A stretch of 64,000 bases of DNA, taken from contig JBBIGR010000018.1 of the NCBI GenBank assembly GCA_037447435.1, positions 19,561-83,560 of the forward strand. Reading direction: 5' to 3'. Made by a program: the position numbers and the translations under genes. The DNA is from Fibrobacteria bacterium (lineage in GTDB: Bacteria; Fibrobacterota; Chitinivibrionia; Chitinivibrionales; FEN-1185). Below are positions 1-64,000 of the stretch, one piece after another. Below the pieces are notes generated by a model. The model searched no databases and was not told the origin of the DNA. It worked only from the letters and a program-made list of their open reading frames with translations. How positions within the stretch are numbered: the first letter of the stretch is position 1; the number at the start of each line of letters is the position of its first letter.

Positions 1-104
1 GTTTTTGCGGTGCCGGTCGTATCGTAAAACTGCACTGCCGATTTTGATTGAGCGAAAAGAAATGTAAAGAAAAATCCCAATAAAAAAACCACTTTGAAGA
101 ACAT
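1..104 (-). CDS. Partial (5' end only) secreted protein, runs off the window edge
   Basis: ATG at 104 on the minus strand with GGAGG upstream (109-113). Translates MFFKVVFLLGFFFTFFFAQSKSAVQFYDTTGTAK..., a signal-peptide-like N-terminus. Not in the ORF track. Confidence 0.65.
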   Translation of the reverse strand, partial: MFFKVVFLLGFFFTFLFAQSKSAVQFYDTTGTAK

Positions 105-293
105 AAGACCTCCGGTTACATGATGTATTTGCGAATGGGTAAAATACTAATTACCGATACTATTTCCAAATAGCTTTCCAAAGGAAAAAATATATGTTAA
201 AACGGAAGTCAAGAGGTATATTGATTGGCAAGGAGAAGAAGGCATGGAATTTCCCCTCCCAGCGCAGAGAAGGGGAAAAAAGAAGCCCGATAA

Positions 294-3125
294 TCAGCGT
301 AAATACGGTTTCAAAAACTTTCCTGTTTCGGATTTCGGGTTTTTGGCGATTTCTTCCGGGGTGCCTGTCGCGATGATGAGACCGCCTTTATCGCCGCCTT
401 CGGGACCGAGATCAATAATCCAGTCGGCACATTTAATGACATCAAGATTATGCTCGATCACGAGAACCGTGTTCCCCTTGTCAACAAGCTCCGCAACAAC
501 GTCCATGAGCATGAGGATGTCTTCGAAGTGAAGTCCCGTCGTTGGTTCGTCGAGTATATAAATGGTTTGACCGGTGGACCGCTTTGCAAGTTCGGTCGCA
601 AGTTTTATTCTCTGCGCTTCGCCGCCGGAAAGCGTGGTCGCTTGTTGGCCGAGGTGAATGTAACCCAAACCGACACGGGACAATACCTCGAGTTTCGTCT
701 TGATAGCCGGAATCTTATCGAAGAAAACCAAAGCCTCGTCGACAGTCATGTCGAGTACGTCGGCGATGGACTTCCCTTTGAATGTGATTTCCAAGGTTTC
801 ACGATTATAGCGCTTTCCACGACAGGTTTCGCATTCGACATAAACATCGGGCAGAAAATGCATTTCTATCTTTAAAACGCCGTCGCCCTCGCACGATTCG
901 CATCTGCCGCCCTTGACATTAAAACTGAAACGGCCGGGATTATAACCGCGGATTTTACTTTCGGGCAGCATGGTGAATAACGTCCGGATATGGTCGAACG
1001 TTTTCGTATACGTCGCAGGGTTCGAGCGGGGGGTCCGCCCGATGGGCGATTGGTCTATGTCAATGACTTTGTCTAGATGTTGAAGTCCTTTGATCTGTTT
1101 TACGGAAAGTCCCTGGATTTTTGCGCCGTTCAGCTTCCGGGCGAGGGTCGGATACAATGTCTGATTAATCAATGTGCTTTTTCCGGATCCGGAAACGCCG
1201 GTCACGCAAATCAATAAACCGAGCGGAAACTGCGCTTCGATGTTCTTTAGATTGTTGCCGTTTGCGCCGATGACTTCGAGAAATTTGCCTGTCTGTTTCC
1301 GCCGTTTTGCAGGGAGGGGAATTTCCTTTTTACCGCTCAGATATAATCCGGTCGTGGAAGCGGGATTTGCCATCACTTCTTTCGGTGTGCCGATTGCGAC
1401 CAGTTTTCCGCCGTGAATGCCGGCGCCGGGTCCGATATCGATGAGGCAATCGGCGGCGAGCATAGTGTCTTTGTCGTGTTCGATGACGACAACCGTATTG
1501 CCGAGATCTCGAAGCGAGACAAGGGTGTCGAGCAATTTGGAATTGTCGCGCGGATGCAATCCGATGCTCGGTTCGTCTAATATGTAAATTACCCCCGTGA
1601 GCCGGGATCCGATTTGCGTCGCAAGCCGTATCCGCTGCGCTTCTCCGCCGGACAAGGTCGCCGACATGCGGTCGAGCGATAAATAAGAAAGCCCTACATT
1701 GACAAGAAAAGAAAGCCGTTCGTGGATTTCCTTGAGTATTTGTTTGGCGATTTGTTCCTGCCGCTTTGCGAGCGTTAGGTTCGCGAAAAATGCTTTGAGC
1801 CCTTCAATAGATAAATGAGATAATTCGGCGATATTCTTCCCCGAGATATAAATGGCGAGGCTCTGTTTTTTTAGGCGGGTTCCCTTGCAGCCTGGACAGG
1901 AACGCTGCGTCATGTATGCCTCGATCCATCGTCTGATTTCCTCTGAATTGGATTCCTTATACCGCCTGAGCAGGTTGGGAATTACGCCTTCAAAATGCTT
2001 TTTGAACTGCCCGAAACCTTCTCCTGTGCGGTTTTCCCATTTCATGAGGATTTTTTCATTGCCGGCGCCATGCAGTAATATGGTTTTCTGCTTTTCGGTC
2101 AGGGATTTATATGGCTTGTCTATCGGAATGGAAAAATGTTTGCATACCGCAAGCATCATTTGATGATTCCAGCCCCCCATAGTCGTTGCGCCGTTCCAGG
2201 GAACGATCGCACCGTCGAGAAGCGATAGCGATTGGTCGGGCGCAACAAGGTCTTCATCGATTTCCATGAGATAGCCGAGACCGTTACAGTCTTCGCAGGC
2301 ACCGAACGGATTGTTGAAGGAAAACATCCGCGGCGACAATTCGTCGTAGCTAATGCCGCAATGCGGGCAGGCTAAAAGCTCGGAGAAAACAATAGGCTGT
2401 TTATCGATGACATCAACGATGATAGTGCCGTTTGTCGAGAGTTTGAGGGCCGTTTCAATCGAGTCGACGAGCCGCCCTTTGACACTTGCCGTATTAACGA
2501 GGCGGTCGACAACGACCTCGATTGAATGTTTTTTATTTTTGTCAAGAGGTATCTGTTCGTCGAGCGTGTATGTGTTACCGTCGACGCGAACGCGAACGAA
2601 CCCGTCTTTTTGGAGTTTGTCGAAAAGGTCCTTGTATTCTCCTTTACGCCCGGAAATAACAGGAGATAGTATTTGGAATTTAGTGTTTGCCGATAGCGCC
2701 ATGATTTGGTCCGTAATTTCCTGTACTGTTTGGCGGGTGATCGGTCTATTGCATTTATAGCATGTCGGATCGCCTATTCTTGCAAAAAGCAACCGCATAT
2801 AATCATGGATTTCGGTGATGGTTCCCACGGTAGAACGAGGGTTATGGCCCGTGGTTTTCTGTTCGATTGAAATAGCGGGAGACAAACCTTCGATGGAGTC
2901 GACATCCGGTTTTTCCATGAGACCGAGGAATTGACGCGCATAGGCGGATAATGATTCGACATACCGCCGCTGGCCTTCGGAATATAAGGTGTCAAACGCG
3001 AGCGAGGACTTTCCTGAGCCCGAAAGGCCGGTAATGACAGTAAGGCTTCCCCGTGGAATGGTAACGTCAATGTTTTTAAGGTTGTGTTCGCGGGCGCCTT
3101 TAATGACTATGTCTTTTTGATTCAT
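294..3125 (-). CDS. uvrA: Excinuclease ABC subunit A
   Basis: GAREHNLKN start, two Walker A motifs ([16 protein letters not shown]), two LSGGEAQRI signatures and CxxC zinc fingers; 943 aa. Confidence 0.99.
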
Positions 3126-3246
3126 GATAAATTCTCTTTAAAAGTGGTAGATGAAATAACGAGCACGCATAAAACGGTTTGAAACCAAATTACGCTTAAA
3201 CGAATGTCAAAATTACTACCTGCGGGTGAAAAACGGAAAAAACTAA

Positions 3247-3678
3247 TTACGACTGCATTTCCTGCTGCTTATCCTGATCAACGGCATGATATGCATCGTA
3301 GGCATCCTGAACCGCTTCGGTTAGTTTTACCCGATTGAACGGCTTGAAAAGGCAAGGGTAACGCGACGTTTTGTAGATCTTGACAAGAGTATGCTTTGGA
3401 TTGTAACCGAAACCGGTCATGAGCAATACCTGGGATGGAATGGCTTTGTCTTTGAGCTTGCCGATAAATTCGTATCCGTCCATTTCGGGCATGGCAATAT
3501 CGGTGATCACCAGAAAAAACTTTTCCGTCTCAAGGTACGCGAAGGCTTCTTTGGTGGTAGACGCAAGAGTTGTTTCCCATCCCAGGCTTCCCAAATAGAT
3601 TTTAAGGAAGTCTAGGACGTCTTCTTCATCGTCGAGGATGAGAATGCGCTTATTAGGTTCTTTTTGCGATAAGTCCAT
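3247..3678 (-). CDS. Single-domain response regulator (REC)
   Basis: ILILDDE, VITDIAMP, LMTG and FKPF receiver motifs; no output domain. Confidence 0.9.
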   Translation of the reverse strand: MDLSQKEPNKRILILDDEEDVLDFLKIYLGSLGWETTLASTTKEAFAYLETEKFFLVITDIAMPEMDGYEFIGKLKDKAIPSQVLLMTGFGYNPKHTLVKIYKTSRYPCLFKPFNRVKLTEAVQDAYDAYHAVDQDKQQEMQS

Positions 3679-4030
3679 GAACTTTATCTATCAATTCTTG
3701 TTTGCCGAAAGGCTTGGTGATATATGCATCGGCTTTCATCACGTGCAGGCCGACCATTTCGTCGAATCCTTGTGTTTTTGCCGTTAAAATCGCAATAGGT
3801 ATATCGGCGAATTCCTTGTCGCTTCGAATCAGTTTGAAAACTTCCCATCCGTTAAGCTTGGGCATAGACAGGTCGAGAAGAACCAGGTCGGGCTTGTATT
3901 GTTTTACCGTGTCGTAGGCCGCGCAGGGATCCAAGACGGTTTGGACCTCGTAATTCTGTGTTTCAAGCACGAGCTTTACCAACTCGGCGATGTCCATTTC
4001 GTCTTCTACAACGATGATTTTCTTTTTCAT
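3653..4030 (-). CDS. Single-domain response regulator (REC)
   Basis: IIVVEDE, LLDLSMP, ILTAK and YITKPF motifs; overlaps the next REC gene. Confidence 0.92.
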   Translation of the reverse strand: MKKKIIVVEDEMDIAELVKLVLETQNYEVQTVLDPCAAYDTVKQYKPDLVLLDLSMPKLNGWEVFKLIRSDKEFADIPIAILTAKTQGFDEMVGLHVMKADAYITKPFGKQELIDKVHGLIAKRT

Positions 4031-4043
4031 AAGGACTATGCCC

Positions 4044-4343
4044 CTATTTTCTCAAGTATTCGAAAAACGCCCAGCTCCAATATCGCAAGCTTACGACAAA
4101 CGCACATACCGCGGCGCAAAAACGGATGCCCATTGGAATTATTGCAGGAACGTGAATATTGATATCGTTCAGTATTGAATCTCCGAGGGCCGTGATCGCT
4201 ATAATCAGGGAGGTAACGTATAATAACCGATAATACGGCTTGATTTTCAGAGCTTCGCCGATTCGGCGGCTCAGATAAGCGATAATGATCATGATAACCA
4301 CGACCGATGCGTCGAAAACAATGAGGCTGTGCATTGTTGCCAT
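4044..4343 (-). CDS. Small membrane protein (about 3 TM), unknown function
   Basis: Three hydrophobic stretches; tightly packed in the KaiC-like operon. Confidence 0.75.
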   Translation of the reverse strand: MATMHSLIVFDASVVVIMIIIAYLSRRIGEALKIKPYYRLLYVTSLIIAITALGDSILNDINIHVPAIIPMGIRFCAAVCAFVVSLRYWSWAFFEYLRK

Positions 4344-4346
4344 GGT

Positions 4347-4661
4347 TTATTTCCTGACTTTCCTCATGGTAAAGAAAAGGTTCAGCGAACTGATTGCGGA
4401 AACGGCGGCGCAAAGGATAATAAGAACAAACTGTACGAGCCCCGCGGTATCGGGGTGGCGATTGAAAGAAACGAGAATACTCCCTGCATAGCACAATGCA
4501 AGAAGTATGGCGATAATAAATCCGCTGCGAGGCGACTTCTGCCCGATTTTCTTCATGTAAAACGACGAAATAACAAACATGAGAAAATTAAGGCAAATCA
4601 CCGCCAGGATATATCCTGCAAGGAGGATACGCGCCGGTTCCAACAGAAGCGTCGGGTGCAT
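4347..4661 (-). CDS. Small membrane protein (about 3 TM), unknown function
   Basis: Hydrophobic 104 aa; its ATG directly abuts the stop codon of the ATPase gene. Confidence 0.75.
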   Translation of the reverse strand: MHPTLLLEPARILLAGYILAVICLNFLMFVISSFYMKKIGQKSPRSGFIIAILLALCYAGSILVSFNRHPDTAGLVQFVLIILCAAVSAISSLNLFFTMRKVRK

Positions 4662-5432
4662 TTATTTTTTTCCGAAAACGTTTACAAATGCGTCCTGAGG
4701 CGTATGATGTGAAATGCCGCTCATGATCCCCTCACGGCCAGAAAATTTTGCGTCCACTTCAATGCCTTTGGGTCCAATCTTAAAGAGCCGGATGTCTTTT
4801 TGATGATCGCTTCCGCGCATTTTAAGAATTAGGAACGCCTTTTGTATTGTACTGTCTATTTCAACATACCGCAAGAGAAAATATGAATCGACGATAAACG
4901 GGATTTTGCTCGTGACGCGATCCATTTGGCCCATGAGGCTGTCGTTCTCTCGCAATAAGATACTCGTGACATTTTCACGCTTGAGAGCATTAATGAATTT
5001 CCGTTCGATGTCTCGAAGATGAAATTCGTCGAGCGACAAGGATTCGAAATGCGTGACGCTGTCGACGACGACGCGTTTGATTTTCATTTTTTCTATAATA
5101 TTAATGAAAGTGCCGTCGACATTTTCGAATTCTTTAAGCGTTGTTTCGGGGTCGGAAAAAACCACCTTGAGTTTTCCTTGCGCTTCGAGTTTCTTAAGGT
5201 CCCACCCGAATTGCATTGCATCATGATAATACTGCTGCGGGAATTCTTCAAAGGTAATGATAAGGCCCGGCTCGTCGAATTGCGTTATTCCATTATAAAT
5301 AAACTGCATGGCCATGGTTGTTTTGCCTGTGCCGGGTGCGCCTTCGAGTAAATTTGCGGATCCGGGCAAAAGGCCGCCGAAAATCATTTCGTCGAGGCCT
5401 TTGATTCCGAATGGTGCTCGCTTTTCCTTCAT
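4662..5432 (-). CDS. Single-domain KaiC/RAD55-family RecA-fold ATPase
   Basis: GLDEMIFGG, Walker A GAPGTGKT, ITFEE, VVVDS and ILKMRGS. Start moved to MKEKRAP (5432), which has an AAGGAG RBS and avoids overlap with argF. Confidence 0.9.
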   Translation of the reverse strand: MKEKRAPFGIKGLDEMIFGGLLPGSANLLEGAPGTGKTTMAMQFIYNGITQFDEPGLIITFEEFPQQYYHDAMQFGWDLKKLEAQGKLKVVFSDPETTLKEFENVDGTFINIIEKMKIKRVVVDSVTHFESLSLDEFHLRDIERKFINALKRENVTSILLRENDSLMGQMDRVTSKIPFIVDSYFLLRYVEIDSTIQKAFLILKMRGSDHQKDIRLFKIGPKGIEVDAKFSGREGIMSGISHHTPQDAFVNVFGKK

Positions 5433-5448
5433 GGTCGTGCTCCTTTGG

Positions 5449-6429
5449 TCAGGAGAAAAGGTGGACGATGATTGCTTTTTGAATATGGAGCCTGTTTTCT
5501 GCTTCATCGAGTGCTATCGACCGGGCCGAATCCAAAACATCGCTGGTGATTTCTTCGCCGCGGTGGGCAGGCAAACAATGTGAAACCAGGCAATCGCGAG
5601 GCGCTTTGGCCAGCAAAGCCTGGTTCACTTGAAATTGCTTGAATTTTTTTATCCGTACAGCCGTTTCCTGCTCCTGACCCATACTGGTCCAGACATCGGT
5701 GTAAAGAACCGAGGCGTCGGCAACCGCGTCGTTGACATTTGTTGCAAGGGCAATCGAGGCGCCGGTTTGTTGGGCGATTTTCCTGCATTGAAAAACGATG
5801 TCCGGTTTGGGTTGATATCCTTTTGGGCCAACGGCGGTAAACCGGTATCCCAGTTTTGCGCATAATACCATAATCGACTGGCAGACATTGTTACCGTCGC
5901 CGACAAATACGACGTGCGCTTTTTTCGGGGCGTCTAAACGTTCGTACATTGTCAAGCCAAGGGCCAGTGCCTGGCAGGGATGAAACGTATCGGACAAGGC
6001 GTTAATGACAGGTATTGAACTATGCGCAGCTAATTCGGTGACGGTTTTGTGTGAAAACGTGCGCGCAATAATCAGATGCACCCAGCGTTCAAGATTCATT
6101 GCGACATCCTTGACGCTTTCCCGTTTTCCCATCTGACCCATATCGGATCCCATATAGATGGCGTGGCCGCCCAGTTCGTTTATTGCGGTTTCGAATGTAA
6201 TGCGGGTGCGAAGCGAAGGCTTCTCGAAAATCAAAACCCCGGTCTTTTCGGCAAAGGCTTTAGGGTCTTTTTTCAAACGTTTTTGCTTCAGTGCTTTTGC
6301 GTTGCGAATGAGATGCTTGACTTCGTCGGGCGAATAATCGAGCAGCGTCAACAGATCTTTCTTTGATTGACCGCGCGGATTATCGGTATACGAAGGATAA
6401 ATTCCGTTAGTTGATTTTGTAGATTTCAT
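5449..6429 (-). CDS. argF: Ornithine carbamoyltransferase
   Basis: FEKPSLRT, HPCQ, GDGNNV, DVWTSMG, HCLP and AENR motifs. Confidence 0.93.
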   Translation of the reverse strand: MKSTKSTNGIYPSYTDNPRGQSKKDLLTLLDYSPDEVKHLIRNAKALKQKRLKKDPKAFAEKTGVLIFEKPSLRTRITFETAINELGGHAIYMGSDMGQMGKRESVKDVAMNLERWVHLIIARTFSHKTVTELAAHSSIPVINALSDTFHPCQALALGLTMYERLDAPKKAHVVFVGDGNNVCQSIMVLCAKLGYRFTAVGPKGYQPKPDIVFQCRKIAQQTGASIALATNVNDAVADASVLYTDVWTSMGQEQETAVRIKKFKQFQVNQALLAKAPRDCLVSHCLPAHRGEEITSDVLDSARSIALDEAENRLHIQKAIIVHLFS

Positions 6430-6785
6430 CCTGCACTTGTCCGGATCGTGTTGGTTTGCTTCATCGTTTGCGGCTCGATAAGATCATAAAAGAACGCGCA
6501 ATACGCTGCGGTTTTAAATCTTAATATAGGTACTTTGCTCAAAACAGATGAATAAAATAATTATTGAACATCAAAGCCTTGCAAGTTAAATCAATTTATT
6601 CTGGAAATTGAAAAAGAATTATTCTTGCTTCTTTTGTGGTAAATCTCACATATTAAACTACAGGAGAGAAGAGTATTGTTTAAAATATCTCCCTATTTTA
6701 TAGGGAGGCAATGCTTTTTAAGGGTGCGAAATGCAAAATAACATCGCTGTCGTGCCACGTTTCACTTAATGTCAGGAGGCTTCAG

Positions 6786-7133
6786 GTGGAAATTACAGAG
6801 GTTCGGATCACCTTGCGAAATGAAGAGAAGCTCAAGGCGTTTGCAAGCATCACTTTTGATGATTGTTTTGTCGTTCGAGGACTTAAAGTGATTAACGGGT
6901 CGCAGGGATATTTCGTATCCATGCCCTCGAGAAAACGCAAGGATGGAAGCTATCAGGATGTTGCGCATCCGATAAATAATGAGATGAGAAAAAAAATTGA
7001 AGACAAAGTATTAGACGCGTTCGAAGCTGAATTGAATAAAGCCGGTGCAAATCCTGGAATTATTAAAGCCGCACCAGGTGAAGAGGAAGATTTCGATTTG
7101 GAGGAAGAAGCTTCAAAATCAAGCAATGCCTAA
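6786..7133 (+). CDS. spoVG: Septation regulator SpoVG family protein
   Basis: VEITEVRI..LKAFASITFDDCFVVRGLKVI..FVSMPSRKRKDG..DVAHPIN; GTG start at 6786 after AGGAGG. Confidence 0.95.
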   Translation: MEITEVRITLRNEEKLKAFASITFDDCFVVRGLKVINGSQGYFVSMPSRKRKDGSYQDVAHPINNEMRKKIEDKVLDAFEAELNKAGANPGIIKAAPGEEEDFDLEEEASKSSNA

Positions 7134-7312
7134 GGTTGGCTACTGAGCGGACCGCGATATGAAGGGCGTTTTCCCCGTTATGCAAAGGGCTTTGCGTGCT
7201 CTTCTGCCACGGGATGATTTACTTGAAAATAGCCCTTTAATATTTATTCTGCTATAAAGTTTCCCAAACGCCATCCCAAATATTATTTTTAAAAAATTTG
7301 CTATTCGCATAC

Positions 7313-7387
7313 AGGGGCGTCGACAAGTGGCAAGTCACGAGGTTTTGGTCCTCGCATTCGGTGGTTCGAATCCATCCGCCCCTGCCA
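7313..7387 (+). tRNA. tRNA-Gln (anticodon TTG)
   Basis: Acceptor stem AGGGGCG/CGCCCCT; anticodon arm CGAGG-TTTTGGT-CCTCG; T arm GGTGG-TTCGAAT-CCATC; encoded CCA; usual position upstream of rplY. Confidence 0.96.
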
Positions 7388-7500
7388 TTCATAGCAAAAC
7401 GTTTGGATGGTTCGAACTAAAAGTGGTTCGAAACCGCAGATTCGCCGAGGGGCGAATCCTTCCGAAATAAGAATAAATCGTTACGGTTGGGCCGGAGGCC

Positions 7501-7521
7501 AATCCATCCGCCCCTGCCATT
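7501..7521 (+). repeat. Direct repeat of the tRNA-Gln 3' end
   Basis: AATCCATCCGCCCCTGCCATT is identical to 7369-7389. Confidence 0.95.
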
Positions 7522-7553
7522 TTAAAAGGAAATTATTTTTCAGGAGGTATAGA

Positions 7554-8294
7554 GTGGATATCATCAAATTGACTGCCCGGCAAAGAACTGGTTCCGGGAA
7601 ATCGTATACGCGTAAAGCTCGCGTTGCCGGTTGGGTTCCTGCAATCTATTACGGCCATAACATGCAGCCAAAAAACATTGAGATTAGCGGTGCGGAATTT
7701 ACGACTCTGGTCCGTCAGAAAAAAACCCGTCATCTTTTCGAATTGCAAGGTTTGAGCGAAGACAGCGGCGAAGCTGTTGCAATTATAAAAGAAATACAGA
7801 GAGACATTATCGACAGGAAAAAATTTTTACATGTTGATTTTCAGCATGTCGCAATGGATGAAAAAGTGACTGTGCAAGTTCTGATCGAGCTTGTCGGGCT
7901 TCCTCCTATCGGTGTCAAAGAATCGGCTGGCGTTCTGCAGCATTCGGCGAAAACCATTAAAATTGAATGCTTGCCGGCAAATATTCCGGAAAAAATAAAT
8001 GTCGATGTTTCCAAGCTCGACATTGGAGATTCCATTCATATTCGCGATATTACGGTGGAGAATGCGATCATTAAAGATTCTCCGGACGAAGTCATTGCCG
8101 TTGTCATTATGCCGACTTCGGAAGAAGTTAAAGCTCCTGAAGCCGCTGCTGCAACCGCCGAAGGCGCTGCCGCTCCTGCTGCGGGTGCCGCTGCTGCTGC
8201 TGCAGATGGTGCCAAAACTGCTGAACCTGCTAAAGCTGGTGATGCAAAAGACGCAAAAGCCGGTGCAAAAGACAAGGACGCTAAAAAGAAATAA
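7554..8294 (+). CDS. rplY: 50S ribosomal protein L25/Ctc
   Basis: RKARVAGWVPAIYYG, HVDF, GDSIHIRDI; GTG start after AGGAGG; Ala/Lys-rich C-terminal tail. Confidence 0.95.
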   Translation: MDIIKLTARQRTGSGKSYTRKARVAGWVPAIYYGHNMQPKNIEISGAEFTTLVRQKKTRHLFELQGLSEDSGEAVAIIKEIQRDIIDRKKFLHVDFQHVAMDEKVTVQVLIELVGLPPIGVKESAGVLQHSAKTIKIECLPANIPEKINVDVSKLDIGDSIHIRDITVENAIIKDSPDEVIAVVIMPTSEEVKAPEAAAATAEGAAAPAAGAAAAAADGAKTAEPAKAGDAKDAKAGAKDKDAKKK

Positions 8295-8317
8295 TTCAAT
8301 GAGAGTTTAAAGCCGCG

Positions 8318-8956
8318 ATGTCTTTTTTATCTAATATATTCGCGGTATTTCGCAGGCAAACGCAAAAAACCAATGCCGATTATGTTATAGTCGGCATTGG
8401 TAATGTTGGAAGCAAATACGAAAATACCCGCCATAATATCGGGTTTATGGTTGCAGATCAATGTCTGGCAAATGCGACCAATATACAAAAAGTAGCAATT
8501 CCGTCGGCGCAATGTGCTGTCGGCTTTTTTTCAGGGAAAAATGTTGCTTTTGTAAAACCAACAACGTTTGTCAATAAATCGGGCGACGCGGTCGCTGCCG
8601 CACTGAAAACATTGGGTTTGCCCGTTGGCCGCTGTTTGATTGTCGTAGATGATTATAATCTTTCCTTGGGAAGCATGCGCTTTCGCCAGGGCGGCTCCGA
8701 CGGAGGGCATAACGGCCTAAAGTCGATTATCGAGGCGATTGGCCAGGATTTTCCTCGTTTACGAATCGGTATCGGCCCTCGACCTAAGGATATGAGCACC
8801 ATAGATTTTGTCTTGGGAAAATTTACGGAGCAGGAAGAAAAAATCGTTCTGAATGTTTCTAAGAAGGCGTTGAACGGAATAGAAATTTTTGTAAATAATA
8901 CTGTTGAAAAAGCAACTGCGGTTTTCAATAGTCCGGATAAAAGTATTTTGAAATAA
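8318..8956 (+). CDS. pth: Peptidyl-tRNA hydrolase
   Basis: IVGIGN..KYENTRHNIGF, KPTTFVNKSG, GGHNGLKSI, RLRIGIG. Confidence 0.97.
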   Translation: MSFLSNIFAVFRRQTQKTNADYVIVGIGNVGSKYENTRHNIGFMVADQCLANATNIQKVAIPSAQCAVGFFSGKNVAFVKPTTFVNKSGDAVAAALKTLGLPVGRCLIVVDDYNLSLGSMRFRQGGSDGGHNGLKSIIEAIGQDFPRLRIGIGPRPKDMSTIDFVLGKFTEQEEKIVLNVSKKALNGIEIFVNNTVEKATAVFNSPDKSILK

Positions 8957-8999
8957 TGTTCTTGTCTCGCAGGGTTTTTCCTGCACTATCTTACATCCT

Positions 9000-9061
9000 G
9001 CTTCATCATAGCACATTGAACGCGGTGCACAGATGAAGCCTTTGACCAAAGGAGGTTCGCG
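9000..9061 (+). promoter_or_regulatory. Structured rpsF 5' leader (candidate S6:S18 autoregulatory RNA)
   Basis: Stem GCTTCATC(9000-9007)/GATGAAGC(9032-9039) with an inner GCAC/GTGC stem, then a CCTTT/AAAGG hairpin overlapping the AGGAGG SD. Confidence 0.45.
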
Positions 9062-9397
9062 TTGAAACGACCGTACGAGTCTATCGTCATATTTGACGGC
9101 ACTCTTTCTGACGACACCATTATCGGTGAAAGCAAAAAGATTGAAGAGTTCCTTGCTAAAAACGCCGCTTTTGAATCGACAGTCGTGTGGGGAAAACGTC
9201 ACATGGCTTACATCATTAAAAAGAAAAAATCAGGCGTTTATCACCTCTTTAATTATTCCGGCGAAGGTGATGTTGCCGGTAAATTGGAAAAATTCCTCAA
9301 ACTGAACGAGACTGTTTTGCGGCATCTCACAGTTGTAAGAGAAGACCGACCGGCAAAGGCGGATGTTGTTGTGCCATCATCTGAGGAGCGTGCATAA
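9062..9397 (+). CDS. rpsF: 30S ribosomal protein S6
   Basis: [26 protein letters not shown] start. Confidence 0.95.
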
Positions 9398-9624
9398 TGT
9401 ATAAAAAAGCAAGAATGAAAAAAGTATGTTGGTTTGACCAGAATTCAATTGAACCGGATTATAAAGATCAGAGAATGATGGAAAGTTTCATTACCGAACG
9501 GGGAAAAATTGTTCCGCGCCGGTTGTCGGGCGTTTGTGCAAAGCATCAAAAGGCGCTTTCCGTTGCCATTAAGCGTGCACGTTATTTGGCGATGATCCCG
9601 TTTGTGGCGGAAAACATCAGATAA
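9397..9624 (+). CDS. rpsR: 30S ribosomal protein S18
   Basis: [25 protein letters not shown]. Confidence 0.97.
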
Positions 9625-9671
9625 TCCGCCCCTGTCATTTACTAAAGCAAGAAAAAGAGGAGCATTCTGCT

Positions 9672-10124
9672 ATGGAAGTGGTATTAAAGAAAGATCATGA
9701 AAAGTTGGGAAAGGCCATGGAAGTCGTCACGGTGAAAGACGGCTACGCACGGAATTTCCTCATTCCCCAGGGAATCGCCGTCATAGCGACCGAGGGAAAT
9801 AAAAAGGCCGTTGCGGAATCGCGGAAGCTTTCCGACAAACGAGAAGAGAAAAAACTCAAGCAGGCAAGGGTGCAGGCAAAGCAAATCGAAAAAGTGCCTT
9901 GCACCATTAAAGTTAAAGTGGGCGAAGAAGACAAACTTTTCGGTTCGGTCACCACGCAGGAAATCGCGGACTTCTTGACTAAAGAAGGCTTTGCGGTTGA
10001 AAAGCGCGACATCGAACTTGAAGAGCCCATCAAACAGCTTGGGGTATACACCGTTTCGGTAAAGCTTTACAAAGATGAATACGCGAAATTAAAAGTTTGG
10101 GTCGTTAAAGACGAGGCCGCATAA
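9672..10124 (+). CDS. rplI: 50S ribosomal protein L9
   Basis: VKDGYARNFLIPQG, KLFGSVT, PIKQLG. Confidence 0.97.
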   Translation: MEVVLKKDHEKLGKAMEVVTVKDGYARNFLIPQGIAVIATEGNKKAVAESRKLSDKREEKKLKQARVQAKQIEKVPCTIKVKVGEEDKLFGSVTTQEIADFLTKEGFAVEKRDIELEEPIKQLGVYTVSVKLYKDEYAKLKVWVVKDEAA

Positions 10125-10163
10125 GCGGCTTTGGCTTCTGTAATCTCTACAGAGAGGTTTTGA

Positions 10164-11051
10164 ATGAAATTGCAAGGATGTTACGTTGCGATAGTGACGC
10201 CGTTTACAGCGGACGGGCAAATCGACGAAACCGGCTTGCGGTCGAATATCGAATTCCTGATAGAGCGGGGAATCGCAGGGGTTGTTCCTTGTGGGACAAC
10301 CGGCGAATCGGCCACGCTTTCCTGGGACGAACATAACCGCGTTGTCGATATCGCACTCGATCAGGTAAAAGGCCGGATACAGGTTATTGCCGGCGCGGGT
10401 TCCAATAATACTCGTGAGTCAATTGAAGCGGCAAAGCACGCTAAAAAAGTGGGTGCGCAGGCCATTCTTTGCATTACGCCGTATTATAACAAGCCGACAC
10501 AGGAAGGTTTGTATCAACATTATAAGCTTATTGCAACAACGGTCGATATTCCTATTGTGCTTTACAATGTTCCCGGCCGTACCGGCGTCAATATGCTCCC
10601 GCAAACCATAGAACGGCTTTGCGAATTTAAATCGATCGTCGCTGTCAAGGAAGCAAGCGGCAATGTGTTGCAAATATCGGAAATCCACAAGCGATGCGGC
10701 GATCGTCTCACCGTATTGTCGGGCGACGATGCATTGACATTGCCGATTCTTTGTTGCGGCGGCAAAGGCGTTATTTCCGTTGTCGGCAATATTTGGCCGG
10801 AGAAAATGGTTGCGCTTATCAATGCATTCGAACAGGGTGATTTGAAAACGGCTTTGGAGCATCACGAAGCGCTGATGCCTGTTTCAAATGCGATGTTCAT
10901 CGAGACAAATCCCGGCCCGGTTAAAGCGGCGATGAATCATATGGGTTTGGCTGCGGGCTCATTACGGTTGCCGTTGTGGGCTATGGAAAGCGGCAATCGG
11001 ACGAAATTGCTTGCAGTACTTGCGGAAAGCGGAATAAACAAACTCTCATAA
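10164..11051 (+). CDS. dapA: 4-hydroxy-tetrahydrodipicolinate synthase
   Basis: GTTGES, PYYNKP, LYNVPGRT, VKEASG, FIETNPGPVK. Confidence 0.97.
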   Translation: MKLQGCYVAIVTPFTADGQIDETGLRSNIEFLIERGIAGVVPCGTTGESATLSWDEHNRVVDIALDQVKGRIQVIAGAGSNNTRESIEAAKHAKKVGAQAILCITPYYNKPTQEGLYQHYKLIATTVDIPIVLYNVPGRTGVNMLPQTIERLCEFKSIVAVKEASGNVLQISEIHKRCGDRLTVLSGDDALTLPILCCGGKGVISVVGNIWPEKMVALINAFEQGDLKTALEHHEALMPVSNAMFIETNPGPVKAAMNHMGLAAGSLRLPLWAMESGNRTKLLAVLAESGINKLS

Positions 11052-11055
11052 AATG

Positions 11056-11085
11056 GGCATACTGCCGTTCAACCGGCAGTATGCC
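11056..11085. repeat. Perfect 12-bp inverted repeat between dapA and dapB
   Basis: GGCATACTGCCG-ttcaac-CGGCAGTATGCC with no U-tract; followed by a smaller TTCCAA/TTGGAA hairpin. Confidence 0.8.
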
Positions 11086-11148
11086 TTCCAATCCTTTGGA
11101 AGACGGGCCAATGGTTGGAATTTTGGAATGCCGTAATGGAAAACCGCT

Positions 11149-11952
11149 ATGACTACAGATATTATTATTACCGGCAGTTGCGGTAAAATGGGAAAAGAAA
11201 TCGCCGCTTGCGTTTTATCTGATGCGCAATGCCGTCTCGTCGGGTGTATCGAATATAAAGGTCATCCCTCAATCGGAAAAGATTACGGTGAAATTATTGG
11301 CCAGGGCGCTTTGGGTGTTTTGGTTACGGATTCGCTTACCGCCGCTGCGGTTGATTCGAGCGTAATAATTGATTTTACCGCTCCGTCGGCAACAATGTCG
11401 TTTCTCGACGCGATTGATAAAAAGAAAGCTCGCATTGTCGTGGGCACCACCGGAATCGATGCGACCGGCGTTGATAGAATAAAAAAATCGTCACAGGGAA
11501 TGCCGATCGTATACAGCCCGAACATGAGTCTCGGCGTTAATTTACTTTTCATTCTTACCGAGCTTGTTTCGAAACGGCTCGGCGAAACATTCGACATAGA
11601 AATTGTCGAAGCGCATCATCGCTTGAAAAAAGACGCGCCAAGCGGCACTGCGGTGAAACTCGGTGAAATTGCCGCTTCTGCCATAAACATGTCCTATGAC
11701 GAGGCGATTAAAAACGGCAGACAAGGTATGGTCGGCGCACGCACCAATAAAGAAATCGGAATGCATGCGGTGCGCGGTGGCGATATTGTCGGCGACCACA
11801 CCGTTTTGTTTGCAGGTTTGGGCGAACGATTGGAGCTACGTCATATGGCTCATAGTAGAAGCACGTTTGCGCGCGGAGCAGTCACTGCGGCAAAATGGCT
11901 TTCATCGCAAAAGTCGGGTCTCTATTCCATGCGGGATGTTTTAGGCTTGTAA
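11149..11952 (+). CDS. dapB: 4-hydroxy-tetrahydrodipicolinate reductase
   Basis: GKMG, IDFT, VVGTTG, EAHHRLKKDAPSGTA, RGGDIVGDH. Confidence 0.97.
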   Translation: MTTDIIITGSCGKMGKEIAACVLSDAQCRLVGCIEYKGHPSIGKDYGEIIGQGALGVLVTDSLTAAAVDSSVIIDFTAPSATMSFLDAIDKKKARIVVGTTGIDATGVDRIKKSSQGMPIVYSPNMSLGVNLLFILTELVSKRLGETFDIEIVEAHHRLKKDAPSGTAVKLGEIAASAINMSYDEAIKNGRQGMVGARTNKEIGMHAVRGGDIVGDHTVLFAGLGERLELRHMAHSRSTFARGAVTAAKWLSSQKSGLYSMRDVLGL

Positions 11953-12052
11953 AAACCATTATATCAAATATTATAGCTATTTAAAAAGTGTGGTGTTTTA
12001 AAGATAAAATAAAAGCCCATCCAGTCCGAAATCGTACTATGAGGAGCTTTTC

Positions 12053-13405
12053 ATGATCAAACGCATAACCGACTGGAAATATTTGCTTGGTATTGCATTT
12101 TTTGCATTTGGTATTTCTTATGCAAGCCAGGATTCCACAAAGATTTCGACCACAACAACCAAATCCGTAAATTCTCCCGCACCTGAAAAAAATGACAAAC
12201 CTATCGCAAAACCGGCAGTAAACGCTAAGAAAAGCAATTCCAAAGAAGAAATTATCGATGAAGAAGATTTTCTGTTACCGGAAAAAGGTGAATCCGCACC
12301 TCAAAAAACTCCCGCAACAGCAACTCCGGCTCCTTTAAAAAAAGACACTTCGGCAACCAACGCTGCTGCACCTCTCGATACTAACAAACAAAAATCCGAT
12401 TCTGCCGGCGTAGCGGCGCAACAAAAAGCTACGGAAACTCCGGCCGCATCGACGGTAAAAACAGAAACAGCACCTGTTGTTAAGCAAGCGGTCCCGATCA
12501 AAATTGAAGATGTCCGACCAATAAATTTTGCGAGAAACCTCAAGGATTACAAGTCTCCCAAACTTGCCATGATATTGTCTCTCTGTATTCCCGGATTGGG
12601 ACAGGTTTACATAGGTAAAACCTCGAATTATGTAAAAGCCGGGCTTTATGTGCTTGCCGAAGGTGCAATCATCGGGCTCAGTGCCTATTATAACCATAGA
12701 GGCGATACCAAAATCGCCCAGGCAAAAGCGATTGCAAATGGGAATTATGACCCGAAGCTAATGCAACAATACTATGATGATTTAAAGGCCTTTTTTGCAA
12801 GCCCCGATCATGGGAATATGACGGATTCGGCTGCTAAAGACAAAATGAATGAGATTTACTTTGATTCGGCATTGATAAACTTTCAAAATGCCTATAAAAG
12901 CGGTCCGTCTCAGGATTATTACAATACCATTGGTACAAAAGCTTTTGTTCAGGGATGGAAAGATTGCGAGCCAACGCTCTATGCAATTGAGAATGCTGGC
13001 TCCGGCGGTCAAATTACTGGTTCCGGTCAATATAATTATCAGGTAGCAACTAGCGACACAACCACTATGGGTGGATCCGGATCGTATCTTATCAATTTAG
13101 TAGATAAAACTACCAATCAGCCAATTTCCGATGAAACCTTTTACGGTCATTCGGCAAAAGCCGATCAGTACAATTCTATAATCAGCGACGCTAATAATCA
13201 CGATTATAAATATGCGACCAATATATTGTTCGTCATTTTGATCAACCATATCGTTTCCTCGATCGATGCCTTGATAAGTGCAAAAGTTTATAACGACGAA
13301 TTGTTGGGCAAACAATCGTTTCTTGAAAAAATCAGCATAGAACCTGCCTCAACGCTGAGTTTTTCCACCGTGACCCCGGGTATCGCATTAAAGGTAAGGT
13401 TTTAA
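12053..13405 (+). CDS. Exported/membrane protein with KSPxxAxxLSxxxPGxGQxY motif (DUF5683/TM2-like)
   Basis: Signal peptide, low-complexity linker, KSPKLAMILSLCIPGLGQVY, C-terminal ..LKVRF. Confidence 0.7.
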   Translation: MIKRITDWKYLLGIAFFAFGISYASQDSTKISTTTTKSVNSPAPEKNDKPIAKPAVNAKKSNSKEEIIDEEDFLLPEKGESAPQKTPATATPAPLKKDTSATNAAAPLDTNKQKSDSAGVAAQQKATETPAASTVKTETAPVVKQAVPIKIEDVRPINFARNLKDYKSPKLAMILSLCIPGLGQVYIGKTSNYVKAGLYVLAEGAIIGLSAYYNHRGDTKIAQAKAIANGNYDPKLMQQYYDDLKAFFASPDHGNMTDSAAKDKMNEIYFDSALINFQNAYKSGPSQDYYNTIGTKAFVQGWKDCEPTLYAIENAGSGGQITGSGQYNYQVATSDTTTMGGSGSYLINLVDKTTNQPISDETFYGHSAKADQYNSIISDANNHDYKYATNILFVILINHIVSSIDALISAKVYNDELLGKQSFLEKISIEPASTLSFSTVTPGIALKVRF

Positions 13406-14130
13406 TGCTTCGCAACCTTCTTTTTGCGACCGTGTTGTCTGTTGCGGCTTTTTCCGCACATTCACAGGTCGTTGTTCAGGAATTGGGTGTCTCGACCGAT
13501 ACGATAAATGTATTTAAAAAAAGTTCCGAGCCCGAGAAATCCGGGCTTTTAGCCATGGTCGGCTCTATAGTACTTCCCGGTCTTGGTCAGCAATATCTCG
13601 AACAAAACAATAGAGCTTTAGCCTATTACTCGGTGGAAGCTCTTTTTATTTTCGGTGCTTTTTTCTGCAATCATTATTCAAATCAAATTTTGAATGATGC
13701 AAAAGTTTTTGCATGGGACCATGCAAACGTTATTGGGGGAGCAGGCGCTAACAATCAGTTTTGGGCCGATGTCGGTATTTACGACGAATCGGATGGTCTT
13801 AATCAATCGATTTCGCGGGGGCACAATAAATACATGGAATTGGCCTATCGCAATCAGGACAAGGATTATTTGACGGAAAATCTTCAATGGCGATGGGACG
13901 ACACGGAGAACCGGAAAAAATACAGCGCGTTACTTGATAAATCGAAAGCCTATAATGTTGCTTCCTCCTTTTTTCTGGGCGCAATGGTTTTAGACCGTTT
14001 GGTTTCATTCATCGATGCGCGTGTGTCGGCCCAGAAAGCGGCGACATCGGTTGTTTCCTCGGTTCATATTGTCCCGCAATATGATCCTTTTCACGGTTCT
14101 TCTGGCGCAAGTCTTCACGCAGAATTCTGA
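13405..14130 (+). CDS. Paralogous exported/membrane protein (same PGLGQxY family)
   Basis: KSGLLAMVGSIVLPGLGQQY and SFIDA motifs shared with the upstream gene; terminal Phe; 1-nt overlap. Confidence 0.7.
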   Translation: MLRNLLFATVLSVAAFSAHSQVVVQELGVSTDTINVFKKSSEPEKSGLLAMVGSIVLPGLGQQYLEQNNRALAYYSVEALFIFGAFFCNHYSNQILNDAKVFAWDHANVIGGAGANNQFWADVGIYDESDGLNQSISRGHNKYMELAYRNQDKDYLTENLQWRWDDTENRKKYSALLDKSKAYNVASSFFLGAMVLDRLVSFIDARVSAQKAATSVVSSVHIVPQYDPFHGSSGASLHAEF

Positions 14131-14136
14131 ACCACT

Positions 14137-15102
14137 ATGCCGCTATGCCTATCCTGTAAAAATCTGCATGTTTCGTTTTATCAGGACGAAGGCGTTGGTC
14201 GTGCGGTAAGCGGGCTTTCGTTCGATGTCATGCAAACCAAATCACTCGGTATTGTCGGCGAGTCGGGATGCGGGAAAAGTGTGACCGCTTTATCGCTGAT
14301 GCGACTGGTTCCCCAACCGCCCGGTCGCATTACGCAAGGCGAAATAGAATTCGAAGGCAAAAATATCCTTGCGCTTTCCAAAAAAGAAATGCACGCCTTG
14401 CGCGGCAATAAAATGTCGATGATTTTTCAAGACCCCATGACGTCTCTCAACCCGGTCTACACCTGCGGGCACCAGATCGCGGAAAGCGTTTCGTTTCATC
14501 AAAACGCAACCCCAAAGCAAGCCAATGACCGGGCACTTGAAATGCTGGACAAAGTCGGCATTCCCCGGCCCGCGGATGTTGCGAAAAGTTATCCGCATCA
14601 ATTGTCGGGCGGCATGCGCCAGCGTGTCATGATAGCAATGGCATTGGCATGTACGCCTGCATTGCTCATTGCCGACGAGCCCACTACGGCGCTTGACGTT
14701 ACGGTTCAGGCAAAGATCCTTGATTTGCTATTGTCGTTGCAGCAGGCAATGAATATGAGCATGATCATGATTACCCATGACCTTGGTGTCGTGGCCGATA
14801 TCGCCCATGATGTGCTGGTCATGTATGCGGGTGAGGCAATGGAATATGCTTCAACGCAATCGCTTTTTTCCTCGCCTTTGCATCCGTACACCCAAGGTCT
14901 TTTAGCCACAATTCCCGATATAGACAAAAAGGAATCAAGACTCAAAGTGATTCCGGGCGAAGTGCCTTCGCCGCTTTCGATACCGAAAGGTTGCCCGTTT
15001 CATCCCCGTTGCGACAGAAAAATGCCTCGATGCGAGATTGAACATCCCGGATACTATGAGGTGCAACATTCTCATTTCGTACGGTGTTTTTTATATGCCT
15101 AA
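14137..15102 (+). CDS. Oligopeptide/dipeptide ABC transporter ATPase (OppD/DppD-like)
   Basis: [29 protein letters not shown] and C-terminal GCPFHPRC. Confidence 0.93.
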
Positions 15103-16102
15103 TAACCAAATGCCGCATAACGATCATAGTATCGAAATCGATAACCTCAGGGTCCATTTTCCGATTCTTAAGGGAATTTTCGGAACAATCGTCGGGCATG
15201 TTAAGGCTGTCGACGGGGTATCGTTTTGCGTGCGACGCGGCGAGGTTTTTGCAATTGTCGGTGAATCGGGATGCGGTAAAACTACCATTGCCCATGCTCT
15301 TATGGGGTTGGTCAAAAAAACAGATGGGTTCATAAAACTGGCGATCGGGCCATTTAAAGAAAAAGGCATTGATTGGGATTCGTCGAGTAAAAAAGATTGC
15401 GCACTTATGCGGCGAAGCATTCAAATGATTTTTCAAGATCCTTTTTCGTCGTTAAACCCCCGAATGACCGTTCGCACCCTTATTGAGGAACCTTTGATTA
15501 TTCACGGGCTCGGCAATGCAAAAAAACGGCACGAGCGAGTTTTAGACTTGCTTGACAATGTAGGGCTTTCGAAGGATTTCATCAATAGATATCCGCATGA
15601 ATTTTCCGGGGGCCAACGTCAGAGAATCGGTATCGCACGCGCACTTGCAGTATCACCGGAAATCGTTATTGCCGATGAACCGGTTAGCGCTTTGGACGTT
15701 TCGATTCGAGCACAAATCATTAATTTATTACAAGAGCTGCGGGAACGTTTTAATCAAACGCTTGTTATTATTTCCCATGATTTGGCTGTTGTGCGGCATA
15801 TGGCTAACCGCATCGCAGTCATGTATCAGGGCCGCATAATGGAAATGGGTACCGAAGCGCAGATTTTTACCAACCCGACGCATCCGTATACGAAGGCGCT
15901 ATTGTCAAGTATTCCCATCGTTGGTAAAGGCAGAAAACGGAAACTCGCTCCACTTGCCGACGAGAGACCCGTGATGGAATCAATAACGGGTTGCCCATTT
16001 TATCCCCGATGCGGTTCGGGTACCGGCGATTGCCTCAGCAATGATATTGTACTCACCGATATCGGCGATAACCACTTGGTTGCCTGCATTCATAATTCAT
16101 GA
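15095..16102 (+). CDS. Oligopeptide/dipeptide ABC transporter ATPase (OppF/DppF-like)
   Basis: VKAVDGVSF, GESGCGKT, FSGGQRQR, ADEPVSALD; start placed at the ATG at 15095. Confidence 0.93.
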   Translation: MPNNQMPHNDHSIEIDNLRVHFPILKGIFGTIVGHVKAVDGVSFCVRRGEVFAIVGESGCGKTTIAHALMGLVKKTDGFIKLAIGPFKEKGIDWDSSSKKDCALMRRSIQMIFQDPFSSLNPRMTVRTLIEEPLIIHGLGNAKKRHERVLDLLDNVGLSKDFINRYPHEFSGGQRQRIGIARALAVSPEIVIADEPVSALDVSIRAQIINLLQELRERFNQTLVIISHDLAVVRHMANRIAVMYQGRIMEMGTEAQIFTNPTHPYTKALLSSIPIVGKGRKRKLAPLADERPVMESITGCPFYPRCGSGTGDCLSNDIVLTDIGDNHLVACIHNS

Positions 16103-16806
16103 ACTGCATACTTCTTTTCTCAACCGATTTTATCGGAGAAAAAAGCGTCGCAATTACGGATAAAAGATTAGATCATATCAGGCAAGTTCATAAAGCATCG
16201 AGCGGAGATTCCTTGCGAGTTGGAATCCTGAATGGAAAGCTCGGAATCGGGATAATCCGTTCTCTGGATGGAACTTCCTGCGTCATGGATGTTGATTTGA
16301 TGGAAAAACCGCCCGTTGCGATGCCGCTGACGTTGGTTTTGGCCTTACCCAGACCCAAAGTTTTCCGGAGAGTATTGGAATGCATCACTGCAATGGGGGT
16401 CAAAAAGATTTATGTCATAGAAACCTGGCGCGTGGAAAAAGGATATTGGGACAGTCCTTTTTTAAAAGATGAAGAAATTCGATCTCATTGCATCGCCGGA
16501 TTGGAACAGGCACGCGATACAGTCATGCCAAGCATAGAATTTAAAAAAAAATTTAAGCCTTTTGCCGAAGACGATATTCCCGAAATAATTAAAAATACGC
16601 AAGCGCTTGTCGCGCATCCAGGCTCGCAGTCCCCATGCCCGTCTGGGATTTTAGGCCCGATAACCCTTGCTATCGGACCGGAAGGCGGATTTATCCCTTT
16701 TGAAGTTGAATTATTAAAAAAGCAAGGATTCAAAGCAGTCAACTTCGGAAGCCGCATATTGCGTGTGGAGCATGTTATACCCGCAATTTTAGGCAAATTG
16801 TTTTAG
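16099..16806 (+). CDS. rsmE: 16S rRNA m3U1498 methyltransferase (SPOUT)
   Basis: LALPRPK, EQARD, IGPEGGF, GSRILRVE. Confidence 0.9.
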   Translation: MNCILLFSTDFIGEKSVAITDKRLDHIRQVHKASSGDSLRVGILNGKLGIGIIRSLDGTSCVMDVDLMEKPPVAMPLTLVLALPRPKVFRRVLECITAMGVKKIYVIETWRVEKGYWDSPFLKDEEIRSHCIAGLEQARDTVMPSIEFKKKFKPFAEDDIPEIIKNTQALVAHPGSQSPCPSGILGPITLAIGPEGGFIPFEVELLKKQGFKAVNFGSRILRVEHVIPAILGKLF

Positions 16807-16840
16807 ATCGGAGCGCCTGGTACCAACTATTTTTTATAGC

Positions 16841-17764
16841 ATGAATACACTACCAAACCGAAACGATCCGTGCTATTGCGGCAGCGGGAAAAAATATAAG
16901 AAATGTCACATGCTTTCCGATGCGGTCGCGCCAGCGCAACCATCACCTGGCCGGCCCCATTATATCAAAACTGCCCGTGAAATAGAGGGTATGCGTAAAG
17001 CAGGTGCATTCAACGGCGAACTGATGGATTATATGCGCCAATTTGTCAAGGAAGGCGTTTCGACCGGCGAATTGGACCGTATTGCACACGACTATACTAT
17101 TAAGAACAAGGCAATACCAGCCTGCCTCAATTACAAAGGCTATCCTAAGTCCATTTGCACCTCCATAAACAATGTCGTTTGCCATGGCATTCCCAGCGAC
17201 ACGGAAGTCCTTAAAAACGGGGATATAGTCAATGTTGATTTAACGTCGATTGTCGACGGCTTTTTCGGCGATTCGTCGGAGACTTTTATAATAGGAACTG
17301 GTTCGCCAGAGGCTATACATCTTGTAACCGTTACCGCCCGTGCTCTGCAACTCGGAATCGAAGCCTGCTTAGCGGGAAATCATTTACGCGCCATTGCCCA
17401 GGCCATTGAGCCGTTCGTCACTTCGAAAGGGTGTTCGGTTGTTCATCAGTACACCGGCCATGGGATCGGTACGAATTTTCATGAGTTTTTCAGCGTTTAT
17501 CACCATATCGCAAGAGACTGCGACGACGTTATTTTGCAACCCGGAATGACCCTGACCGTTGAGCCGATGATAAATCTGGGCCATTGGGATGTGATTACCG
17601 ATAAAAAGGATAAATGGACCGTTCGCACGAAAGACGGTTCTCTTTCCGCTCAATTCGAACACACGATACTAATCACGGAAAACGAACCGCAAATTCTTAC
17701 GCTGACCCCTTCTGAAAAAGCGACTCGTGCCGTTTTGCCCGGACTAGCCAAGGGCAATATATGA
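16841..17764 (+). CDS. map: Type I methionine aminopeptidase with N-terminal SEC-C motif
   Basis: RNDPCYCGSGKKYKKCH; CTSINNVVCHGIP, GHGIG, TVEPMIN, SAQFEHT. Confidence 0.96.
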   Translation: MNTLPNRNDPCYCGSGKKYKKCHMLSDAVAPAQPSPGRPHYIKTAREIEGMRKAGAFNGELMDYMRQFVKEGVSTGELDRIAHDYTIKNKAIPACLNYKGYPKSICTSINNVVCHGIPSDTEVLKNGDIVNVDLTSIVDGFFGDSSETFIIGTGSPEAIHLVTVTARALQLGIEACLAGNHLRAIAQAIEPFVTSKGCSVVHQYTGHGIGTNFHEFFSVYHHIARDCDDVILQPGMTLTVEPMINLGHWDVITDKKDKWTVRTKDGSLSAQFEHTILITENEPQILTLTPSEKATRAVLPGLAKGNI

Positions 17765-18972
17765 AAAATCAACGGCTGTACGACACCGATGTGCCTCCTC
17801 CGAGCGAACGGGTCGTCTTGGCTGGTATTCGTCTTGGGAACCAGGATGAAGCCTTGTTCGAAATCGATATGAAAGAAATGGAAATGCTATGTGCAACCGC
17901 CGGGGCCACCATTATCGAAACCGTAGTTCAGAATAGGCCGTCTCCGGTATCATCGACCTACATCGGCAGCGGAAAACTGGCCGAAATCAGCGGGATTATG
18001 CGGGAAAAACAGTGCAAAACAGTCATCATCGATGCCCAACTTTCGGCGGCTCAGGTACGGAACATTGAAAAAGTAATCGAAGGCAAGGTTATAGACCGCA
18101 GCCAATTGATTCTTGATATTTTTGCGAAGCATGCCCGAACCAATGAGGCAAAAATTCAAGTCGAGCTTGCACAGATGAAAGCATTGTACCCCAGGTTGAC
18201 GCATGCTTGGACGCATTTTTCGCAACAGGTCGGCGGCATAGGCACCAAAGGTCCGGGCGAAAAACAGCTTGAGGTTGACAGAAGGATAATACAGAAAAAG
18301 ATAAGCGACTTGAAAGACAAACTGAAAAAGGTTGAAAAAGCGCGCGAAACTCAAAGAAAATCGCGGGATGGTGCCTTTAAAGTAACCCTTGTCGGATATA
18401 CCAATGTCGGAAAGTCGTCGCTGCTTAACAAATTGTCAAACGCTGACGTGCTCGTGGAAAACAAGCTTTTTGCAACCCTTGATACTGCCACGCGCAGGAC
18501 CTTTATTCAGGGTATCGGCGAAATTGTTATATCCGATACCGTGGGATTTTTGCGAAAACTGCCGCATGATTTGGTCGCTTCTTTCAAGGGAACCTTGGAG
18601 GTCGTATCGCAGGCGGATCTGCTGATTATTGTCATGGACGCATCGTGCACATGGTCAAAGCATCAATTGCAAACGGTAAAAGAAGTACTGACCGATCTTA
18701 AGGCGGATACAATTCCCCACATCATGGTTTTCAACAAAATCGACCGGGTTCCGAATCCTGTCGAGCGTAAACGACTGAGCGTTCAATTTCCGGATGCCTT
18801 GTTTGTCTCCGCTTTTTCCGATTCGGACATGCGCACGGTTAAAGAACGTATTGCCGAAATTGTGAAAAATTACAAAAACGAGGCAGCCATGTCGGCAATA
18901 ATCGCGAAAAAGACAAAGGAACTTTCGGCAGGTCCGGACGATTCCCAAGGATTGCCTTGGGAGAATGAGTAG
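17761..18972 (+). CDS. hflX: GTPase HflX
   Basis: LILDIFAKHA, GPGEKQLEVDRR, GYTNVGKSS, LFATLD, DTVGF, NKID. Confidence 0.97.
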   Translation: MKNQRLYDTDVPPPSERVVLAGIRLGNQDEALFEIDMKEMEMLCATAGATIIETVVQNRPSPVSSTYIGSGKLAEISGIMREKQCKTVIIDAQLSAAQVRNIEKVIEGKVIDRSQLILDIFAKHARTNEAKIQVELAQMKALYPRLTHAWTHFSQQVGGIGTKGPGEKQLEVDRRIIQKKISDLKDKLKKVEKARETQRKSRDGAFKVTLVGYTNVGKSSLLNKLSNADVLVENKLFATLDTATRRTFIQGIGEIVISDTVGFLRKLPHDLVASFKGTLEVVSQADLLIIVMDASCTWSKHQLQTVKEVLTDLKADTIPHIMVFNKIDRVPNPVERKRLSVQFPDALFVSAFSDSDMRTVKERIAEIVKNYKNEAAMSAIIAKKTKELSAGPDDSQGLPWENE

Positions 18973-19008
18973 GCTTCGCATAATCCTTTCCTATCACGGA
19001 AAGCTCCT

Positions 19009-19905
19009 ATGAAAAAAGCGGTTTCCTTTCTTAAACCCGAACATCTTGCGCCGATAAGAAGCCTTTCTTTACGCGCAAAAAGCATTGTCGAAGGTACTAT
19101 CGCGGGCTTGCATAAAAGCCCCTATCACGGTTTCTCGGCCGAATTCCTCGAATACCGTTCGTATCAAAGCGGAGAAGACTCCAGAAAAATAGATTGGCGG
19201 AAGTTTGCCAAAACGGGCAAATCGGTTGTCAGGCTCTTTGAAGACGAAACAAATTTATTTGCCACGGTATTAATTGACAAAAGCGGGTCAATGGGATTTT
19301 CGCAAGGCTCGGAAATGAGTAAATTCGAATATGCGAGGACGTTGGCAGCATCGCTGTGCTGGATACTTATTCGACAGCGCGACGCAGTAGGACTCTGCGC
19401 CTTTGACAGCGATCAATCGTTATATTTGCCTCCAAAATCCACCAATGCGCAATTGAATGCCATTTTAACGAGTCTCAATGCCATGGAAAGCGGTAAAGAA
19501 ACCAGGTGCGGTACTTGTTTGGAACGTATGGCAAGGGGTATGTCTCGAAGAGGAATGTGCATCGTCATATCAGATTTTTTCGATGATCCTAAGGAAATAA
19601 TCCGTGGTTTGCGGCATCTGCGTTTTAAGAAACAGGACGTTTTAGCAGTATGGCTTTTGGACCCTGCAGAGGCGGTCTTTGCCCCAGGGGAATCCTGTGA
19701 AATGATAGATATGGAAACGGAAACGATCGTTAAGCTTGACAAAAGAACGGCTCAAGAATATTTTGCGGTTTCCATGGCCTCCCATCGGAAGGCTATAGAA
19801 ACCGCATGCACCGATTTGCATATTTCCATGGAAACCATTGTGACCGATGAACCGTTTGCAAAAGCGTTGATACGTATTCTGCAAAAACGAAAGCGATTGC
19901 TTTGA
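19009..19905 (+). CDS. DUF58 / vWA-like protein
   Basis: GLHKSPYHGFSAEFLEYRSY..GEDSRKIDWR, DKSGSM, ISDF. Confidence 0.9.
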   Translation: MKKAVSFLKPEHLAPIRSLSLRAKSIVEGTIAGLHKSPYHGFSAEFLEYRSYQSGEDSRKIDWRKFAKTGKSVVRLFEDETNLFATVLIDKSGSMGFSQGSEMSKFEYARTLAASLCWILIRQRDAVGLCAFDSDQSLYLPPKSTNAQLNAILTSLNAMESGKETRCGTCLERMARGMSRRGMCIVISDFFDDPKEIIRGLRHLRFKKQDVLAVWLLDPAEAVFAPGESCEMIDMETETIVKLDKRTAQEYFAVSMASHRKAIETACTDLHISMETIVTDEPFAKALIRILQKRKRLL

Positions 19906-21884
19906 GGGCCATCACTTTTTTGCATCCGCATTTTGTTTGGGCTCTTACGGCATGCCTGGTACCAATCGTTATTCATTTTTTGCAACGACATTCCAAAAAG
20001 CGTTTTCAATTTTCTACAATGCGCTTTTTTCCGGCAGGAGCAATGCGAACAAGCAAAATACGTTCAATAAAAAAGATCCTTTTATTATTAACTCGATGTG
20101 CAATTCTTGCCATTATCGTCTTTTTGTTTGCCGTTCCCTATAACAGGGAAAACCTTTTTTCCAAAATAGCCGATCCTTCAACCGAACTATATGCCTATAT
20201 CGATCCGACTATCAGTATGGAATACATTGACAACGGTGTCAGTTTACGGCAAAAAGCTTTTGCTGTTATGGACAGCTTGAATAAATATTGTTCCCAATTT
20301 GAAAAAAAATATCTGTTCGATGACATGCGCAACGAATTTGAACCTTTACAATCAGTCATAGGCAAACCTCACGGATCGTCACGCCACGGCGCGAGCAACG
20401 TAGAGGAAATGATGAATGTCTTTGAATCAAAGAAGCAAGGCACGAACGCGATTCGATATCTGGTTGTGTTATCCGATTTTCAAAAAAAAGAAAGCATGTT
20501 TTTTGATTCTTTATTCAGAGTTCGACAGGAAAACCCAGTGGCCCTGGTTTCCGTTGCGCCGGCAAACCCCTGGAACTACGGGCTTCGCAACGTTTGCATG
20601 AAAACCGGCGATGATGCAACCGTCGAAATGCAAGTATCCTGCTTTGGAAAAAGTCTTAAACAGGGGGCTGTAAACGCTTTTGTAAATGGGATGCGAGTCG
20701 GGCATTCGGATATCACGATGGAACCCGACAAAACAAACGATGCAAAAATAAGCATAAAACGAAATCAAGAAGCCTTAACCGGAACGGTGCGGCTTGAAAA
20801 CAAGGATCCGTTTCCCCTTGATAACATTGCGTATTTTGCGAAAGGCGTGTCCCGAAGTTCCCGTGTACTGATTGTAGGCGATCCTCAAAGGTCATTTCCA
20901 TTACGGGCGGCTTTTAATGCAATGGGCACCAAACAATGGGCAGTGCATAACAAAAAAGAAACAGAAGTTTCTTATGGCGACATCGATTCCGTCGATGTGG
21001 TCGTATTGGCCGATATCCACGCTGTTTCCCAACCCCTGACCATGCTTTTGCATGGGAAGGCGTTTGGTCCAAAAGCAATTTTGTTTTCTCCGGTCATAGA
21101 TAGCGCCTATTCTTTTATCAATGCTTCAGTTCTTCCTGTTCATTTGAAAAAACCTCCCGCCATTTGTCTTGACGAGAAAACTCATCCGATTGTTTTCCCG
21201 GATACGTTATCCACTTTGTTTAAAGGGTTTGGTGCGCTTAAGGACCTCGATGCAGAAATAAGGGGCTATCTATTTCCATTGCCGGGGGAAGCTCTTGCGA
21301 CATTGGACAACGGCAAAGCCCTCGTCTCGGGCCTTATCGATTCGGTTGGAAATTCCTGGGTTTTATTCGGTACTTCGCTCTGCTTGCAGCCGCAAGGCGA
21401 CGGATATATGAATAATCTAGTCGAAACAGGATTGTACGTGGCGATACTCGACCGCATGGCCCGTTTTGCGATCGCCTCCTTACGTATCGAAAATAAAAAC
21501 CTTATTGCTGGAATACCTTTTGTAAACCCATATTTCGGGGATAAGGGTGGAGCAAAGGTATATGATTATCAAAACAATCTGATCGACACTTGGCAGCGTC
21601 AAAAAATGGTTCTGATACGAGACCAAGGGTGTTACAAAATAATGCCGTTGAAACAATCGCCGTATTGGGTTTGCACGGAAATCGATACTGCAGAACTTGA
21701 TTTCGGCTATCGGAAACCGTCTATAGCAAATAGTAATAAGGCAATCGTTCGCTATATGAATTCGAAGGAGTTTATCGATTTTTCCACGAGCAAAAAAGAC
21801 GCTAATTCCTTACTTTGGCTATGGGTTACCTTGGGGCTTTTATTATTGGCTGAAGTGTTTCTTTGGGAAAAAAGACCGTTTTAA
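19902..21884 (+). CDS. BatA N-terminal domain membrane protein
   Basis: FLHPHFVW..PIVIHF..FSTMRF..LLLLTR N-terminus and C-terminal TM ..LLLAE; follows DUF58. Confidence 0.8.
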   Translation: MRAITFLHPHFVWALTACLVPIVIHFLQRHSKKRFQFSTMRFFPAGAMRTSKIRSIKKILLLLTRCAILAIIVFLFAVPYNRENLFSKIADPSTELYAYIDPTISMEYIDNGVSLRQKAFAVMDSLNKYCSQFEKKYLFDDMRNEFEPLQSVIGKPHGSSRHGASNVEEMMNVFESKKQGTNAIRYLVVLSDFQKKESMFFDSLFRVRQENPVALVSVAPANPWNYGLRNVCMKTGDDATVEMQVSCFGKSLKQGAVNAFVNGMRVGHSDITMEPDKTNDAKISIKRNQEALTGTVRLENKDPFPLDNIAYFAKGVSRSSRVLIVGDPQRSFPLRAAFNAMGTKQWAVHNKKETEVSYGDIDSVDVVVLADIHAVSQPLTMLLHGKAFGPKAILFSPVIDSAYSFINASVLPVHLKKPPAICLDEKTHPIVFPDTLSTLFKGFGALKDLDAEIRGYLFPLPGEALATLDNGKALVSGLIDSVGNSWVLFGTSLCLQPQGDGYMNNLVETGLYVAILDRMARFAIASLRIENKNLIAGIPFVNPYFGDKGGAKVYDYQNNLIDTWQRQKMVLIRDQGCYKIMPLKQSPYWVCTEIDTAELDFGYRKPSIANSNKAIVRYMNSKEFIDFSTSKKDANSLLWLWVTLGLLLLAEVFLWEKRPF

Positions 21885-22040
21885 CAACTAGATAAAAATT
21901 ATTTGTATATGTTGCATAGATTTAATCACTGCTGCAACTATCCAATTACGGAACAACGGAATAACAGATACATTAAAATAAAACCTATATTTTCCATTTT
22001 ATTTGGGGTATAATAAAAGAATAGTATCCCGGGAGGAATA

Positions 22041-22406
22041 ATGAAAATCGACATCCACACAAATGGAGATTACCAGGTATTAAAAATTGAGGAAGATCTT
22101 CAGGTTATTTCGGATCTTTCGGAACTTAAATTCCTCGTGGAGGGATATCTGAAACGCGGAAGGCTTTATGTTGCAGTCGGATTTACAACTGCGTCCTATA
22201 TTTACAGCGGGGCATTGGCGGTACTCATCGATTGCTATAAAAAAATAGTCAAAGAAGGCGGTGATTTGTGTATTATAGAACCAAATACTGAAATGCAGGG
22301 AATTTTTAATATTTTAAATATTGATAAAATTTTGCACATTTATCCGTCAGAAGACCAACTACCGGTAATAGCTGCGCCGAAACCGATAAAGCTGTCATCA
22401 GAATAA
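22041..22406 (+). CDS. STAS-domain protein (anti-sigma-factor antagonist-like)
   Basis: SYIYSGALAVL..GGDLCII..IFNILNIDKILHIY; GGGAGG RBS. Confidence 0.8.
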   Translation: MKIDIHTNGDYQVLKIEEDLQVISDLSELKFLVEGYLKRGRLYVAVGFTTASYIYSGALAVLIDCYKKIVKEGGDLCIIEPNTEMQGIFNILNIDKILHIYPSEDQLPVIAAPKPIKLSSE

Positions 22407-22624
22407 ATTTATGCCGAAAGAATATAGCATTATTCGAAATTTGGCTGATTACGGTTTTTTCCACTAAGCAGAAGACCGCAATTTTGGCAAAGACCCTTGT
22501 TGCAACATTTGCCATACTTTGTCACGTATATTTTTTCCGATTTCATAGGCCAAAAGTATTTTTGAAGGACACCGACTACAGTCGACCGGGATAGATAATT
22601 TTAACCAGATGAAAGAATTGATTG

Positions 22625-25600
22625 ATGGAAAAGCAATCCTATAAGGAAATGTTGGCATCTCGCATTCCTATAATTTTTGACGGCGCAATGGGTACGCAAA
22701 TATTGTTAAGAGGCGTTTCAAAAAATGACTTTCAGGGGCATGACGGATGCAATGAAATCCTTAATAAAAGTCGGCCTGATGTGATTATGGACATTCACAA
22801 AGCGTATTTGTTTGCCGGTGCGAATGCGATTGAGACGAATACCTTCGGCGCGAATAGGATAAAACTTGCAGAATACGGCTTGGAAAATTCAGTAAATGAA
22901 CTTAATATCCAGGCAGCATCCGTTGCCCGCAAAGCAATTGCCGAGGCTTCTTGCTCGCAGCCGTGTTTTGTTTGCGGGAGCATGGGGCCAACGGGAATTT
23001 TATTGTCTTCGCCGGCTCATCGAGGAACCCATGATTTTAAGGAAATCGCGAATGTTTTTGAAGGGCAGGCAAAAGCGCTCGCTACTGGAGGAGTTGATAT
23101 TTTACTTTTAGAAACCTCTCAAGACTTGCTTGAAGTCCGCGCCGCAATAACGGGAATAAAGACTGCTTTACAATCCTTACATGTATCCATTCCATTGCAA
23201 GTGCAAATAACGCTTGATGCAAGCGGGCGCATGTTGCTCGGTTCGGATTTACCCGCATTTTTAGGCGCAGTAACGACGCTTGGATGCGATTGCATCGGTT
23301 TCAATTGCAGTACAGGTCCAAAAGAAATGCAAAAATGGACCGAAGACTTGCTGGATAAAACCAGCATTCCGGTTGCAATGCTGCCGAATGCGGGAATGCC
23401 TAAAAACGTTGATGGAAAAGCAGTGTACGATATGGAACCTGCGGATTTTGCCGCCGTGCTGGAGCCGCTTGTTTGTGAAAAAGGGCTTTCGGTCGTCGGC
23501 GGATGCTGCGGAACCGGTCCCGAACATATCCGACAATTGAGCATAAAATTAGCCGGAAAAAAAGCCGCAATACGGCCCATCCGTAAAACTATGTTTTTGT
23601 CAACCGGCATTTCCGGCTTGGATTTGGAGAAAATTGCCAGGCCCGTCATCATCGGCGAACGACTTAATACCCAGGGGTCGAAAAAAACAAAGGAATTGGT
23701 TTTGGGAAAAAATTGGGAGGAAATGAACCACCTTGCCCAGGAACAAATTGCCAAGGGAAGCCACATTCTTGATATTTGCGTTGCCGTAACGGAGCGTGAC
23801 GATGAAAGCCAATCAATGGCCGAATTGGTGTCGTTTTTGTCGGAAAGGGTATCGGTTCCGCTTTGCATCGATTCCACGGAGCCGTCGGTTTTTGAAACAG
23901 CTTTGAGGGCTTGTCCCGGTTCGGTTCTCATCAATTCGATCAACCTTGAACAGGGCGGAAAAAAAGCGCGGACCATTTTGCCGTATGCAAATGAATTCGG
24001 CTGTCCCGTAATCGCATTGACTATTGACGACGAAGGAATGGCAAAGTCCGTTGCTAAAAAAATGGAAATCACAAAGCGAATCGTCGATTTAGCTTGTGGA
24101 GAATTCGGTTTGCCCGAGCATTTTGTGTATATCGATCCGCTGACTTTTACTTTGGCAACAGGCGACAGGGAAAGCGCGGATGCGGCGAAGCATAGTTTGG
24201 AAGCGCTCTTTAGGATCAAGGAAGAATTTCCGGGTATTCGTACCGCCATGGGTGTAAGTAACGTGTCGTACGGATTAAAACCGGCTTCGAGGAGGATACT
24301 AAACAATCTTATGCTGCATCATGCCGTTGAAGCGGGGCTTGACGCGGCGATATTTAATCCTTTGCATTTAGATACGGTCGATGCCTATGACCCAATATTA
24401 CGAACTTTGGCAGAAGATCTATTATTTAATCGCAACAACACCGCATTGACAAAGTTTATTACTGCTTTTGACGAATCAAAACCGTGCGGATCTTCCAAGT
24501 CGATAATTTCCGGCGCAACGAAAATATCACCATCCCTCATGCTGCACAATAATGTCGTCAATCGCGATAAACGCGACCTGAAAATCAACGTTGAGACCCT
24601 TTTGAAGGAAATGAACCCCCAAGCAATCCTTAATGAAATTTTGCTTCCTGCCATGGCTCTTGTTGGAGACAAAATGAACAAAGGGGAAATGATATTACCC
24701 TTTGTTTTGCAAGCTGCGGAAGTCATGAAAGAAGCGATTGCTGTGCTTGAACCGTATTTGGCGGGACAGAACAGCACCGTCCGCGGGAAAATCGTGTTGG
24801 CAACGGTTTACGGCGATGTCCATGACATAGGAAAAAACCTGGTTGCTTCGATTTTAAAGAACCAAGGATATGACATCGTCGATTGCGGCAAACAAGTCCC
24901 ATTGGAAACAATCGTTCAGACAATCAAAAAAGAAAATCCTGATGCCGTAGGGCTATCGGCTCTGCTTGTTGCGACAAGCAAGGAAATGGGCCGGTTGGTC
25001 GCGGAGCTTGATAAACAGAATATTGATGTGCCCGTTCTTATCGGCGGCGCTGCAGTGAACAATGATTTTGCTGCACGGATAGAAAAAATCGACGACGCTC
25101 ATTCCTATAAACCGGGAGTGTTTTTTGCCAAAGATGCGTTCGAGGCAATAAAGGTATTGGATTCGCTAAAAGCAAAAAAAGAGCGTGACCGAAACCAAAC
25201 CGCTAAAAGCCCCGTCGCAGAGCCCCGGCTGGATGATTTGGAGGCGTTTCCTATAGACAGAGCTGAAATAATTACTCCGCAATTTTACGGTACGAGTCAG
25301 GTTCTGCGGTGGGAAACATCCGCGCTTTTGGAAAGCATTGATACCAACAGATTGTTTAAAGGCCATTTCGGCGGCGGCAAGCTTGATGATAAAGTTTTTA
25401 GCGAAAGTGTTGAGAACGATTTCATGCCTGTTTTCAATCTGCTCAAAAAGGAGATACTATCGGAAAACCTTGTCGATGCTTCCGGATTGTACGGGATATT
25501 TCCGGTATTTACACATGACTTAAAACTTGTAATTCTTGATTGTAATGATTTTCACACGGAATTGGCGGAATTCTCGATGCCTCGTGTGGAAAGAAAGAAC

Positions 25601-26005
25601 AACCGGTCTGTTGCCGACTATTTCAGGGATGACGGCGACGTAGTCGGGATGCAAATAGTTACCATCGGGAAAGAAATAAGCAACCGATGTGAACGCTATT
25701 TTACGGAACAGGACAAGTACAGCATGGGCTTTTATTTAAATGCGATTGCGAATTATTTGACAGAGCTTCTTGCCAACAAGGTAACGACAGAAATAAAACG
25801 GGCTCTTTTTATTCAAGGCGACAGAGGCAGGCGTTATAGCTTCGGATATCCCGGCATGCCTGGTGTCGAAGATCATACGAAATTATTTGATTTGTTGGGA
25901 GTGGAAGAACGCCTGGGTATAACTCTAACCTCCGCTTTTCAAATGGTTCCCGAACATTCCACTGCTGCAATTTTTGTTCATCACCCTAAAGCCGAGTATA
26001 TGTGA
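22625..26005 (+). CDS. metH: Cobalamin-dependent methionine synthase
   Basis: FDGAMGT, ETNTF, GGCCGT (Zn), IGERLN pterin domain, GDVHDIGKNLV B12 motif and RYSFGYP activation domain. Confidence 0.95.
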   Translation: MEKQSYKEMLASRIPIIFDGAMGTQILLRGVSKNDFQGHDGCNEILNKSRPDVIMDIHKAYLFAGANAIETNTFGANRIKLAEYGLENSVNELNIQAASVARKAIAEASCSQPCFVCGSMGPTGILLSSPAHRGTHDFKEIANVFEGQAKALATGGVDILLLETSQDLLEVRAAITGIKTALQSLHVSIPLQVQITLDASGRMLLGSDLPAFLGAVTTLGCDCIGFNCSTGPKEMQKWTEDLLDKTSIPVAMLPNAGMPKNVDGKAVYDMEPADFAAVLEPLVCEKGLSVVGGCCGTGPEHIRQLSIKLAGKKAAIRPIRKTMFLSTGISGLDLEKIARPVIIGERLNTQGSKKTKELVLGKNWEEMNHLAQEQIAKGSHILDICVAVTERDDESQSMAELVSFLSERVSVPLCIDSTEPSVFETALRACPGSVLINSINLEQGGKKARTILPYANEFGCPVIALTIDDEGMAKSVAKKMEITKRIVDLACGEFGLPEHFVYIDPLTFTLATGDRESADAAKHSLEALFRIKEEFPGIRTAMGVSNVSYGLKPASRRILNNLMLHHAVEAGLDAAIFNPLHLDTVDAYDPILRTLAEDLLFNRNNTALTKFITAFDESKPCGSSKSIISGATKISPSLMLHNNVVNRDKRDLKINVETLLKEMNPQAILNEILLPAMALVGDKMNKGEMILPFVLQAAEVMKEAIAVLEPYLAGQNSTVRGKIVLATVYGDVHDIGKNLVASILKNQGYDIVDCGKQVPLETIVQTIKKENPDAVGLSALLVATSKEMGRLVAELDKQNIDVPVLIGGAAVNNDFAARIEKIDDAHSYKPGVFFAKDAFEAIKVLDSLKAKKERDRNQTAKSPVAEPRLDDLEAFPIDRAEIITPQFYGTSQVLRWETSALLESIDTNRLFKGHFGGGKLDDKVFSESVENDFMPVFNLLKKEILSENLVDASGLYGIFPVFTHDLKLVILDCNDFHTELAEFSMPRVERKNNRSVADYFRDDGDVVGMQIVTIGKEISNRCERYFTEQDKYSMGFYLNAIANYLTELLANKVTTEIKRALFIQGDRGRRYSFGYPGMPGVEDHTKLFDLLGVEERLGITLTSAFQMVPEHSTAAIFVHHPKAEYM

Positions 26006-26390
26006 GTACCTGTTTGGAAAAATAACGTTTTTGTTAGGATGGGGCACGCTTCGTCTCTACTTTGTAATTCTACCTTATATTTTGTAAAGATCCAAGATCC
26101 TCAAGATGGTCATAAAATGTCGGCTCTTCCAGGGCAGGAGTTTCCCCACTCATTAGCACACCACGCTAGTTAATCGATTAAATAGAATTAGTTGACTATA
26201 TCTCGTCTTTCAGGTAGAATAAGAAAGCCTGTTTATAATTCTTTATACTATTGGATTGTTGGATTTTAAAGTTGTGAATATGTGATTATGATCACGGTCT
26301 GGATTGTTTAATGGGTGTATAGTTAAGAAGAGTAAGACCAAAAATAAGGGCTATTGTTTGGATTGGCACTATTGCACGTAGGAGCGCTTC

Positions 26391-29300
26391 ATGAAGAATA
26401 TAAAAAACATTTTTATTTTAGCTGCTGGTTTTTTGGCAGTAATGACTTTACATACCAATACTTTTTGTGCGACAATTACATGGATTTCGTCGAGCGGGGG
26501 TAAATGGAACAATACAGCAAATTGGAGCCCGACCGTAATACCTTCCTCGGCAGATACAGCGCTTTTCAGCACGTCTTCCGGCGCCTGCACGCTTGACGTG
26601 TACATGTCAGTTAATTCGATACAGTTTACAAATTCGTATTCCGGTAATTTTTATTTCAATCACAATAAATTAACGATTTCAGGTATGGCGGATTTTCGCA
26701 ATGGATCGGGCCATATAATTTCTGCAGGAAATGATACTTTGGAATTAACTGGCAATATGCCGAAAACGATTTTTCCGACATCCAACCACGATACATTGCC
26801 GAATCTTCTTTTGACTCCTGCAAGCATATCAACAGCTATAGGGGGCAGCAACGATACGCTTTTTGTTTCGTCGTTGCGTTTTGCGACAAACGGAGATTTT
26901 ACCATGACTGCCAACCAAGGAGTATGTGTGAGAGGAGACATTATCCTCAATGCAGGCAATTTATATGCATTACCGGGAAATTTGGATGTTTTGGGAAATG
27001 TTGTAATTCAAGGTGGTACTTTAACTGCGCCTGCATCAACCATGCATGTCTGTGGTTCATGGAGCCACACTACAGGGGCGTTTGTTCACTCTTCAGGCAC
27101 GGTTGTGTTCAATGCTGGTGCAATCGGCGGTGGTACAATTACCGAAAGCGCGCCATTTTCGAACGTGAATTTTAATAGCCCGGGAAATAAGACTTGGACC
27201 GTCACGAGTGCACCAATCAAACTTATTGGTGCTTTGATTATGAATAACGGAACATTAAACCTTGGGACAGGAATGATTGACAGTGCAGCAAGCTTGAATT
27301 GCGGAGGTGGAACACTTGATTTTAATTCATCGACACTGCGTCTTCCAACGCCGTCGATTGATTTTAGTTCCATTGGTAATATTATACCTGGAAACGGCAA
27401 ATTGGAATTAGTGGGAATGTCAAGCATAAATTTTAAGCCAAAACCCAACTTGCTTTTTCCTGAGATAGTGCAGAATTTTGGCGGAACAACAATGCTTAAT
27501 GGTACGCTTTCGGCGAAAGGAATTACTGTAAAGAACGGAACCTTTAGCTTTAATAACACGCATTCCGGGGATAATATCGGGTTTTTAACCGGTACAGGCG
27601 GTACTGTAGATTTTAACAATGACTCAATTAACGTAAGTGACACTGTAAATTTATTTTACGTAAATAGCACAATGAGCGGATTTGGCATATTAAAATTTGT
27701 CAATAACTTACCGGCAAATTACGTTCCACCGCATTTCTGGCCTAATCCGATTCTTATAAAATCGGGCACCGGGACAACCACGGTTAGGCAAAACAATATA
27801 AAAGGACAGAAGCTGAGAATCGAATCGGGTATTTTCTCATTGGGGGCTTTAACGGCAGGCGTTAACGATTCCCTGGATACGCTGGAAACGGCCGGCGGCG
27901 GCATGGATTTTGGGAATTGCACTCTATCGGTCAGGTTTTCGAACGTCGACTTGTCTCCTCTTACGACATTGACTCCGGGAACGGGCGCACTTAAATTTAC
28001 AAGCTCGTCGCTACAGTCGTTTTGGCCGTCAATATCATACGTCAACCCAATTGTCAAGCATTCGGGAACGGGCGCACTTAAATTGATGAACGCGCTTACG
28101 GCAAACGGGTTTGAGCAACCGCAAGGTGCGTATCAGTTTAATTTGAACGGAAATAACGTAACGATTGTTAATAACGGAAACTTCTTCGTCAACAGTTATT
28201 CGGGCCCCAATATGATTTCCGGGCTTGCGGGACGCACCATTTCCGTGGCCGGCAATGTGACCGTTACCGGTCTGCCGCCGAGTACCACGGTCGATATGAG
28301 TGCCGGTTCAACATGGACACTCAACGCAGGAGGACAGGTCCTGTTTGATTGTGTCAATTTTGATCATTGCGATGCGATCGGCAGCCCGGGCGTGGCAACC
28401 AACTCCGCGAACAACGGCGGCAACATTAACTGGACGTTTGTCAAGCAATGGATCTCTGGCGGCACTCACAATTGGGGAGACGCCCCCAACTGGAGCCCGA
28501 CGGGCGTACCGACTGCGACGGATTCCGTAGTGTTGTCGAGCAGTTGGGATTGCATTCTGTCGATGCCAAACGTAACCGTCAAGGCCATTTCGTTCCCCGG
28601 ATACACCGGTATCTTCAGTTTCCTAACGGACACCTTGTGTGTGACAGGCAGGGCCGATTTTGGGGGCGCCGCAAATGTAGCTTCGGGGACCGGCGCACTT
28701 AAGCTTGTAGGGAACGGTCCGCAGGTATTCACTCCGTCATACCAGAGTTTTTTGTGGACAATCGTGAAAGAAGGAACAGGGGTTTGCAGTTTAAGCACCG
28801 CCCTAAAAGCGCATAATCTCTACGTTAAATCAGGTGCTATAAAACTGGCTGGCGGCGGTCCGGCAGATTCTCTCGTCGACGAAACCAATATAAGCGGCGG
28901 AACGCTTGATCTTGGAGGTAAGAGAGTTTTCACAAAGTCACTGATGACTACCGGAGGAACGCTCCTGGCGACAAGCGATACGCTGACCATTGCCGGCTCG
29001 GCAAATTTCACGGGGCTCACTCCCTTTAACCCAACGCAAGGAACCATCGTCATTAAGGCAATGCCGCCGTTTGCCTCATCGGTGACATCCGGGAGCACGA
29101 CGTTCAACAATTTAGTCCTGTGGACCGATGGGGCGGACGGGTATCTTGACACAATCAAAATGATGTCCGGTATCCTCGCGGTCAACAACGATCTCGTTTT
29201 CAGAAGGACTAAAACGGTATCAACTCCGGGAAAGTCTGTGTGGCGATTCGATATCAACAATACGGGTGTCTCAATAACGGGAAATGTCTTTACCGAAGAA

Positions 29301-32300
29301 ACACCTGGAGTAAACCCGATATCATCAAATCCGAGTCTGTTCATGGGTTCCAACAACTGGACGTTTGAGAAATATGCGATATTGCCCATCGGTAATGGGG
29401 ATTCGAAATCGGCGAGTTTGGTTTTTTCCGGCGCTCCCGGAACCGTTCAAAATTTCTTCGCAGGGATAACGAATCCTTTGGATTCTCTTGGAACGGTTAC
29501 TCACGCTTCAAACGATACTCTAAAGCTTTTAAGCCCTTTACCCTGTCAATCGTTTACCCAAACAGCCGGAACATTTGATTTTAATGGATTCAATTTGGCC
29601 GTCACCAATAATTTGAACATTTCAAGCGGCACTTATTCATCCTTGAAAAATTTGGATAGCCGGACCATTACTGTTGGGGGTACCGCCAGTTTTAACGGCC
29701 AACCCGGAAACTTGATTAATTTGAGTCCGCTTTCCTCATGGTACATTTATTTGAATGGCGGTTCGCTCAATGCGTCGTATGCGCAAATTGGCAATGCGTA
29801 CGCATATGGGGCAATGGGTGGAAACGGGTATGCAACAAATAGTAGGAAAACAGCATACACCATGGGATGGAAAATCCCGGGAATGACACTAACCTGGAAC
29901 GGCTCCGTAAATACAAATTTCAGAACAGCAGGTAACTGGTCGCCTGCATATGCTCCCTCGGATAGTGATGATGTCATATTTAATTCCGGTTCAGTAAATT
30001 GCATACTCGATACCAGCATAGGGGTGAATAACATTACTTTCGCACCCGGATATTCTGGGACATTTGATTTTAGAAATTTTACCCTCACCGTTTCCGGTAA
30101 TGCAGACTTCAGTAATGTCGGTGGAATAGGTAATTCGGGAGGAACTTTAAAATTTTATAGCTCAATAAACGGAAAGAAATATTTCATTCCAAGAGCAGGG
30201 ATTCTATTTCCTAATATTTACCAGTCGGGTGTCGGCGGGGGCGGCGATACCGTCGTCGTTATGGCCAATCCTCTTAAAGCAGGCAGATTTTATAAACAGT
30301 ATGGAACCTGGGATTGGGGAAATTTCGGCGCAAAGCATAGCGTACAAAGCCTTATAAACGATATGTCGGGCGAAATTGATTTTGGAAATTGTACTCTGCA
30401 AGTATATGATTCTTTAAAAATTACAAGTACGGTAAAACACAATTTCGGGTCTGCAATAGAATTGTTGAAATCCTCCGGAGATCAAAGAATTGAAGTTTGG
30501 AATATGGATACTTTGCCCGGAATAATCCACAATGCAACGGGAAATATCTTGTTGGGCAACAATCTTCGTTGTCAATCATTTTCCAATAACCTTGGTACGA
30601 TAGCCTCGAACGGGTTTAATATTTCCACGGTAAACGATTGCATCTTCGCGGGTGGCAATTCCCTATTGCAGGATTTATCGGGACGCCGTTTTTACTGCGG
30701 CGGTAACATGACATTTTTGGGAAAATCCAACGATAGCATAGTTGTAAACGCAACAACCGTAAGCTGTACTCTCACGGTTTTGGGAACCCTGCAGGCAAAT
30801 TTTGCGAAAATCGGCAGGTCTATCGTTATTGGCACTAAAGGATATGCGGCAAACTGCATGAATCTGGGTAACGATTCGAATTGGCTGTTTCTTCCGAGGG
30901 GTTTAAAACTATGGAAAGGTGATGGGGCAGATCAAAACTGGTCTACGGTAAGCAATTGGATACCTCCGACTTTGCCCGCCGGTAACGACAGCGTCGTGTT
31001 CAATAATACGACTTCAAAAAACTGTTTCCTCGATACTTCGGCCACCGTTAAAAAATTGACTTTTGCAACAGGGTATTCCGGAATGTTCGGGTTTGGATCG
31101 TCGACGCTCGCGTTGTCGGGAAATGCGGATTTCGGTAATTGCATGAATGTGGATCCCGGAAGCGGCACGCTGTTGTTTTCCGGCAGCGAACCAGCGGTTT
31201 TAACTCCGCCTCCCATGGCTCAGTTACCCTCAATCGTACGGGGAAGCGGTATGGGAACTTTGACAATAAATAAAAATCCTCTGAATGCACAATCAATCAA
31301 CGTTTCTGCCGGGGTTTTCTTTTTCGGCAGCGGCCTGTCTCATTCGGTCGGGTCGATACAGGGACTCGGCGGTTCGACCATTGATTTTGGAACAAATACG
31401 ACTGTCGCGGTAAAAGGAGACGTCAATTTGTCGGGAATGAACATCGTTTCAGACCAAAGCGATACCCTCCAATTTGCAGGGTATCTTGGGCAAGTGTATA
31501 CCGCTCCGTCAATGGCGACAAATTATACCATGGTAATCGAAAAGAACGACACGCTGACCCTTGGATCGCCGAATTTGCAAGTAAATGATTTGGTGTTGTA
31601 TGCCGGAACACTGAAACTCGGGAATTCGCATTCGCACACCGTGAATAATCTCATAGGATACGGCGGTGTACTTGACTTTGGATCATCGACACTGTCGGTA
31701 CGCGGCAATGCGGATTTTTCGGGGCTCCAGGATGTTGTCGCAGGAAGTGGAATATTGTTATTGAACAGCGCTACGGTGAATCAAACCTTAATACCCCAAT
31801 TTCCCGATACGTTGCCGTTTGTACGCCACCCGGGACCAATGGCGCTTGAAATTACCAATAATCCGCTTACCTGCACTTCTTTCCTGCAAAACGGAGGACA
31901 GCTTTTTATAAACGGATTCGATATCACGACGGTTTCGGATTTTACAATTTCAAATGCAACAGTCACGACGATGTCGGGACTTGCAAACCGAACCCTTTCC
32001 GTGGGCGGAAATGCAAATTTAAGCGGAACTCCGGGAAGTCCGATCATTCTTTTTCCTGAATCGCCTTGGAAGCTTTCTGTGCAAAAAGCAACTACCATTG
32101 TCGATGCAGTGATAGGAAAATGCGATGCGTCGGCATGTGGTTTCTGGCCGGTCCTTGCTTCATGCATCGATTCAGGATATAATCAGAAATTTGACTTTGT
32201 TAAGCCGCAGGCCGTAATCATACGACCGGTCTCCGGGAGTTTGCGTAACAGTCTTCCGTACATTACGGGTACCGCAACGGATTCGGTTTCGGGAATTGCA

Positions 32301-35300
32301 ACGGTTCAAGTATCGCTGATGCGTTCGGATAATCAGTTCTACAACGGTAATTCATGGGGCGCTCTGTCTTGGCTTAATGCGTCGGGAACAACCGCTTGGT
32401 CGTATCCGTTACCCTCCGGTTGTTTGGCAGACGGCGTATATACGATCCAGGCACGAGCGATCGACAGTGCATCGAATATGATGGCGCCGGTCACGGCATC
32501 TTTTACCATAAAAACCACCACGCCGCCGAATCCTGCCATTGCTATTGTCAATAATACGGGATTTACAAAAGATTCCGTTGTGACGCTGGCATTATCGGTT
32601 ACCGGCGCAGACAGCATGCAAATTTCCTTGAATACCCTGGTGCCTGGACCATGGGAACCGTATGCACCACAAAAAACAGGTTTTGTCATCAGTGCGCAAG
32701 GGGAAGGCAAGAAAAAGATTTCAGCCGTTTATAAGGATATTGCAGGAAACTCGACCGTTGCAGTATCGGATAGCATCGTATATGATGTCTCGCCGCCAAC
32801 AAACGCAAAGATATCAATTGTCGATAATAACGGTTTTACGGGAAGCCCCACACCGTTGATCATGGTGTCTGTACAAGGTGCCGACAGTATGCAATTTGCC
32901 GTGGGTAGCAATGCGTTTACCACATGGGAACCCTATGCAACCAATAAGACCTCTTTACTCATTAACGGCGGCGGAGACGGTCAGAAAATTGTGTTTGCCC
33001 GGTTTAAAGATAAGGCAGGCAATTTCAGTGTCATCGTATCGGATACGACACAATACGATTCTCGTCTTCCTGCTGTCACTTCTGTTACCGTTCTTGACAG
33101 TAATGGGTTTATTAATTATAAAAAGCCAAAAATACAAATTGCCGCAGTCAATGCCGACAGCATGAGAATTGCATTGACACAAGATACTGCGGGTGCGTTA
33201 TGGAAAAAAATTGCCGCAATAGACAGCATCGACATTTCACAGGGAACGCAAGGAGCAAAAACAATATGGGTGCAGGTAAAGACCGTCGCCGAAGCTAAGT
33301 CCACATGGTTGTCGGATTCGACGGTTTACGATACTACGCCGCCACCGGCACCGGCAAACCTACTCATGACATTTGTCGATATGTCGACGGTTAGGGTTTC
33401 GTGGGCCGCCTTGCCTGCAGGCCCGTTCGACAGTATCATGGTTTGCACGGCACTTGATGGTCCGATACTTTCGAGAGTTGCCGGGGCATGGGGAAGTGAA
33501 ATATCGGCGCACAACACTGTCGACACCCTGGCACAAGTTCCGGTAAATGGAGCGACCATGTCGGTGGGCGTTGCGGTCAAAAACGTCTTCGGATCATGGT
33601 CTTCAATTACGTCGCGTTCGATGGTACTCAATGATACCGTTCCCCCTATAAATAACACGCATATCGCTCTTGCCAGTGTCGGTGATACGGCGATATCCAT
33701 CGGGGTAAAACCAGATTCGATGCAAAAAGATGTCAAGACGATTCAAATTGGCGTGTATAATCCGACTGGGGCGGCAGTGCTTGCGATTAAATCGTTTACT
33801 TTTAAGGACACAACTATATTGGTCAATAATACCAAAGTAGTTGGGACGTGGAAAGTCTCTTCGGCATGTGCCGATGCCGCAGGAAATGTATCCGCATTTC
33901 GAACGGATACGGTATTGGTTGCTGAAATCAAACCGTTGACACCGGTTACCACAATTGTCAAAAGCCAAACAAAATTTGCGGGGTCGGCGGCGCATTATTC
34001 GTTAGGAACGGCATCGATAAGAGATTCTTTAGTCACCTATACCGTTGTTGTCAAATCACTGAACGACGCGGTCATTGTAAAAAAAATAACCCAAACAGGA
34101 AATCAAGTCGACTTGTTTCCTCTTTCAGACGGCACGTATGAAGTTTCCGCGTTCGCCACTTCGATTATCGGTAAAGACAGCATCGGAATAAAAGACACGT
34201 TTACCATTACCGGTGCGACAACACATTCGTTTCCTAAAACTATCGATACCACCGGCGTAACATGGCAAATGGTTTCAGTCCCGACTAAAACGATAACGGT
34301 ATCGCCGTCGTCGGCACTTGGCTCTTTGTATCATTGGGATGAATCGCGGCAGGAACGGGATATTTACGGCTATTATCATCAGGTATCCGAGATTGGCCAA
34401 TTGCAACAAGGGTGCGGCTATTGGCGAAAAGCAACCGATACGGCAACTATAAATGTTCCGCGCGCCAATGTTCTGGACTCGATCGTCGACATAACTATCT
34501 ACAAAGGAACCTACGGCTGGAACCAGATCGCATCGCCCTTTTCTTATCCTGTCGCGTGGCCGGCGCAGGGAATGCTGTGGAAATGGAATGAGTCGACAAA
34601 GGATTTTGAAGAATCATCCAACGTTCTTGAACCATGGCAAGGATATTGGGTAATGGCGGATTCGTCCATGGTTGTTCATTTGGCAAATAAGCCCGCCTTT
34701 TCCGCAGGTACGTTAGCAAAGCGAACGGTCGCCAAATATGTGGACAACAAAAACTGGCAGGTCAGAATGTCGTATAACGGGAATTGGAATTGTGATGCCC
34801 AGAACGCTTTCGGATTCAACCAATTAGCCTCGGACGGATACGATGTGAATGATGCGGCAAAGCCGCCGCGGATGTCGGATTACCGGTATGTGTTTTTCTC
34901 TCATCCCGAATGGAAGCGCGGCTATAGCGAGTTTGCCAGAGACCTTAGGAAAACCCTGAAGCCGGTCGAAACGTATACTATTGGAATAACGCCGGGAAAC
35001 GGAAAATGCGGCGGAGAAATCAACTTTGACGGATTAGAAAACATTTCGAAGGACATACAGGTTTTTATTGCCGATGAGAAGGACATCGTGCAAATTGAAG
35101 CCGGCAAACCTTATTCCCTTCCTAAAGCAGACTCTGTTTTATATAAAACCATGTTTGTCACAACGGATAAGAATTTTTTAAAGAATTTTCCGCGTTCGTT
35201 CAATTTCGGCGTGCCGTATCCAAACCCTACTCGGCGTTTTGCTAACATTAAATATACGCTGCCGTATCATTTGGGGAAAAACGGGGTGCTTCCGAAGGAA

Positions 35301-35504
35301 CAATATATGGTAAACATTGCATTGTATGATTTGTTGGGCAGACAGGTTCGGCAACTTGTGTATTCGAACAAAGAACCGGGAAATTATTTAACCTGGTGGG
35401 ATGGAAAAAACAATGCCGGCAATTTCGTTGCGACCGGAATGTATTTCTGCCGGCTGACCGCAGGAGAATTTTCGTCGATAAAAAGATTGACCGTTGTACG
35501 ATAA
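26391..35504 (+). CDS. Giant secreted repeat protein (3037 aa): beta-helix-like repeats, Ig-like repeats, C-terminal FlgD-Ig/T9SS-like domain
   Basis: Signal peptide; four W..NWSP..P...D.V.F modules; Gly/Thr/Asn-rich repeats; D.AGN Ig-like repeats; C-terminus PYPNP..LYDLLGRQVRQL..WDGKNNAG..GMYFCRL. Confidence 0.85.
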   Translation: MKNIKNIFILAAGFLAVMTLHTNTFCATITWISSSGGKWNNTANWSPTVIPSSADTALFSTSSGACTLDVYMSVNSIQFTNSYSGNFYFNHNKLTISGMADFRNGSGHIISAGNDTLELTGNMPKTIFPTSNHDTLPNLLLTPASISTAIGGSNDTLFVSSLRFATNGDFTMTANQGVCVRGDIILNAGNLYALPGNLDVLGNVVIQGGTLTAPASTMHVCGSWSHTTGAFVHSSGTVVFNAGAIGGGTITESAPFSNVNFNSPGNKTWTVTSAPIKLIGALIMNNGTLNLGTGMIDSAASLNCGGGTLDFNSSTLRLPTPSIDFSSIGNIIPGNGKLELVGMSSINFKPKPNLLFPEIVQNFGGTTMLNGTLSAKGITVKNGTFSFNNTHSGDNIGFLTGTGGTVDFNNDSINVSDTVNLFYVNSTMSGFGILKFVNNLPANYVPPHFWPNPILIKSGTGTTTVRQNNIKGQKLRIESGIFSLGALTAGVNDSLDTLETAGGGMDFGNCTLSVRFSNVDLSPLTTLTPGTGALKFTSSSLQSFWPSISYVNPIVKHSGTGALKLMNALTANGFEQPQGAYQFNLNGNNVTIVNNGNFFVNSYSGPNMISGLAGRTISVAGNVTVTGLPPSTTVDMSAGSTWTLNAGGQVLFDCVNFDHCDAIGSPGVATNSANNGGNINWTFVKQWISGGTHNWGDAPNWSPTGVPTATDSVVLSSSWDCILSMPNVTVKAISFPGYTGIFSFLTDTLCVTGRADFGGAANVASGTGALKLVGNGPQVFTPSYQSFLWTIVKEGTGVCSLSTALKAHNLYVKSGAIKLAGGGPADSLVDETNISGGTLDLGGKRVFTKSLMTTGGTLLATSDTLTIAGSANFTGLTPFNPTQGTIVIKAMPPFASSVTSGSTTFNNLVLWTDGADGYLDTIKMMSGILAVNNDLVFRRTKTVSTPGKSVWRFDINNTGVSITGNVFTEETPGVNPISSNPSLFMGSNNWTFEKYAILPIGNGDSKSASLVFSGAPGTVQNFFAGITNPLDSLGTVTHASNDTLKLLSPLPCQSFTQTAGTFDFNGFNLAVTNNLNISSGTYSSLKNLDSRTITVGGTASFNGQPGNLINLSPLSSWYIYLNGGSLNASYAQIGNAYAYGAMGGNGYATNSRKTAYTMGWKIPGMTLTWNGSVNTNFRTAGNWSPAYAPSDSDDVIFNSGSVNCILDTSIGVNNITFAPGYSGTFDFRNFTLTVSGNADFSNVGGIGNSGGTLKFYSSINGKKYFIPRAGILFPNIYQSGVGGGGDTVVVMANPLKAGRFYKQYGTWDWGNFGAKHSVQSLINDMSGEIDFGNCTLQVYDSLKITSTVKHNFGSAIELLKSSGDQRIEVWNMDTLPGIIHNATGNILLGNNLRCQSFSNNLGTIASNGFNISTVNDCIFAGGNSLLQDLSGRRFYCGGNMTFLGKSNDSIVVNATTVSCTLTVLGTLQANFAKIGRSIVIGTKGYAANCMNLGNDSNWLFLPRGLKLWKGDGADQNWSTVSNWIPPTLPAGNDSVVFNNTTSKNCFLDTSATVKKLTFATGYSGMFGFGSSTLALSGNADFGNCMNVDPGSGTLLFSGSEPAVLTPPPMAQLPSIVRGSGMGTLTINKNPLNAQSINVSAGVFFFGSGLSHSVGSIQGLGGSTIDFGTNTTVAVKGDVNLSGMNIVSDQSDTLQFAGYLGQVYTAPSMATNYTMVIEKNDTLTLGSPNLQVNDLVLYAGTLKLGNSHSHTVNNLIGYGGVLDFGSSTLSVRGNADFSGLQDVVAGSGILLLNSATVNQTLIPQFPDTLPFVRHPGPMALEITNNPLTCTSFLQNGGQLFINGFDITTVSDFTISNATVTTMSGLANRTLSVGGNANLSGTPGSPIILFPESPWKLSVQKATTIVDAVIGKCDASACGFWPVLASCIDSGYNQKFDFVKPQAVIIRPVSGSLRNSLPYITGTATDSVSGIATVQVSLMRSDNQFYNGNSWGALSWLNASGTTAWSYPLPSGCLADGVYTIQARAIDSASNMMAPVTASFTIKTTTPPNPAIAIVNNTGFTKDSVVTLALSVTGADSMQISLNTLVPGPWEPYAPQKTGFVISAQGEGKKKISAVYKDIAGNSTVAVSDSIVYDVSPPTNAKISIVDNNGFTGSPTPLIMVSVQGADSMQFAVGSNAFTTWEPYATNKTSLLINGGGDGQKIVFARFKDKAGNFSVIVSDTTQYDSRLPAVTSVTVLDSNGFINYKKPKIQIAAVNADSMRIALTQDTAGALWKKIAAIDSIDISQGTQGAKTIWVQVKTVAEAKSTWLSDSTVYDTTPPPAPANLLMTFVDMSTVRVSWAALPAGPFDSIMVCTALDGPILSRVAGAWGSEISAHNTVDTLAQVPVNGATMSVGVAVKNVFGSWSSITSRSMVLNDTVPPINNTHIALASVGDTAISIGVKPDSMQKDVKTIQIGVYNPTGAAVLAIKSFTFKDTTILVNNTKVVGTWKVSSACADAAGNVSAFRTDTVLVAEIKPLTPVTTIVKSQTKFAGSAAHYSLGTASIRDSLVTYTVVVKSLNDAVIVKKITQTGNQVDLFPLSDGTYEVSAFATSIIGKDSIGIKDTFTITGATTHSFPKTIDTTGVTWQMVSVPTKTITVSPSSALGSLYHWDESRQERDIYGYYHQVSEIGQLQQGCGYWRKATDTATINVPRANVLDSIVDITIYKGTYGWNQIASPFSYPVAWPAQGMLWKWNESTKDFEESSNVLEPWQGYWVMADSSMVVHLANKPAFSAGTLAKRTVAKYVDNKNWQVRMSYNGNWNCDAQNAFGFNQLASDGYDVNDAAKPPRMSDYRYVFFSHPEWKRGYSEFARDLRKTLKPVETYTIGITPGNGKCGGEINFDGLENISKDIQVFIADEKDIVQIEAGKPYSLPKADSVLYKTMFVTTDKNFLKNFPRSFNFGVPYPNPTRRFANIKYTLPYHLGKNGVLPKEQYMVNIALYDLLGRQVRQLVYSNKEPGNYLTWWDGKNNAGNFVATGMYFCRLTAGEFSSIKRLTVVR

Positions 35505-35577
35505 AAATAAGTGGAAATATTGCTTGGTGGCGAAAAGAGACATTGATTGCCGGTAAACAAACAAGATCGAGGGACGT

Positions 35578-37983
35578 ATGCAAATGGGAAATATTGTAAA
35601 AAAAAGTATTGTCATGATCGGCATTTTAAGTGGTGCGGTTTTTTCTCAGGGAGATGACAATACGCAAAAAGCGTTTATCAAAACAATGGTCGGTACTGTC
35701 GAGGTGAGTTCCGCCGCCTCGGCGAAATGGCGGCCGGCCAGAGCCGGAATGATGGTGAAAATGGGGTGGAATATTCGTACCTACATTGAATCGAGCGCAG
35801 ATATCGAAATCGAGACCGGAACAATATTACGCATCGGGGAAAACAGCGTCGTTACTCTGGCTAAATTGATAAAAGATAAAGAAGCTGGGGTTACTAGTTC
35901 AAATGTCAAGGTCGGGACAGGAAAAATATGGGCAAATGTAAAAAAACTCACCAATACGAAATCCGAGTTCGAATTTGAAACGCCGACGGCGGTCGCTTCA
36001 ATTCGAGGAACAAAGCTCGGTTTATCGGTTGATAAGGGCGGTACTCAGCTGGACGTGTATGAGGGGCTTGTCATGGTACGGCCACGAGGCGGAGCGGGTC
36101 GTGAGGTAGGCGTGTCGACAAGGAACCGGGCAATTATCGGTGATGCGGGGCATGCGATACAGCTCATACAATTTACGGAGAAGGATACCGTAAAAGGGCA
36201 AAAAGCGATGAAAGATCCTTTTGCCGTCGATACGGCAAAAGGAAAAAACGACAAAACCGTTGATACGACGCAGACAAATAAAAACGGCAAAACTGCCGAT
36301 ACAACAGGATTGAATAAACATGATAAGGCAATCGACTCAACCGGCCGTTCGAGTGTGGATTCCGCGACGCAAAAAGCATTGGTTTTGGATATACTCCAAC
36401 CGCAGGCAAACACTGTTTCGAAGGAAAGCCAATATTTGATTAAAGGTAAAACAGTAACGGGCGCAAGCGTGGAAATAGGCGGCAAAGATGTCGTTGTGGA
36501 CAAACAGGGGATGTTTTCCCTTTTAACGGACCTCGCGCTGGGAAAGAACTCGTTTTCGGTTGTGGCAAAACTGGGGGCTGCTTCTAAAAGCAATGACTGC
36601 CAGGTGGAATACCATCCGCAGCTGAGCATGAATGTCACGAGTATCGTAGACAATATGGAAGTTACCGCGTCGGACATCGTCGTTGATGTTGAAGTAAATG
36701 AAGGCGCGAAATTTTCGGTGAATGGAAAGGAAGGGCAAACGAAAGTAACTTTGACGCCAGGTAAAAATACCGTTTCGGTAAAAGCATATGACCAATGGAA
36801 TACGTCTATTGAAAAGTCTTTTACCATTACTTATACTAAATCTTCGGTTTTTTCTTTGAAAGTCGCTTTGCCGAAAGACCAATCGTCCGTATCTGCCCCG
36901 ATGATTCCCGTAAGCGGCAGTACCACTCCCGGAGCTAAAGTAACGATAAACGGTTCCCCCGTTGTCGTGACGGCCTCGGGATTTTTCAATTACACTCTGC
37001 CAATTCCCGATGAAGCACAAGAATATACCGTTAAAATAGTGTCGCGCCTCGGAGACGACGAGGCAAGTGAAGAACGGGGTGTTTTTTATAGCCCGCCAAA
37101 GCCGCCGATAACGCTGTTGGTTATTTCGCCCGTTGATGGTCAAATAATAAAACAAAATCTCATTCATATCACCGGAAAAACCGCGGCACGCGCAAAAGTA
37201 AATGTCAATAACAGATCGGTTTCGGTAAGTTCGGGCGGTAGTTTTGCTTTTGATATTCCGGTAACGGAAAAAGACATCGGTGATTATTCCCTGGATGTAA
37301 CGGCTACCGATGATTCTGTCGATTTAGTAAAACTTGTAAATGTTAAAATCGATGTTTCGTCTCCGCAGATAAACACATCGGTGCCCATTTTATCGCCGAT
37401 TCCTTTGCTGGAAGGGTTTCCTGCGACAAAGAACAAAAGAATGAATGTTATGGTGACCGACAAAACGCCGGAGGACCAATTGAATCTTGTCATTATCAAC
37501 AACGGTGCCCGGGAAGAAATGTCGTTTAATTCCGGTGACCAGCAGTATTTCAATCTGGAAGATGGGAAAAATGTCTATACTATAAAAGCGTACGACTTGG
37601 CTAAAAACCAATCGGACCGGGTTATTTCCGGCACAATTTATTATTTACCCGGGCCATTATCAATTGACGTTATCGAACCTTCAAGTACCAGTATGACGGT
37701 CGATGATTTGCCCCCAATGCCGAAAATGATTTCTGGAAAAGAATATGTTTCGCAAATGACGTTGCGGGTAGAAGTGGATGACGGTATTCACAATGTTCCG
37801 GAATCGATCAAATTCGTGAGGATCGAAGGACCGAGTTTTTCTAAACAGTTGATTGATAAAGGGAATTATGTGTACGAAGCCAACAACATCCAGCTTGTTC
37901 GCGGTGTGAATTCATTTCAAATCGTCGCTCAAGACATTGCCGATAATATTGTACGAAAGCCGTATACGGTGACGATAAAATAG
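35578..37983 (+). CDS. Exported FecR-domain protein with multiple Ig-like repeats
   Basis: GTILRIGENS..FETPTAVASIRGT..DVYEGLV FecR-like motifs; repeated G.T.PGAKV.IN Ig-like units. Confidence 0.8.
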   Translation: MQMGNIVKKSIVMIGILSGAVFSQGDDNTQKAFIKTMVGTVEVSSAASAKWRPARAGMMVKMGWNIRTYIESSADIEIETGTILRIGENSVVTLAKLIKDKEAGVTSSNVKVGTGKIWANVKKLTNTKSEFEFETPTAVASIRGTKLGLSVDKGGTQLDVYEGLVMVRPRGGAGREVGVSTRNRAIIGDAGHAIQLIQFTEKDTVKGQKAMKDPFAVDTAKGKNDKTVDTTQTNKNGKTADTTGLNKHDKAIDSTGRSSVDSATQKALVLDILQPQANTVSKESQYLIKGKTVTGASVEIGGKDVVVDKQGMFSLLTDLALGKNSFSVVAKLGAASKSNDCQVEYHPQLSMNVTSIVDNMEVTASDIVVDVEVNEGAKFSVNGKEGQTKVTLTPGKNTVSVKAYDQWNTSIEKSFTITYTKSSVFSLKVALPKDQSSVSAPMIPVSGSTTPGAKVTINGSPVVVTASGFFNYTLPIPDEAQEYTVKIVSRLGDDEASEERGVFYSPPKPPITLLVISPVDGQIIKQNLIHITGKTAARAKVNVNNRSVSVSSGGSFAFDIPVTEKDIGDYSLDVTATDDSVDLVKLVNVKIDVSSPQINTSVPILSPIPLLEGFPATKNKRMNVMVTDKTPEDQLNLVIINNGAREEMSFNSGDQQYFNLEDGKNVYTIKAYDLAKNQSDRVISGTIYYLPGPLSIDVIEPSSTSMTVDDLPPMPKMISGKEYVSQMTLRVEVDDGIHNVPESIKFVRIEGPSFSKQLIDKGNYVYEANNIQLVRGVNSFQIVAQDIADNIVRKPYTVTIK

Positions 37984-37999
37984 GAGAAAGTTGAAAACC

Positions 38000-38020
38000 G
38001 CCCTCGTGGTTTGTGAGGGC
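38000..38020. terminator. Probable terminator hairpin between convergent genes
   Basis: GCCCTC..GAGGGC followed by a T-rich run, with an A-rich run before it. Confidence 0.5.
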
Positions 38021-38029
38021 CATTTTCTT

Positions 38030-38620
38030 TTAGGTTTTTTGGTTGACATAGCAATTTTGTAAGTGGTCGTTCACCATACCGATAGCTTGCATAAACGAAT
38101 AGCAAATTATTGAGCCCACAAAATTGAATCCTCGCTTTTTCAAGTCTTTGCTCATTGCATCGGAAATATTTGTTGAGCAGGGAACTTGCTTCATGAAAAG
38201 ATACGGTTTTTCCGGGGCCAATGTTTTATACCCGGTATATTTCCAAATATACTCATTGAAACTACCGAATTCCTCCTGGACCGCTATGAATTTTTGAGCG
38301 TTTTTTACGGCAGAGGTGATTTTAAGCTTGTTCCGGATTATCCCTGTATCGGACATGAGCCGTGCAATGTCGGTTTGGCCGAACGTACTGATCTTATGAT
38401 AGTCCCAATTGACAAATGCTTTTCTGAAATTTTCGCGGCGTTTTAAGATGGTGATCCAGCTGAGACCTGCCTGAAACCCCTCCAGAATGAGCATTTCGAA
38501 AAGTTTGGTGTCGTCGTGAACCGCAACGCCCCATTCATGGTCGTGGTAATCGCAATAGAGCTGATCGCTGCCCGCCCAGGGGCATCGGGTCTTTGGCGAA
38601 GGGGAAAGGGATTTAATCAT
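38030..38620 (-). CDS. tag: DNA-3-methyladenine glycosylase I
   Basis: RCPWA..YHDHEWG, LEGFQAGLSW, IIRNKLKI, MQAIGMVNDH. Confidence 0.96.
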   Translation of the reverse strand: MIKSLSPSPKTRCPWAGSDQLYCDYHDHEWGVAVHDDTKLFEMLILEGFQAGLSWITILKRRENFRKAFVNWDYHKISTFGQTDIARLMSDTGIIRNKLKITSAVKNAQKFIAVQEEFGSFNEYIWKYTGYKTLAPEKPYLFMKQVPCSTNISDAMSKDLKKRGFNFVGSIICYSFMQAIGMVNDHLQNCYVNQKT

Positions 38621-38750
38621 GGTTTAAAATATGCGGTTTACCGATATTACGTCAATAAAAAAATGCGGACCGCAATCTTACTAATGGTTTTGAGAAACTG
38701 GTTCCAAATAAGAATTGACAGAATTCGCATTGAGAGGTTATTTTATTTTC

Positions 38751-39689
38751 ATGAAATATTCAATATCTCAAACAAACGTTTATGATGTTCTGGCAAGCGA
38801 AAAGCTCACCGTTAAAATCCTCCGCCTCGGCGCGGAATTATTCAGCGTGAAGGTGCTCCATCCGACGCATGGAGAAATCGGGCTTCTTTTGAATGATGAC
38901 GAAATTGAACCGGACCATTCTTGGTGGAACAGTCATGCGCCATTTTTATTTCCCATTGTTGGCGGCTTGGTCAATAAAACGTCGCATTGCCGCGACGGTA
39001 AAACTATAAAGCTGGAAGGCCACGGATTTGCCCGGAAAACCGTTTTTTCGGTAATTGATAAAGGGCAAAGCGATAAAAGCGTCTGGATAGAATATGAAAT
39101 CGACAATACCGCCGTTTCGAATGCAGCATACCCGTGGCAATTTGAGTTTAGGGTCCGTTACGAACTTTCGGACAATGGGTTGAATGTCGCCATAAAGGTA
39201 AAAAACAACGATGAAACAACCATGTGGTATCAATGCGGATGGCATCCGGGTTTCAAGGCGCCGTTTATTTACGGTAAAGGAAATAAAGCCGATGTGAATC
39301 TGATACTGCCAAAGGGCAAAGCAATCATATATGAATGCGACAGGGAATCGTTTTTAACCGGCAAAAAAAAAGAAATCGAGTTGGGCGGCGTGTTTCCGTT
39401 TACGGAAGAAGGTCTTGATTACACGTATGTGTTCGATATGCACGACATCCCGGACAAGACCGTAAAACTTTTCGACCCAAATTCGGGAATTACGATACAT
39501 CTTTCCTTTAATGACTTCCCGCATTTGGGCATATGGTCAAATGCGAATGGCCCCTTTATTTGTCTTGAGCCCTGGCAGGGATGCGACGATTTCGCGAATC
39601 CGACATTATTCGAAGACAAGTTCGGCATTGCATCGCTTGAAGCGGGGCAACAAGACCAGAGGGAAATCAATCTTTCACTGTTTTGGTGA
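38751..39689 (+). CDS. Aldose 1-epimerase family (LacX-like) protein
   Basis: GAEL, APFLFPIVG, HGFAR, YPWQF, GWHPGF, FICLEPW; start at the ATG at 38751 after GAGAGG. Confidence 0.88.
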   Translation: MKYSISQTNVYDVLASEKLTVKILRLGAELFSVKVLHPTHGEIGLLLNDDEIEPDHSWWNSHAPFLFPIVGGLVNKTSHCRDGKTIKLEGHGFARKTVFSVIDKGQSDKSVWIEYEIDNTAVSNAAYPWQFEFRVRYELSDNGLNVAIKVKNNDETTMWYQCGWHPGFKAPFIYGKGNKADVNLILPKGKAIIYECDRESFLTGKKKEIELGGVFPFTEEGLDYTYVFDMHDIPDKTVKLFDPNSGITIHLSFNDFPHLGIWSNANGPFICLEPWQGCDDFANPTLFEDKFGIASLEAGQQDQREINLSLFW

Positions 39690-39706
39690 ATGTCGGGAGC
39701 CTGGCT

Positions 39707-40456
39707 ATGGAAGAATTTCTTTCGGATTTCCCAAAATTGCAATGTCCTTTCATCCGGCAGACCTTCAAAGTCGATCATAATCAATTTGAAAGCCAAGGGC
39801 GCAAAGCGGGGTTGCGGTTACCCGAAGTTTACCTCGTTGTAAATAAAGTCAATCCGGGGTACGAATGGGTCTTTGACGATCCCGATACGTTTGCCGTGGA
39901 AAAACTAAACGGAACCAATATCAAATTGAAAACAAAGAATGGGCGTTTGATCGCGTTGCAGAACAGGAAAACAGTCATTGATCCTTTGCAAATAATCGGC
40001 GGCAGGAATTTTCTCATAGAAGGGATTTTCCGATCCATAGGCAAGGGCTATGTAAAACCGGACGGCGAACAGGCAGGTGAATTGATAGGCCCCAAAATAT
40101 TGGGAAATCCTTATAAATTGGAATTCCATGAATGGTATCCGTTTGAAAAGTCGTTAAAGGATTTACGATACAATTCTTTTCAGGAACATGATCGAACCTT
40201 TAACAATTGGAGCCTTTGGTTTAAAGACCGACTGTATTCACGGTATTATCAAAAAATCGCCTTGAAAAAAGGAATCGAAGACAAAATCTTTGCCGAAGGG
40301 GTCATTTTTTACAATTTGAAACGAAAGGCTGAAAATCGGATTTGGATGGCAAAGCTACGCAGGGATATGTTCGACTGGTACTATGAGGGGATTCAAATTT
40401 ACGAATATGAAAGTACCGGAAAACAAGATGCGGAAGACCAGGCAAAATTCGATTGA
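39707..40456 (+). CDS. ATP-dependent RNA ligase-like nucleotidyltransferase
   Basis: Motif I-like AVEKLNGTN, motif III-like GELIGP, motif IV-like AEGVIF and motif V-like MAKLR; ATG at 39707 after GGGAG. Confidence 0.7.
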   Translation: MEEFLSDFPKLQCPFIRQTFKVDHNQFESQGRKAGLRLPEVYLVVNKVNPGYEWVFDDPDTFAVEKLNGTNIKLKTKNGRLIALQNRKTVIDPLQIIGGRNFLIEGIFRSIGKGYVKPDGEQAGELIGPKILGNPYKLEFHEWYPFEKSLKDLRYNSFQEHDRTFNNWSLWFKDRLYSRYYQKIALKKGIEDKIFAEGVIFYNLKRKAENRIWMAKLRRDMFDWYYEGIQIYEYESTGKQDAEDQAKFD

Positions 40457-40459
40457 TAA

Positions 40460-41152
40460 TTAGCGAGTGTGTTTTGCAAAAATCGCATCGGCAATATGCA
40501 GATCTTCTTGAGTCGTGATTTTAAAGTTGAGCGGATCTCCCCAGGCAATTCCTACCGGAATATCCAACGCTTCCATAAGCATTGCCTCGTCTGTCGGCGG
40601 CCGGTTCATGGTTGCGGCATGCGAAAAAGCCTTTTTTAGCGCTTCACGTTTGAACATTTGCGGGGTTTGGACACGGATGATTTTACTTCGGTCCAAGGTT
40701 TCACCCGCGCGGTCCCCTTTGAAATACCGAATCGTATCGATCTCAGGAACAGCGGCAATCACCGCATCGTAATCCTGCGAAGCGGATATGATCTTGTCGA
40801 TAAGCTCGATTGTCATAAAAGGCCTTGCACAATCATGAATCATGACCCAGTCTGCCAGCGATGAATTGGTTCCGTTTTGTACCGATTGCCAGCGTTCTTT
40901 GCCCCCAATAACAACTTCAAAAGGCCTGCCGCCGGTATGTGCCGCGCAAAGTGCAGTTGTTTCGTCCAGCATTGCCGAGGGAGCAACGATGATGATCTTG
41001 TCGATTCGGGGATGCTTTGCAAATTGCAATACCGAATGAAGGAAGAGCGGTTTCCCGCCGAGAGACACAAACCCTTTCGGTATGGGTGCGCCAAGGCGGG
41101 ATCCACTTCCTGCTGCGACGATAATCGCGTCGATAGTCATAACAATGCTCAT
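40460..41152 (-). CDS. ispD: 2-C-methyl-D-erythritol 4-phosphate cytidylyltransferase
   Basis: [36 protein letters not shown]. Confidence 0.95.
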
Positions 41153-42354
41153 TTCTTTTTACGATCCACAATGCCGGAAACTTTCATGGGTAAACCGAAA
41201 ATCCTGATAAAGCCCCGCGCGTCTTTTTGGTCGTAAAAGTCCGTATCGGTAAAGGACGCGAGGTCATCGAGGTATAAGGACTTCGGAGACGAGGCGCCTG
41301 CCGGATAAATTGCGCCTTTGTAAAGTTTTAGTTTGACCGTTCCAGTAACATTTTTCTGCGTTTCGTTGACGAATGCATCGAGCGATTCGCGGAGTTTGGA
41401 AAACCATTGTCCGTTATACACGAGCTCGGCATATTTAAGGCCGACCATTTCTTTGTAATGAAGCGTGTCTTTATCCAAAACCAGGCGTTCGAGTTCCCGG
41501 TGAGCCGCATACAAAATGGAACCGCCCGGAGTTTCGTAAACCCCGCGAGATTTGATGCCCACCAACCTGTTTTCGACCATGTCCACATGGCCGACGCCGT
41601 GAATTGCACCGATACGATTGAGCTCTTCTAAAAGCGCCAAAGGATCGAGCTGTTTGCCATTTACGGACACCGGGATGCCTTTTGAAAAACCAACGCTTAC
41701 GTATTGATGTTTTGCAGGTGCCTTTTCAATAGTACTTGATAATGTATAGACATTGTCCGGCGGCTCATTTGCAGGATTTTCAAGGACGCCGCCTTCATGG
41801 CTTATGTGCCAAATGTTGCGGTCTTCGGAGTAAATCCGTTTCTTGGATTGACTGACAGGAATATTCCGTTCGGCAGCATAGGCCAGGCAGTCTTCACGGG
41901 AATGAAGCGTCCATTTTGGGTCTTTCCATGGGGAAATAATTTCAAGCGTTGGGTCCAAGGCCATAACGGTAAGCTCGAAACGGACTTGGTCGTTACCCTT
42001 TCCTGTTGCTCCATGCGCAACGGCCTGAGCTTTTTCCTTATGCGCAACCTCTACGGCGCGTTTGGCAATGATGGGTCTTGCAAAACTCGTTCCCAACAAA
42101 TAACTTCCTTCGTAAACAGCGTGAGCTTTGAGAGTGGGGAATATATAATCGGTAACGAATTCCTCACGCAAATCTTCCAAGTAATATTTGGATGCACCGG
42201 TTTTGATCGCCTTCTCTTTAAGTCCGCTGGTTTCCTCGGCTTGACCGACATCGGCGCACATGGCAATGACTTCGCAATTATAATTCTCTTTGAGCCAGTG
42301 GATCATGATTGATGTGTCGAGACCGCCCGAATACAAAAGAACGACTTTTTTCAT
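41149..42354 (-). CDS. argG: Argininosuccinate synthase
   Basis: [39 protein letters not shown]. Confidence 0.98.
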
Positions 42355-42388
42355 GGCAGGAATCCTTGTTTATAGGTGAAAGAAATAA

Positions 42389-43618
42389 TTATCTGTATAG
42401 CTCTAAAACAGCGGGTTTGTTTTTATTGTCTCTGGTATCGACCGCAAAATAAATGCCGGTGGCAGGTACCAAAATCGAAACGGTTGATTTTTGAGCTAAA
42501 GCAATCGGGTGTAAATCGATTTGTTTACCGAAGCAATCGAAAAACGATATTTGCGATATTGCCGTATTGTTTTGGAGTATCAACGTATTGTGTTTGCCCG
42601 TACGGATCCATGAGGCTGGATGCTCGATAAGTGATCGTGATGACAATTGGATTTTTGATGCCACTTTTCCCGAATCGCAGTTGATGATTGCGCCGAGAAA
42701 GGAATTTATAACCGATACTGCCGTATCGAACTGCGGTACGGTCACGGCAATGCCGTGTGAAGCACCGGGGAAAACCTTGATCCGTGAAAAAACGCTTTGG
42801 CCTATCGCACGTTGATTAATTGAAATGCTGCCGTATACCTTGAAAATTCCAGGAATGTTAAATACCCATCCGGCATTAGAAGGAACGATCGGGTCCGATG
42901 ATTCATGGATGCTGACAATTGGAAGGTTTCCTGCAGCAAGCCATGCGGTATCGCCGATTGCGCCCCAACAGTTGATAACGCCTCTAAAATGGGAAGAATA
43001 TCCCGGCGAACCGCTGCTGCCTTCCAATGATCCGAGTTGAGTGGTATCGACATTAGCCATTATTTCGTTTTGATCCATATATGCTGCCTGTATCGCTATA
43101 AATGCGCCGGCGGAAGTGCCGCCGCAAAAAATAAGGGCAGTGTCGATGTGAAAAGAATCGGCGCGGCTTCGGAAAAAACGGATTGCCGCTTTTAAATCCT
43201 GGACCGCCCGATAATTTGCTTTTTGGAGTTCTGCGCCGCTGTATACCGCATCGGCATTGCTGAGCCGGTATGTAATCGAGGCGGTCGCGTAGCCGCGTGA
43301 GGCGAATTCATGGCATAGTCGAACAATGGCCGGCTCGGTTTTTACACCGGAAACAAAACTGCCGCCATGGGCGAGAATAAGCAAGGGCCGTTTATGCGAC
43401 GTATCTCGTTTTGCCTGATAAAAATCAAAAAACAAGGTGTCGGAGTCGCCGTTGACATCTATGTTTTTGCCGTAGACGATGTTGCGGACCGTATCGAATG
43501 TCGAGTAAACCGGCAGCATATGGGTCTGGGAACAGATATCCTGGGCGACCGACACGGTAAATAAACAAAAGAGAATCGAAGCTAAAACAAGACGGGCACG
43601 GAGAATAAATTTCAGCAT
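42389..43618 (-). CDS. Secreted alpha/beta-hydrolase (carboxylesterase-like) with C-terminal sorting-like domain
   Basis: Signal peptide, HGGSF oxyanion motif, GTSAG nucleophile elbow, DPIVP, GASH; C-terminus ..FFDCFGKQI..GIYF. Confidence 0.85.
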   Translation of the reverse strand: MLKFILRARLVLASILFCLFTVSVAQDICSQTHMLPVYSTFDTVRNIVYGKNIDVNGDSDTLFFDFYQAKRDTSHKRPLLILAHGGSFVSGVKTEPAIVRLCHEFASRGYATASITYRLSNADAVYSGAELQKANYRAVQDLKAAIRFFRSRADSFHIDTALIFCGGTSAGAFIAIQAAYMDQNEIMANVDTTQLGSLEGSSGSPGYSSHFRGVINCWGAIGDTAWLAAGNLPIVSIHESSDPIVPSNAGWVFNIPGIFKVYGSISINQRAIGQSVFSRIKVFPGASHGIAVTVPQFDTAVSVINSFLGAIINCDSGKVASKIQLSSRSLIEHPASWIRTGKHNTLILQNNTAISQISFFDCFGKQIDLHPIALAQKSTVSILVPATGIYFAVDTRDNKNKPAVLELYR

Positions 43619-44790
43619 GATTGCAATGCATCCTCGAAGATAGTCAAAGCGGTGTCGACATCCGCTTTTTCGGCAATGAGGGGCGGCATAAAGCGGATAG
43701 TATTATGTTCGGCCTTGATAAGGAGCAATCCTTTTTCTTTGCAGAGAGGAATAAGAGGTTTTGGGTCTATGGAAAGTTCCACACCGATTAATAACCCTTT
43801 TCCTCGGACCTCGACCATGACGGGATACGAATCTTTGAGTTCGTTTAACTTTTCCTGGGTATAATTTCCGATGGTTTGCACGTGAGAGAGAAATGCCGGT
43901 TCGGAAACAATGGATAATAATTCATGCCCCAGCGCGCACGCCAAGGGGTTACCGCCGAAGGTCGTACCATGGTTACCGGGGGAGATCGCTTCCGCTATAT
44001 GCTGTTTGCAAAGCACTGCGCCTAAAGGTAATCCGCCGCCCAGAGGCTTTGCCGCGGCAAGTATATCGGGTTCGATCCCAAAATGTTCGTAACACCATAA
44101 TTTGCCGGTTCGGGCAACACCGCATTGTATTTCGTCGAAAACAAGCGCTATGCCATGCGTCGTTGCATAGTCCTTGAGAAATTGCAAGAACCGGGGCGTG
44201 CAAGGGTTAACACCGCCTTCGCCTTGCACCGGTTCGACGATAATTGCGCAAAAATCGTTTTTGTCAAGAACTTCCTGCGCACCGGCAATGTCGTTCAAAT
44301 CGGCGTAATGAAAACCGGCAAGCATGGGCCCGAATCCGTCTTGAAACTGTTGCTGCGCTGTCGCGGAAAGGGCGCCGTAGGTCCGTCCGTGAAATCCCTT
44401 GTAAAAAGAAAGGATATGGAATTTATCTTTTGAAACTTTAGAGCACCATTTTCGCGAAAATTTTATTGCTCCTTCAATAGCCTCTGTGCCGCTATTGCAT
44501 AGAAAAACGCTGTCGCAAAAGCTTTTTTCGACCAAAAGTTTTGCCAAATCGATTTGAGGTTGTGAAAAATATAAATTGGACAAATGCAAAAGCCTGTCCC
44601 CCTGGTCTTTGAGAACGGAAACCAGCCGGGGATGACTGTGCCCGAGCGCGGATACGGCAATGCCGGAACCGAAATCCAAATAACGTTTTCCCTCTGAGTC
44701 GATAAGGTACATTCCCTCGCCGCGCACCATGGGCGAACCCGTTCGAGCAAAGGTCGGGACAAAATAATCGTTGGCATTTTTAAGGCTCAT
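43612..44790 (-). CDS. argD: Acetylornithine aminotransferase
   Basis: GIAVSALGH, NSGTEAIEGAIK, FHGRT, FDEIQCG, AKPLGGG, HGTTFGGNP; start MSLKN at 44790 with a GGAG RBS. Confidence 0.95.
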   Translation of the reverse strand: MSLKNANDYFVPTFARTGSPMVRGEGMYLIDSEGKRYLDFGSGIAVSALGHSHPRLVSVLKDQGDRLLHLSNLYFSQPQIDLAKLLVEKSFCDSVFLCNSGTEAIEGAIKFSRKWCSKVSKDKFHILSFYKGFHGRTYGALSATAQQQFQDGFGPMLAGFHYADLNDIAGAQEVLDKNDFCAIIVEPVQGEGGVNPCTPRFLQFLKDYATTHGIALVFDEIQCGVARTGKLWCYEHFGIEPDILAAAKPLGGGLPLGAVLCKQHIAEAISPGNHGTTFGGNPLACALGHELLSIVSEPAFLSHVQTIGNYTQEKLNELKDSYPVMVEVRGKGLLIGVELSIDPKPLIPLCKEKGLLLIKAEHNTIRFMPPLIAEKADVDTALTIFEDALQSC

Positions 44791-44804
44791 GTAATACTCC
44801 GTTA

Positions 44805-45584
44805 TTATTTGCAAATAATGGTGCCTGTTGCGGTTTCTGCCGACAATTCGTTTTTTAACGTTTCGCTGCCGTACCACCCGCAAATGTGAACTTGTTTAAT
44901 ACCGTTTTCTACCGACTCCCTCGCGCCGCGAACTTTGGGAATCATGCCACCCTTGATACGCTGGGTTGCGATATGGTCTTCTATATCGGACGTTTTCATG
45001 TGACGGCACACTTTCCCGTCGATCAATACGCCCGGCACATCCGAGACAAAAACCAGATCATCGGCACAGAGTGCTTTTGCAATTTCGCTTGCCGCAAGGT
45101 CTGCGTTGACATTGTATATGTTGCCGTCGTTATCGCGGGAAATAGGAGACACGACGGGGATGATGCCGTTTTCCTTGCAAATAGTAATAATTGTTTTATC
45201 GACGGTTGCGATTTTGCCGACGAATCCGATATCTTGTCCGTTAATAGTCATGCGTGATGCGCTGAGAAAATTTACATCGACCCCGCTTATCCCGATGGCT
45301 TTAACCCCGGCGGACAGAAGCGCATTGGTGATCCGTTTGTTGACGTCACCGGAAAGCACCATTTGTACGACGCTTACCGTGTCCGCATCGGTGACGCGCA
45401 TTCCTTCAATGAATTTATATTCTTTTTTCTGTAAATCGAGTTGTCGGGCGATGTCTTTGCCGCCGCCGTGAATGATGATGGGGAAATGATGTTTTGCAAT
45501 TGCTGCAACGCTTTTCCCAAAGTCCTTGAAAAATCCCGTTGAGTCTAAAGTCGATCCGCCGACTTTAATACAGACAATGCCCAT
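44805..45584 (-). CDS. argB: Acetylglutamate kinase
   Basis: IKVGGS, IHGGG, GMRVTD, NVNAD, SDVPGV, GGMIPK. Confidence 0.96.
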   Translation of the reverse strand: MGIVCIKVGGSTLDSTGFFKDFGKSVAAIAKHHFPIIIHGGGKDIARQLDLQKKEYKFIEGMRVTDADTVSVVQMVLSGDVNKRITNALLSAGVKAIGISGVDVNFLSASRMTINGQDIGFVGKIATVDKTIITICKENGIIPVVSPISRDNDGNIYNVNADLAASEIAKALCADDLVFVSDVPGVLIDGKVCRHMKTSDIEDHIATQRIKGGMIPKVRGARESVENGIKQVHICGWYGSETLKNELSAETATGTIICK

Positions 45585-45598
45585 TGCTTAAAATCCTT

Positions 45599-46624
45599 TT
45601 ATAAAAGTGATGCGGTTTCTTCAAAACCAAACATGATATTCATATTCTGGACGGCCTGACCGCTTGCGCCTTTGACAAGATTGTCTATTGTGCAAACTGC
45701 AATAACCGGTTGTCCGTTTGTCCCGCCGGTAAATGTCATATCGCAAAAATTGGTCCGGGCCACTTCGCTAATACTCGGTAAATCGTTTGGTTCTCTGATC
45801 CGAATGAAAGGCTCGTTTGCGTAGGCTTTTCTTACAATTTCCAAACATTCGGGGCCTGCTTTGTTTGTCGAAATATAAATGGTAGAAAGTATGCCTCTGT
45901 TTGTAGGCAATAAATGCGGTGAAAACGTTATAGTTATCGGTTTACCGCCGGCGAGAGCGAATTCCTGCTCGATTTCGGCGATGTGCCGATGGCTATGACC
46001 AATAGAATATGCCGAAAAATCTTCATGAACTTCAGCAAAATGCGAAGTCAATTTAAGCGATCGCCCTGCGCCTGAAACCCCGGATTTAGAATCGGCAATT
46101 ATACTTGCAATCTGCGTTGTTTTATCTTTAAAAAGCGGCAAAAGCGGCAGCATGATGCTTGATGAATAACAACCCGGATTTGCGATGATTTTCGCTTTTG
46201 CGATAGCGGCCCGGTAATGTTCGCATAGGCCGAATACTGCTTGTTTTAGGAGCTCGGGACAGGGGTGTTCGGTTTTATACCACTTGGCATATTCCTGAGG
46301 ATCTCGTATCCTGAAATCGGCACTAAGGTCTACCACGGAAACCCCTTTATTGATAAAAGGGATTAAAAGAGCCGCAGAGGCTGCATGCGGAAGGCAGGAA
46401 AATACGCAGTCGATATTTTGATCGATGGTTGTTTCGGGAGCGATTAACGAAAGATCGCAAATCCGTTTTAGCTCGGGGAAAACATCGCTAATCTTTTGAT
46501 TTGCATACGACTGGGAAGAAACAAACCCTATGGTAACCATCGGATGGTTTTTAAGGATTTTAACAAGCTCTACTCCGGTATACCCGGTCGCGCCGAGAAT
46601 TCCTACGCTTATTTTTTTTGGCAT
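45599..46624 (-). CDS. argC: N-acetyl-gamma-glutamyl-phosphate reductase
   Basis: GATGYTG, DLSADFR, ANPGCY, SGVSGAG, DNLVKGASGQAVQN. Confidence 0.98.
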   Translation of the reverse strand: MPKKISVGILGATGYTGVELVKILKNHPMVTIGFVSSQSYANQKISDVFPELKRICDLSLIAPETTIDQNIDCVFSCLPHAASAALLIPFINKGVSVVDLSADFRIRDPQEYAKWYKTEHPCPELLKQAVFGLCEHYRAAIAKAKIIANPGCYSSSIMLPLLPLFKDKTTQIASIIADSKSGVSGAGRSLKLTSHFAEVHEDFSAYSIGHSHRHIAEIEQEFALAGGKPITITFSPHLLPTNRGILSTIYISTNKAGPECLEIVRKAYANEPFIRIREPNDLPSISEVARTNFCDMTFTGGTNGQPVIAVCTIDNLVKGASGQAVQNMNIMFGFEETASLL

Positions 46625-46696
46625 ATGATTCCTTTAATAAAAGAGTGCCTTGTTAAAATAATTTATCTGAGACGACAAAGTAACAAGGAAAGGAAA

Positions 46697-46729
46697 CGGG
46701 CTTTTAATCTGAAGAAAGTTAAAAGCCCG
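46697..46729 (-). terminator. Rho-independent terminator of the CBM6/RCC1 gene
   Basis: Inverted repeat CGGGCTTTTAA..TTAAAAGCCCG, followed on the minus strand by TTTCCTTT. Confidence 0.7.
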
Positions 46730-46747
46730 GAAAAATCCAGAGGTTTT

Positions 46748-49519
46748 TTATCTGCCGAGAAGAATTGGTTGTGGCTTTAGCCAGTTTACCGTAATTGGGC
46801 CTGTTCCAAGATCGCCAAACGCGCCTATTCCGCATCCCCAAAGACTACCGTCTTCTTTGAGCATTAAGGTATGCGCTTGTCCTACGGCGATGCTTTGCAC
46901 GCCAGAATCCACCTTAACCGGTGTATAATAAATATTAGTGTCTCCTGTACCAAGTTCGCCGCCATCATTTATTCCAAACCCCCAAACCGTACTGTCGGCT
47001 TTTAGTATAAAACTATAGTCGCAGCCGGCCGATACCTCTTTTACACCAGCCAGTACCTGTGTCGGAGTTAATTTAGTTACATCGGTATTATCTCCCAGTT
47101 CTCCATTGCTATTTAAGCCAGAAGCCCACAGAGAGCCATTTGTCTGGACAATAAGGCTGTGGTCCCACCCACCGGCAATACCTTTGACGTCAGTCATAAT
47201 TTGAATCGGGATATACCGGTCATTGATTGTTCCATCACCGACCTGGCCGGTCGCATTATATCCGAATGTCCATAAAGTTCCGTCGGTTTTCACTACGAGG
47301 TTATGCCAGGATTGTCCTTTTGCCAATGTTTTTACATTCGACATTATCAGTTCCGGCAATAAATGGCTGACAGTCGTATTGTCACCAAGTTCACCTATTT
47401 CATTATCGCCACAACCCCAAAGGGTGCCGTCTGTTTTCAACATAAGACTGAATTCGCCCCCTGCTCTCATGGATTGCACGTTGGACATTACTTGGACCGG
47501 AGTGTAACGATCGGTTGTTGTGCCGTCGCCTAACTGGCCATATAAATTTTCCCCGCAAGCCCATAATGTACCATCTATCTTTAAAAAAAGTGAATGTGAA
47601 ATTCCTGAAGACATTGCCTTAACTCCGGACATAATATGAACCGGATTTGTCCGGTTTTGTGTTGTGCCGTCGCCGAGTTGGCCGTATTCATTTGATCCCA
47701 AAGCCCAAAGGGCATTATCGGAAGTCAGAAAGAAAGTGGATACGTCACCAGCGGCTATGCTGGAAATTGAAGTGAAATGGATTGTATTGATATTAAATAA
47801 ATCGATGCTTTTATTACCAATAAATTTTATATACAACGAATGCTTACCAATTACTTTAGGGAAATTACAGAGGACATCTGCCCATGTCTGCCATCCGCCG
47901 GTTTGGGGAACAGCGCATGAGGCCAAAAGCGGGGAATTCGCGCTGTCGAGCCGAAGCTCTATTGAGCCGCCGTTACTGCCGGTTGCAATCCGGGCGCAAA
48001 ACACTGTTGCGCCGCCGATCCCGAAATTAACATTGTAGAAAACGAGGGCGTCCTGGTCTTGAATTCCGCTAACGTCAAGCCCTCCTTCAGAACAGGGCTC
48101 CGTGACAATTCCCGACATGGTACTAAATGATGCTGCGGGAATAGTGGCGAAAGCATCGAAACTGTCGTTGCAAACGGCAATCTTCGCTGTTCCGATCATT
48201 GTTTGCGCCGAAGCGTTAATGGTGAAGGGGCCACCAATGGTATTAAATGCGGTAAATAGACCATTGGTATCAATGGTGCCACCACTGCTTGCTGACCAAA
48301 CGAAATTCGGCTGCTGCAAAAGCGAATTTCCGAACTGGTCGGAATCTGCAATAGCAACGAATTGTTGTTGCGCATTTATGAGAATTCGCTGATAATCGGG
48401 TTTTATTGCTATCCCTCTTGCCCTTTGCTGTACTTGTAAGATGAGAGTATCGGCAATGCTGAGTCCTCCTTTATCTGTGATAACGACATGAAGGGGATAG
48501 GTTCCTGCTTTTGCAAAAGAGATTGTGGTTGTCTTGGCCGCGTTGGTTGCATTTATGCCGAATTGAACAGGCGTAACCGGTGTGCCGAGTACATCCCATG
48601 TATAGGTGAGATTCGATTCGCCGGCATCATCCGTACCAAGTACGCTAATGACAGTGGAAGTGGTTACAACAGGGTTTGATGTTGCAAAAGCCGGTTTTGC
48701 AATTTTCGGGGGAGTATTAACTGTGGTAACATTGACGGTAACGCATGAGCTAATAGTTTTTTTTGGAGGTTCTATTCCCCGAAGTGGTCTTTCATAGTTG
48801 AATCCGCGATCTGAAACTTTGACAACGAAAACATAGGTTCCTGCAATCGGAATTGTAGCTGATATTGTTTTTGAGACATTTGATCCGTTTTTTCCAAAAG
48901 TAACCGGGCCGGGGCCAGATATTTTTTTCCAGGCATATTTTAAATTCTGTTCGCCGCCGTCATCCGCAGCACTTACACTGAGCGTAGTTGTCGCTCCGGC
49001 ATTAATAGTGGCAGGCATTGCTATCGGTGTTGAAATGGTTGGAGCAGCGTTGAAGTAAATGCAATCGAAACGAGCAAATTCACCTGGAGGTGAATAAGTT
49101 CCTTGAAATGAAATAGTCCATCCTTTTTTAATAGTAACTCCTAAAAGTGTCCGGGATACTAGGTTGCAAACCGCCGGGACAGTGCTGCAAGACCCCTGTC
49201 GACTTGATTTCCAGAAGTCAACTCTGGCTCCATTTACAAAGACGGAAAACTCGCTGTTCCCGTCTTTTTCATCGAAATACCAGACTTTAATGTCGTATGA
49301 GCCATCGGGACCGCTGAACGCCCACTGGGCAGTGCCCGTGGCGTCTTTGTCTACTTTAATACATTTTCCGTCGGAAGCGAAAACCGAATTTTCCTTTGAG
49401 TAATTTGTGAGAGCCATTGTTTCGGCTTGAGTAAAAATTTGCGATCTTGCATCAAAAATTAAGAATAGCAGCAAGATAATGAGCCAGTTTTGATTTTTAT
49501 TGAATAGTATCATATTCAT
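46748..49519 (-). CDS. Secreted multidomain protein: CBM-like, two PKD/Ig-like, CBM6 and RCC1-like beta-propeller repeats
   Basis: Signal peptide; DDGGE/DDAGE..LxYxW repeats; CBM6-like EPCSEGG..SIELRLDS..TGGWQTW; about six LW..G.N..GQLGDGT repeats. Confidence 0.85.
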   Translation of the reverse strand: MNMILFNKNQNWLIILLLFLIFDARSQIFTQAETMALTNYSKENSVFASDGKCIKVDKDATGTAQWAFSGPDGSYDIKVWYFDEKDGNSEFSVFVNGARVDFWKSSRQGSCSTVPAVCNLVSRTLLGVTIKKGWTISFQGTYSPPGEFARFDCIYFNAAPTISTPIAMPATINAGATTTLSVSAADDGGEQNLKYAWKKISGPGPVTFGKNGSNVSKTISATIPIAGTYVFVVKVSDRGFNYERPLRGIEPPKKTISSCVTVNVTTVNTPPKIAKPAFATSNPVVTTSTVISVLGTDDAGESNLTYTWDVLGTPVTPVQFGINATNAAKTTTISFAKAGTYPLHVVITDKGGLSIADTLILQVQQRARGIAIKPDYQRILINAQQQFVAIADSDQFGNSLLQQPNFVWSASSGGTIDTNGLFTAFNTIGGPFTINASAQTMIGTAKIAVCNDSFDAFATIPAASFSTMSGIVTEPCSEGGLDVSGIQDQDALVFYNVNFGIGGATVFCARIATGSNGGSIELRLDSANSPLLASCAVPQTGGWQTWADVLCNFPKVIGKHSLYIKFIGNKSIDLFNINTIHFTSISSIAAGDVSTFFLTSDNALWALGSNEYGQLGDGTTQNRTNPVHIMSGVKAMSSGISHSLFLKIDGTLWACGENLYGQLGDGTTTDRYTPVQVMSNVQSMRAGGEFSLMLKTDGTLWGCGDNEIGELGDNTTVSHLLPELIMSNVKTLAKGQSWHNLVVKTDGTLWTFGYNATGQVGDGTINDRYIPIQIMTDVKGIAGGWDHSLIVQTNGSLWASGLNSNGELGDNTDVTKLTPTQVLAGVKEVSAGCDYSFILKADSTVWGFGINDGGELGTGDTNIYYTPVKVDSGVQSIAVGQAHTLMLKEDGSLWGCGIGAFGDLGTGPITVNWLKPQPILLGR

Positions 49520-49653
49520 TTGATGGCCTTTTAAAAAAAATTGGTATCAATCATTATAGACTATTCCTTAATATATATATTTTCGCTTTATATCTACAAA
49601 TTCGGCAAAAAACCTGTAAAACTGAAGAGAAAAGTATCCTAAACAAAAAGAAT

Positions 49654-49680
49654 TAAAGAAAATCCAGATTCTGCCGATGA
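49654..49680 (+). promoter_or_regulatory. Sigma-28 (FliA) promoter, distal
   Basis: TAAA-N15-GCCGATGA upstream of flagellin. Confidence 0.8.
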
Positions 49681-49737
49681 ACTAACTAGAGGGTAGTAGG
49701 TTTAAAAATGATTTGACCAAAAAGCGCAAATTAATAG

Positions 49738-49764
49738 TGAAGTGCTTGGTAGGTTTGCCGATAA
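49738..49764 (+). promoter_or_regulatory. Sigma-28 (FliA) promoter, proximal
   Basis: TGAA-N15-GCCGATAA. Confidence 0.75.
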
Positions 49765-49792
49765 ACAATAATAGGTGAAGTCCTAAACACCC

Positions 49793-49846
49793 GCAGGAAC
49801 AAGGATGAATAAACCTGCAATGCCTCAATCCCAACAAGGACGTTGG
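49793..49846 (+). promoter_or_regulatory. CsrA/RsmA-type binding hairpins in the flagellin leader
   Basis: GCAGG..AAGGATG..CCTGC, and a CCAAC-AAGGAC-GTTGG hairpin with the SD-like AAGGA in its loop. Confidence 0.65.
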
Positions 49847-49848
49847 TT

Positions 49849-51042
49849 ATGAGAATCAATCACAATATTTCGGCAATGATTACACAAAGCTCGCTGTATC
49901 AAGTGGGCCAATCGATGCAGAAGTCATTGCAGAAACTGTCAACAGGACTCCGTATAAACTCCGCAGCAGATGATGCTGCAGGACTTGGCGTGTCCGAAAA
50001 TCTCAGAACTCAAGTTACCGGATTGCAGCAGGCAATGAGAAATACTCAAGACGCTATTTCAGTTTTAAATATTGCAGATGGCGCATTGAACGAACAAACC
50101 AGTATTCTCCAACGTATGCGTGAACTAACGGTGCAAGCAAAAAACGATACGTATACTAGTACCGAACGAGCTTACATGGGTCAAGAATTCGACTCGCTTT
50201 TTCATGAACTCGATAGAATTGCTGCATCGACCAATTATAACAAAATGCAGATTTTTGCAACCCCATTTATCAGTTCGAACGGTGGCAACACGGTTTATCC
50301 AGCCGACAATTTGAACGGGTCTCCGCATGAGTTGAGTGATGAACGTACTCTCTTTACTGATCCGAATAACAATGTGTTCGGAGCAAATGATTATGCCAGT
50401 TCCAACCATTTCAATTTTCTGGTTGGAGCAAATTATAATGCACAGGATGCTGCGGCTGCGAATAATGCAAGCGCTTCATGGAATCCCGGTGCCGGTGATA
50501 TGATAACCATGCAATTCGGGCAAATGGATACCAATGCATTATTCACACCTGCACCCGATTCGGCCGGACCAGCTACTGGCATACTCGAAACGCTCACTGC
50601 TGCGGGCAATAATCCGTTTGGCTGGGATACTACACAATCACCCGACCAAGACATTTCTATGGTAATTGCATCTCACACAGCATCTATTCAAGATAAGCTA
50701 AACTTGATTCTGAATTTGATTGACGGTGACCCAGTGGATCCAGAAATTGAAGCGGGTTTTTTTCAATTCGGCGCTGGTCCGGGAACCAATATTACGGGTT
50801 TGAGACGTGTAAACCAGATGCGGGCGAGCATCGGGGCCATGACAAACAGGCTTGAGCACGCAGTTAATAACGATCAAAACCAAATCACTAATCAACAATC
50901 CGCCGAATCTCAGATTCGAGATGTTGATTTTGCCAAAGAAACTGCAACATTCACGAGGAATCAGATTTTAACCCAATCGGCAACGGCAATGTTGTCGCAA
51001 GCTAATTCTGTTCCGCAAAGCGTGCTTCAGTTACTGAAATAA
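49849..51042 (+). CDS. fliC: Flagellin
   Basis: MRINHNISA..KLSTGLRINSAADDAAGL N-terminus; RASIGAMTNRLE..SQIRDVDFAKE..QSVLQLLK C-terminus. Confidence 0.97.
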   Translation: MRINHNISAMITQSSLYQVGQSMQKSLQKLSTGLRINSAADDAAGLGVSENLRTQVTGLQQAMRNTQDAISVLNIADGALNEQTSILQRMRELTVQAKNDTYTSTERAYMGQEFDSLFHELDRIAASTNYNKMQIFATPFISSNGGNTVYPADNLNGSPHELSDERTLFTDPNNNVFGANDYASSNHFNFLVGANYNAQDAAAANNASASWNPGAGDMITMQFGQMDTNALFTPAPDSAGPATGILETLTAAGNNPFGWDTTQSPDQDISMVIASHTASIQDKLNLILNLIDGDPVDPEIEAGFFQFGAGPGTNITGLRRVNQMRASIGAMTNRLEHAVNNDQNQITNQQSAESQIRDVDFAKETATFTRNQILTQSATAMLSQANSVPQSVLQLLK

Positions 51043-51045
51043 TTG

Positions 51046-51072
51046 AAGGTCACCACGATTTGCGGGGACCTT
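51046..51072 (+). terminator. Weak hairpin after flagellin
   Basis: Imperfect AAGGTC..GACCTT stem followed by ATTT. Confidence 0.4.
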
Positions 51073-51142
51073 ATTTCCATCCTTCCAGAGTGTGGGTTCT
51101 TTCAAACTTTTATTATCATATGCGATCAACTATATTTTTCGA

Positions 51143-52000
51143 ATGATTTTCGATATTGCTTCGTTTAAAATTAAAGTTCTAGGCAAGCCTCGCAAGATTT
51201 TTGATTTTCCCGAATCGTTTTACAAAAAATTCCATCAATATCTATGCTCTAATTCAAGAAGCCCCTGCATTGATTTTACACTTGTTGTTATTCCCTTCGA
51301 ATCATTTTCGCTGCCGTCAAAAAGCCTCGAGAAACGCCAGCAGCACCTTTACAATGAAAATAAGGAAAAATTCATTATAAAATCTCCCGGCGCAATAGCA
51401 AGTGTCAATATGGCTTCAAAAACTATTTCCCTGGGCTTTAAAGGGAAAGTCACGAATAGAAGAAAAAATCTGATACTCATGGGGTTTGTTCGGCTTGCCG
51501 TTTCAATATGCGCAGTGCTCAAAGGCGGGCTGCCATTTCATTCCTCGGTTATTGCCTTTAACAAATATGGAATTGCTTTTTCCGGTCCTTCGGGTGCCGG
51601 CAAAACGACTATAGCGAAACTTCTTGCTGCTCCGGGGCAATTGTTAAACGATGAATTCAATGTCATCCTTCCTTTGGGAAAAAATGGATATCGAATTCAT
51701 TCGACACCTTTTACTCAATTTAAAACGTTAAAAAGTTGCAATAAAAAAAATCTTATTCTCCATACTATATTTTTTCTTGAAAAAAGCATGGCGAATTCAA
51801 TAGAAAACCTGGCTTTTAAAAACAAGTATATATCACTGTTGGGACAAACATATATTTTTCCCCTGTCGGACTTTTTTGGGAAAAAAATACTTGACAATGC
51901 TGAAAAAATATGCGGCAACGTTTCTTGCAAACGGCTGCATTTTAAAAACGATGAAACTGTCCGGTCCTTCATTTATGACTTTGCAAAGGACTTACTGTGA
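51143..52000 (+). CDS. HprK-related P-loop kinase (ScmC-like)
   Basis: LPFHSS, AFSGPSGAGKTT, LLNDE, HSTPF; start uncertain (GTG 51092 or ATG 51143). Confidence 0.8.
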   Translation: MIFDIASFKIKVLGKPRKIFDFPESFYKKFHQYLCSNSRSPCIDFTLVVIPFESFSLPSKSLEKRQQHLYNENKEKFIIKSPGAIASVNMASKTISLGFKGKVTNRRKNLILMGFVRLAVSICAVLKGGLPFHSSVIAFNKYGIAFSGPSGAGKTTIAKLLAAPGQLLNDEFNVILPLGKNGYRIHSTPFTQFKTLKSCNKKNLILHTIFFLEKSMANSIENLAFKNKYISLLGQTYIFPLSDFFGKKILDNAEKICGNVSCKRLHFKNDETVRSFIYDFAKDLL

Positions 52001-52263
52001 CCTACGAGATTACCTCCGATTTGTCGATAAAGGAAATTGCAGAAGAGCTGTTTGTTTACAACAGGAAAAACTCGACCATATATTCGTTCAACGGAAGCGG
52101 TGTTTTTATTTGGAAATTGGTTGCCCAGCATTTGCCGTTCGATGAAATCAGCAAGCGCTTATGCGGTGAATTCGATGTCACTGTTTCTGAGGCAGAGGCG
52201 GACGTTGCAGACTTTGTGAAAAACCTTCTTGAAAACGGTCTTATCACATTACTCCAGAAATAA
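51997..52263 (+). CDS. PqqD-family RiPP recognition element (RRE)
   Basis: 88 aa; IYSFNGSGVFIWKL..EISKRLCGEFDV..AEADVADFVKNLLENGLI; GTGA overlap with the kinase gene. Confidence 0.92.
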   Translation: MTYEITSDLSIKEIAEELFVYNRKNSTIYSFNGSGVFIWKLVAQHLPFDEISKRLCGEFDVTVSEAEADVADFVKNLLENGLITLLQK

Positions 52264-52267
52264 CGAT

Positions 52268-53320
52268 ATGGCTTCAGAAACAATAGCATTAAAGTTGGAT
52301 CGTATCTCGCGCAAGGGATATCCTACAAACGCAAGCATTGAAGTGACCGCCCGATGTAATGCGCATTGCGGTTATTGCTATTTGCAGGATTGTTCGTTTG
52401 AAGATCCGTCGATAGAGCAGTTATGCCTAGCTGTAAGAAAGCTTTCGGACAGCGGCATGTTTCATTTGCATGTCACTGGAGGAGAACCGTTTTTACGACC
52501 GGACATTCTTACACTCCTTTCTTTTGCATTCGACCTTGGCATTTTTCATTGCACTCTTTTTACGAATGGAACCCTTTTAAACGACGAACATCGAAATTTT
52601 ATTGTGCGGAACAGAGATTTTTTTCGTCATATACAAATGTCGATTTTTTCCCATAATCCTTCGGTAAACGACGCTTATTTAGGAGTTCCAGGCGCTTTTA
52701 ACGAGATACTTAAAAATGCCCTTTTCTTGAAAAATAACGGAATCAGGATATCTCTCGCCATGAGCATTTTAGATTTTAACGTTGACACATTTGAGGAATC
52801 CCGAAGGTTTTTCAGCGATAGGGGATTAACGCTACTTATTGCCAATTTTAAAACAATCGCCGGCCCCGTAATCGAAAAACATGTTGCAACCTCAACCACG
52901 AATTCTTTTTTCAAACGTTATTTTCAAAACTTGGACGCTGATATTTTGGGCAGATTAAAAATACAGATGAAAGAAGCATTGAAAATCCCTCCGCAAAATG
53001 ATGTTGAGCTTTGTCACGGCCGCTGGAACACTGTCTATATTAATACCAAAGGTGATATCGCACCGTGCATTTCCTTCAGAAACTTCAAGCTCGGAAATAT
53101 CTACGAAGAAAGATCGGTTCATGACATTTTACTAGCGGCTCCGGACTATCATTCTATTTGCGCTTTACATAAAAACGATATGAAAAAATGCGCCGCTTGC
53201 AAATTTTTCAATTTTTGCACTATTTGTCTTGGCTCGATTCATACTGAAAAAAAATCATTTCATGATGTCGATGAACAAATGTGCAATTTTGCTCATGCGC
53301 TTTTTGATATTCTTGATTAA
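52268..53320 (+). CDS. Radical SAM / SPASM-domain peptide maturase
   Basis: CNAHCGYC, TGGEPFLRPD, FTNGTL; SPASM-like LCHG..GDIAPC..LGNI..CAACKFFNFCTIC..MC. Confidence 0.93.
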   Translation: MASETIALKLDRISRKGYPTNASIEVTARCNAHCGYCYLQDCSFEDPSIEQLCLAVRKLSDSGMFHLHVTGGEPFLRPDILTLLSFAFDLGIFHCTLFTNGTLLNDEHRNFIVRNRDFFRHIQMSIFSHNPSVNDAYLGVPGAFNEILKNALFLKNNGIRISLAMSILDFNVDTFEESRRFFSDRGLTLLIANFKTIAGPVIEKHVATSTTNSFFKRYFQNLDADILGRLKIQMKEALKIPPQNDVELCHGRWNTVYINTKGDIAPCISFRNFKLGNIYEERSVHDILLAAPDYHSICALHKNDMKKCAACKFFNFCTICLGSIHTEKKSFHDVDEQMCNFAHALFDILD

Positions 53321-53326
53321 TCTTTT

Positions 53327-53770
53327 ATGAAATCTGAGGTGGTACGCTCTTTTTTCTTCGAAGGCCAAAGCAGGTTGTGTACTGTCTATGGAAATTCCAT
53401 GGAACCGTTTTTGTCCTTCGGAGAACAGGTTACGATCGTTCCTTGGGGCGGTAAGCTTAAGAAGGGGCATTGTTATGCTTTTATTACCGGGAGCAAACTG
53501 ACCATTCATCGGTTTATTGCTATGACGGGTAAAAAGCAAGCGCTATTTGCAGGGGACAACTGTCTGTTTTTAGATATTGTTGCAATATCGGATGTTATTG
53601 GAGAATATTCTTCTTGCCAAAGCCGCGGATTTCTAATTATAATTAACCTGATAAATTGTTTGTTTTTTGTTTTTATGATGCGTTCAGGTAAAACCTTAAG
53701 GTTTCATAAAACACGAAGGCGGATTATTAGGTTTATAATAAGATTTGCAAGAGAGAGGCGATTGAAATGA
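53327..53770 (+). CDS. S24/S26-family serine peptidase
   Basis: VYGNSMEPFL, TIHRF and AGDN motifs; hydrophobic C-terminal segment. Confidence 0.85.
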   Translation: MKSEVVRSFFFEGQSRLCTVYGNSMEPFLSFGEQVTIVPWGGKLKKGHCYAFITGSKLTIHRFIAMTGKKQALFAGDNCLFLDIVAISDVIGEYSSCQSRGFLIIINLINCLFFVFMMRSGKTLRFHKTRRRIIRFIIRFARERRLK

Positions 53771-53937
53771 AAAAAAAATATGAAAAGCCTGTTTTAATAG
53801 TTGAAGTCATGGCCCTAGACATGCTTCAAATGTCTTGCACGCATCACGGCGGTTTGCCGACAAAATTATCCGGTGTCAACGGAGTCTCGTGCCAATGTTG
53901 CGGCACCGGGCTTTACTATTCCGGCTCAACCGGATAG
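53767..53937 (+). CDS. Putative RiPP precursor peptide, 56 aa (absent from the ORF track)
   Basis: MKKKYEKPVLIVEVMALDMLQMSCTHHGGLPTKLSGVNGVSCQCCGTGLYYSGSTG*. ATGA overlap with the peptidase stop, GAGAGG upstream, YxxPxL leader motif, four Cys. Confidence 0.85.
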   Translation: MKKKYEKPVLIVEVMALDMLQMSCTHHGGLPTKLSGVNGVSCQCCGTGLYYSGSTG

Positions 53938-53951
53938 GTTAATTTTCTTTG

Positions 53952-54737
53952 TTACCTATGCGAACGCCGTTTTTTTCGGATAAGCTTTAGTGGAATGTTT
54001 GCAAAAGGTAATTCCAAAGCCAGCCGCCGCAACCAAACGGGCATTGATTCGTAGATGTTTCTGCTCGCCGTAAAAGCCAAAAATCGCGCATAATATGATG
54101 GCTTTTGTAAAGGAACATTCTCGGCTCTGACTTTTGAATAATGCAATAAAAACATATTAAAAAACTGCCGTATGCCCGTATGCGTTGCCAAATTCCAAAA
54201 CCGATTCCATGAAAACCCTTCCTGACTACTGAGAACTTCTATTTCTTGCCAAACCGTTGTTCGTATTTCGAACGGTATATGCACTAATTGGTGGCATAAA
54301 AAAATAATCAGACTGTCTTCGGGGCTTGGAAGGTGTAAAAACCTTTTTTGCACAACCGATCTTGAAAATAACGCCTCTGTCGGAAGGTGGAACCGTTCTG
54401 GATAATTAAGAAGAGTGTGGATTTCGACGAACGCGGTCGCTTCGAGGCAAGGCAGGAAGAAAGAAAATTCGAACGGCCAGTAATTCGGTTTTGTCCGCAC
54501 TCCCGTTACATTTTTAAAATACTCGATGACCTGCGGCATATCGGATTCTAAAACAAGGATGTCGATGTCGCACATTTTCCTGTCTGAAAAATGTCCTGCG
54601 CAGCCGGAAACGATGAGGTAGGCGCCTTTGATGGGCATGTAGTTGATTTGCAAATTGACAAAATGGTCGTGCAAAAGGCGCAGGGCTTCTGTAAAAAAAA
54701 ATTGCCGAAAGACCCATTCTTTATTCGGTTGCGCCAT
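53952..54737 (-). CDS. Nucleotidyltransferase family protein (NTP_transf_5-like)
   Basis: YMPIKGAYL, RKMCDIDILV, FVEIH, PSPED..LCH; convergent on the precursor gene with a 14-nt gap. Confidence 0.85.
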   Translation of the reverse strand: MAQPNKEWVFRQFFFTEALRLLHDHFVNLQINYMPIKGAYLIVSGCAGHFSDRKMCDIDILVLESDMPQVIEYFKNVTGVRTKPNYWPFEFSFFLPCLEATAFVEIHTLLNYPERFHLPTEALFSRSVVQKRFLHLPSPEDSLIIFLCHQLVHIPFEIRTTVWQEIEVLSSQEGFSWNRFWNLATHTGIRQFFNMFLLHYSKVRAENVPLQKPSYYARFLAFTASRNIYESMPVWLRRLALELPFANIPLKLIRKKRRSHR

Positions 54738-55021
54738 TAGGGCTTTCTCGAAGTTCCGGTTTCACCGCGAATGATCCGATAGGTTTGTGAAACCGATATT
54801 CTGAATTTCTTGGCGAGCTTTGTTCCCGAAACACCGGAATGATAGAGATGAAGGATTTCGACGTTTCTGGTTTGGTACTTATCGGGAACAGGGATTATGC
54901 CGTATTTTGAACGGAGTTGAAAGACTGCTTGACGAGTTATACCGAACAGCTTTCCGATCGCGTCATCGGTTTTATATTTTGTTTGTAATTTAACAAGCTG
55001 TTGCTTACTGATACGTGCCAT
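54737..55021 (-). CDS. Small protein with two HTH-like motifs
   Basis: DAIGKLFGITRQAVFQLR and GTKLAKKFRISVSQTYRII; 1-nt overlap with the NTase gene. Confidence 0.75.
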   Translation of the reverse strand: MARISKQQLVKLQTKYKTDDAIGKLFGITRQAVFQLRSKYGIIPVPDKYQTRNVEILHLYHSGVSGTKLAKKFRISVSQTYRIIRGETGTSRKP

Positions 55022-55144
55022 GGTACCGTTACCTCTTTTCAGAAACGGATGTAAGGCAGTTGTTTTTTTATTGAAAATGAATATAGGTTATGGCAAATGT
55101 ATGGCAAAAAAAATGCCCGTATGTTTTTGTTGGGATGCAATTGA

Positions 55145-57307
55145 TTAGGCTTTTTTTACAATATCATTCAGCGTCCTGGTCAGCGATTCGAGGGAAAACG
55201 GCTTTTGGATAAAGCCGGCTATACCCGGGAGCCGGATAAATGCGGCGGTTTCGCCGACAGCGAAACCTGTTGCAAAAATTCCCTGGACCGAGGGGTTGAT
55301 TTTGCGCATTTCAAGAAAACAAGTTCGTCCATCCATGCGGGGCATGTTCATATCTATTATCGCACAATCTATTTCCCGGAAATGATCTTTATACCATGCG
55401 GTGGCAGCCATGGGATCATTGAAAACGGTCGAAATATATCCTTCGCTGTCAAGATATTCTTTGACAAAATCGCAAATCATGGTTTCGTCGTCGATGACGA
55501 GAACATGGAGTCGTTTGGTTGGAGTTTCCATTTTCGGGGCTTCTTGCGCCAAAAGTGGTTTTTCCGTGCTCATCGGCAAGTATAAAATCATTGTTGAACC
55601 GTTGCCGGATACCGAAATTGCCTCAATGAAACCATGATGACGTTGCATTGTCCCGAAAACGCTTGCCAACCCTAGTCCCGTTCCCTTTCCCGCTTCCTTA
55701 GTAGTAAAAAAGGGTTCGAAAAGATGTGAACGCGTATTTTCGTCCATTCCTATGCCCGTATCGCCGACTTTGATTGCAAGGTAAACTCCTGTGGGCAAGG
55801 TGTAGCCGGAGGTTAATCGATAATTGTCTTTAATAATTATTTCGTCGGTAGAAAAGGACAATGTCCCGCCGTTTTGCATTGCATCGCGCGCATTGACCGC
55901 AAGGTTAAGCAAGGCGCTTTGCAATAACACCTGATCGCCTGATACTATTGGATTCGGGGCAAGCAGGTTTTTGATTATGGCTATTTTTTTATCGAGGCTG
56001 TGGGAAAGCAGTGCCTCCACATCGTCGATCAGTGTATGGATATTGAGTGGTTTGATTTCGAAATTGCCCTGGCGGGAAAAAGCGAGAAGCTTACGGACCA
56101 AATCGGCCGCCCGTTCACCCGCCTTTAAAATCGACGAAACCTGTTCTTCGAGTTTGTTGTTGACAAATGATTTATCTTTTAAATGATTGTCTTTTTGAAT
56201 CAAATATGCAAAGCCCATAATAACGGATAGTATGTTGTTGAAATCATGCGCCATTCCGCCGGCTAAAAACCCGATGGATTCCATCTTTTGCGCTTGTCTA
56301 TATTGTTCCTGCAGTAGTTTTTGTTCGCTAATGTCGATCAGGCACATACGAAGCGCAGCGACATTACTGTGATTAACCACCTGATCGCATCGCAGCAAAA
56401 TCCAGAGCGTTTTTCCGTCTTTTCGAATGATCCGGTATTCCCGAACATTAAGATTTTCGCCGGCAAGAATTTTTAAGAGATCGGTTTGCGCCCGAAATCT
56501 GTCATCGGCATGCACAATCTCAAGAATCGAACGCTTTTTTAGTATATCTTCCTGGAAAAAACCGGTTAATTCGCGCCCCGCTTGGTTAATAAAGGAAATT
56601 TTAAGATCACTGTCGACCTCGCAGATAACAACAGGCAACATGTCGGCAGTTTCAAAAAACCTTGCCTCGCTTTCACGCTTTTCTTCATTAATTTTATCAA
56701 TTGCTTTTCGATATCCTTCGTGAATGACTACGACAAAGGTGGAAGCAATGATCAAACACAAAAAAAATGAAACGGAAACATCGGTCAACCGTTGCGTGCC
56801 CGTCGCATATTCCATGAAGATTTTTGGGTTTATGTATTCAATAGCAATGAGTGCTATGACAGTTGCGATGTACATGCAAAATGTCAGTAATCGGCCAATG
56901 CCTTTTGAAAAAATAAGAGATACAAACGGACACACCAAAAAATAAAAAGACACGCCGCCTCTGCTGCCCGCATTAAAAAACCATTCTATAGACAAGACGA
57001 TAATAAGAATGATGGTAGAGGGATATACGAGAAGCGCATACGATACGCCGTTGCGTGCCAGAATCCAAAGAGTGGCAAAAACAAGTCCGATTATAAGTGT
57101 GGTACATTGAACCGGAACATCGAGACTGTTGAAAACGTTCGAAATAAAAGCCGTACAACCCGCAAGAGAACTAAGGAACATCACGCAAATAAAAAGTCGC
57201 TGTTCCAAAGAATTATTTATGCTGCCCGGCCCCCCAACCACCATGAGGATTTTATCGGCCCAGGAGCGTCTATTTGAGATTTTATCACTTTTAATGAATT
57301 TGTCCAT
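55145..57307 (-). CDS. Membrane hybrid sensor histidine kinase (TM-PAS-HisKA-HATPase-REC)
   Basis: N-terminal TMs, PAS, AGGMAHDFNN, NLAVNARDAM, FEPFFTTK..GTGLGL, C-terminal REC. Confidence 0.95.
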   Translation of the reverse strand: MDKFIKSDKISNRRSWADKILMVVGGPGSINNSLEQRLFICVMFLSSLAGCTAFISNVFNSLDVPVQCTTLIIGLVFATLWILARNGVSYALLVYPSTIILIIVLSIEWFFNAGSRGGVSFYFLVCPFVSLIFSKGIGRLLTFCMYIATVIALIAIEYINPKIFMEYATGTQRLTDVSVSFFLCLIIASTFVVVIHEGYRKAIDKINEEKRESEARFFETADMLPVVICEVDSDLKISFINQAGRELTGFFQEDILKKRSILEIVHADDRFRAQTDLLKILAGENLNVREYRIIRKDGKTLWILLRCDQVVNHSNVAALRMCLIDISEQKLLQEQYRQAQKMESIGFLAGGMAHDFNNILSVIMGFAYLIQKDNHLKDKSFVNNKLEEQVSSILKAGERAADLVRKLLAFSRQGNFEIKPLNIHTLIDDVEALLSHSLDKKIAIIKNLLAPNPIVSGDQVLLQSALLNLAVNARDAMQNGGTLSFSTDEIIIKDNYRLTSGYTLPTGVYLAIKVGDTGIGMDENTRSHLFEPFFTTKEAGKGTGLGLASVFGTMQRHHGFIEAISVSGNGSTMILYLPMSTEKPLLAQEAPKMETPTKRLHVLVIDDETMICDFVKEYLDSEGYISTVFNDPMAATAWYKDHFREIDCAIIDMNMPRMDGRTCFLEMRKINPSVQGIFATGFAVGETAAFIRLPGIAGFIQKPFSLESLTRTLNDIVKKA

Positions 57308-57598
57308 TATTTAAAGTATAGCGGTATTGCAATAGTACGTCAATATGAATGATGGCAAAAAATGAAAGATTGCAATAACAGGAAAAAACATCGCATTAAT
57401 TACACGATTTCATTCCCGGTAAATATAAGAACGGCTACACCGTTTTATTACTTATATCCCATTGCATTAAATAATGAGGAATGATAAAATGATGACTGAG
57501 TATTTTCAGGTAGTACACCGGCGTAAAAATTATTTTAAATTTGAAAATCCGGAGTTTTCGGGGGTTAATTAATCGTACGCTCAACATGAGGATTTTTA

Positions 57599-57982
57599 AT
57601 GAAGCCGATAAAGGTTCTTTTGATTGATGATGAAAAATTAATACGCAGCACCACTGCAATGCTGTTGAAATTAGAGAATATCGATACGGTCACAGCGAGC
57701 GACGGAAATGAAGGAATAGCCTTAGCGCAAAAGGAAGACCCCGATATAGTATTGCTGGACATTACAATGCCCGCAGAAGATGGGTGGCAGGTGCTTGATA
57801 GAATAAAGTCTATACCGGAAATTGCCCATATCCCCGTCGTCCTTTTTACGGCGGATGAATCGTTGATTTCGCGTGAGAAAGTTCAACAGCGCGGAGCTTC
57901 TGCAATTTGCGGCAAGCCGTTCCATCCCTCACAGTTGATACGAATCATTCAGGACCTCGGCTATGACAAATCAAGATTATAA
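57599..57982 (+). CDS. Single-domain response regulator
   Basis: LLIDDE, LLDITMP, LFTA, KPF. Confidence 0.92.
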   Translation: MKPIKVLLIDDEKLIRSTTAMLLKLENIDTVTASDGNEGIALAQKEDPDIVLLDITMPAEDGWQVLDRIKSIPEIAHIPVVLFTADESLISREKVQQRGASAICGKPFHPSQLIRIIQDLGYDKSRL

Positions 57983-58028
57983 AACTCCTCCCGTAACCGC
58001 GTTTAAGCGGTAGATTAAAGGATACTGT

Positions 58029-58349
58029 GTGTTTGATAAATCGGAAGCAATAGAGCTTTTTTGCATTACGGAACAGGAATACGATGAAATGCTTCGTGAA
58101 TATGTCGCGCAGACACGGACTGAAATTGCAACTATAGAACGAGCCATCGTTCAAAAAGATTTTAAAACGGCTGCAGAGATTGTGCATTCGGTAAAGGGTA
58201 TTTCGGGAAATTTGAGGGTCCAACCGGCATTCGAATATTCAAAATCCATTGAAAATGAAATTAAATCCGAAGCATCGGCTTTTGCGCTGAAACATCTTTG
58301 CATTTTGAAGGATTTTATCGCCGGCCTCGCAACGGATCTTTCCATCTGA
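58029..58349 (+). CDS. Hpt phosphotransfer protein
   Basis: AEIVHSVKGISGNL motif; helical, 106 aa. Confidence 0.88.
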   Translation: MFDKSEAIELFCITEQEYDEMLREYVAQTRTEIATIERAIVQKDFKTAAEIVHSVKGISGNLRVQPAFEYSKSIENEIKSEASAFALKHLCILKDFIAGLATDLSI

Positions 58350-58381
58350 CGCGACCGAGATATTTAGTAAGGGATCGTAGT

Positions 58382-60082
58382 TTGAAACCCACGGGCATAT
58401 ACCGTAAGTTGATTAGGTTTTTCATGGTTGTACTGGCTGTGGCCATGGCATTGTTTTGCTGCATTGGCGCCGGTATGGGCATATCCAACAGTCATCGACG
58501 ATTCGAGCAGGCAAGGAAACACTTGGAAGCGACACTGCTTGATAAAGGGATGACGCTTATTGCCAATAACAGCGTTGCATTGCGCGGTGCGGTCGAAGAC
58601 AACGCCTTTTTGGCAATTCGCGAAATTGTTGCCACCACCGTTGCACGGAGTAGCGACGTGGTGTATGGCATATTTATGGATGATAATTTGCAGCCCTGGG
58701 CAATGGTGACGCCCGAAAACCCCGTCGGCACGGTACAAGGACAAAGAGAATTGCATGATTCGGTGAGCATCTGGGCGCACTCGGTGAAAATTCCAAGTTA
58801 TCGGTTTGAAAAATCAAAGGGCTCTCCTTTTGACATAATAGAAATTGCGGCGCCGGTTATCAATGCCGACGGATTGCGTCTCGGCGTTATACGCTATGGG
58901 ATTTCTACGGGAAATATGCGAAAGGCAATTGCGGAAGAAAGAAAACAATCGCTAGTGTCGGGAATTGTTTCCGTGATATTGTATGTCATTGTCGTTGGCT
59001 TTGTTTTTGTGGCCGGTGTTTTGGCTGCAAGGAAATGGGCAAATGGAATTACAAAACCGATTGAACATTTGGCATCGAGCGTTAATGCAATCACCGCAGG
59101 AAACTATTCCCAGACCGTTGCTGTTGAGTCGGATGACGAAATCGGCTTGTTGGCGGCCAATTTTGAAGCAATGAGGTTAAAAATTAAGGAGTATACCGAG
59201 AATTTGGAAAGTATGGTTGCCCACAGAACGCAGCAACTTGAGGCTGCACATAAGGAAATAGTTGAAAAAGCCCATAGGGCTGGAATGGCCGATATTGCCA
59301 TCGGGACGCTGCACAACGTGGGAAATATCCTCAATAGTGTAAAAGCAAGCGCAGACAACATCGAAGATATCCAATGCAAATCGCCGATGTTCGATTTTGT
59401 TAAAGCGAGCAGGTTACTAAGGGAAAACTCCGAGGACGTCGAGTCGTTTATCCGAAATGATCCTCGGGGAAAAAAACTCATGCAGTATTTCTTGAAACTT
59501 GAAGAGCCCTTTTTGGAATCGTATAAATTGATTGATCAGAACTTGCGTCGATTGTCGGATAAAATCGCCGCCATCAATGACGTTATTTCCGCACAACAGA
59601 ACTATGCGGGTGTCGGCGGTCTTTCCGAAAAAGTCAATATCAAAGACGTGATCGAGGATGCGCTGCTTATGCAGTCGGATTCCAACGGCAATCCCGGGTT
59701 TACGATAAACCGCGATTTCGGATCGATTAGCGAGGTTTATGCCCAAAAAAACAAACTTATGCATGTTATTGTCAATGTGATAAAAAACGCTAAAGAATCA
59801 ATGAGTGAAATTCCGTTCGATAAAAAAACGATAACCTTTTCAACGACCGTGAAAGATTCGTTCCTGTATATAAAAATATCCGATACCGGCTCTGGAATTA
59901 AAAAGGAAAACATCACCAAGATATTTTCTCATGGCTTTACAACAAAAAAAAACGGCCATGGATTCGGTTTGCACAGCAGCGCCAACTATATGAAAGAAAT
60001 GGGAGGGGAAATGTGGGCCGAAAGTGACGGCGCCGGTTGCGGCGCTCATATGATAGTAAAGATTCCCGTTCAAAATTCCTGA
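58382..60082 (+). CDS. HAMP-domain sensor histidine kinase
   Basis: TM-periplasmic-TM, HAMP (DEIGLLAANF), H-box TLHNVGN, NAKES, GFTTKKNGHGFGL. Start uncertain; TTG at 58382 chosen. Confidence 0.93.
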   Translation: MKPTGIYRKLIRFFMVVLAVAMALFCCIGAGMGISNSHRRFEQARKHLEATLLDKGMTLIANNSVALRGAVEDNAFLAIREIVATTVARSSDVVYGIFMDDNLQPWAMVTPENPVGTVQGQRELHDSVSIWAHSVKIPSYRFEKSKGSPFDIIEIAAPVINADGLRLGVIRYGISTGNMRKAIAEERKQSLVSGIVSVILYVIVVGFVFVAGVLAARKWANGITKPIEHLASSVNAITAGNYSQTVAVESDDEIGLLAANFEAMRLKIKEYTENLESMVAHRTQQLEAAHKEIVEKAHRAGMADIAIGTLHNVGNILNSVKASADNIEDIQCKSPMFDFVKASRLLRENSEDVESFIRNDPRGKKLMQYFLKLEEPFLESYKLIDQNLRRLSDKIAAINDVISAQQNYAGVGGLSEKVNIKDVIEDALLMQSDSNGNPGFTINRDFGSISEVYAQKNKLMHVIVNVIKNAKESMSEIPFDKKTITFSTTVKDSFLYIKISDTGSGIKKENITKIFSHGFTTKKNGHGFGLHSSANYMKEMGGEMWAESDGAGCGAHMIVKIPVQNS

Positions 60083-60132
60083 TTGGCAAAGCGTGAATGG
60101 AAGACAGCTGGGGGCGATGAAAGGTGCTACAC

Positions 60133-62298
60133 ATGGCTGAAAAAAAAGGCCGCATATTGATTGTCGACGATAATATTGAAATCCATGAAGATTTTAAAAA
60201 AATTCTTATACCGGTTTCCTCGAACAAAGATTCCGAAACATTAGCGCTTGAGGCCGACCTGTTCGGTCCTGCGGCCGTTAATCCGGATGATAATACGGAC
60301 GTTCCCGTATATGATATTGACGATGCGTATCAGGGTGAAGAAGCTCTTGCAAAAGTTGAAAAAGCCTCCGAAGACAATAGGCCTTACGGTTTGGTTTTTA
60401 TGGACATACGAATGCCGCCAGGTATTGATGGTATTGAGACTATCAATAGAATATGGAAAAAATATCCGCAAACCGAGATTGTTATTTGTACGGCTTATTC
60501 CGATTATTCCTGGGATCAAATTCTTAAAAAGTTCGGCAGCAACGACCATTTATTGTTTGTCAAAAAGCCTTTCGACAGCGTTATGGTCAAGCAGATAGCG
60601 CTTACCCTGACAACCAAATGGCTGCTTGATAAAAAAAACAGAGACCATTTAAGAACGTTGGAATCCGAAGTCGAGAAGCGGACGGTTGAATTGCGTTCGA
60701 TGATGGTGCATTTGTCGGAACTAAAGGATATCGCAGAGGCGGCAACCCGCGCAAAAAGCGAATTTTTAGCAAACATGTCGCATGAAATCAGGACCCCGAT
60801 GAACGCTGTCATCGGGTTTGGCGAATTGTTGAAAGAAACGCATCTTTCGTCTCAACAAAAAGATTATGTCGACACGATATGCGAAAGCGGCGGTCTGTTG
60901 ATCGCACTGATCAACGACATCCTTGATATTTCTAAAATAGAATCTAAAAAAGTGGAACTGGAAGAAATTGATTTTAACCTCGAATACCTTATCGGCAGCA
61001 TTTTAAAAATATTGCGCCAGAGGGTCGGATCTAAACCGGTCGATTTGAACCTGTTGTATCCTGAAGATATTCAACGCGACTTCAAAGGCGACCCGACGCG
61101 TATACGCCAGATTTTCATGAACATAACCGGAAATGCGATCAAATTTACCGATAAAGGCGATGTAACCATACGTGTTGAGGTGGAGTCTTTCAATAGCAAT
61201 CCGATAGATCCCAAATCGGTTATCAGATTGTTTGTCCGCGATACCGGAATCGGAATACCGAAAGAAAAGCAGGCGGATATTTTTGAAGCATTTTCCCAAG
61301 TAGACAGTTCCACGACGCGTAAATACGGCGGAACAGGTCTTGGTTTGGCAATCGCTCGATCGCTCGTGTCTATGATGGGCGGAACGATTGAAGTTCGTTC
61401 TGAAGTCGACAGAGGTTCCGAGTTCATATTTACCGTATGTCTACGCCACGGAAAACCGACAATCGAGAAAGAAATAAAACTCGTTGATTTGGAAAGTTGT
61501 AAAGGAAAGAATGTCCTCATTGTGGATGACAATAGACAATCGCGGGAAATTCTCAACAATTATTGCAATTTGATACAAATGAATGTTGTCTGCTGTACAG
61601 ACTCCGCGTATGGAGCATTGGAATGGCTCAAGAATGAGGCGAATAACGTTGATTTAGTATTGTCGGACATTATGATGCCGGTCATGGACGGGAATGACTT
61701 GGCAAAGGAAATAAGGCGCCTCGATAGACACAAAACCACAAAGCTTGTTGCCTTGACATCTGACGCCGTACCGGGCATTGCGGAACAGTCGAGCGCAGCC
61801 GGATTTGACGCCTTCATATCTAAACCGTTTACGAAAAAAGAACTGTTCGAAATCATTCGGACCGTTTTTGGAGACTCAAGGAAAGAAAAAGACCAGATTG
61901 TGACGCGTCACCTTGCCCAAGAAGTACTCATCAAAGGCATCGAGGTCCTTGTTGCAGAAGACAATACCCTCAATCAAAAGCTCATGGGGATTTTGTTGAA
62001 ACAACTTGGCTGTGTCTATGAAATGGTAGGCAATGGTACCGAAGCGATTGCGAAGCTCAATGAAAAGAAATTTGATCTTATTCTGATGGATATCCAAATG
62101 CCGGTTATGGACGGGCTTGAGGCAACGAATCAAATTAGGAAAAATCTAAAGTTGGAAACGCCGATTATAGCCTTGACTGCCCGTGTTTTAAAAGAAGATG
62201 AAGACCAATGTAAGGCTGTTGGTATGAACGACTTTTTATCGAAGCCGATTAATCCCAATAAATTGAAAGAAATAATTTATAAATGGGCGCAAAAGTAG
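60133..62298 (+). CDS. Cytoplasmic hybrid histidine kinase (REC-HisKA-HATPase-REC-REC)
   Basis: N-terminal REC (FMDIRMPPG), FLANMSHEIRTPMN, GNAIKFT, GGTGLGL, two C-terminal REC domains. Confidence 0.95.
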   Translation: MAEKKGRILIVDDNIEIHEDFKKILIPVSSNKDSETLALEADLFGPAAVNPDDNTDVPVYDIDDAYQGEEALAKVEKASEDNRPYGLVFMDIRMPPGIDGIETINRIWKKYPQTEIVICTAYSDYSWDQILKKFGSNDHLLFVKKPFDSVMVKQIALTLTTKWLLDKKNRDHLRTLESEVEKRTVELRSMMVHLSELKDIAEAATRAKSEFLANMSHEIRTPMNAVIGFGELLKETHLSSQQKDYVDTICESGGLLIALINDILDISKIESKKVELEEIDFNLEYLIGSILKILRQRVGSKPVDLNLLYPEDIQRDFKGDPTRIRQIFMNITGNAIKFTDKGDVTIRVEVESFNSNPIDPKSVIRLFVRDTGIGIPKEKQADIFEAFSQVDSSTTRKYGGTGLGLAIARSLVSMMGGTIEVRSEVDRGSEFIFTVCLRHGKPTIEKEIKLVDLESCKGKNVLIVDDNRQSREILNNYCNLIQMNVVCCTDSAYGALEWLKNEANNVDLVLSDIMMPVMDGNDLAKEIRRLDRHKTTKLVALTSDAVPGIAEQSSAAGFDAFISKPFTKKELFEIIRTVFGDSRKEKDQIVTRHLAQEVLIKGIEVLVAEDNTLNQKLMGILLKQLGCVYEMVGNGTEAIAKLNEKKFDLILMDIQMPVMDGLEATNQIRKNLKLETPIIALTARVLKEDEDQCKAVGMNDFLSKPINPNKLKEIIYKWAQK

Positions 62299-62302
62299 GT
62301 GA

Positions 62303-63004
62303 GTGCATTTGCGTAAATCTATAAATCTATTTTGCCTGCTATTTTTTTCCGCGATGTTTTTTGCCGTTAAGGCAGAAGTGCTCTACGTTTTTTTTCCTAC
62401 GGTGATTCGGTCCGGGGCTATGCAAAAAAAATTGCAGGACGCCGGTCCTGGAATTTCGATAACCGTATTTGGGCGTTATAAAGATTTTGAATCAATGTGC
62501 CAATCAAATCCGCCAGATGCGATTTTAGCAACAACCGAAATGCTTAAACAAATTTCCGGCTTTTCGGTTAAGATGGAAGGCTTGAATAATGATAAGCCCG
62601 ATGAACAATATGTGCTTTTGTCGGTTGATCAACCTATAAATCCAAAAGAATTGTCTAGCGCAACAATATCGGTTATAGAAATCGGCGGAAAACGTATGAT
62701 GGAAGAGCTGTTTTCCAAATTTTTTAAATTAATTCCCCAAATAAAAAGGGTAACCAAAGTCGAAGATCTGTTGCCGACCTTGACATTGAATATGGCTCAG
62801 GGAATACTAATACCGGAACTATATGCCCAACATTTCAGGAAAATATCGAATCTCAATTTGATTACAAATCAATTGCCGCCGATGCGGACAACCATTGTAG
62901 CCTTAGCCGTGCGGGCAAACTCCGCGGCTCCTATGACTATTAAAACAATTAAGTCTTTAAAAAAAGAAACGAACGCGATCTTCCGCGTGACAAGCTGGAA
63001 ATGA
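62303..63004 (+). CDS. Exported protein, possibly periplasmic-binding fold
   Basis: Signal-peptide-like N-terminus; in the same operon as the kinases. Confidence 0.6.
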   Translation: MHLRKSINLFCLLFFSAMFFAVKAEVLYVFFPTVIRSGAMQKKLQDAGPGISITVFGRYKDFESMCQSNPPDAILATTEMLKQISGFSVKMEGLNNDKPDEQYVLLSVDQPINPKELSSATISVIEIGGKRMMEELFSKFFKLIPQIKRVTKVEDLLPTLTLNMAQGILIPELYAQHFRKISNLNLITNQLPPMRTTIVALAVRANSAAPMTIKTIKSLKKETNAIFRVTSWK

Positions 63005-63993
63005 AAGGTATAACCTTTGAAATGAAAATTTCAAATTTTCGAAAAATTATATTACTGTGCGTTGCAATTTTTGATTTGTGCATTCCCGCTGTTGCGCAAG
63101 ATCAACTACTCATAATGCGGATGACCGGTAAAGACTTCGACGAAGTGATTCGGGGTATGGTCGATGAATTCGAGGGTGCTTGTACGGTTACCGAAATGAT
63201 TGTCACCGATAGAACAAAACCTTTTGACATAAATCGGATGATGACCAAAAAAAAACCAAAGCTTGTGGTTCTTTTAGACAATAAATCAATTCGTCTCTAT
63301 AAGGAATATCAGAACTCGCTAAACGATTCCTCTATAGCGGTTCCCTCGGTGTCCTTAATGGGGGTGCTTGTCAATAAAGCCATTTCAAAATTGAAAAACG
63401 CAACCGGAATATGCTATGAAATTCCTATTGTAACCAGTGTGATAAATTTGCAGGCGGTATTGTCACACCCGATAAAAACCGTTGGGGTTGTTCACCGAGA
63501 TTTTATGACCGATTTTATTGCTGAAAATCGTGACTATTGCAAAAAGGAAAAAATTGAGATCGCTTCAGTCGTCATCAACGGCAAGGACAAAGACATCGGA
63601 GCCCAAATTGAGGGGGCACTGTCTGTTTTGAAAACGGAAAAAAACATGAATGCGTTATGGCTGCCCAATGATAATATTTTATTAAAACCCGAGCTGATTC
63701 GCGACATTTGGATTCCATTTATACGTAATAACAATATCCCGGTAATTGTCGGCGTCGACGTACTCGTGGATCCGCGATTGGATTGCGGAACCTTTGCGGT
63801 ATTGCCTGATAATGTTGCCTTGGGCGCACAAGCTGCACAAATGATAATGAAAATCAAATCCAATAATTGGGTAGTTGGCGCCATGAAGGTTGAACCGCCC
63901 GTTTCGATTTATAAAGTGATTAATTTAAAGCAAGCAAAAGAAAAATTGGGGCATCGCGCGTTTCTGTGGGTAGCCCCAACAGGTTGTGTTTAG
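63001..63993 (+). CDS. ABC-type substrate-binding-like exported protein
   Basis: Signal peptide; IKTVGVV, ALWLPND, LGAQAA and VINLK motifs resemble ABC_sub_bind proteins. Confidence 0.65.
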   Translation: MKGITFEMKISNFRKIILLCVAIFDLCIPAVAQDQLLIMRMTGKDFDEVIRGMVDEFEGACTVTEMIVTDRTKPFDINRMMTKKKPKLVVLLDNKSIRLYKEYQNSLNDSSIAVPSVSLMGVLVNKAISKLKNATGICYEIPIVTSVINLQAVLSHPIKTVGVVHRDFMTDFIAENRDYCKKEKIEIASVVINGKDKDIGAQIEGALSVLKTEKNMNALWLPNDNILLKPELIRDIWIPFIRNNNIPVIVGVDVLVDPRLDCGTFAVLPDNVALGAQAAQMIMKIKSNNWVVGAMKVEPPVSIYKVINLKQAKEKLGHRAFLWVAPTGCV

Positions 63994-64000
63994 AGTCATA

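Follow-up and report, generated by a model that had tools for sequence, protein, structure and literature searches.

A RiPP cassette of six genes lies directly behind the gene for an enlarged flagellin in the stretch of 64,000 nucleotides analysed here (the window). The fixed tie of such a cassette to one flagellin sets the locus apart; the general enzyme logic is known from the linear polyphosphorylated peptides (LPP; LppA/B/K/S/D/N) of Popov et al. 2026 (PMC13381572). In our preferred reading, to which we assign a probability of roughly 45%, this is a flagellin-dedicated RiPP module, making a cross-linked, phospho-tailored peptide that would bind this flagellin and is probably displayed on it. 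The features of the locus are as follows.

49654..49680, + strand: sigma-28-like promoter, TAAA-N15-GCCGATGA, ahead of the enlarged flagellin (motif match)
49738-49764: second, weaker sigma-28-like site ahead of the enlarged flagellin
49830..49846, + strand: GGA-loop hairpin covering the ribosome-binding site, CsrA-site-like (pattern search)
49849..51042, + strand: enlarged flagellin, 397 aa (Flagellin_N/C, family alignment, co-occurrence)
51143..52000, + strand: HprK/PEPCK-like P-loop kinase, ScmC-related, 285 aa (invariant motifs, weak family matches)
51997..52263, + strand: stand-alone PqqD-type RiPP recognition element (RRE), 88 aa (PF05402, E 1e-15)
52268..53320, + strand: radical SAM-SPASM maturase, thioether-synthase-like, 350 aa (Radical_SAM and SPASM, invariant Cys)
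53327..53770, + strand: S24/S26 leader peptidase, archaeal signal peptidase I-like, 147 aa (Peptidase_S24, invariant triad)
53767..53937, + strand: precursor peptide, 56 aa (YxxP leader conserved across loci)
53952..54737, - strand: NTP_transf_5 transferase (NTase), PsmN/LppN-like, 261 aa, convergent (PF14907, E 2.8e-17)
54737..55021, - strand: small HTH protein overlapping the NTase start (HTH_23)

The original prediction had described five tightly coupled plus-strand genes faced by a convergent NTase, and all six were found in place when the junctions were recomputed: the kinase and RRE genes share a GTGA overlap and the S24 and peptide genes an ATGA overlap, the gaps from RRE to radical SAM and from radical SAM to S24 are 4 nt and 6 nt, and the NTase terminus is 14 nt away from the peptide stop. 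What it overlooked is the flagellin, part of the system, 100 nt upstream of the kinase. The HMM searches it had called for placed PqqD, Radical_SAM, SPASM, Peptidase_S24 and NTP_transf_5 all above the Pfam cut-off. All six ORFs are real genes with intact catalytic motifs, and a search of the same genome revealed no second cassette or further precursors, so that the cassette is single-copy. A GTG start at 51092 was rejected for the kinase, whose homologues start at the later ATG, as were TTG starts for the maturase and the flagellin, where homologues again use the later ATG. Note that the distinctive feature of the locus, its fixed tie to one flagellin, falls outside the coordinates of the original prediction. 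A scan of the window region for sigma-70 promoters and terminators gave matches at chance level only. The HTH protein has three paralogues elsewhere in the same genome and occurs near the module in several loci; it is probably not a core part of it.

The small peptide on which the original prediction turned is conserved, and the claim of RiPP logic is supported. Downstream of the S24 gene, 35 loci have an ORF with an invariant Y-x-x-P, and in four of five close pairs the leader codons show more synonymous than non-synonymous changes; the precursor is therefore more than a chance ORF. Its YxxP leader spans about 22 aa; the core behind it is hypervariable, with cysteines at positions 24, 42, 44 and 45 in the window peptide and at least two in every core. 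The window precursor has a calculated monoisotopic mass of 5948.86 Da at full length, and a cut after Met22 would leave an unmodified core of 3330.45 Da. It belongs to no Pfam or NCBIfam family, and one of 34 precursors matches StsA weakly. A precursor of the same family is on record from the cultured, flagellated type species Chitinispirillum alkaliphilum (DSM 24539). In the S24 peptidase, residues S24, H61 and D77 are invariant in 25/25 homologues and equivalent to S29/H68/D93 of LppS, for which leader removal, the homologous role, was demonstrated experimentally (PMC13381572); the match to TIGR02228 stays under its cut-off. The predicted removal of the leader by this protein is supported.

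As evidenced by the alignment of 27 maturases, the CxxxCxxC motif and seven SPASM cysteines are invariant (27/27), and the seven align one-to-one with those of CteB; a seven-Cys SPASM domain leaves an open iron site (PMC8326336). Every core offers cysteines as donors. The radical SAM cross-link that had been predicted is supported. The active-site profile Y-T-F-S-I-S matches SkfB at 4/6 positions and CteB at 1/6. The enzyme belongs to no named maturase family in NCBIfam, where every score is far under the cut-off (AlbA, the top match, 81/850 bits; PapB 59/340; StsB 52/625), and a partner gene was present in 0/59 viral loci with distant matches to it. Sactipeptide and ranthipeptide maturases share the seven-Cys SPASM (CteB) and the Cys-rich core, but the module differs from the SkfB, AlbA, StsB and CteB systems by its stand-alone RRE and by its kinase, SpI protease and NTase.

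The designation of the kinase as HprK-like is borne out by invariant motifs and by weak family matches only. H133, S150, G153, K154, T156 and P189 are invariant among 25 homologues and D170 nearly so; PEPCK_ATP is matched in 5/25 members and Hpr_kinase_C in 1/25, while the window kinase has no Pfam match above the cut-off and, as its best NCBIfam match, ScmC at 41 of the 125 bits required. A comparison of the kinase with plasmids gave no match. The NTase, with D57-x-D59 invariant across homologues, is present in 26/29 module genomes; it was not found in G006, G017 and G023, the latter two being 94-95% complete with the cassette at contig ends. This counts against our preferred reading, and so does the fact that no phospho-acceptor is conserved in the precursors. 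A C-terminal serine occurs in 11 of the first 31 precursors, where 3.3 were expected, and in 13/35 overall, so that an obligatory C-terminal serine was rejected; the window peptide ends S-T-G.

At roughly 42 kDa, compared with roughly 30 kDa for the other ones, the flagellin carries four hypervariable loops inserted on its D1 scaffold (central region 50257-50817), with 17-30% identity in the loops against 53-73% in the scaffold. A sigma-28-like motif precedes 26/30 enlarged flagellins where shuffles led us to expect 0.12, and the GGA-loop hairpin, similar to a CsrA site, is found at 26/30; among the flagellins of the same genome the pattern is matched at the enlarged one only. In structure searches the full flagellin model retrieves flagellins. 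None of 48,161 chains matches the insert model (mean pLDDT 73.5) above Z 2.5, which does not prove a new fold, and an Atlas search with the insert returned flagellin fragments only. Among the 8 of 21 insert-profile library matches inspected, five were flagellins or flagellin-like, two were repetitive false positives (P0136, P0138) and P0137 is unexplained.

The sample comprised 81 genomes of one order, Chitinivibrionales going by named homologues, 29 of which contain the module. With the radical SAM clade counted at E<1e-90 and the flagellin by its insert profile, each occurs in 27 genomes and both in 25, figures to be read in the light of non-independent relatives and of profiles partly built from the same genomes; in the four discordant genomes a fragment of the partner lies alongside, at a contig end. 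Both are missing from 43/72 flagellated genomes, and the module from all nine genomes devoid of flagellin (0/9). In 26/29 module genomes the kinase gene comes immediately after that of the flagellin, with one genome undeterminable, and the two also adjoin in 4/4 metagenome contigs that extend upstream of the kinase; this is the fixed place beside a flagellin gene that characterizes flagellin modification islands. The co-occurrence evidence is weakened by the fact that physical linkage alone would also produce co-loss and co-transfer. It nevertheless suggests a peptide produced for the flagellum, as opposed to a free antibiotic.

A freely released modified peptide, a signal or antagonist merely co-regulated with motility, would make the flagellin a neighbour travelling in the same block. 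Related flagellin-less cassettes do exist across the phylum and beyond (of 12 further kinase cassettes retrieved from the phylum, none adjoins a flagellin), diffusible RiPPs typically have hypervariable cores, and terminator-like hairpins separate flagellin and kinase in 13/30 loci; the latter would make the enzymes much scarcer than the flagellin, which also counts against our preferred reading. We nevertheless hold a free peptide to be rather unlikely, as most loci are without an exporter and as the enlarged flagellin was never seen without the cassette in the genomes searched. In G006 and G012 flagellin and cassette lie apart and both are retained. In G290, a genome of another order, the flagellin follows the precursor and has a sigma-28 site to itself; the flagellin promoter there does not precede the cassette, and the pairing outlasts the rearrangement.

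Flagellin and enzymes are moreover swapped together between close relatives. G056 and G078 are 97% identical in RpoB, but only 35% in the insert, 26% in the maturase and 15% in the kinase, and G078 and G079, at 93% in RpoB, share insert and maturase at 61% and 41%. In partial Mantel tests after RpoB, the insert correlates with the maturase at 0.40 (4/2000 permutations, n=20) and with the kinase at 0.46 (0/2000, n=19), as against 0.0 for the equally adjacent NTase, whose tree does not track the maturase either (partial -0.03); for the whole flagellin the partial correlation with the maturase is weak (0.21, 138/2000). That the module is a decaying or non-functional relic is highly improbable, with catalytic residues invariant at 15-60% overall identity and purifying selection on the leader, even though frames are broken in a few metagenome-assembled genomes (G029, G032, G290). 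Two of these breaks affect the flagellin, by one in-frame stop in G290 and a split across two frames in G029, and were counted against our preferred reading.

The strongest co-variation, between kinase and insert, and the position directly behind the flagellin would also fit a flagellin-modification island, in which the peptide would serve as a carrier: an activated phospho-sugar or phospho-amino-acid, assembled on it by kinase and NTase, would be the only part handed to the flagellin. Alternatively, the enzymes would act on the flagellin directly. The C. difficile type A locus, which lies just downstream of the flagellin gene, has enzymes of other families. It modifies flagellin by way of a glycan and a single amino acid, where the module has a ribosomal peptide. 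As a precedent, its published account (PMC4441256) describes a kinase together with an enzyme for phospho-amino-acid transfer. PsmN, furthermore, adds hexose to a peptide phosphate or pyrophosphate (PMC6993621), and some loci have GT2 or sulfotransferase genes next to the NTase, with a GT2 adjoining the NTase in four and the kinase in one. A carrier, however, should be conserved and would need neither cross-links nor leader removal, and most loci, including that of the window, have no glycosyltransferase beside the module. We consider such an island distinctly unlikely.

Compared with known systems, the module is not a member of the LPP, lasso or SynChlorMet types. Like LPP it has a discrete RRE, an SpI-like peptidase with the same Ser/His/Asp triad, an HprK-like kinase, an NTP transferase and a YxxP leader; it adds the radical SAM-SPASM enzyme and a Cys-patterned core, whereas LPP are linear and have no cyclizing enzyme. 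LPP clusters include an MsbA-like exporter, of which there is none beside the module genes in the window, and are tied to capsule genes in Bacillota, the module to flagellin in Fibrobacterota. Of the LPP leader YxxPxVLxHQxIxFETxxS, the module keeps YxxP (31/31) and lacks HQ and FET; the position of the phosphorylated core Ser3 is mostly Cys, Ala or Gly, with Ser23 in the window peptide. The terms radical SAM and flagell- are absent from the main text of the LPP paper (PMC13381572). The claim that no characterized product has this exact enzyme set needs qualifying: most of the enzymes (RRE, SpI peptidase, HprK kinase, NTP transferase) were characterized in 2026 as LPP, and the radical SAM version is widespread. 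Paeninodin and pseudomycoidin clusters (PsmK, PsmN; PMC6993621) share the kinase, NTP_transf_5-type tailoring and a PqqD-like RRE, but the terminal serine of these lasso phospho-peptides is not conserved in module precursors, and the interval from argC to the histidine kinase downstream holds no macrolactam synthase or B2 protease. Nor does an exporter stand beside the genes, which bears out that part of the original prediction for this locus. SynChlorMet (TIGR04248-04251) shares a ScmC-like kinase, a PqqD protein and a radical SAM-SPASM enzyme; it has two radical SAM enzymes against one, the module differs further by its precursor, S24 protease and flagellin, and its SynChlorMet scores remain under the cut-offs (ScmC 41/125, ScmD 33/100, ScmE 75/400 bits). 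In the literature searched, which mostly excluded subscription journals, we found no published description of a flagellin-coupled module.

In our preferred reading, sigma-28 would turn on the enlarged flagellin late in flagellar assembly, with the enzymes following at a lower level by read-through. By analogy with LppB, the RRE would bind the YxxP leader, and the maturase would join core cysteine sulfurs to backbone carbons, most likely as S-C-alpha thioethers and up to four in number. The kinase would then phosphorylate Ser, Thr or Tyr, probably in the hydroxyl-rich tail, and the S24 protease, with the RRE assisting, would cut off the leader, probably after Met22 (the L-x-A rule of the family) or Leu20 (the LPP register). 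As the example of PsmN suggests, the NTase may cap the phosphate with a sugar or nucleotide. Bound or attached to the four variable outer loops, the peptide would finally leave the cell with the flagellin through the flagellar channel, which would account for the missing exporter and make the flagellar surface differ from lineage to lineage. Against this, ABC-2 exporters occur in four related loci, so that export need not be flagellar, and the flagellar export channel may be too narrow for a bulky cross-linked peptide. The lack of an exporter or signal peptide is also expected of a cytoplasmic regulator, a matured Cys-rich peptide binding flagellin or metal and controlling export or translation in a partner-switch-like manner; the CsrA-like hairpins and an N-terminal Cys with CxC/CxxC that could bind metal point the same way. 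Yet the variable loops sit on the outer flagellin and not on the conserved D0/D1 regulatory surface, and a regulator pair does not need such variability, making this very unlikely in our view.

According to PMC13381572, no biological role is known for kinase/NTP-transferase RiPPs such as paeninodins and LPPs; LppN showed no activity in the heterologous host, and the authors suspected a missing partner. The module is a branch of this logic locked to one purifiable protein, with flagellin as the candidate partner. Covalent joining to flagellin, by a phosphodiester or sugar-phosphate through kinase and NTase or by a radical SAM thioether, as a hypervariable decoration of the filament is unlikely; if true, the wider cassette family, with members next to adhesins, surface proteases and exopolysaccharide genes, would represent a general route for fixing peptides to structures of the cell surface. 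If the peptide does decorate the filament, a structural role would be added to those of RiPPs, and flagella would vary at their surface in a new way.

The genes of the module are arranged in the window as follows:

49849-51042, plus strand, enlarged flagellin
51143-52000, plus strand, kinase
51997-52263, plus strand, RRE protein
52268-53320, plus strand, rSAM enzyme
53327-53770, plus strand, S24 protein
53767-53937, plus strand, precursor peptide of 56 aa
54737-53952, minus strand, nucleotidyltransferase (NTase)

An ORF and junction check recovered the six genes from kinase to NTase with the positions, overlaps and gaps of the original prediction, which had taken them for a RiPP cluster, and the window proteins score above the Pfam cut-offs for PqqD, Radical_SAM and SPASM, Peptidase_S24 and NTP_transf_5. 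Family recognition of the HprK-like kinase is weak (41 bits against NCBIfam ScmC with a cut-off of 125; among 25 homologues, five match PEPCK_ATP and one matches Hpr_kinase_C), but the His, P-loop and Asp are conserved. A search of the window's own genome found one cassette copy. By its named homologues, the lineage belongs to the Chitinivibrionales (Fibrobacterota). The NTase is present in 26 of 29 module genomes, with the cassette reaching the contig end in each of the other three, and in two genomes without the module. Note that this genome encodes four copies of a 94-aa double-HTH protein family, one in the window (54737-55021) and the others on contigs C2, C39 and C45; one copy is frequently close to the module.

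On sequence grounds, the precursor is a real gene. A short ORF lies downstream of the S24 gene in 35 loci, and no Pfam or NCBIfam family covers its sequence. In the 31 precursors analyzed first, Tyr and Pro of the leader motif YxxP are invariant, Leu, Ala or Met predominates at position 16 counted from this Tyr, and 20 of the 31 have Ala at position 18, a pattern that resembles a signal-peptidase site. The core of 21-58 aa is hypervariable. In 31 of 35 precursors it has a Cys among residues one to four; a Cys pair (CxC to CxxxxC) usually comes later, and the tail is rich in hydroxyl residues. Ser, Thr or Tyr occurs among the last four residues in 28 of the 31, and the C-terminal residue is Ser in 13 of 35; the window peptide ends S-T-G. 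Synonymous changes outnumber non-synonymous ones in the leader codons of four out of five close pairs, and we consider it highly improbable that the module is a relic.

We are confident that the locus is a RiPP pathway. Seven SPASM Cys are invariant in 27 rSAM sequences and align one-to-one with those of CteB; in that enzyme, auxiliary cluster I presents an open site toward the substrate (PMC8326336). At six active-site-proximal positions defined in PMC10288494, the residues of the window enzyme, taken from alignments, are Y-T-F-S-I-S. Four of these agree with SkfB, two with SuiB and one each with CteB and PqqE. As this profile is closest to SkfB, it favors sulfur-to-alpha-carbon thioethers as the predicted links, although PMC10288494 terms the clade polyfunctional. 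The S24 protein retains the Ser/His/Asp of LppS that are needed in RRE-dependent leader cleavage (PMC13381572). LppK (PMC13381572) and the pseudomycoidin kinase PsmK (PMC6993621) transfer at least one phosphate onto a Ser, and PsmN is required for the hexose on the phosphate added by PsmK (PMC6993621). The module would work much as the pathway of linear polyphosphorylated peptides (LPP; PMC13381572) does, with the addition of a sactisynthase-like enzyme, and by membership criteria it belongs to neither LPP, lasso peptides nor SynChlorMet.

The wider cassette family does not require a flagellin. Among 156 further loci from rSAM scans, 20 have at least two partner genes, and one of these, in the same clade as the module (L026), has a flagellin; a flagellin is likewise missing beside all 12 other kinase cassettes retrieved from the phylum. 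A related kinase occurs in 92 of 151 genomes of family f13 of this phylum, where three loci (L324-L326; genomes G163, G204 and G158) contain a kinase-S24-RRE-ABC transporter cassette without rSAM, similar to the LPP gene set but outside Bacillota; a leader-profile search found no precursor there. In a second module of the order (L199, L201, L203, L204, L205, L207), kinase and S24 lie within polysaccharide loci, several with an added NTP_transf_5 and HD-domain gene, and RRE, rSAM and a visible precursor are absent nearby. Three loci of family f2 (L181, L182, L184) have additional genes between precursor and NTase: a sulfotransferase, an ABC-2 exporter pair, and a second NTase that is about 600 aa long and DUF4915-like at its C-terminus. 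Beside an RRE in L257 (G013:C442), a 710-aa ORF fuses kinase-, S24- and NTase-like parts; this genome has no flagellin match.

The 397-aa flagellin, 100 nt 5' of the kinase, lay outside the predicted cluster. The other flagellins of the genome comprise seven of 281-305 aa, an eighth match being FlgL-like; Flagellin_N matches number 11 here and none in four other genomes of the genus. The extra length forms four loops with a mean pairwise identity of 17-30%, against 53-73% for the scaffold. A profile of this insert matches 21 proteins in 1.84 billion representatives and, within the phylum, 28 of 296 genomes, so that the insert is lineage-specific. In two metagenomic proteins carrying it (P0134, P0137), the flagellin termini are degenerate or absent and the C-terminus has a short basic stretch. 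Of 30 enlarged flagellin genes, 26 have a sigma-28-like motif in front of them (0.12 expected), and in 26 the ribosome-binding site lies within a GGA hairpin.

Relatives share the order flagellin, kinase, RRE, rSAM, S24 and precursor, with the NTase convergent. A census of all 81 genomes of the order (rSAM clade at E<1e-90; three matches at 1e-48 to 1e-51 excluded as other clades) found the insert in 27, the rSAM in 27 and both in 25, with profiles derived in part from the same genomes. In G060 and G032 the cassette start is visible at a contig end, and in G007 and G076 a flagellin C-terminus adjoins the kinase, the G076 fragment being too short for typing. Flagellins occur in 72 genomes, 43 of which have neither insert nor rSAM clade, and the module is absent from all nine flagellin-less genomes. 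The flagellin directly adjoins the cassette in 26 of 29 module genomes; their relative position is indeterminable in G079, and G006 and G012 retain both apart. In G290, from another order, a flagellin with its own sigma-28 site follows kinase, RRE, rSAM, S24 and precursor; its gene (L252:947-2047) contains a single in-frame TGA within a variable loop, which may reflect a nonsense change, an assembly error or read-through.

G056 and G078 are 97% identical in RpoB but 35% in the insert, 26% in rSAM and 15% in kinase, which means that flagellin and enzymes were exchanged jointly; physical linkage alone would also produce such co-transfer. With RpoB distance removed, insert distance correlates with rSAM (0.40, 4/2000 permutations), kinase (0.46, 0/2000) and S24 (0.40, 2/2000) but not with the equally adjacent NTase (0.0), in partial Mantel tests that are crude on trees and cover 15-22 non-independent genomes with RpoB and full genes; for whole flagellin and rSAM the correlation is weak (0.21, 138/2000). 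We put the probability of a functional tie between cassette and enlarged flagellin at roughly 0.7.

Many loci (e.g. L181:9518-10009, L190, L193, L198) have, 5' of the flagellin, a divergent cytidylyltransferase-like gene and then a large protein, which together mark a common ancestral site of the module. The window flagellin instead neighbors arginine genes and a divergent 923-aa CBM6/PKD/RCC1-repeat protein (46748-49519); a 3040-codon open frame at 26382-35504 probably encodes a secreted protein.

As the best single mechanism, at somewhat less than even odds, the matured peptide would be carried and displayed by the enlarged flagellin through a putative contact, which would explain why an exporter is missing, why core and loops show matched variability, and why they were exchanged jointly. 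Two observations count against display: 13 of 30 loci have terminator-like hairpins separating flagellin from kinase (doubtful in the window), and four loci have ABC-2 exporters. A free peptide co-regulated with motility is a less probable alternative. That the peptide is an intracellular regulator seems improbable. The peptide might also serve as a carrier in flagellin modification, with the C. difficile type A locus (PMC4441256) as an analogy, which we judge unlikely, if slightly less so than a regulator. Flagellin display, our preferred mechanism, can be tested directly, since a precursor of the family is on record from Chitinispirillum alkaliphilum, which is cultured and flagellated (PMC4814513).

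In the open-access literature we found no published description of this enzyme set or of a flagellin-linked RiPP. The enzymes as a set vary a known logic; the surprise lies in their coupling to a flagellin.

Follow-up and report, generated by a model that had tools for sequence, protein, structure and literature searches.

In the window, i.e. the whole 64,000-nucleotide stretch of DNA analyzed here, we found a 56-codon ORF that, to judge from its sequence and that of its relatives, is almost certainly a genuine and conserved precursor gene, situated in a cassette that is inherited together with one long flagellin. Taking the cassette as a whole, we give a probability of roughly 0.5 to the reading that its precursor peptide would be converted into a thioether-crosslinked phosphopeptide acting together with the long flagellin encoded upstream. 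The plus-strand genes are ordered as flagellin, HprK-like kinase, PqqD-type RiPP recognition element (RRE), radical SAM/SPASM enzyme, S24/S26 peptidase and precursor (Table 1). The ORF is conserved between genomes, the catalytic motifs of the enzymes are intact, and the gene set is co-inherited with the flagellin.

Table 1. Positions in the window of the cassette genes, the flagellin and its promoters, and the convergent neighbors.
Feature	Position	Strand	Matches and remarks
Sigma-28-like promoter	49654..49680	+	TAAA-N15-GCCGATGA; motif upstream of flagellin
Second, weaker sigma-28-like promoter	49738-49764	+	
Long flagellin paralogue, 397 aa, no Cys	49849..51042	+	Pfam Flagellin_N/C
HprK-like (ScmC-like) kinase	51143..52000	+	TIGR04249, E 1.6e-10, 40.8 bits against a cut-off of 125
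Stand-alone PqqD-type RRE	51997..52263	+	PF05402 above cut-off
Radical SAM/SPASM enzyme	52268..53320 (ORF opens at 52229)	+	PF04055 and PF13186
S24/S26 (archaeal signal peptidase I-type) peptidase	53327..53770	+	PF00717; TIGR02228, E 2.9e-5
Precursor peptide gene, 56 aa	53767..53937	+	Leader spanning roughly residues 1-22; core predicted at roughly 23-56
NTP_transf_5 nucleotidyltransferase, convergent	53952..54737	-	PF14907; KG...DxD motif intact
Small HTH protein, gene 5' of the nucleotidyltransferase gene	54737..55021	-	HTH_23

The precursor gene

Read directly from the window, the precursor frame translates into 56 amino acids with Cys at positions 24, 42, 44 and 45. Its ATG (53767-69) overlaps the TGA of the peptidase gene (53768-70) as ATGA, and a GAGG is found at 53755-58, eight bases 5' of this ATG. 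The first-pass annotation had described just such a coupled peptide with these four Cys, and its coordinates and translation agree with ours.

An equivalent ORF is located at -90 to +160 nt of the peptidase stop in all of 39 pooled loci, namely the window, the 15 first loci, 11 from a later survey and 12 metagenome loci (the peptide was present in 16 metagenome loci, four of which were left out as repeats). Small YxxP ORFs beside homologous radical SAM genes, the check that had been proposed for the candidate, are thereby present after the peptidase throughout. A close radical SAM orthologue was identified in 16 out of 40 relatives; 15 of these loci reach beyond the peptidase, and a small YxxP ORF occurs there in every one. 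A profile built from 16 precursors furthermore found its match after the peptidase in 10 out of 10 held-out genomes of the order (E 2e-15 to 3e-5). The invariance of Tyr and Pro across the 39 peptides is a consequence of their selection by the YxxP pattern, and conservation is therefore read from unselected leader positions: the Glu and Lys of YEKP are kept in 29 and 34 peptides, respectively, Glu at Y+8 in 25, Leu at Y+15 in 20 and Ala at Y+17 in 25. When 13 close pairs were compared over leader codons 1-20, there were 130 third-position versus 25 second-position differences, with 82 synonymous and 61 non-synonymous codon changes.

In the window's genome, 45,292 frames hold an ORF of 35-90 aa, and a loose YxxPx-hydrophobic/Cys pattern, different from the one used in the pooled survey, was found in 37 of these. 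Y[EQ]KP, a motif derived partly from the same peptide, singled out the precursor alone among the 37. The precursor, kinase, RRE and peptidase genes are each single-copy in this genome, where no additional precursor copies were found. A second precursor-like frame was seen close to the nucleotidyltransferase gene in a related locus (L223:10494-10835).

No Pfam or NCBIfam model matched the 56-aa precursor. The NCBIfam models gave only three matches among the 16 precursors (E 0.07-0.2), each in one member, a PDB search with the precursor profile returned matches at chance level only, and an Atlas search with the precursor yielded no confident match, the three clusters at 0.87-0.88 being leads only. 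The missing family model and Atlas match would suit an ORF that arose by chance where two genes converge, but with the ORF in 39 out of 39 loci, a purifying pattern at the codon level and a motif unique in its genome, such a chance origin appears extremely improbable.

Enzymes of the cassette

In the kinase, His133 and the P-loop residues S150, G153, K154 and T156 are invariant (15/15), and its predicted structure (pLDDT 89.9) has a fold that matches PEP carboxykinase and HPr kinase. The nearest solved relatives of the RRE in PDB are TbiB1, LppB (9x8z), TfuB1 and PbaB1, i.e. YxxP- and WxxP-binding RREs. Its N32, D69 and F73 align with N33, D70 and F74 of LppB, and among its relatives this pocket is kept to a high degree (Asp 15/15, Phe at least 90%, Asn 12/15). 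Together with the leader found in all 39 loci, these pocket residues are consistent with the earlier proposal of a RiPP precursor whose YxxPx-hydrophobic leader would be bound by the RRE.

The CxxxCxxC motif of the radical SAM enzyme and seven SPASM Cys are invariant in 16 out of 16 sequences. A seven-Cys SPASM set that leaves one iron site open is characteristic of enzymes that form thioethers, to which both AlbA and SkfB belong. Among the best 25 of 67 NCBIfam matches, no family was above its cut-off, and the matches were diffuse, with AlbA, GeoRSP and ScmE all far under theirs. The nearest solved sequence is SkfB (E 6e-30); PqqE and further SPASM enzymes, whose chemistry is mixed, are also among the nearest solved relatives. 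No relative was found when related loci were sought with the single radical SAM protein as query. A profile searched against 296 genomes of the phylum matched 27 genomes with E <1e-94, all in the order, the next match being at 1e-60.

Ser24, His61 and Asp77 of the peptidase are invariant (16/16), and its N-terminal hydropathy is low, with no N-terminal anchor; we predict it to be the leader peptidase. The NTP_transf_5 nucleotidyltransferase, which has an orthologue in 26 out of 29 cassette genomes and in 2 out of 52 non-cassette genomes of the order, is probably an accessory tailoring enzyme. The HTH gene lies near it in 10 out of 16 related loci and has three paralogues elsewhere in the window's genome, and its tie to the cassette is uncertain. 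The same full cassette occurs in L086. Three loci (L025, L027 and L028) have a second NTP_transf_5-like protein of about 600 aa between the precursor and the main nucleotidyltransferase gene, with a DUF4915 match in the case of L025. A sigma-70-like site (53614-53643, 11 of 12) was also noted within the peptidase gene, 124 nt 5' of the precursor; it was rejected as promoter evidence, such sites numbering 15 against 14.6 expected.

Leader, core and predicted cleavage site

Cysteine makes up 11.5% of the core residues in the 39 precursors and occurs at none of 702 leader positions. It is the sole positionally conserved core residue: the first Cys is found at Y+18 to Y+20 in 33 precursors, and a Cys at Y+19 in 29. 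The number of Cys per peptide ranges from 2 to 10, and five peptides have none near the predicted cut. The core Cys, which the first-pass annotation had put forward, are borne out as the conserved feature. Its CxCC was rejected as a family motif in the survey of the 39 precursors; a late Cys pair is conserved in the form C-x1-4-C (36/39). The His-His and Tyr-Tyr pairs suggested as crosslink sites were likewise rejected, each being present in only two precursors.

The family's L-x-A at Y+15 to Y+17 was read as the cut site, i.e. a conserved hydrophobic-x-Ala site, so that we infer cleavage of the window peptide at about Met22|Ser23, give or take two residues, with Met instead of Ala at the predicted -1 position. 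The leader/core boundary is thus more likely one residue before the one guessed earlier. The last residue is Ser in 13 of the 39 peptides versus 4.0 expected, and a Ser lies within the last three residues in 23 versus 10.7 expected, an enrichment that is overstated because the 39 sequences are related; the window peptide itself ends in Gly, with Ser52, Ser54 and Thr55 as candidate phosphate acceptors. The Ser bias is in line with the suggestion that C-terminal hydroxyls may serve the kinase. In paeninodin-type lasso peptides, the phosphosite is a C-terminal Ser.

The long flagellin and its promoter

The flagellin upstream of the kinase has about 105 extra residues in its central region, where the insert spans about residues 137-315; its five most similar paralogues in the genome are 279-291 aa long. 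Its length is 373-427 aa in 43 full copies, and the central inserts contain conserved residues in 43 relatives. The structure model (pLDDT 81.8) is predicted to have a flagellin fold with a center that matches no solved structure, and no YxxP leader was found at the N-terminus. The strict form of the promoter motif, which we take to be sigma-28-like from its consensus, occurs 13 times in the 10.1 Mb of the window's genome (both strands), and TAAA-N15-(G/T)CCGAT precedes 14 of the 22 linked flagellins whose 5' end is complete. Terminator-like hairpins with T-runs were found between flagellin and kinase in 12 out of 39 loci, with none in the window. Divergent from the flagellin, the window encodes a 923-aa protein with PKD, CBM6 and RCC1 repeats (46748-49519, minus strand), which has no counterpart at the same place in the related loci listed. 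In many loci, e.g. L022:2616-3146, the long flagellin is preceded by a divergent cytidylyltransferase-like gene, which is missing from this place in the window.

Co-inheritance of flagellin and cassette

In 23 of the 27 radical SAM loci, the same contig carries a flagellin immediately 5' of the cassette. As to the remaining four, the flagellin of G075 sits next to the kinase on a second contig, linkage in G079 is not judgeable, cassette and long flagellin are on separate contigs in G012, and in G006, where an unrelated gene follows the long flagellin, they are probably unlinked. A profile of the flagellin center matched 27 of the order's 81 genomes; 25 of these are shared with the radical SAM set, and the four mismatches are all situated at contig ends. 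In two of the mismatches (G007 and G074) the kinase is preceded by a flagellin that is cut short, its type being unreadable in G074; the cassette of G061 is spread over three contigs, and in G032, where the flagellin is followed by the kinase, a radical SAM orthologue was not found. Flagellin and cassette thus occur together in 29 of the 81 genomes (four across contig breaks) and are both missing from 52. Other flagellins are present in 43 of these 52, and the radical SAM orthologue is absent from all nine flagellin-free genomes of the order.

The reverse test gave a corresponding picture: the flagellin center led to 30 metagenome loci, nine of which end within 332 nt, and all 21 loci with 600 nt or more downstream, some of them repeats, have the kinase. 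Flagellin and cassette stay adjacent even where enzyme identity is down to about 30%, and across seven families. Four out of five congeners (G001, G002, G004 and G005) have neither a flagellin match nor the cassette.

Related cassettes

Outside the order, the arrangement kinase-RRE-radical SAM-S26-peptide-flagellin was found in G290, where a stop splits the downstream flagellin (L076:947-2047) into 249 and 98 aa. In G296 and G297 (2/87 genomes in their phylum), the genes run RRE-radical SAM-peptide-S26-kinase-flagellin, with adjoining flagellins of 654 and 724 aa (L090:9029-10993 and L231:6448-8622) and radical SAM enzymes that fall outside the clade of the order in a quick tree. PD40 beta-propeller repeats were detected in the 654-aa flagellin of G296, the copy to which the domain scan applies. 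No flagellin was in view in 16 out of 17 distant loci with a kinase match. In the flagellin-free genome G013, a 723-aa frame with similarity to kinase, S26 peptidase and NTP_transf_5 faces an RRE (L238:74-2242). As noted at L031:6737-8275, the cassette of G012 has a GT2 gene upstream and an ABC-2 transporter beyond the nucleotidyltransferase gene.

Flagellin-free kinase-RRE-radical SAM cassettes, most with a visible YxxP/Cys peptide, were also seen in other lineages (L087, L088, L083, L097, L115 and L126). Short Cys peptides with a YKKP leader (L085:5541-5747 and L078:7463-7600) accompany radical SAM enzymes from the second tier of matches in the phylum and belong to a different system.

Proposed mechanism and alternatives

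In the reading we prefer, transcription from the sigma-28-like promoter would read through into the cassette. By analogy with LppB, the RRE would likely hold the YEKP leader, the radical SAM enzyme likely closes core Cys into thioether rings and the kinase likely phosphorylates a Ser near the C-terminus. For the S26 peptidase, we predict removal of about 22 residues in the cytoplasm, with a cut near Met22|Ser23, and the nucleotidyltransferase may cap the phosphate. The product likely acts together with the long flagellin encoded just upstream. Leader binding, RRE-dependent cleavage and phosphorylation are likely by comparison with LPP, the closest known family (see below), and the thioether chemistry, the C-terminal phosphosite, the capping, the read-through and the flagellar role are what we infer. 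As the gene set is inherited with one long flagellin, the product may act on the flagellum or in partnership with it. A late flagellar promoter lies upstream and an exporter was not found in the window's locus, so that the product likely serves the long flagellin.

Overall, the gene neighborhoods make a functional link between cassette and long flagellin probable. The peptide could also mature as proposed with the flagellin as a mere neighbor or promoter donor, the product then being a diffusible signal or antimicrobial without filament contact. Since neighboring genes come and go together, co-occurrence alone is possible without any functional link. The flagellin-free view in 16 of the 17 distant loci, the unlinked arrangement in G012 and probably G006, the kinase-S26-NTP fusion with its RRE in flagellin-free G013, the hairpins between flagellin and kinase in 12 loci and the broken flagellin of G290 all agree with such a neighbor role. 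So does the hypervariable core, such cores being typical of conflict or signaling peptides. An indirect effect on motility is moreover described for archaeal lanthipeptides in the accessible part of 10.1101/2024.10.07.616454. However, the adjacency persists at low enzyme identity across the seven families, neither partner occurs alone in the 81 genomes, even where the two are unlinked as in G012, an adjacent flagellin recurs in three gene orders, with the G296 and G297 enzymes outside the clade of the order (quick tree), and an exporter was not found in the window's locus; on balance, we regard the neighbor explanation as unlikely. It is very unlikely that the enzymes act on the flagellin itself with the peptide as adaptor or cofactor: the close association with a single flagellin whose insert residues are conserved would be explained, but this flagellin has no Cys and no N-terminal YxxP leader, and the RRE, the peptidase and the leader fit a peptide-directed system.

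Concerning the chemistry, the sequences incline us toward thioethers at the core Cys. If the radical SAM enzyme instead performed aromatic C-C cross-linking or epimerization, with the Cys forming disulfides or binding metal, this would agree with the aromatic residue found somewhere in all 39 cores, with CxxC or CxC in 25 of them (a spacing suited to metal binding), with the diffuse family matches, all far under cut-off among the best 25 of 67, and with the mixed chemistry of the nearest solved relatives (SkfB, PqqE and other SPASM enzymes). Yet the precursor alignment has no conserved aromatic position, His-His and Tyr-Tyr are as rare as stated above, Cys alone is positionally conserved in the core, and the top family and structure matches, AlbA and SkfB, are thioether formers, which makes this chemistry rather unlikely. 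Returning to the thioether-crosslinked phosphopeptide, a doubtful but more specific version is that it ornaments the flagellar filament post-translationally. It would leave by the flagellar export channel, dock on the inserted domain of the dedicated flagellin, or be joined to it via the nucleotidyltransferase, and form a hypervariable peptide coat, the beta-propeller insert of G296/G297 possibly playing the same part. If true, this kind of flagellin decoration would be without match in the literature searched.

Comparison with known systems

With sacti- and ranthipeptides (AlbA, SkfB, PapB, CteB), the cassette shares a Cys-rich precursor encoded next to an intact radical SAM/SPASM enzyme. The scores against their families are, however, low among the best 25 of 67 matches (AlbA 81 versus 850, PapB 59 versus 340, StsB and SkfB far under cut-off), the RRE is separate here, and a kinase, an S26 peptidase and an NTP transferase are added. 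In a different system, a SPASM enzyme forms thioethers in a Cys-rich substrate, according to the available text of PMC13692751. SynChlorMet (TIGR04248-04251) and GeoRSP resemble the cassette in that ScmC is the best NCBIfam match of the kinase, with ScmD and ScmE among the best for RRE and radical SAM enzyme, but scores stay below the cut-offs (ScmC 40.8/125, ScmD 32.9/100, ScmE 74.7/400) and there is only one radical SAM enzyme here; no paper naming SynChlorMet was found in the accessible literature. Paeninodin-type lasso peptides have the same kinase, RRE and nucleotidyltransferase (PMC13381572, available text). A lasso peptide was nevertheless rejected, as Pfam detected no macrolactam cyclase C and no B2 peptidase among nine locus proteins, Asp/Glu is absent at core positions 7-9, and the window core, with no Asp or Glu after residue 18, lacks a macrolactam acceptor.

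The closest known family is LPP, the linear polyphosphorylated peptides of Bacillota (Popov et al. 2026). This family and the link to the long flagellin are what the present analysis adds to the first-pass annotation. A radical SAM-extended LPP-like cassette with a flagellin link is without description in the literature found, which largely excludes subscription papers, and the main text of PMC13381572 has no match for radical SAM, rSAM, flagell or Fibrobacter; the kind of toolkit is already known. The LPP authors (PMC13381572, available text) regard the role of RRE-dependent phosphopeptides (LPP, paeninodin) as unsettled, and with a radical SAM-extended phosphopeptide toolkit tied to a single flagellin paralogue such a role becomes testable. 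The 39 precursors in addition provide natural variants for a radical SAM subfamily without a family model.

As described in the available text of PMC13381572, the LPP gene set is lppA-K-B-S-D-N, LppB holds the leader Tyr via D70 and the Pro via F74 and N33, LppS (S29/H68/D93) cleaves only with LppB, after a hydrophobic-x-small site (F-3, E-2, T-1), and LppK phosphorylates core Ser3, whereas no activity was seen for LppN. Measured against that text, the two systems share the stand-alone RRE with Tyr-binding Asp, Pro-stacking Phe and Asn (N32/D69/F73 here), a signal-peptidase-type enzyme with Ser/His/Asp (S24/H61/D77, matched to LppS by residue type), an HprK-like kinase and an NTP transferase, whose gene is convergent here and was not found in three of the 29 cassette genomes, as well as a YxxP leader, a variable core and no lasso cyclase. 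By contrast, only YxxPx-hydrophobic is common to the leaders, the consensus YxxPxVLxHQxIxFETxxS being absent and the tail reading I-x-x-E...L-x-A-x-C instead of HQxIxFETxxS, and the predicted cut lies two residues farther from Tyr than in LppA. There is no Ser3 phosphosite (Ser at Y+18 to Y+21 in 2, 2, 6 and 3 of 39) and no MsbA-like exporter among the genes of the window's locus; a crude pattern, which missed the divergent ABC ATPase in L031, gave an exporter in 0 out of 42 loci. A radical SAM/SPASM enzyme is added and the core is Cys-rich, and the cassette is linked to a flagellin, LPP to capsule loci. With pocket and cut residues kept, Ser3, leader tail and exporter missing and a radical SAM enzyme added, we consider it very likely that leaders are bound and cut here in an LPP-like manner by a system that is itself not LPP, and its peptidase is probably, by this analogy, a second case of an RRE-dependent leader peptidase of the signal-peptidase type.
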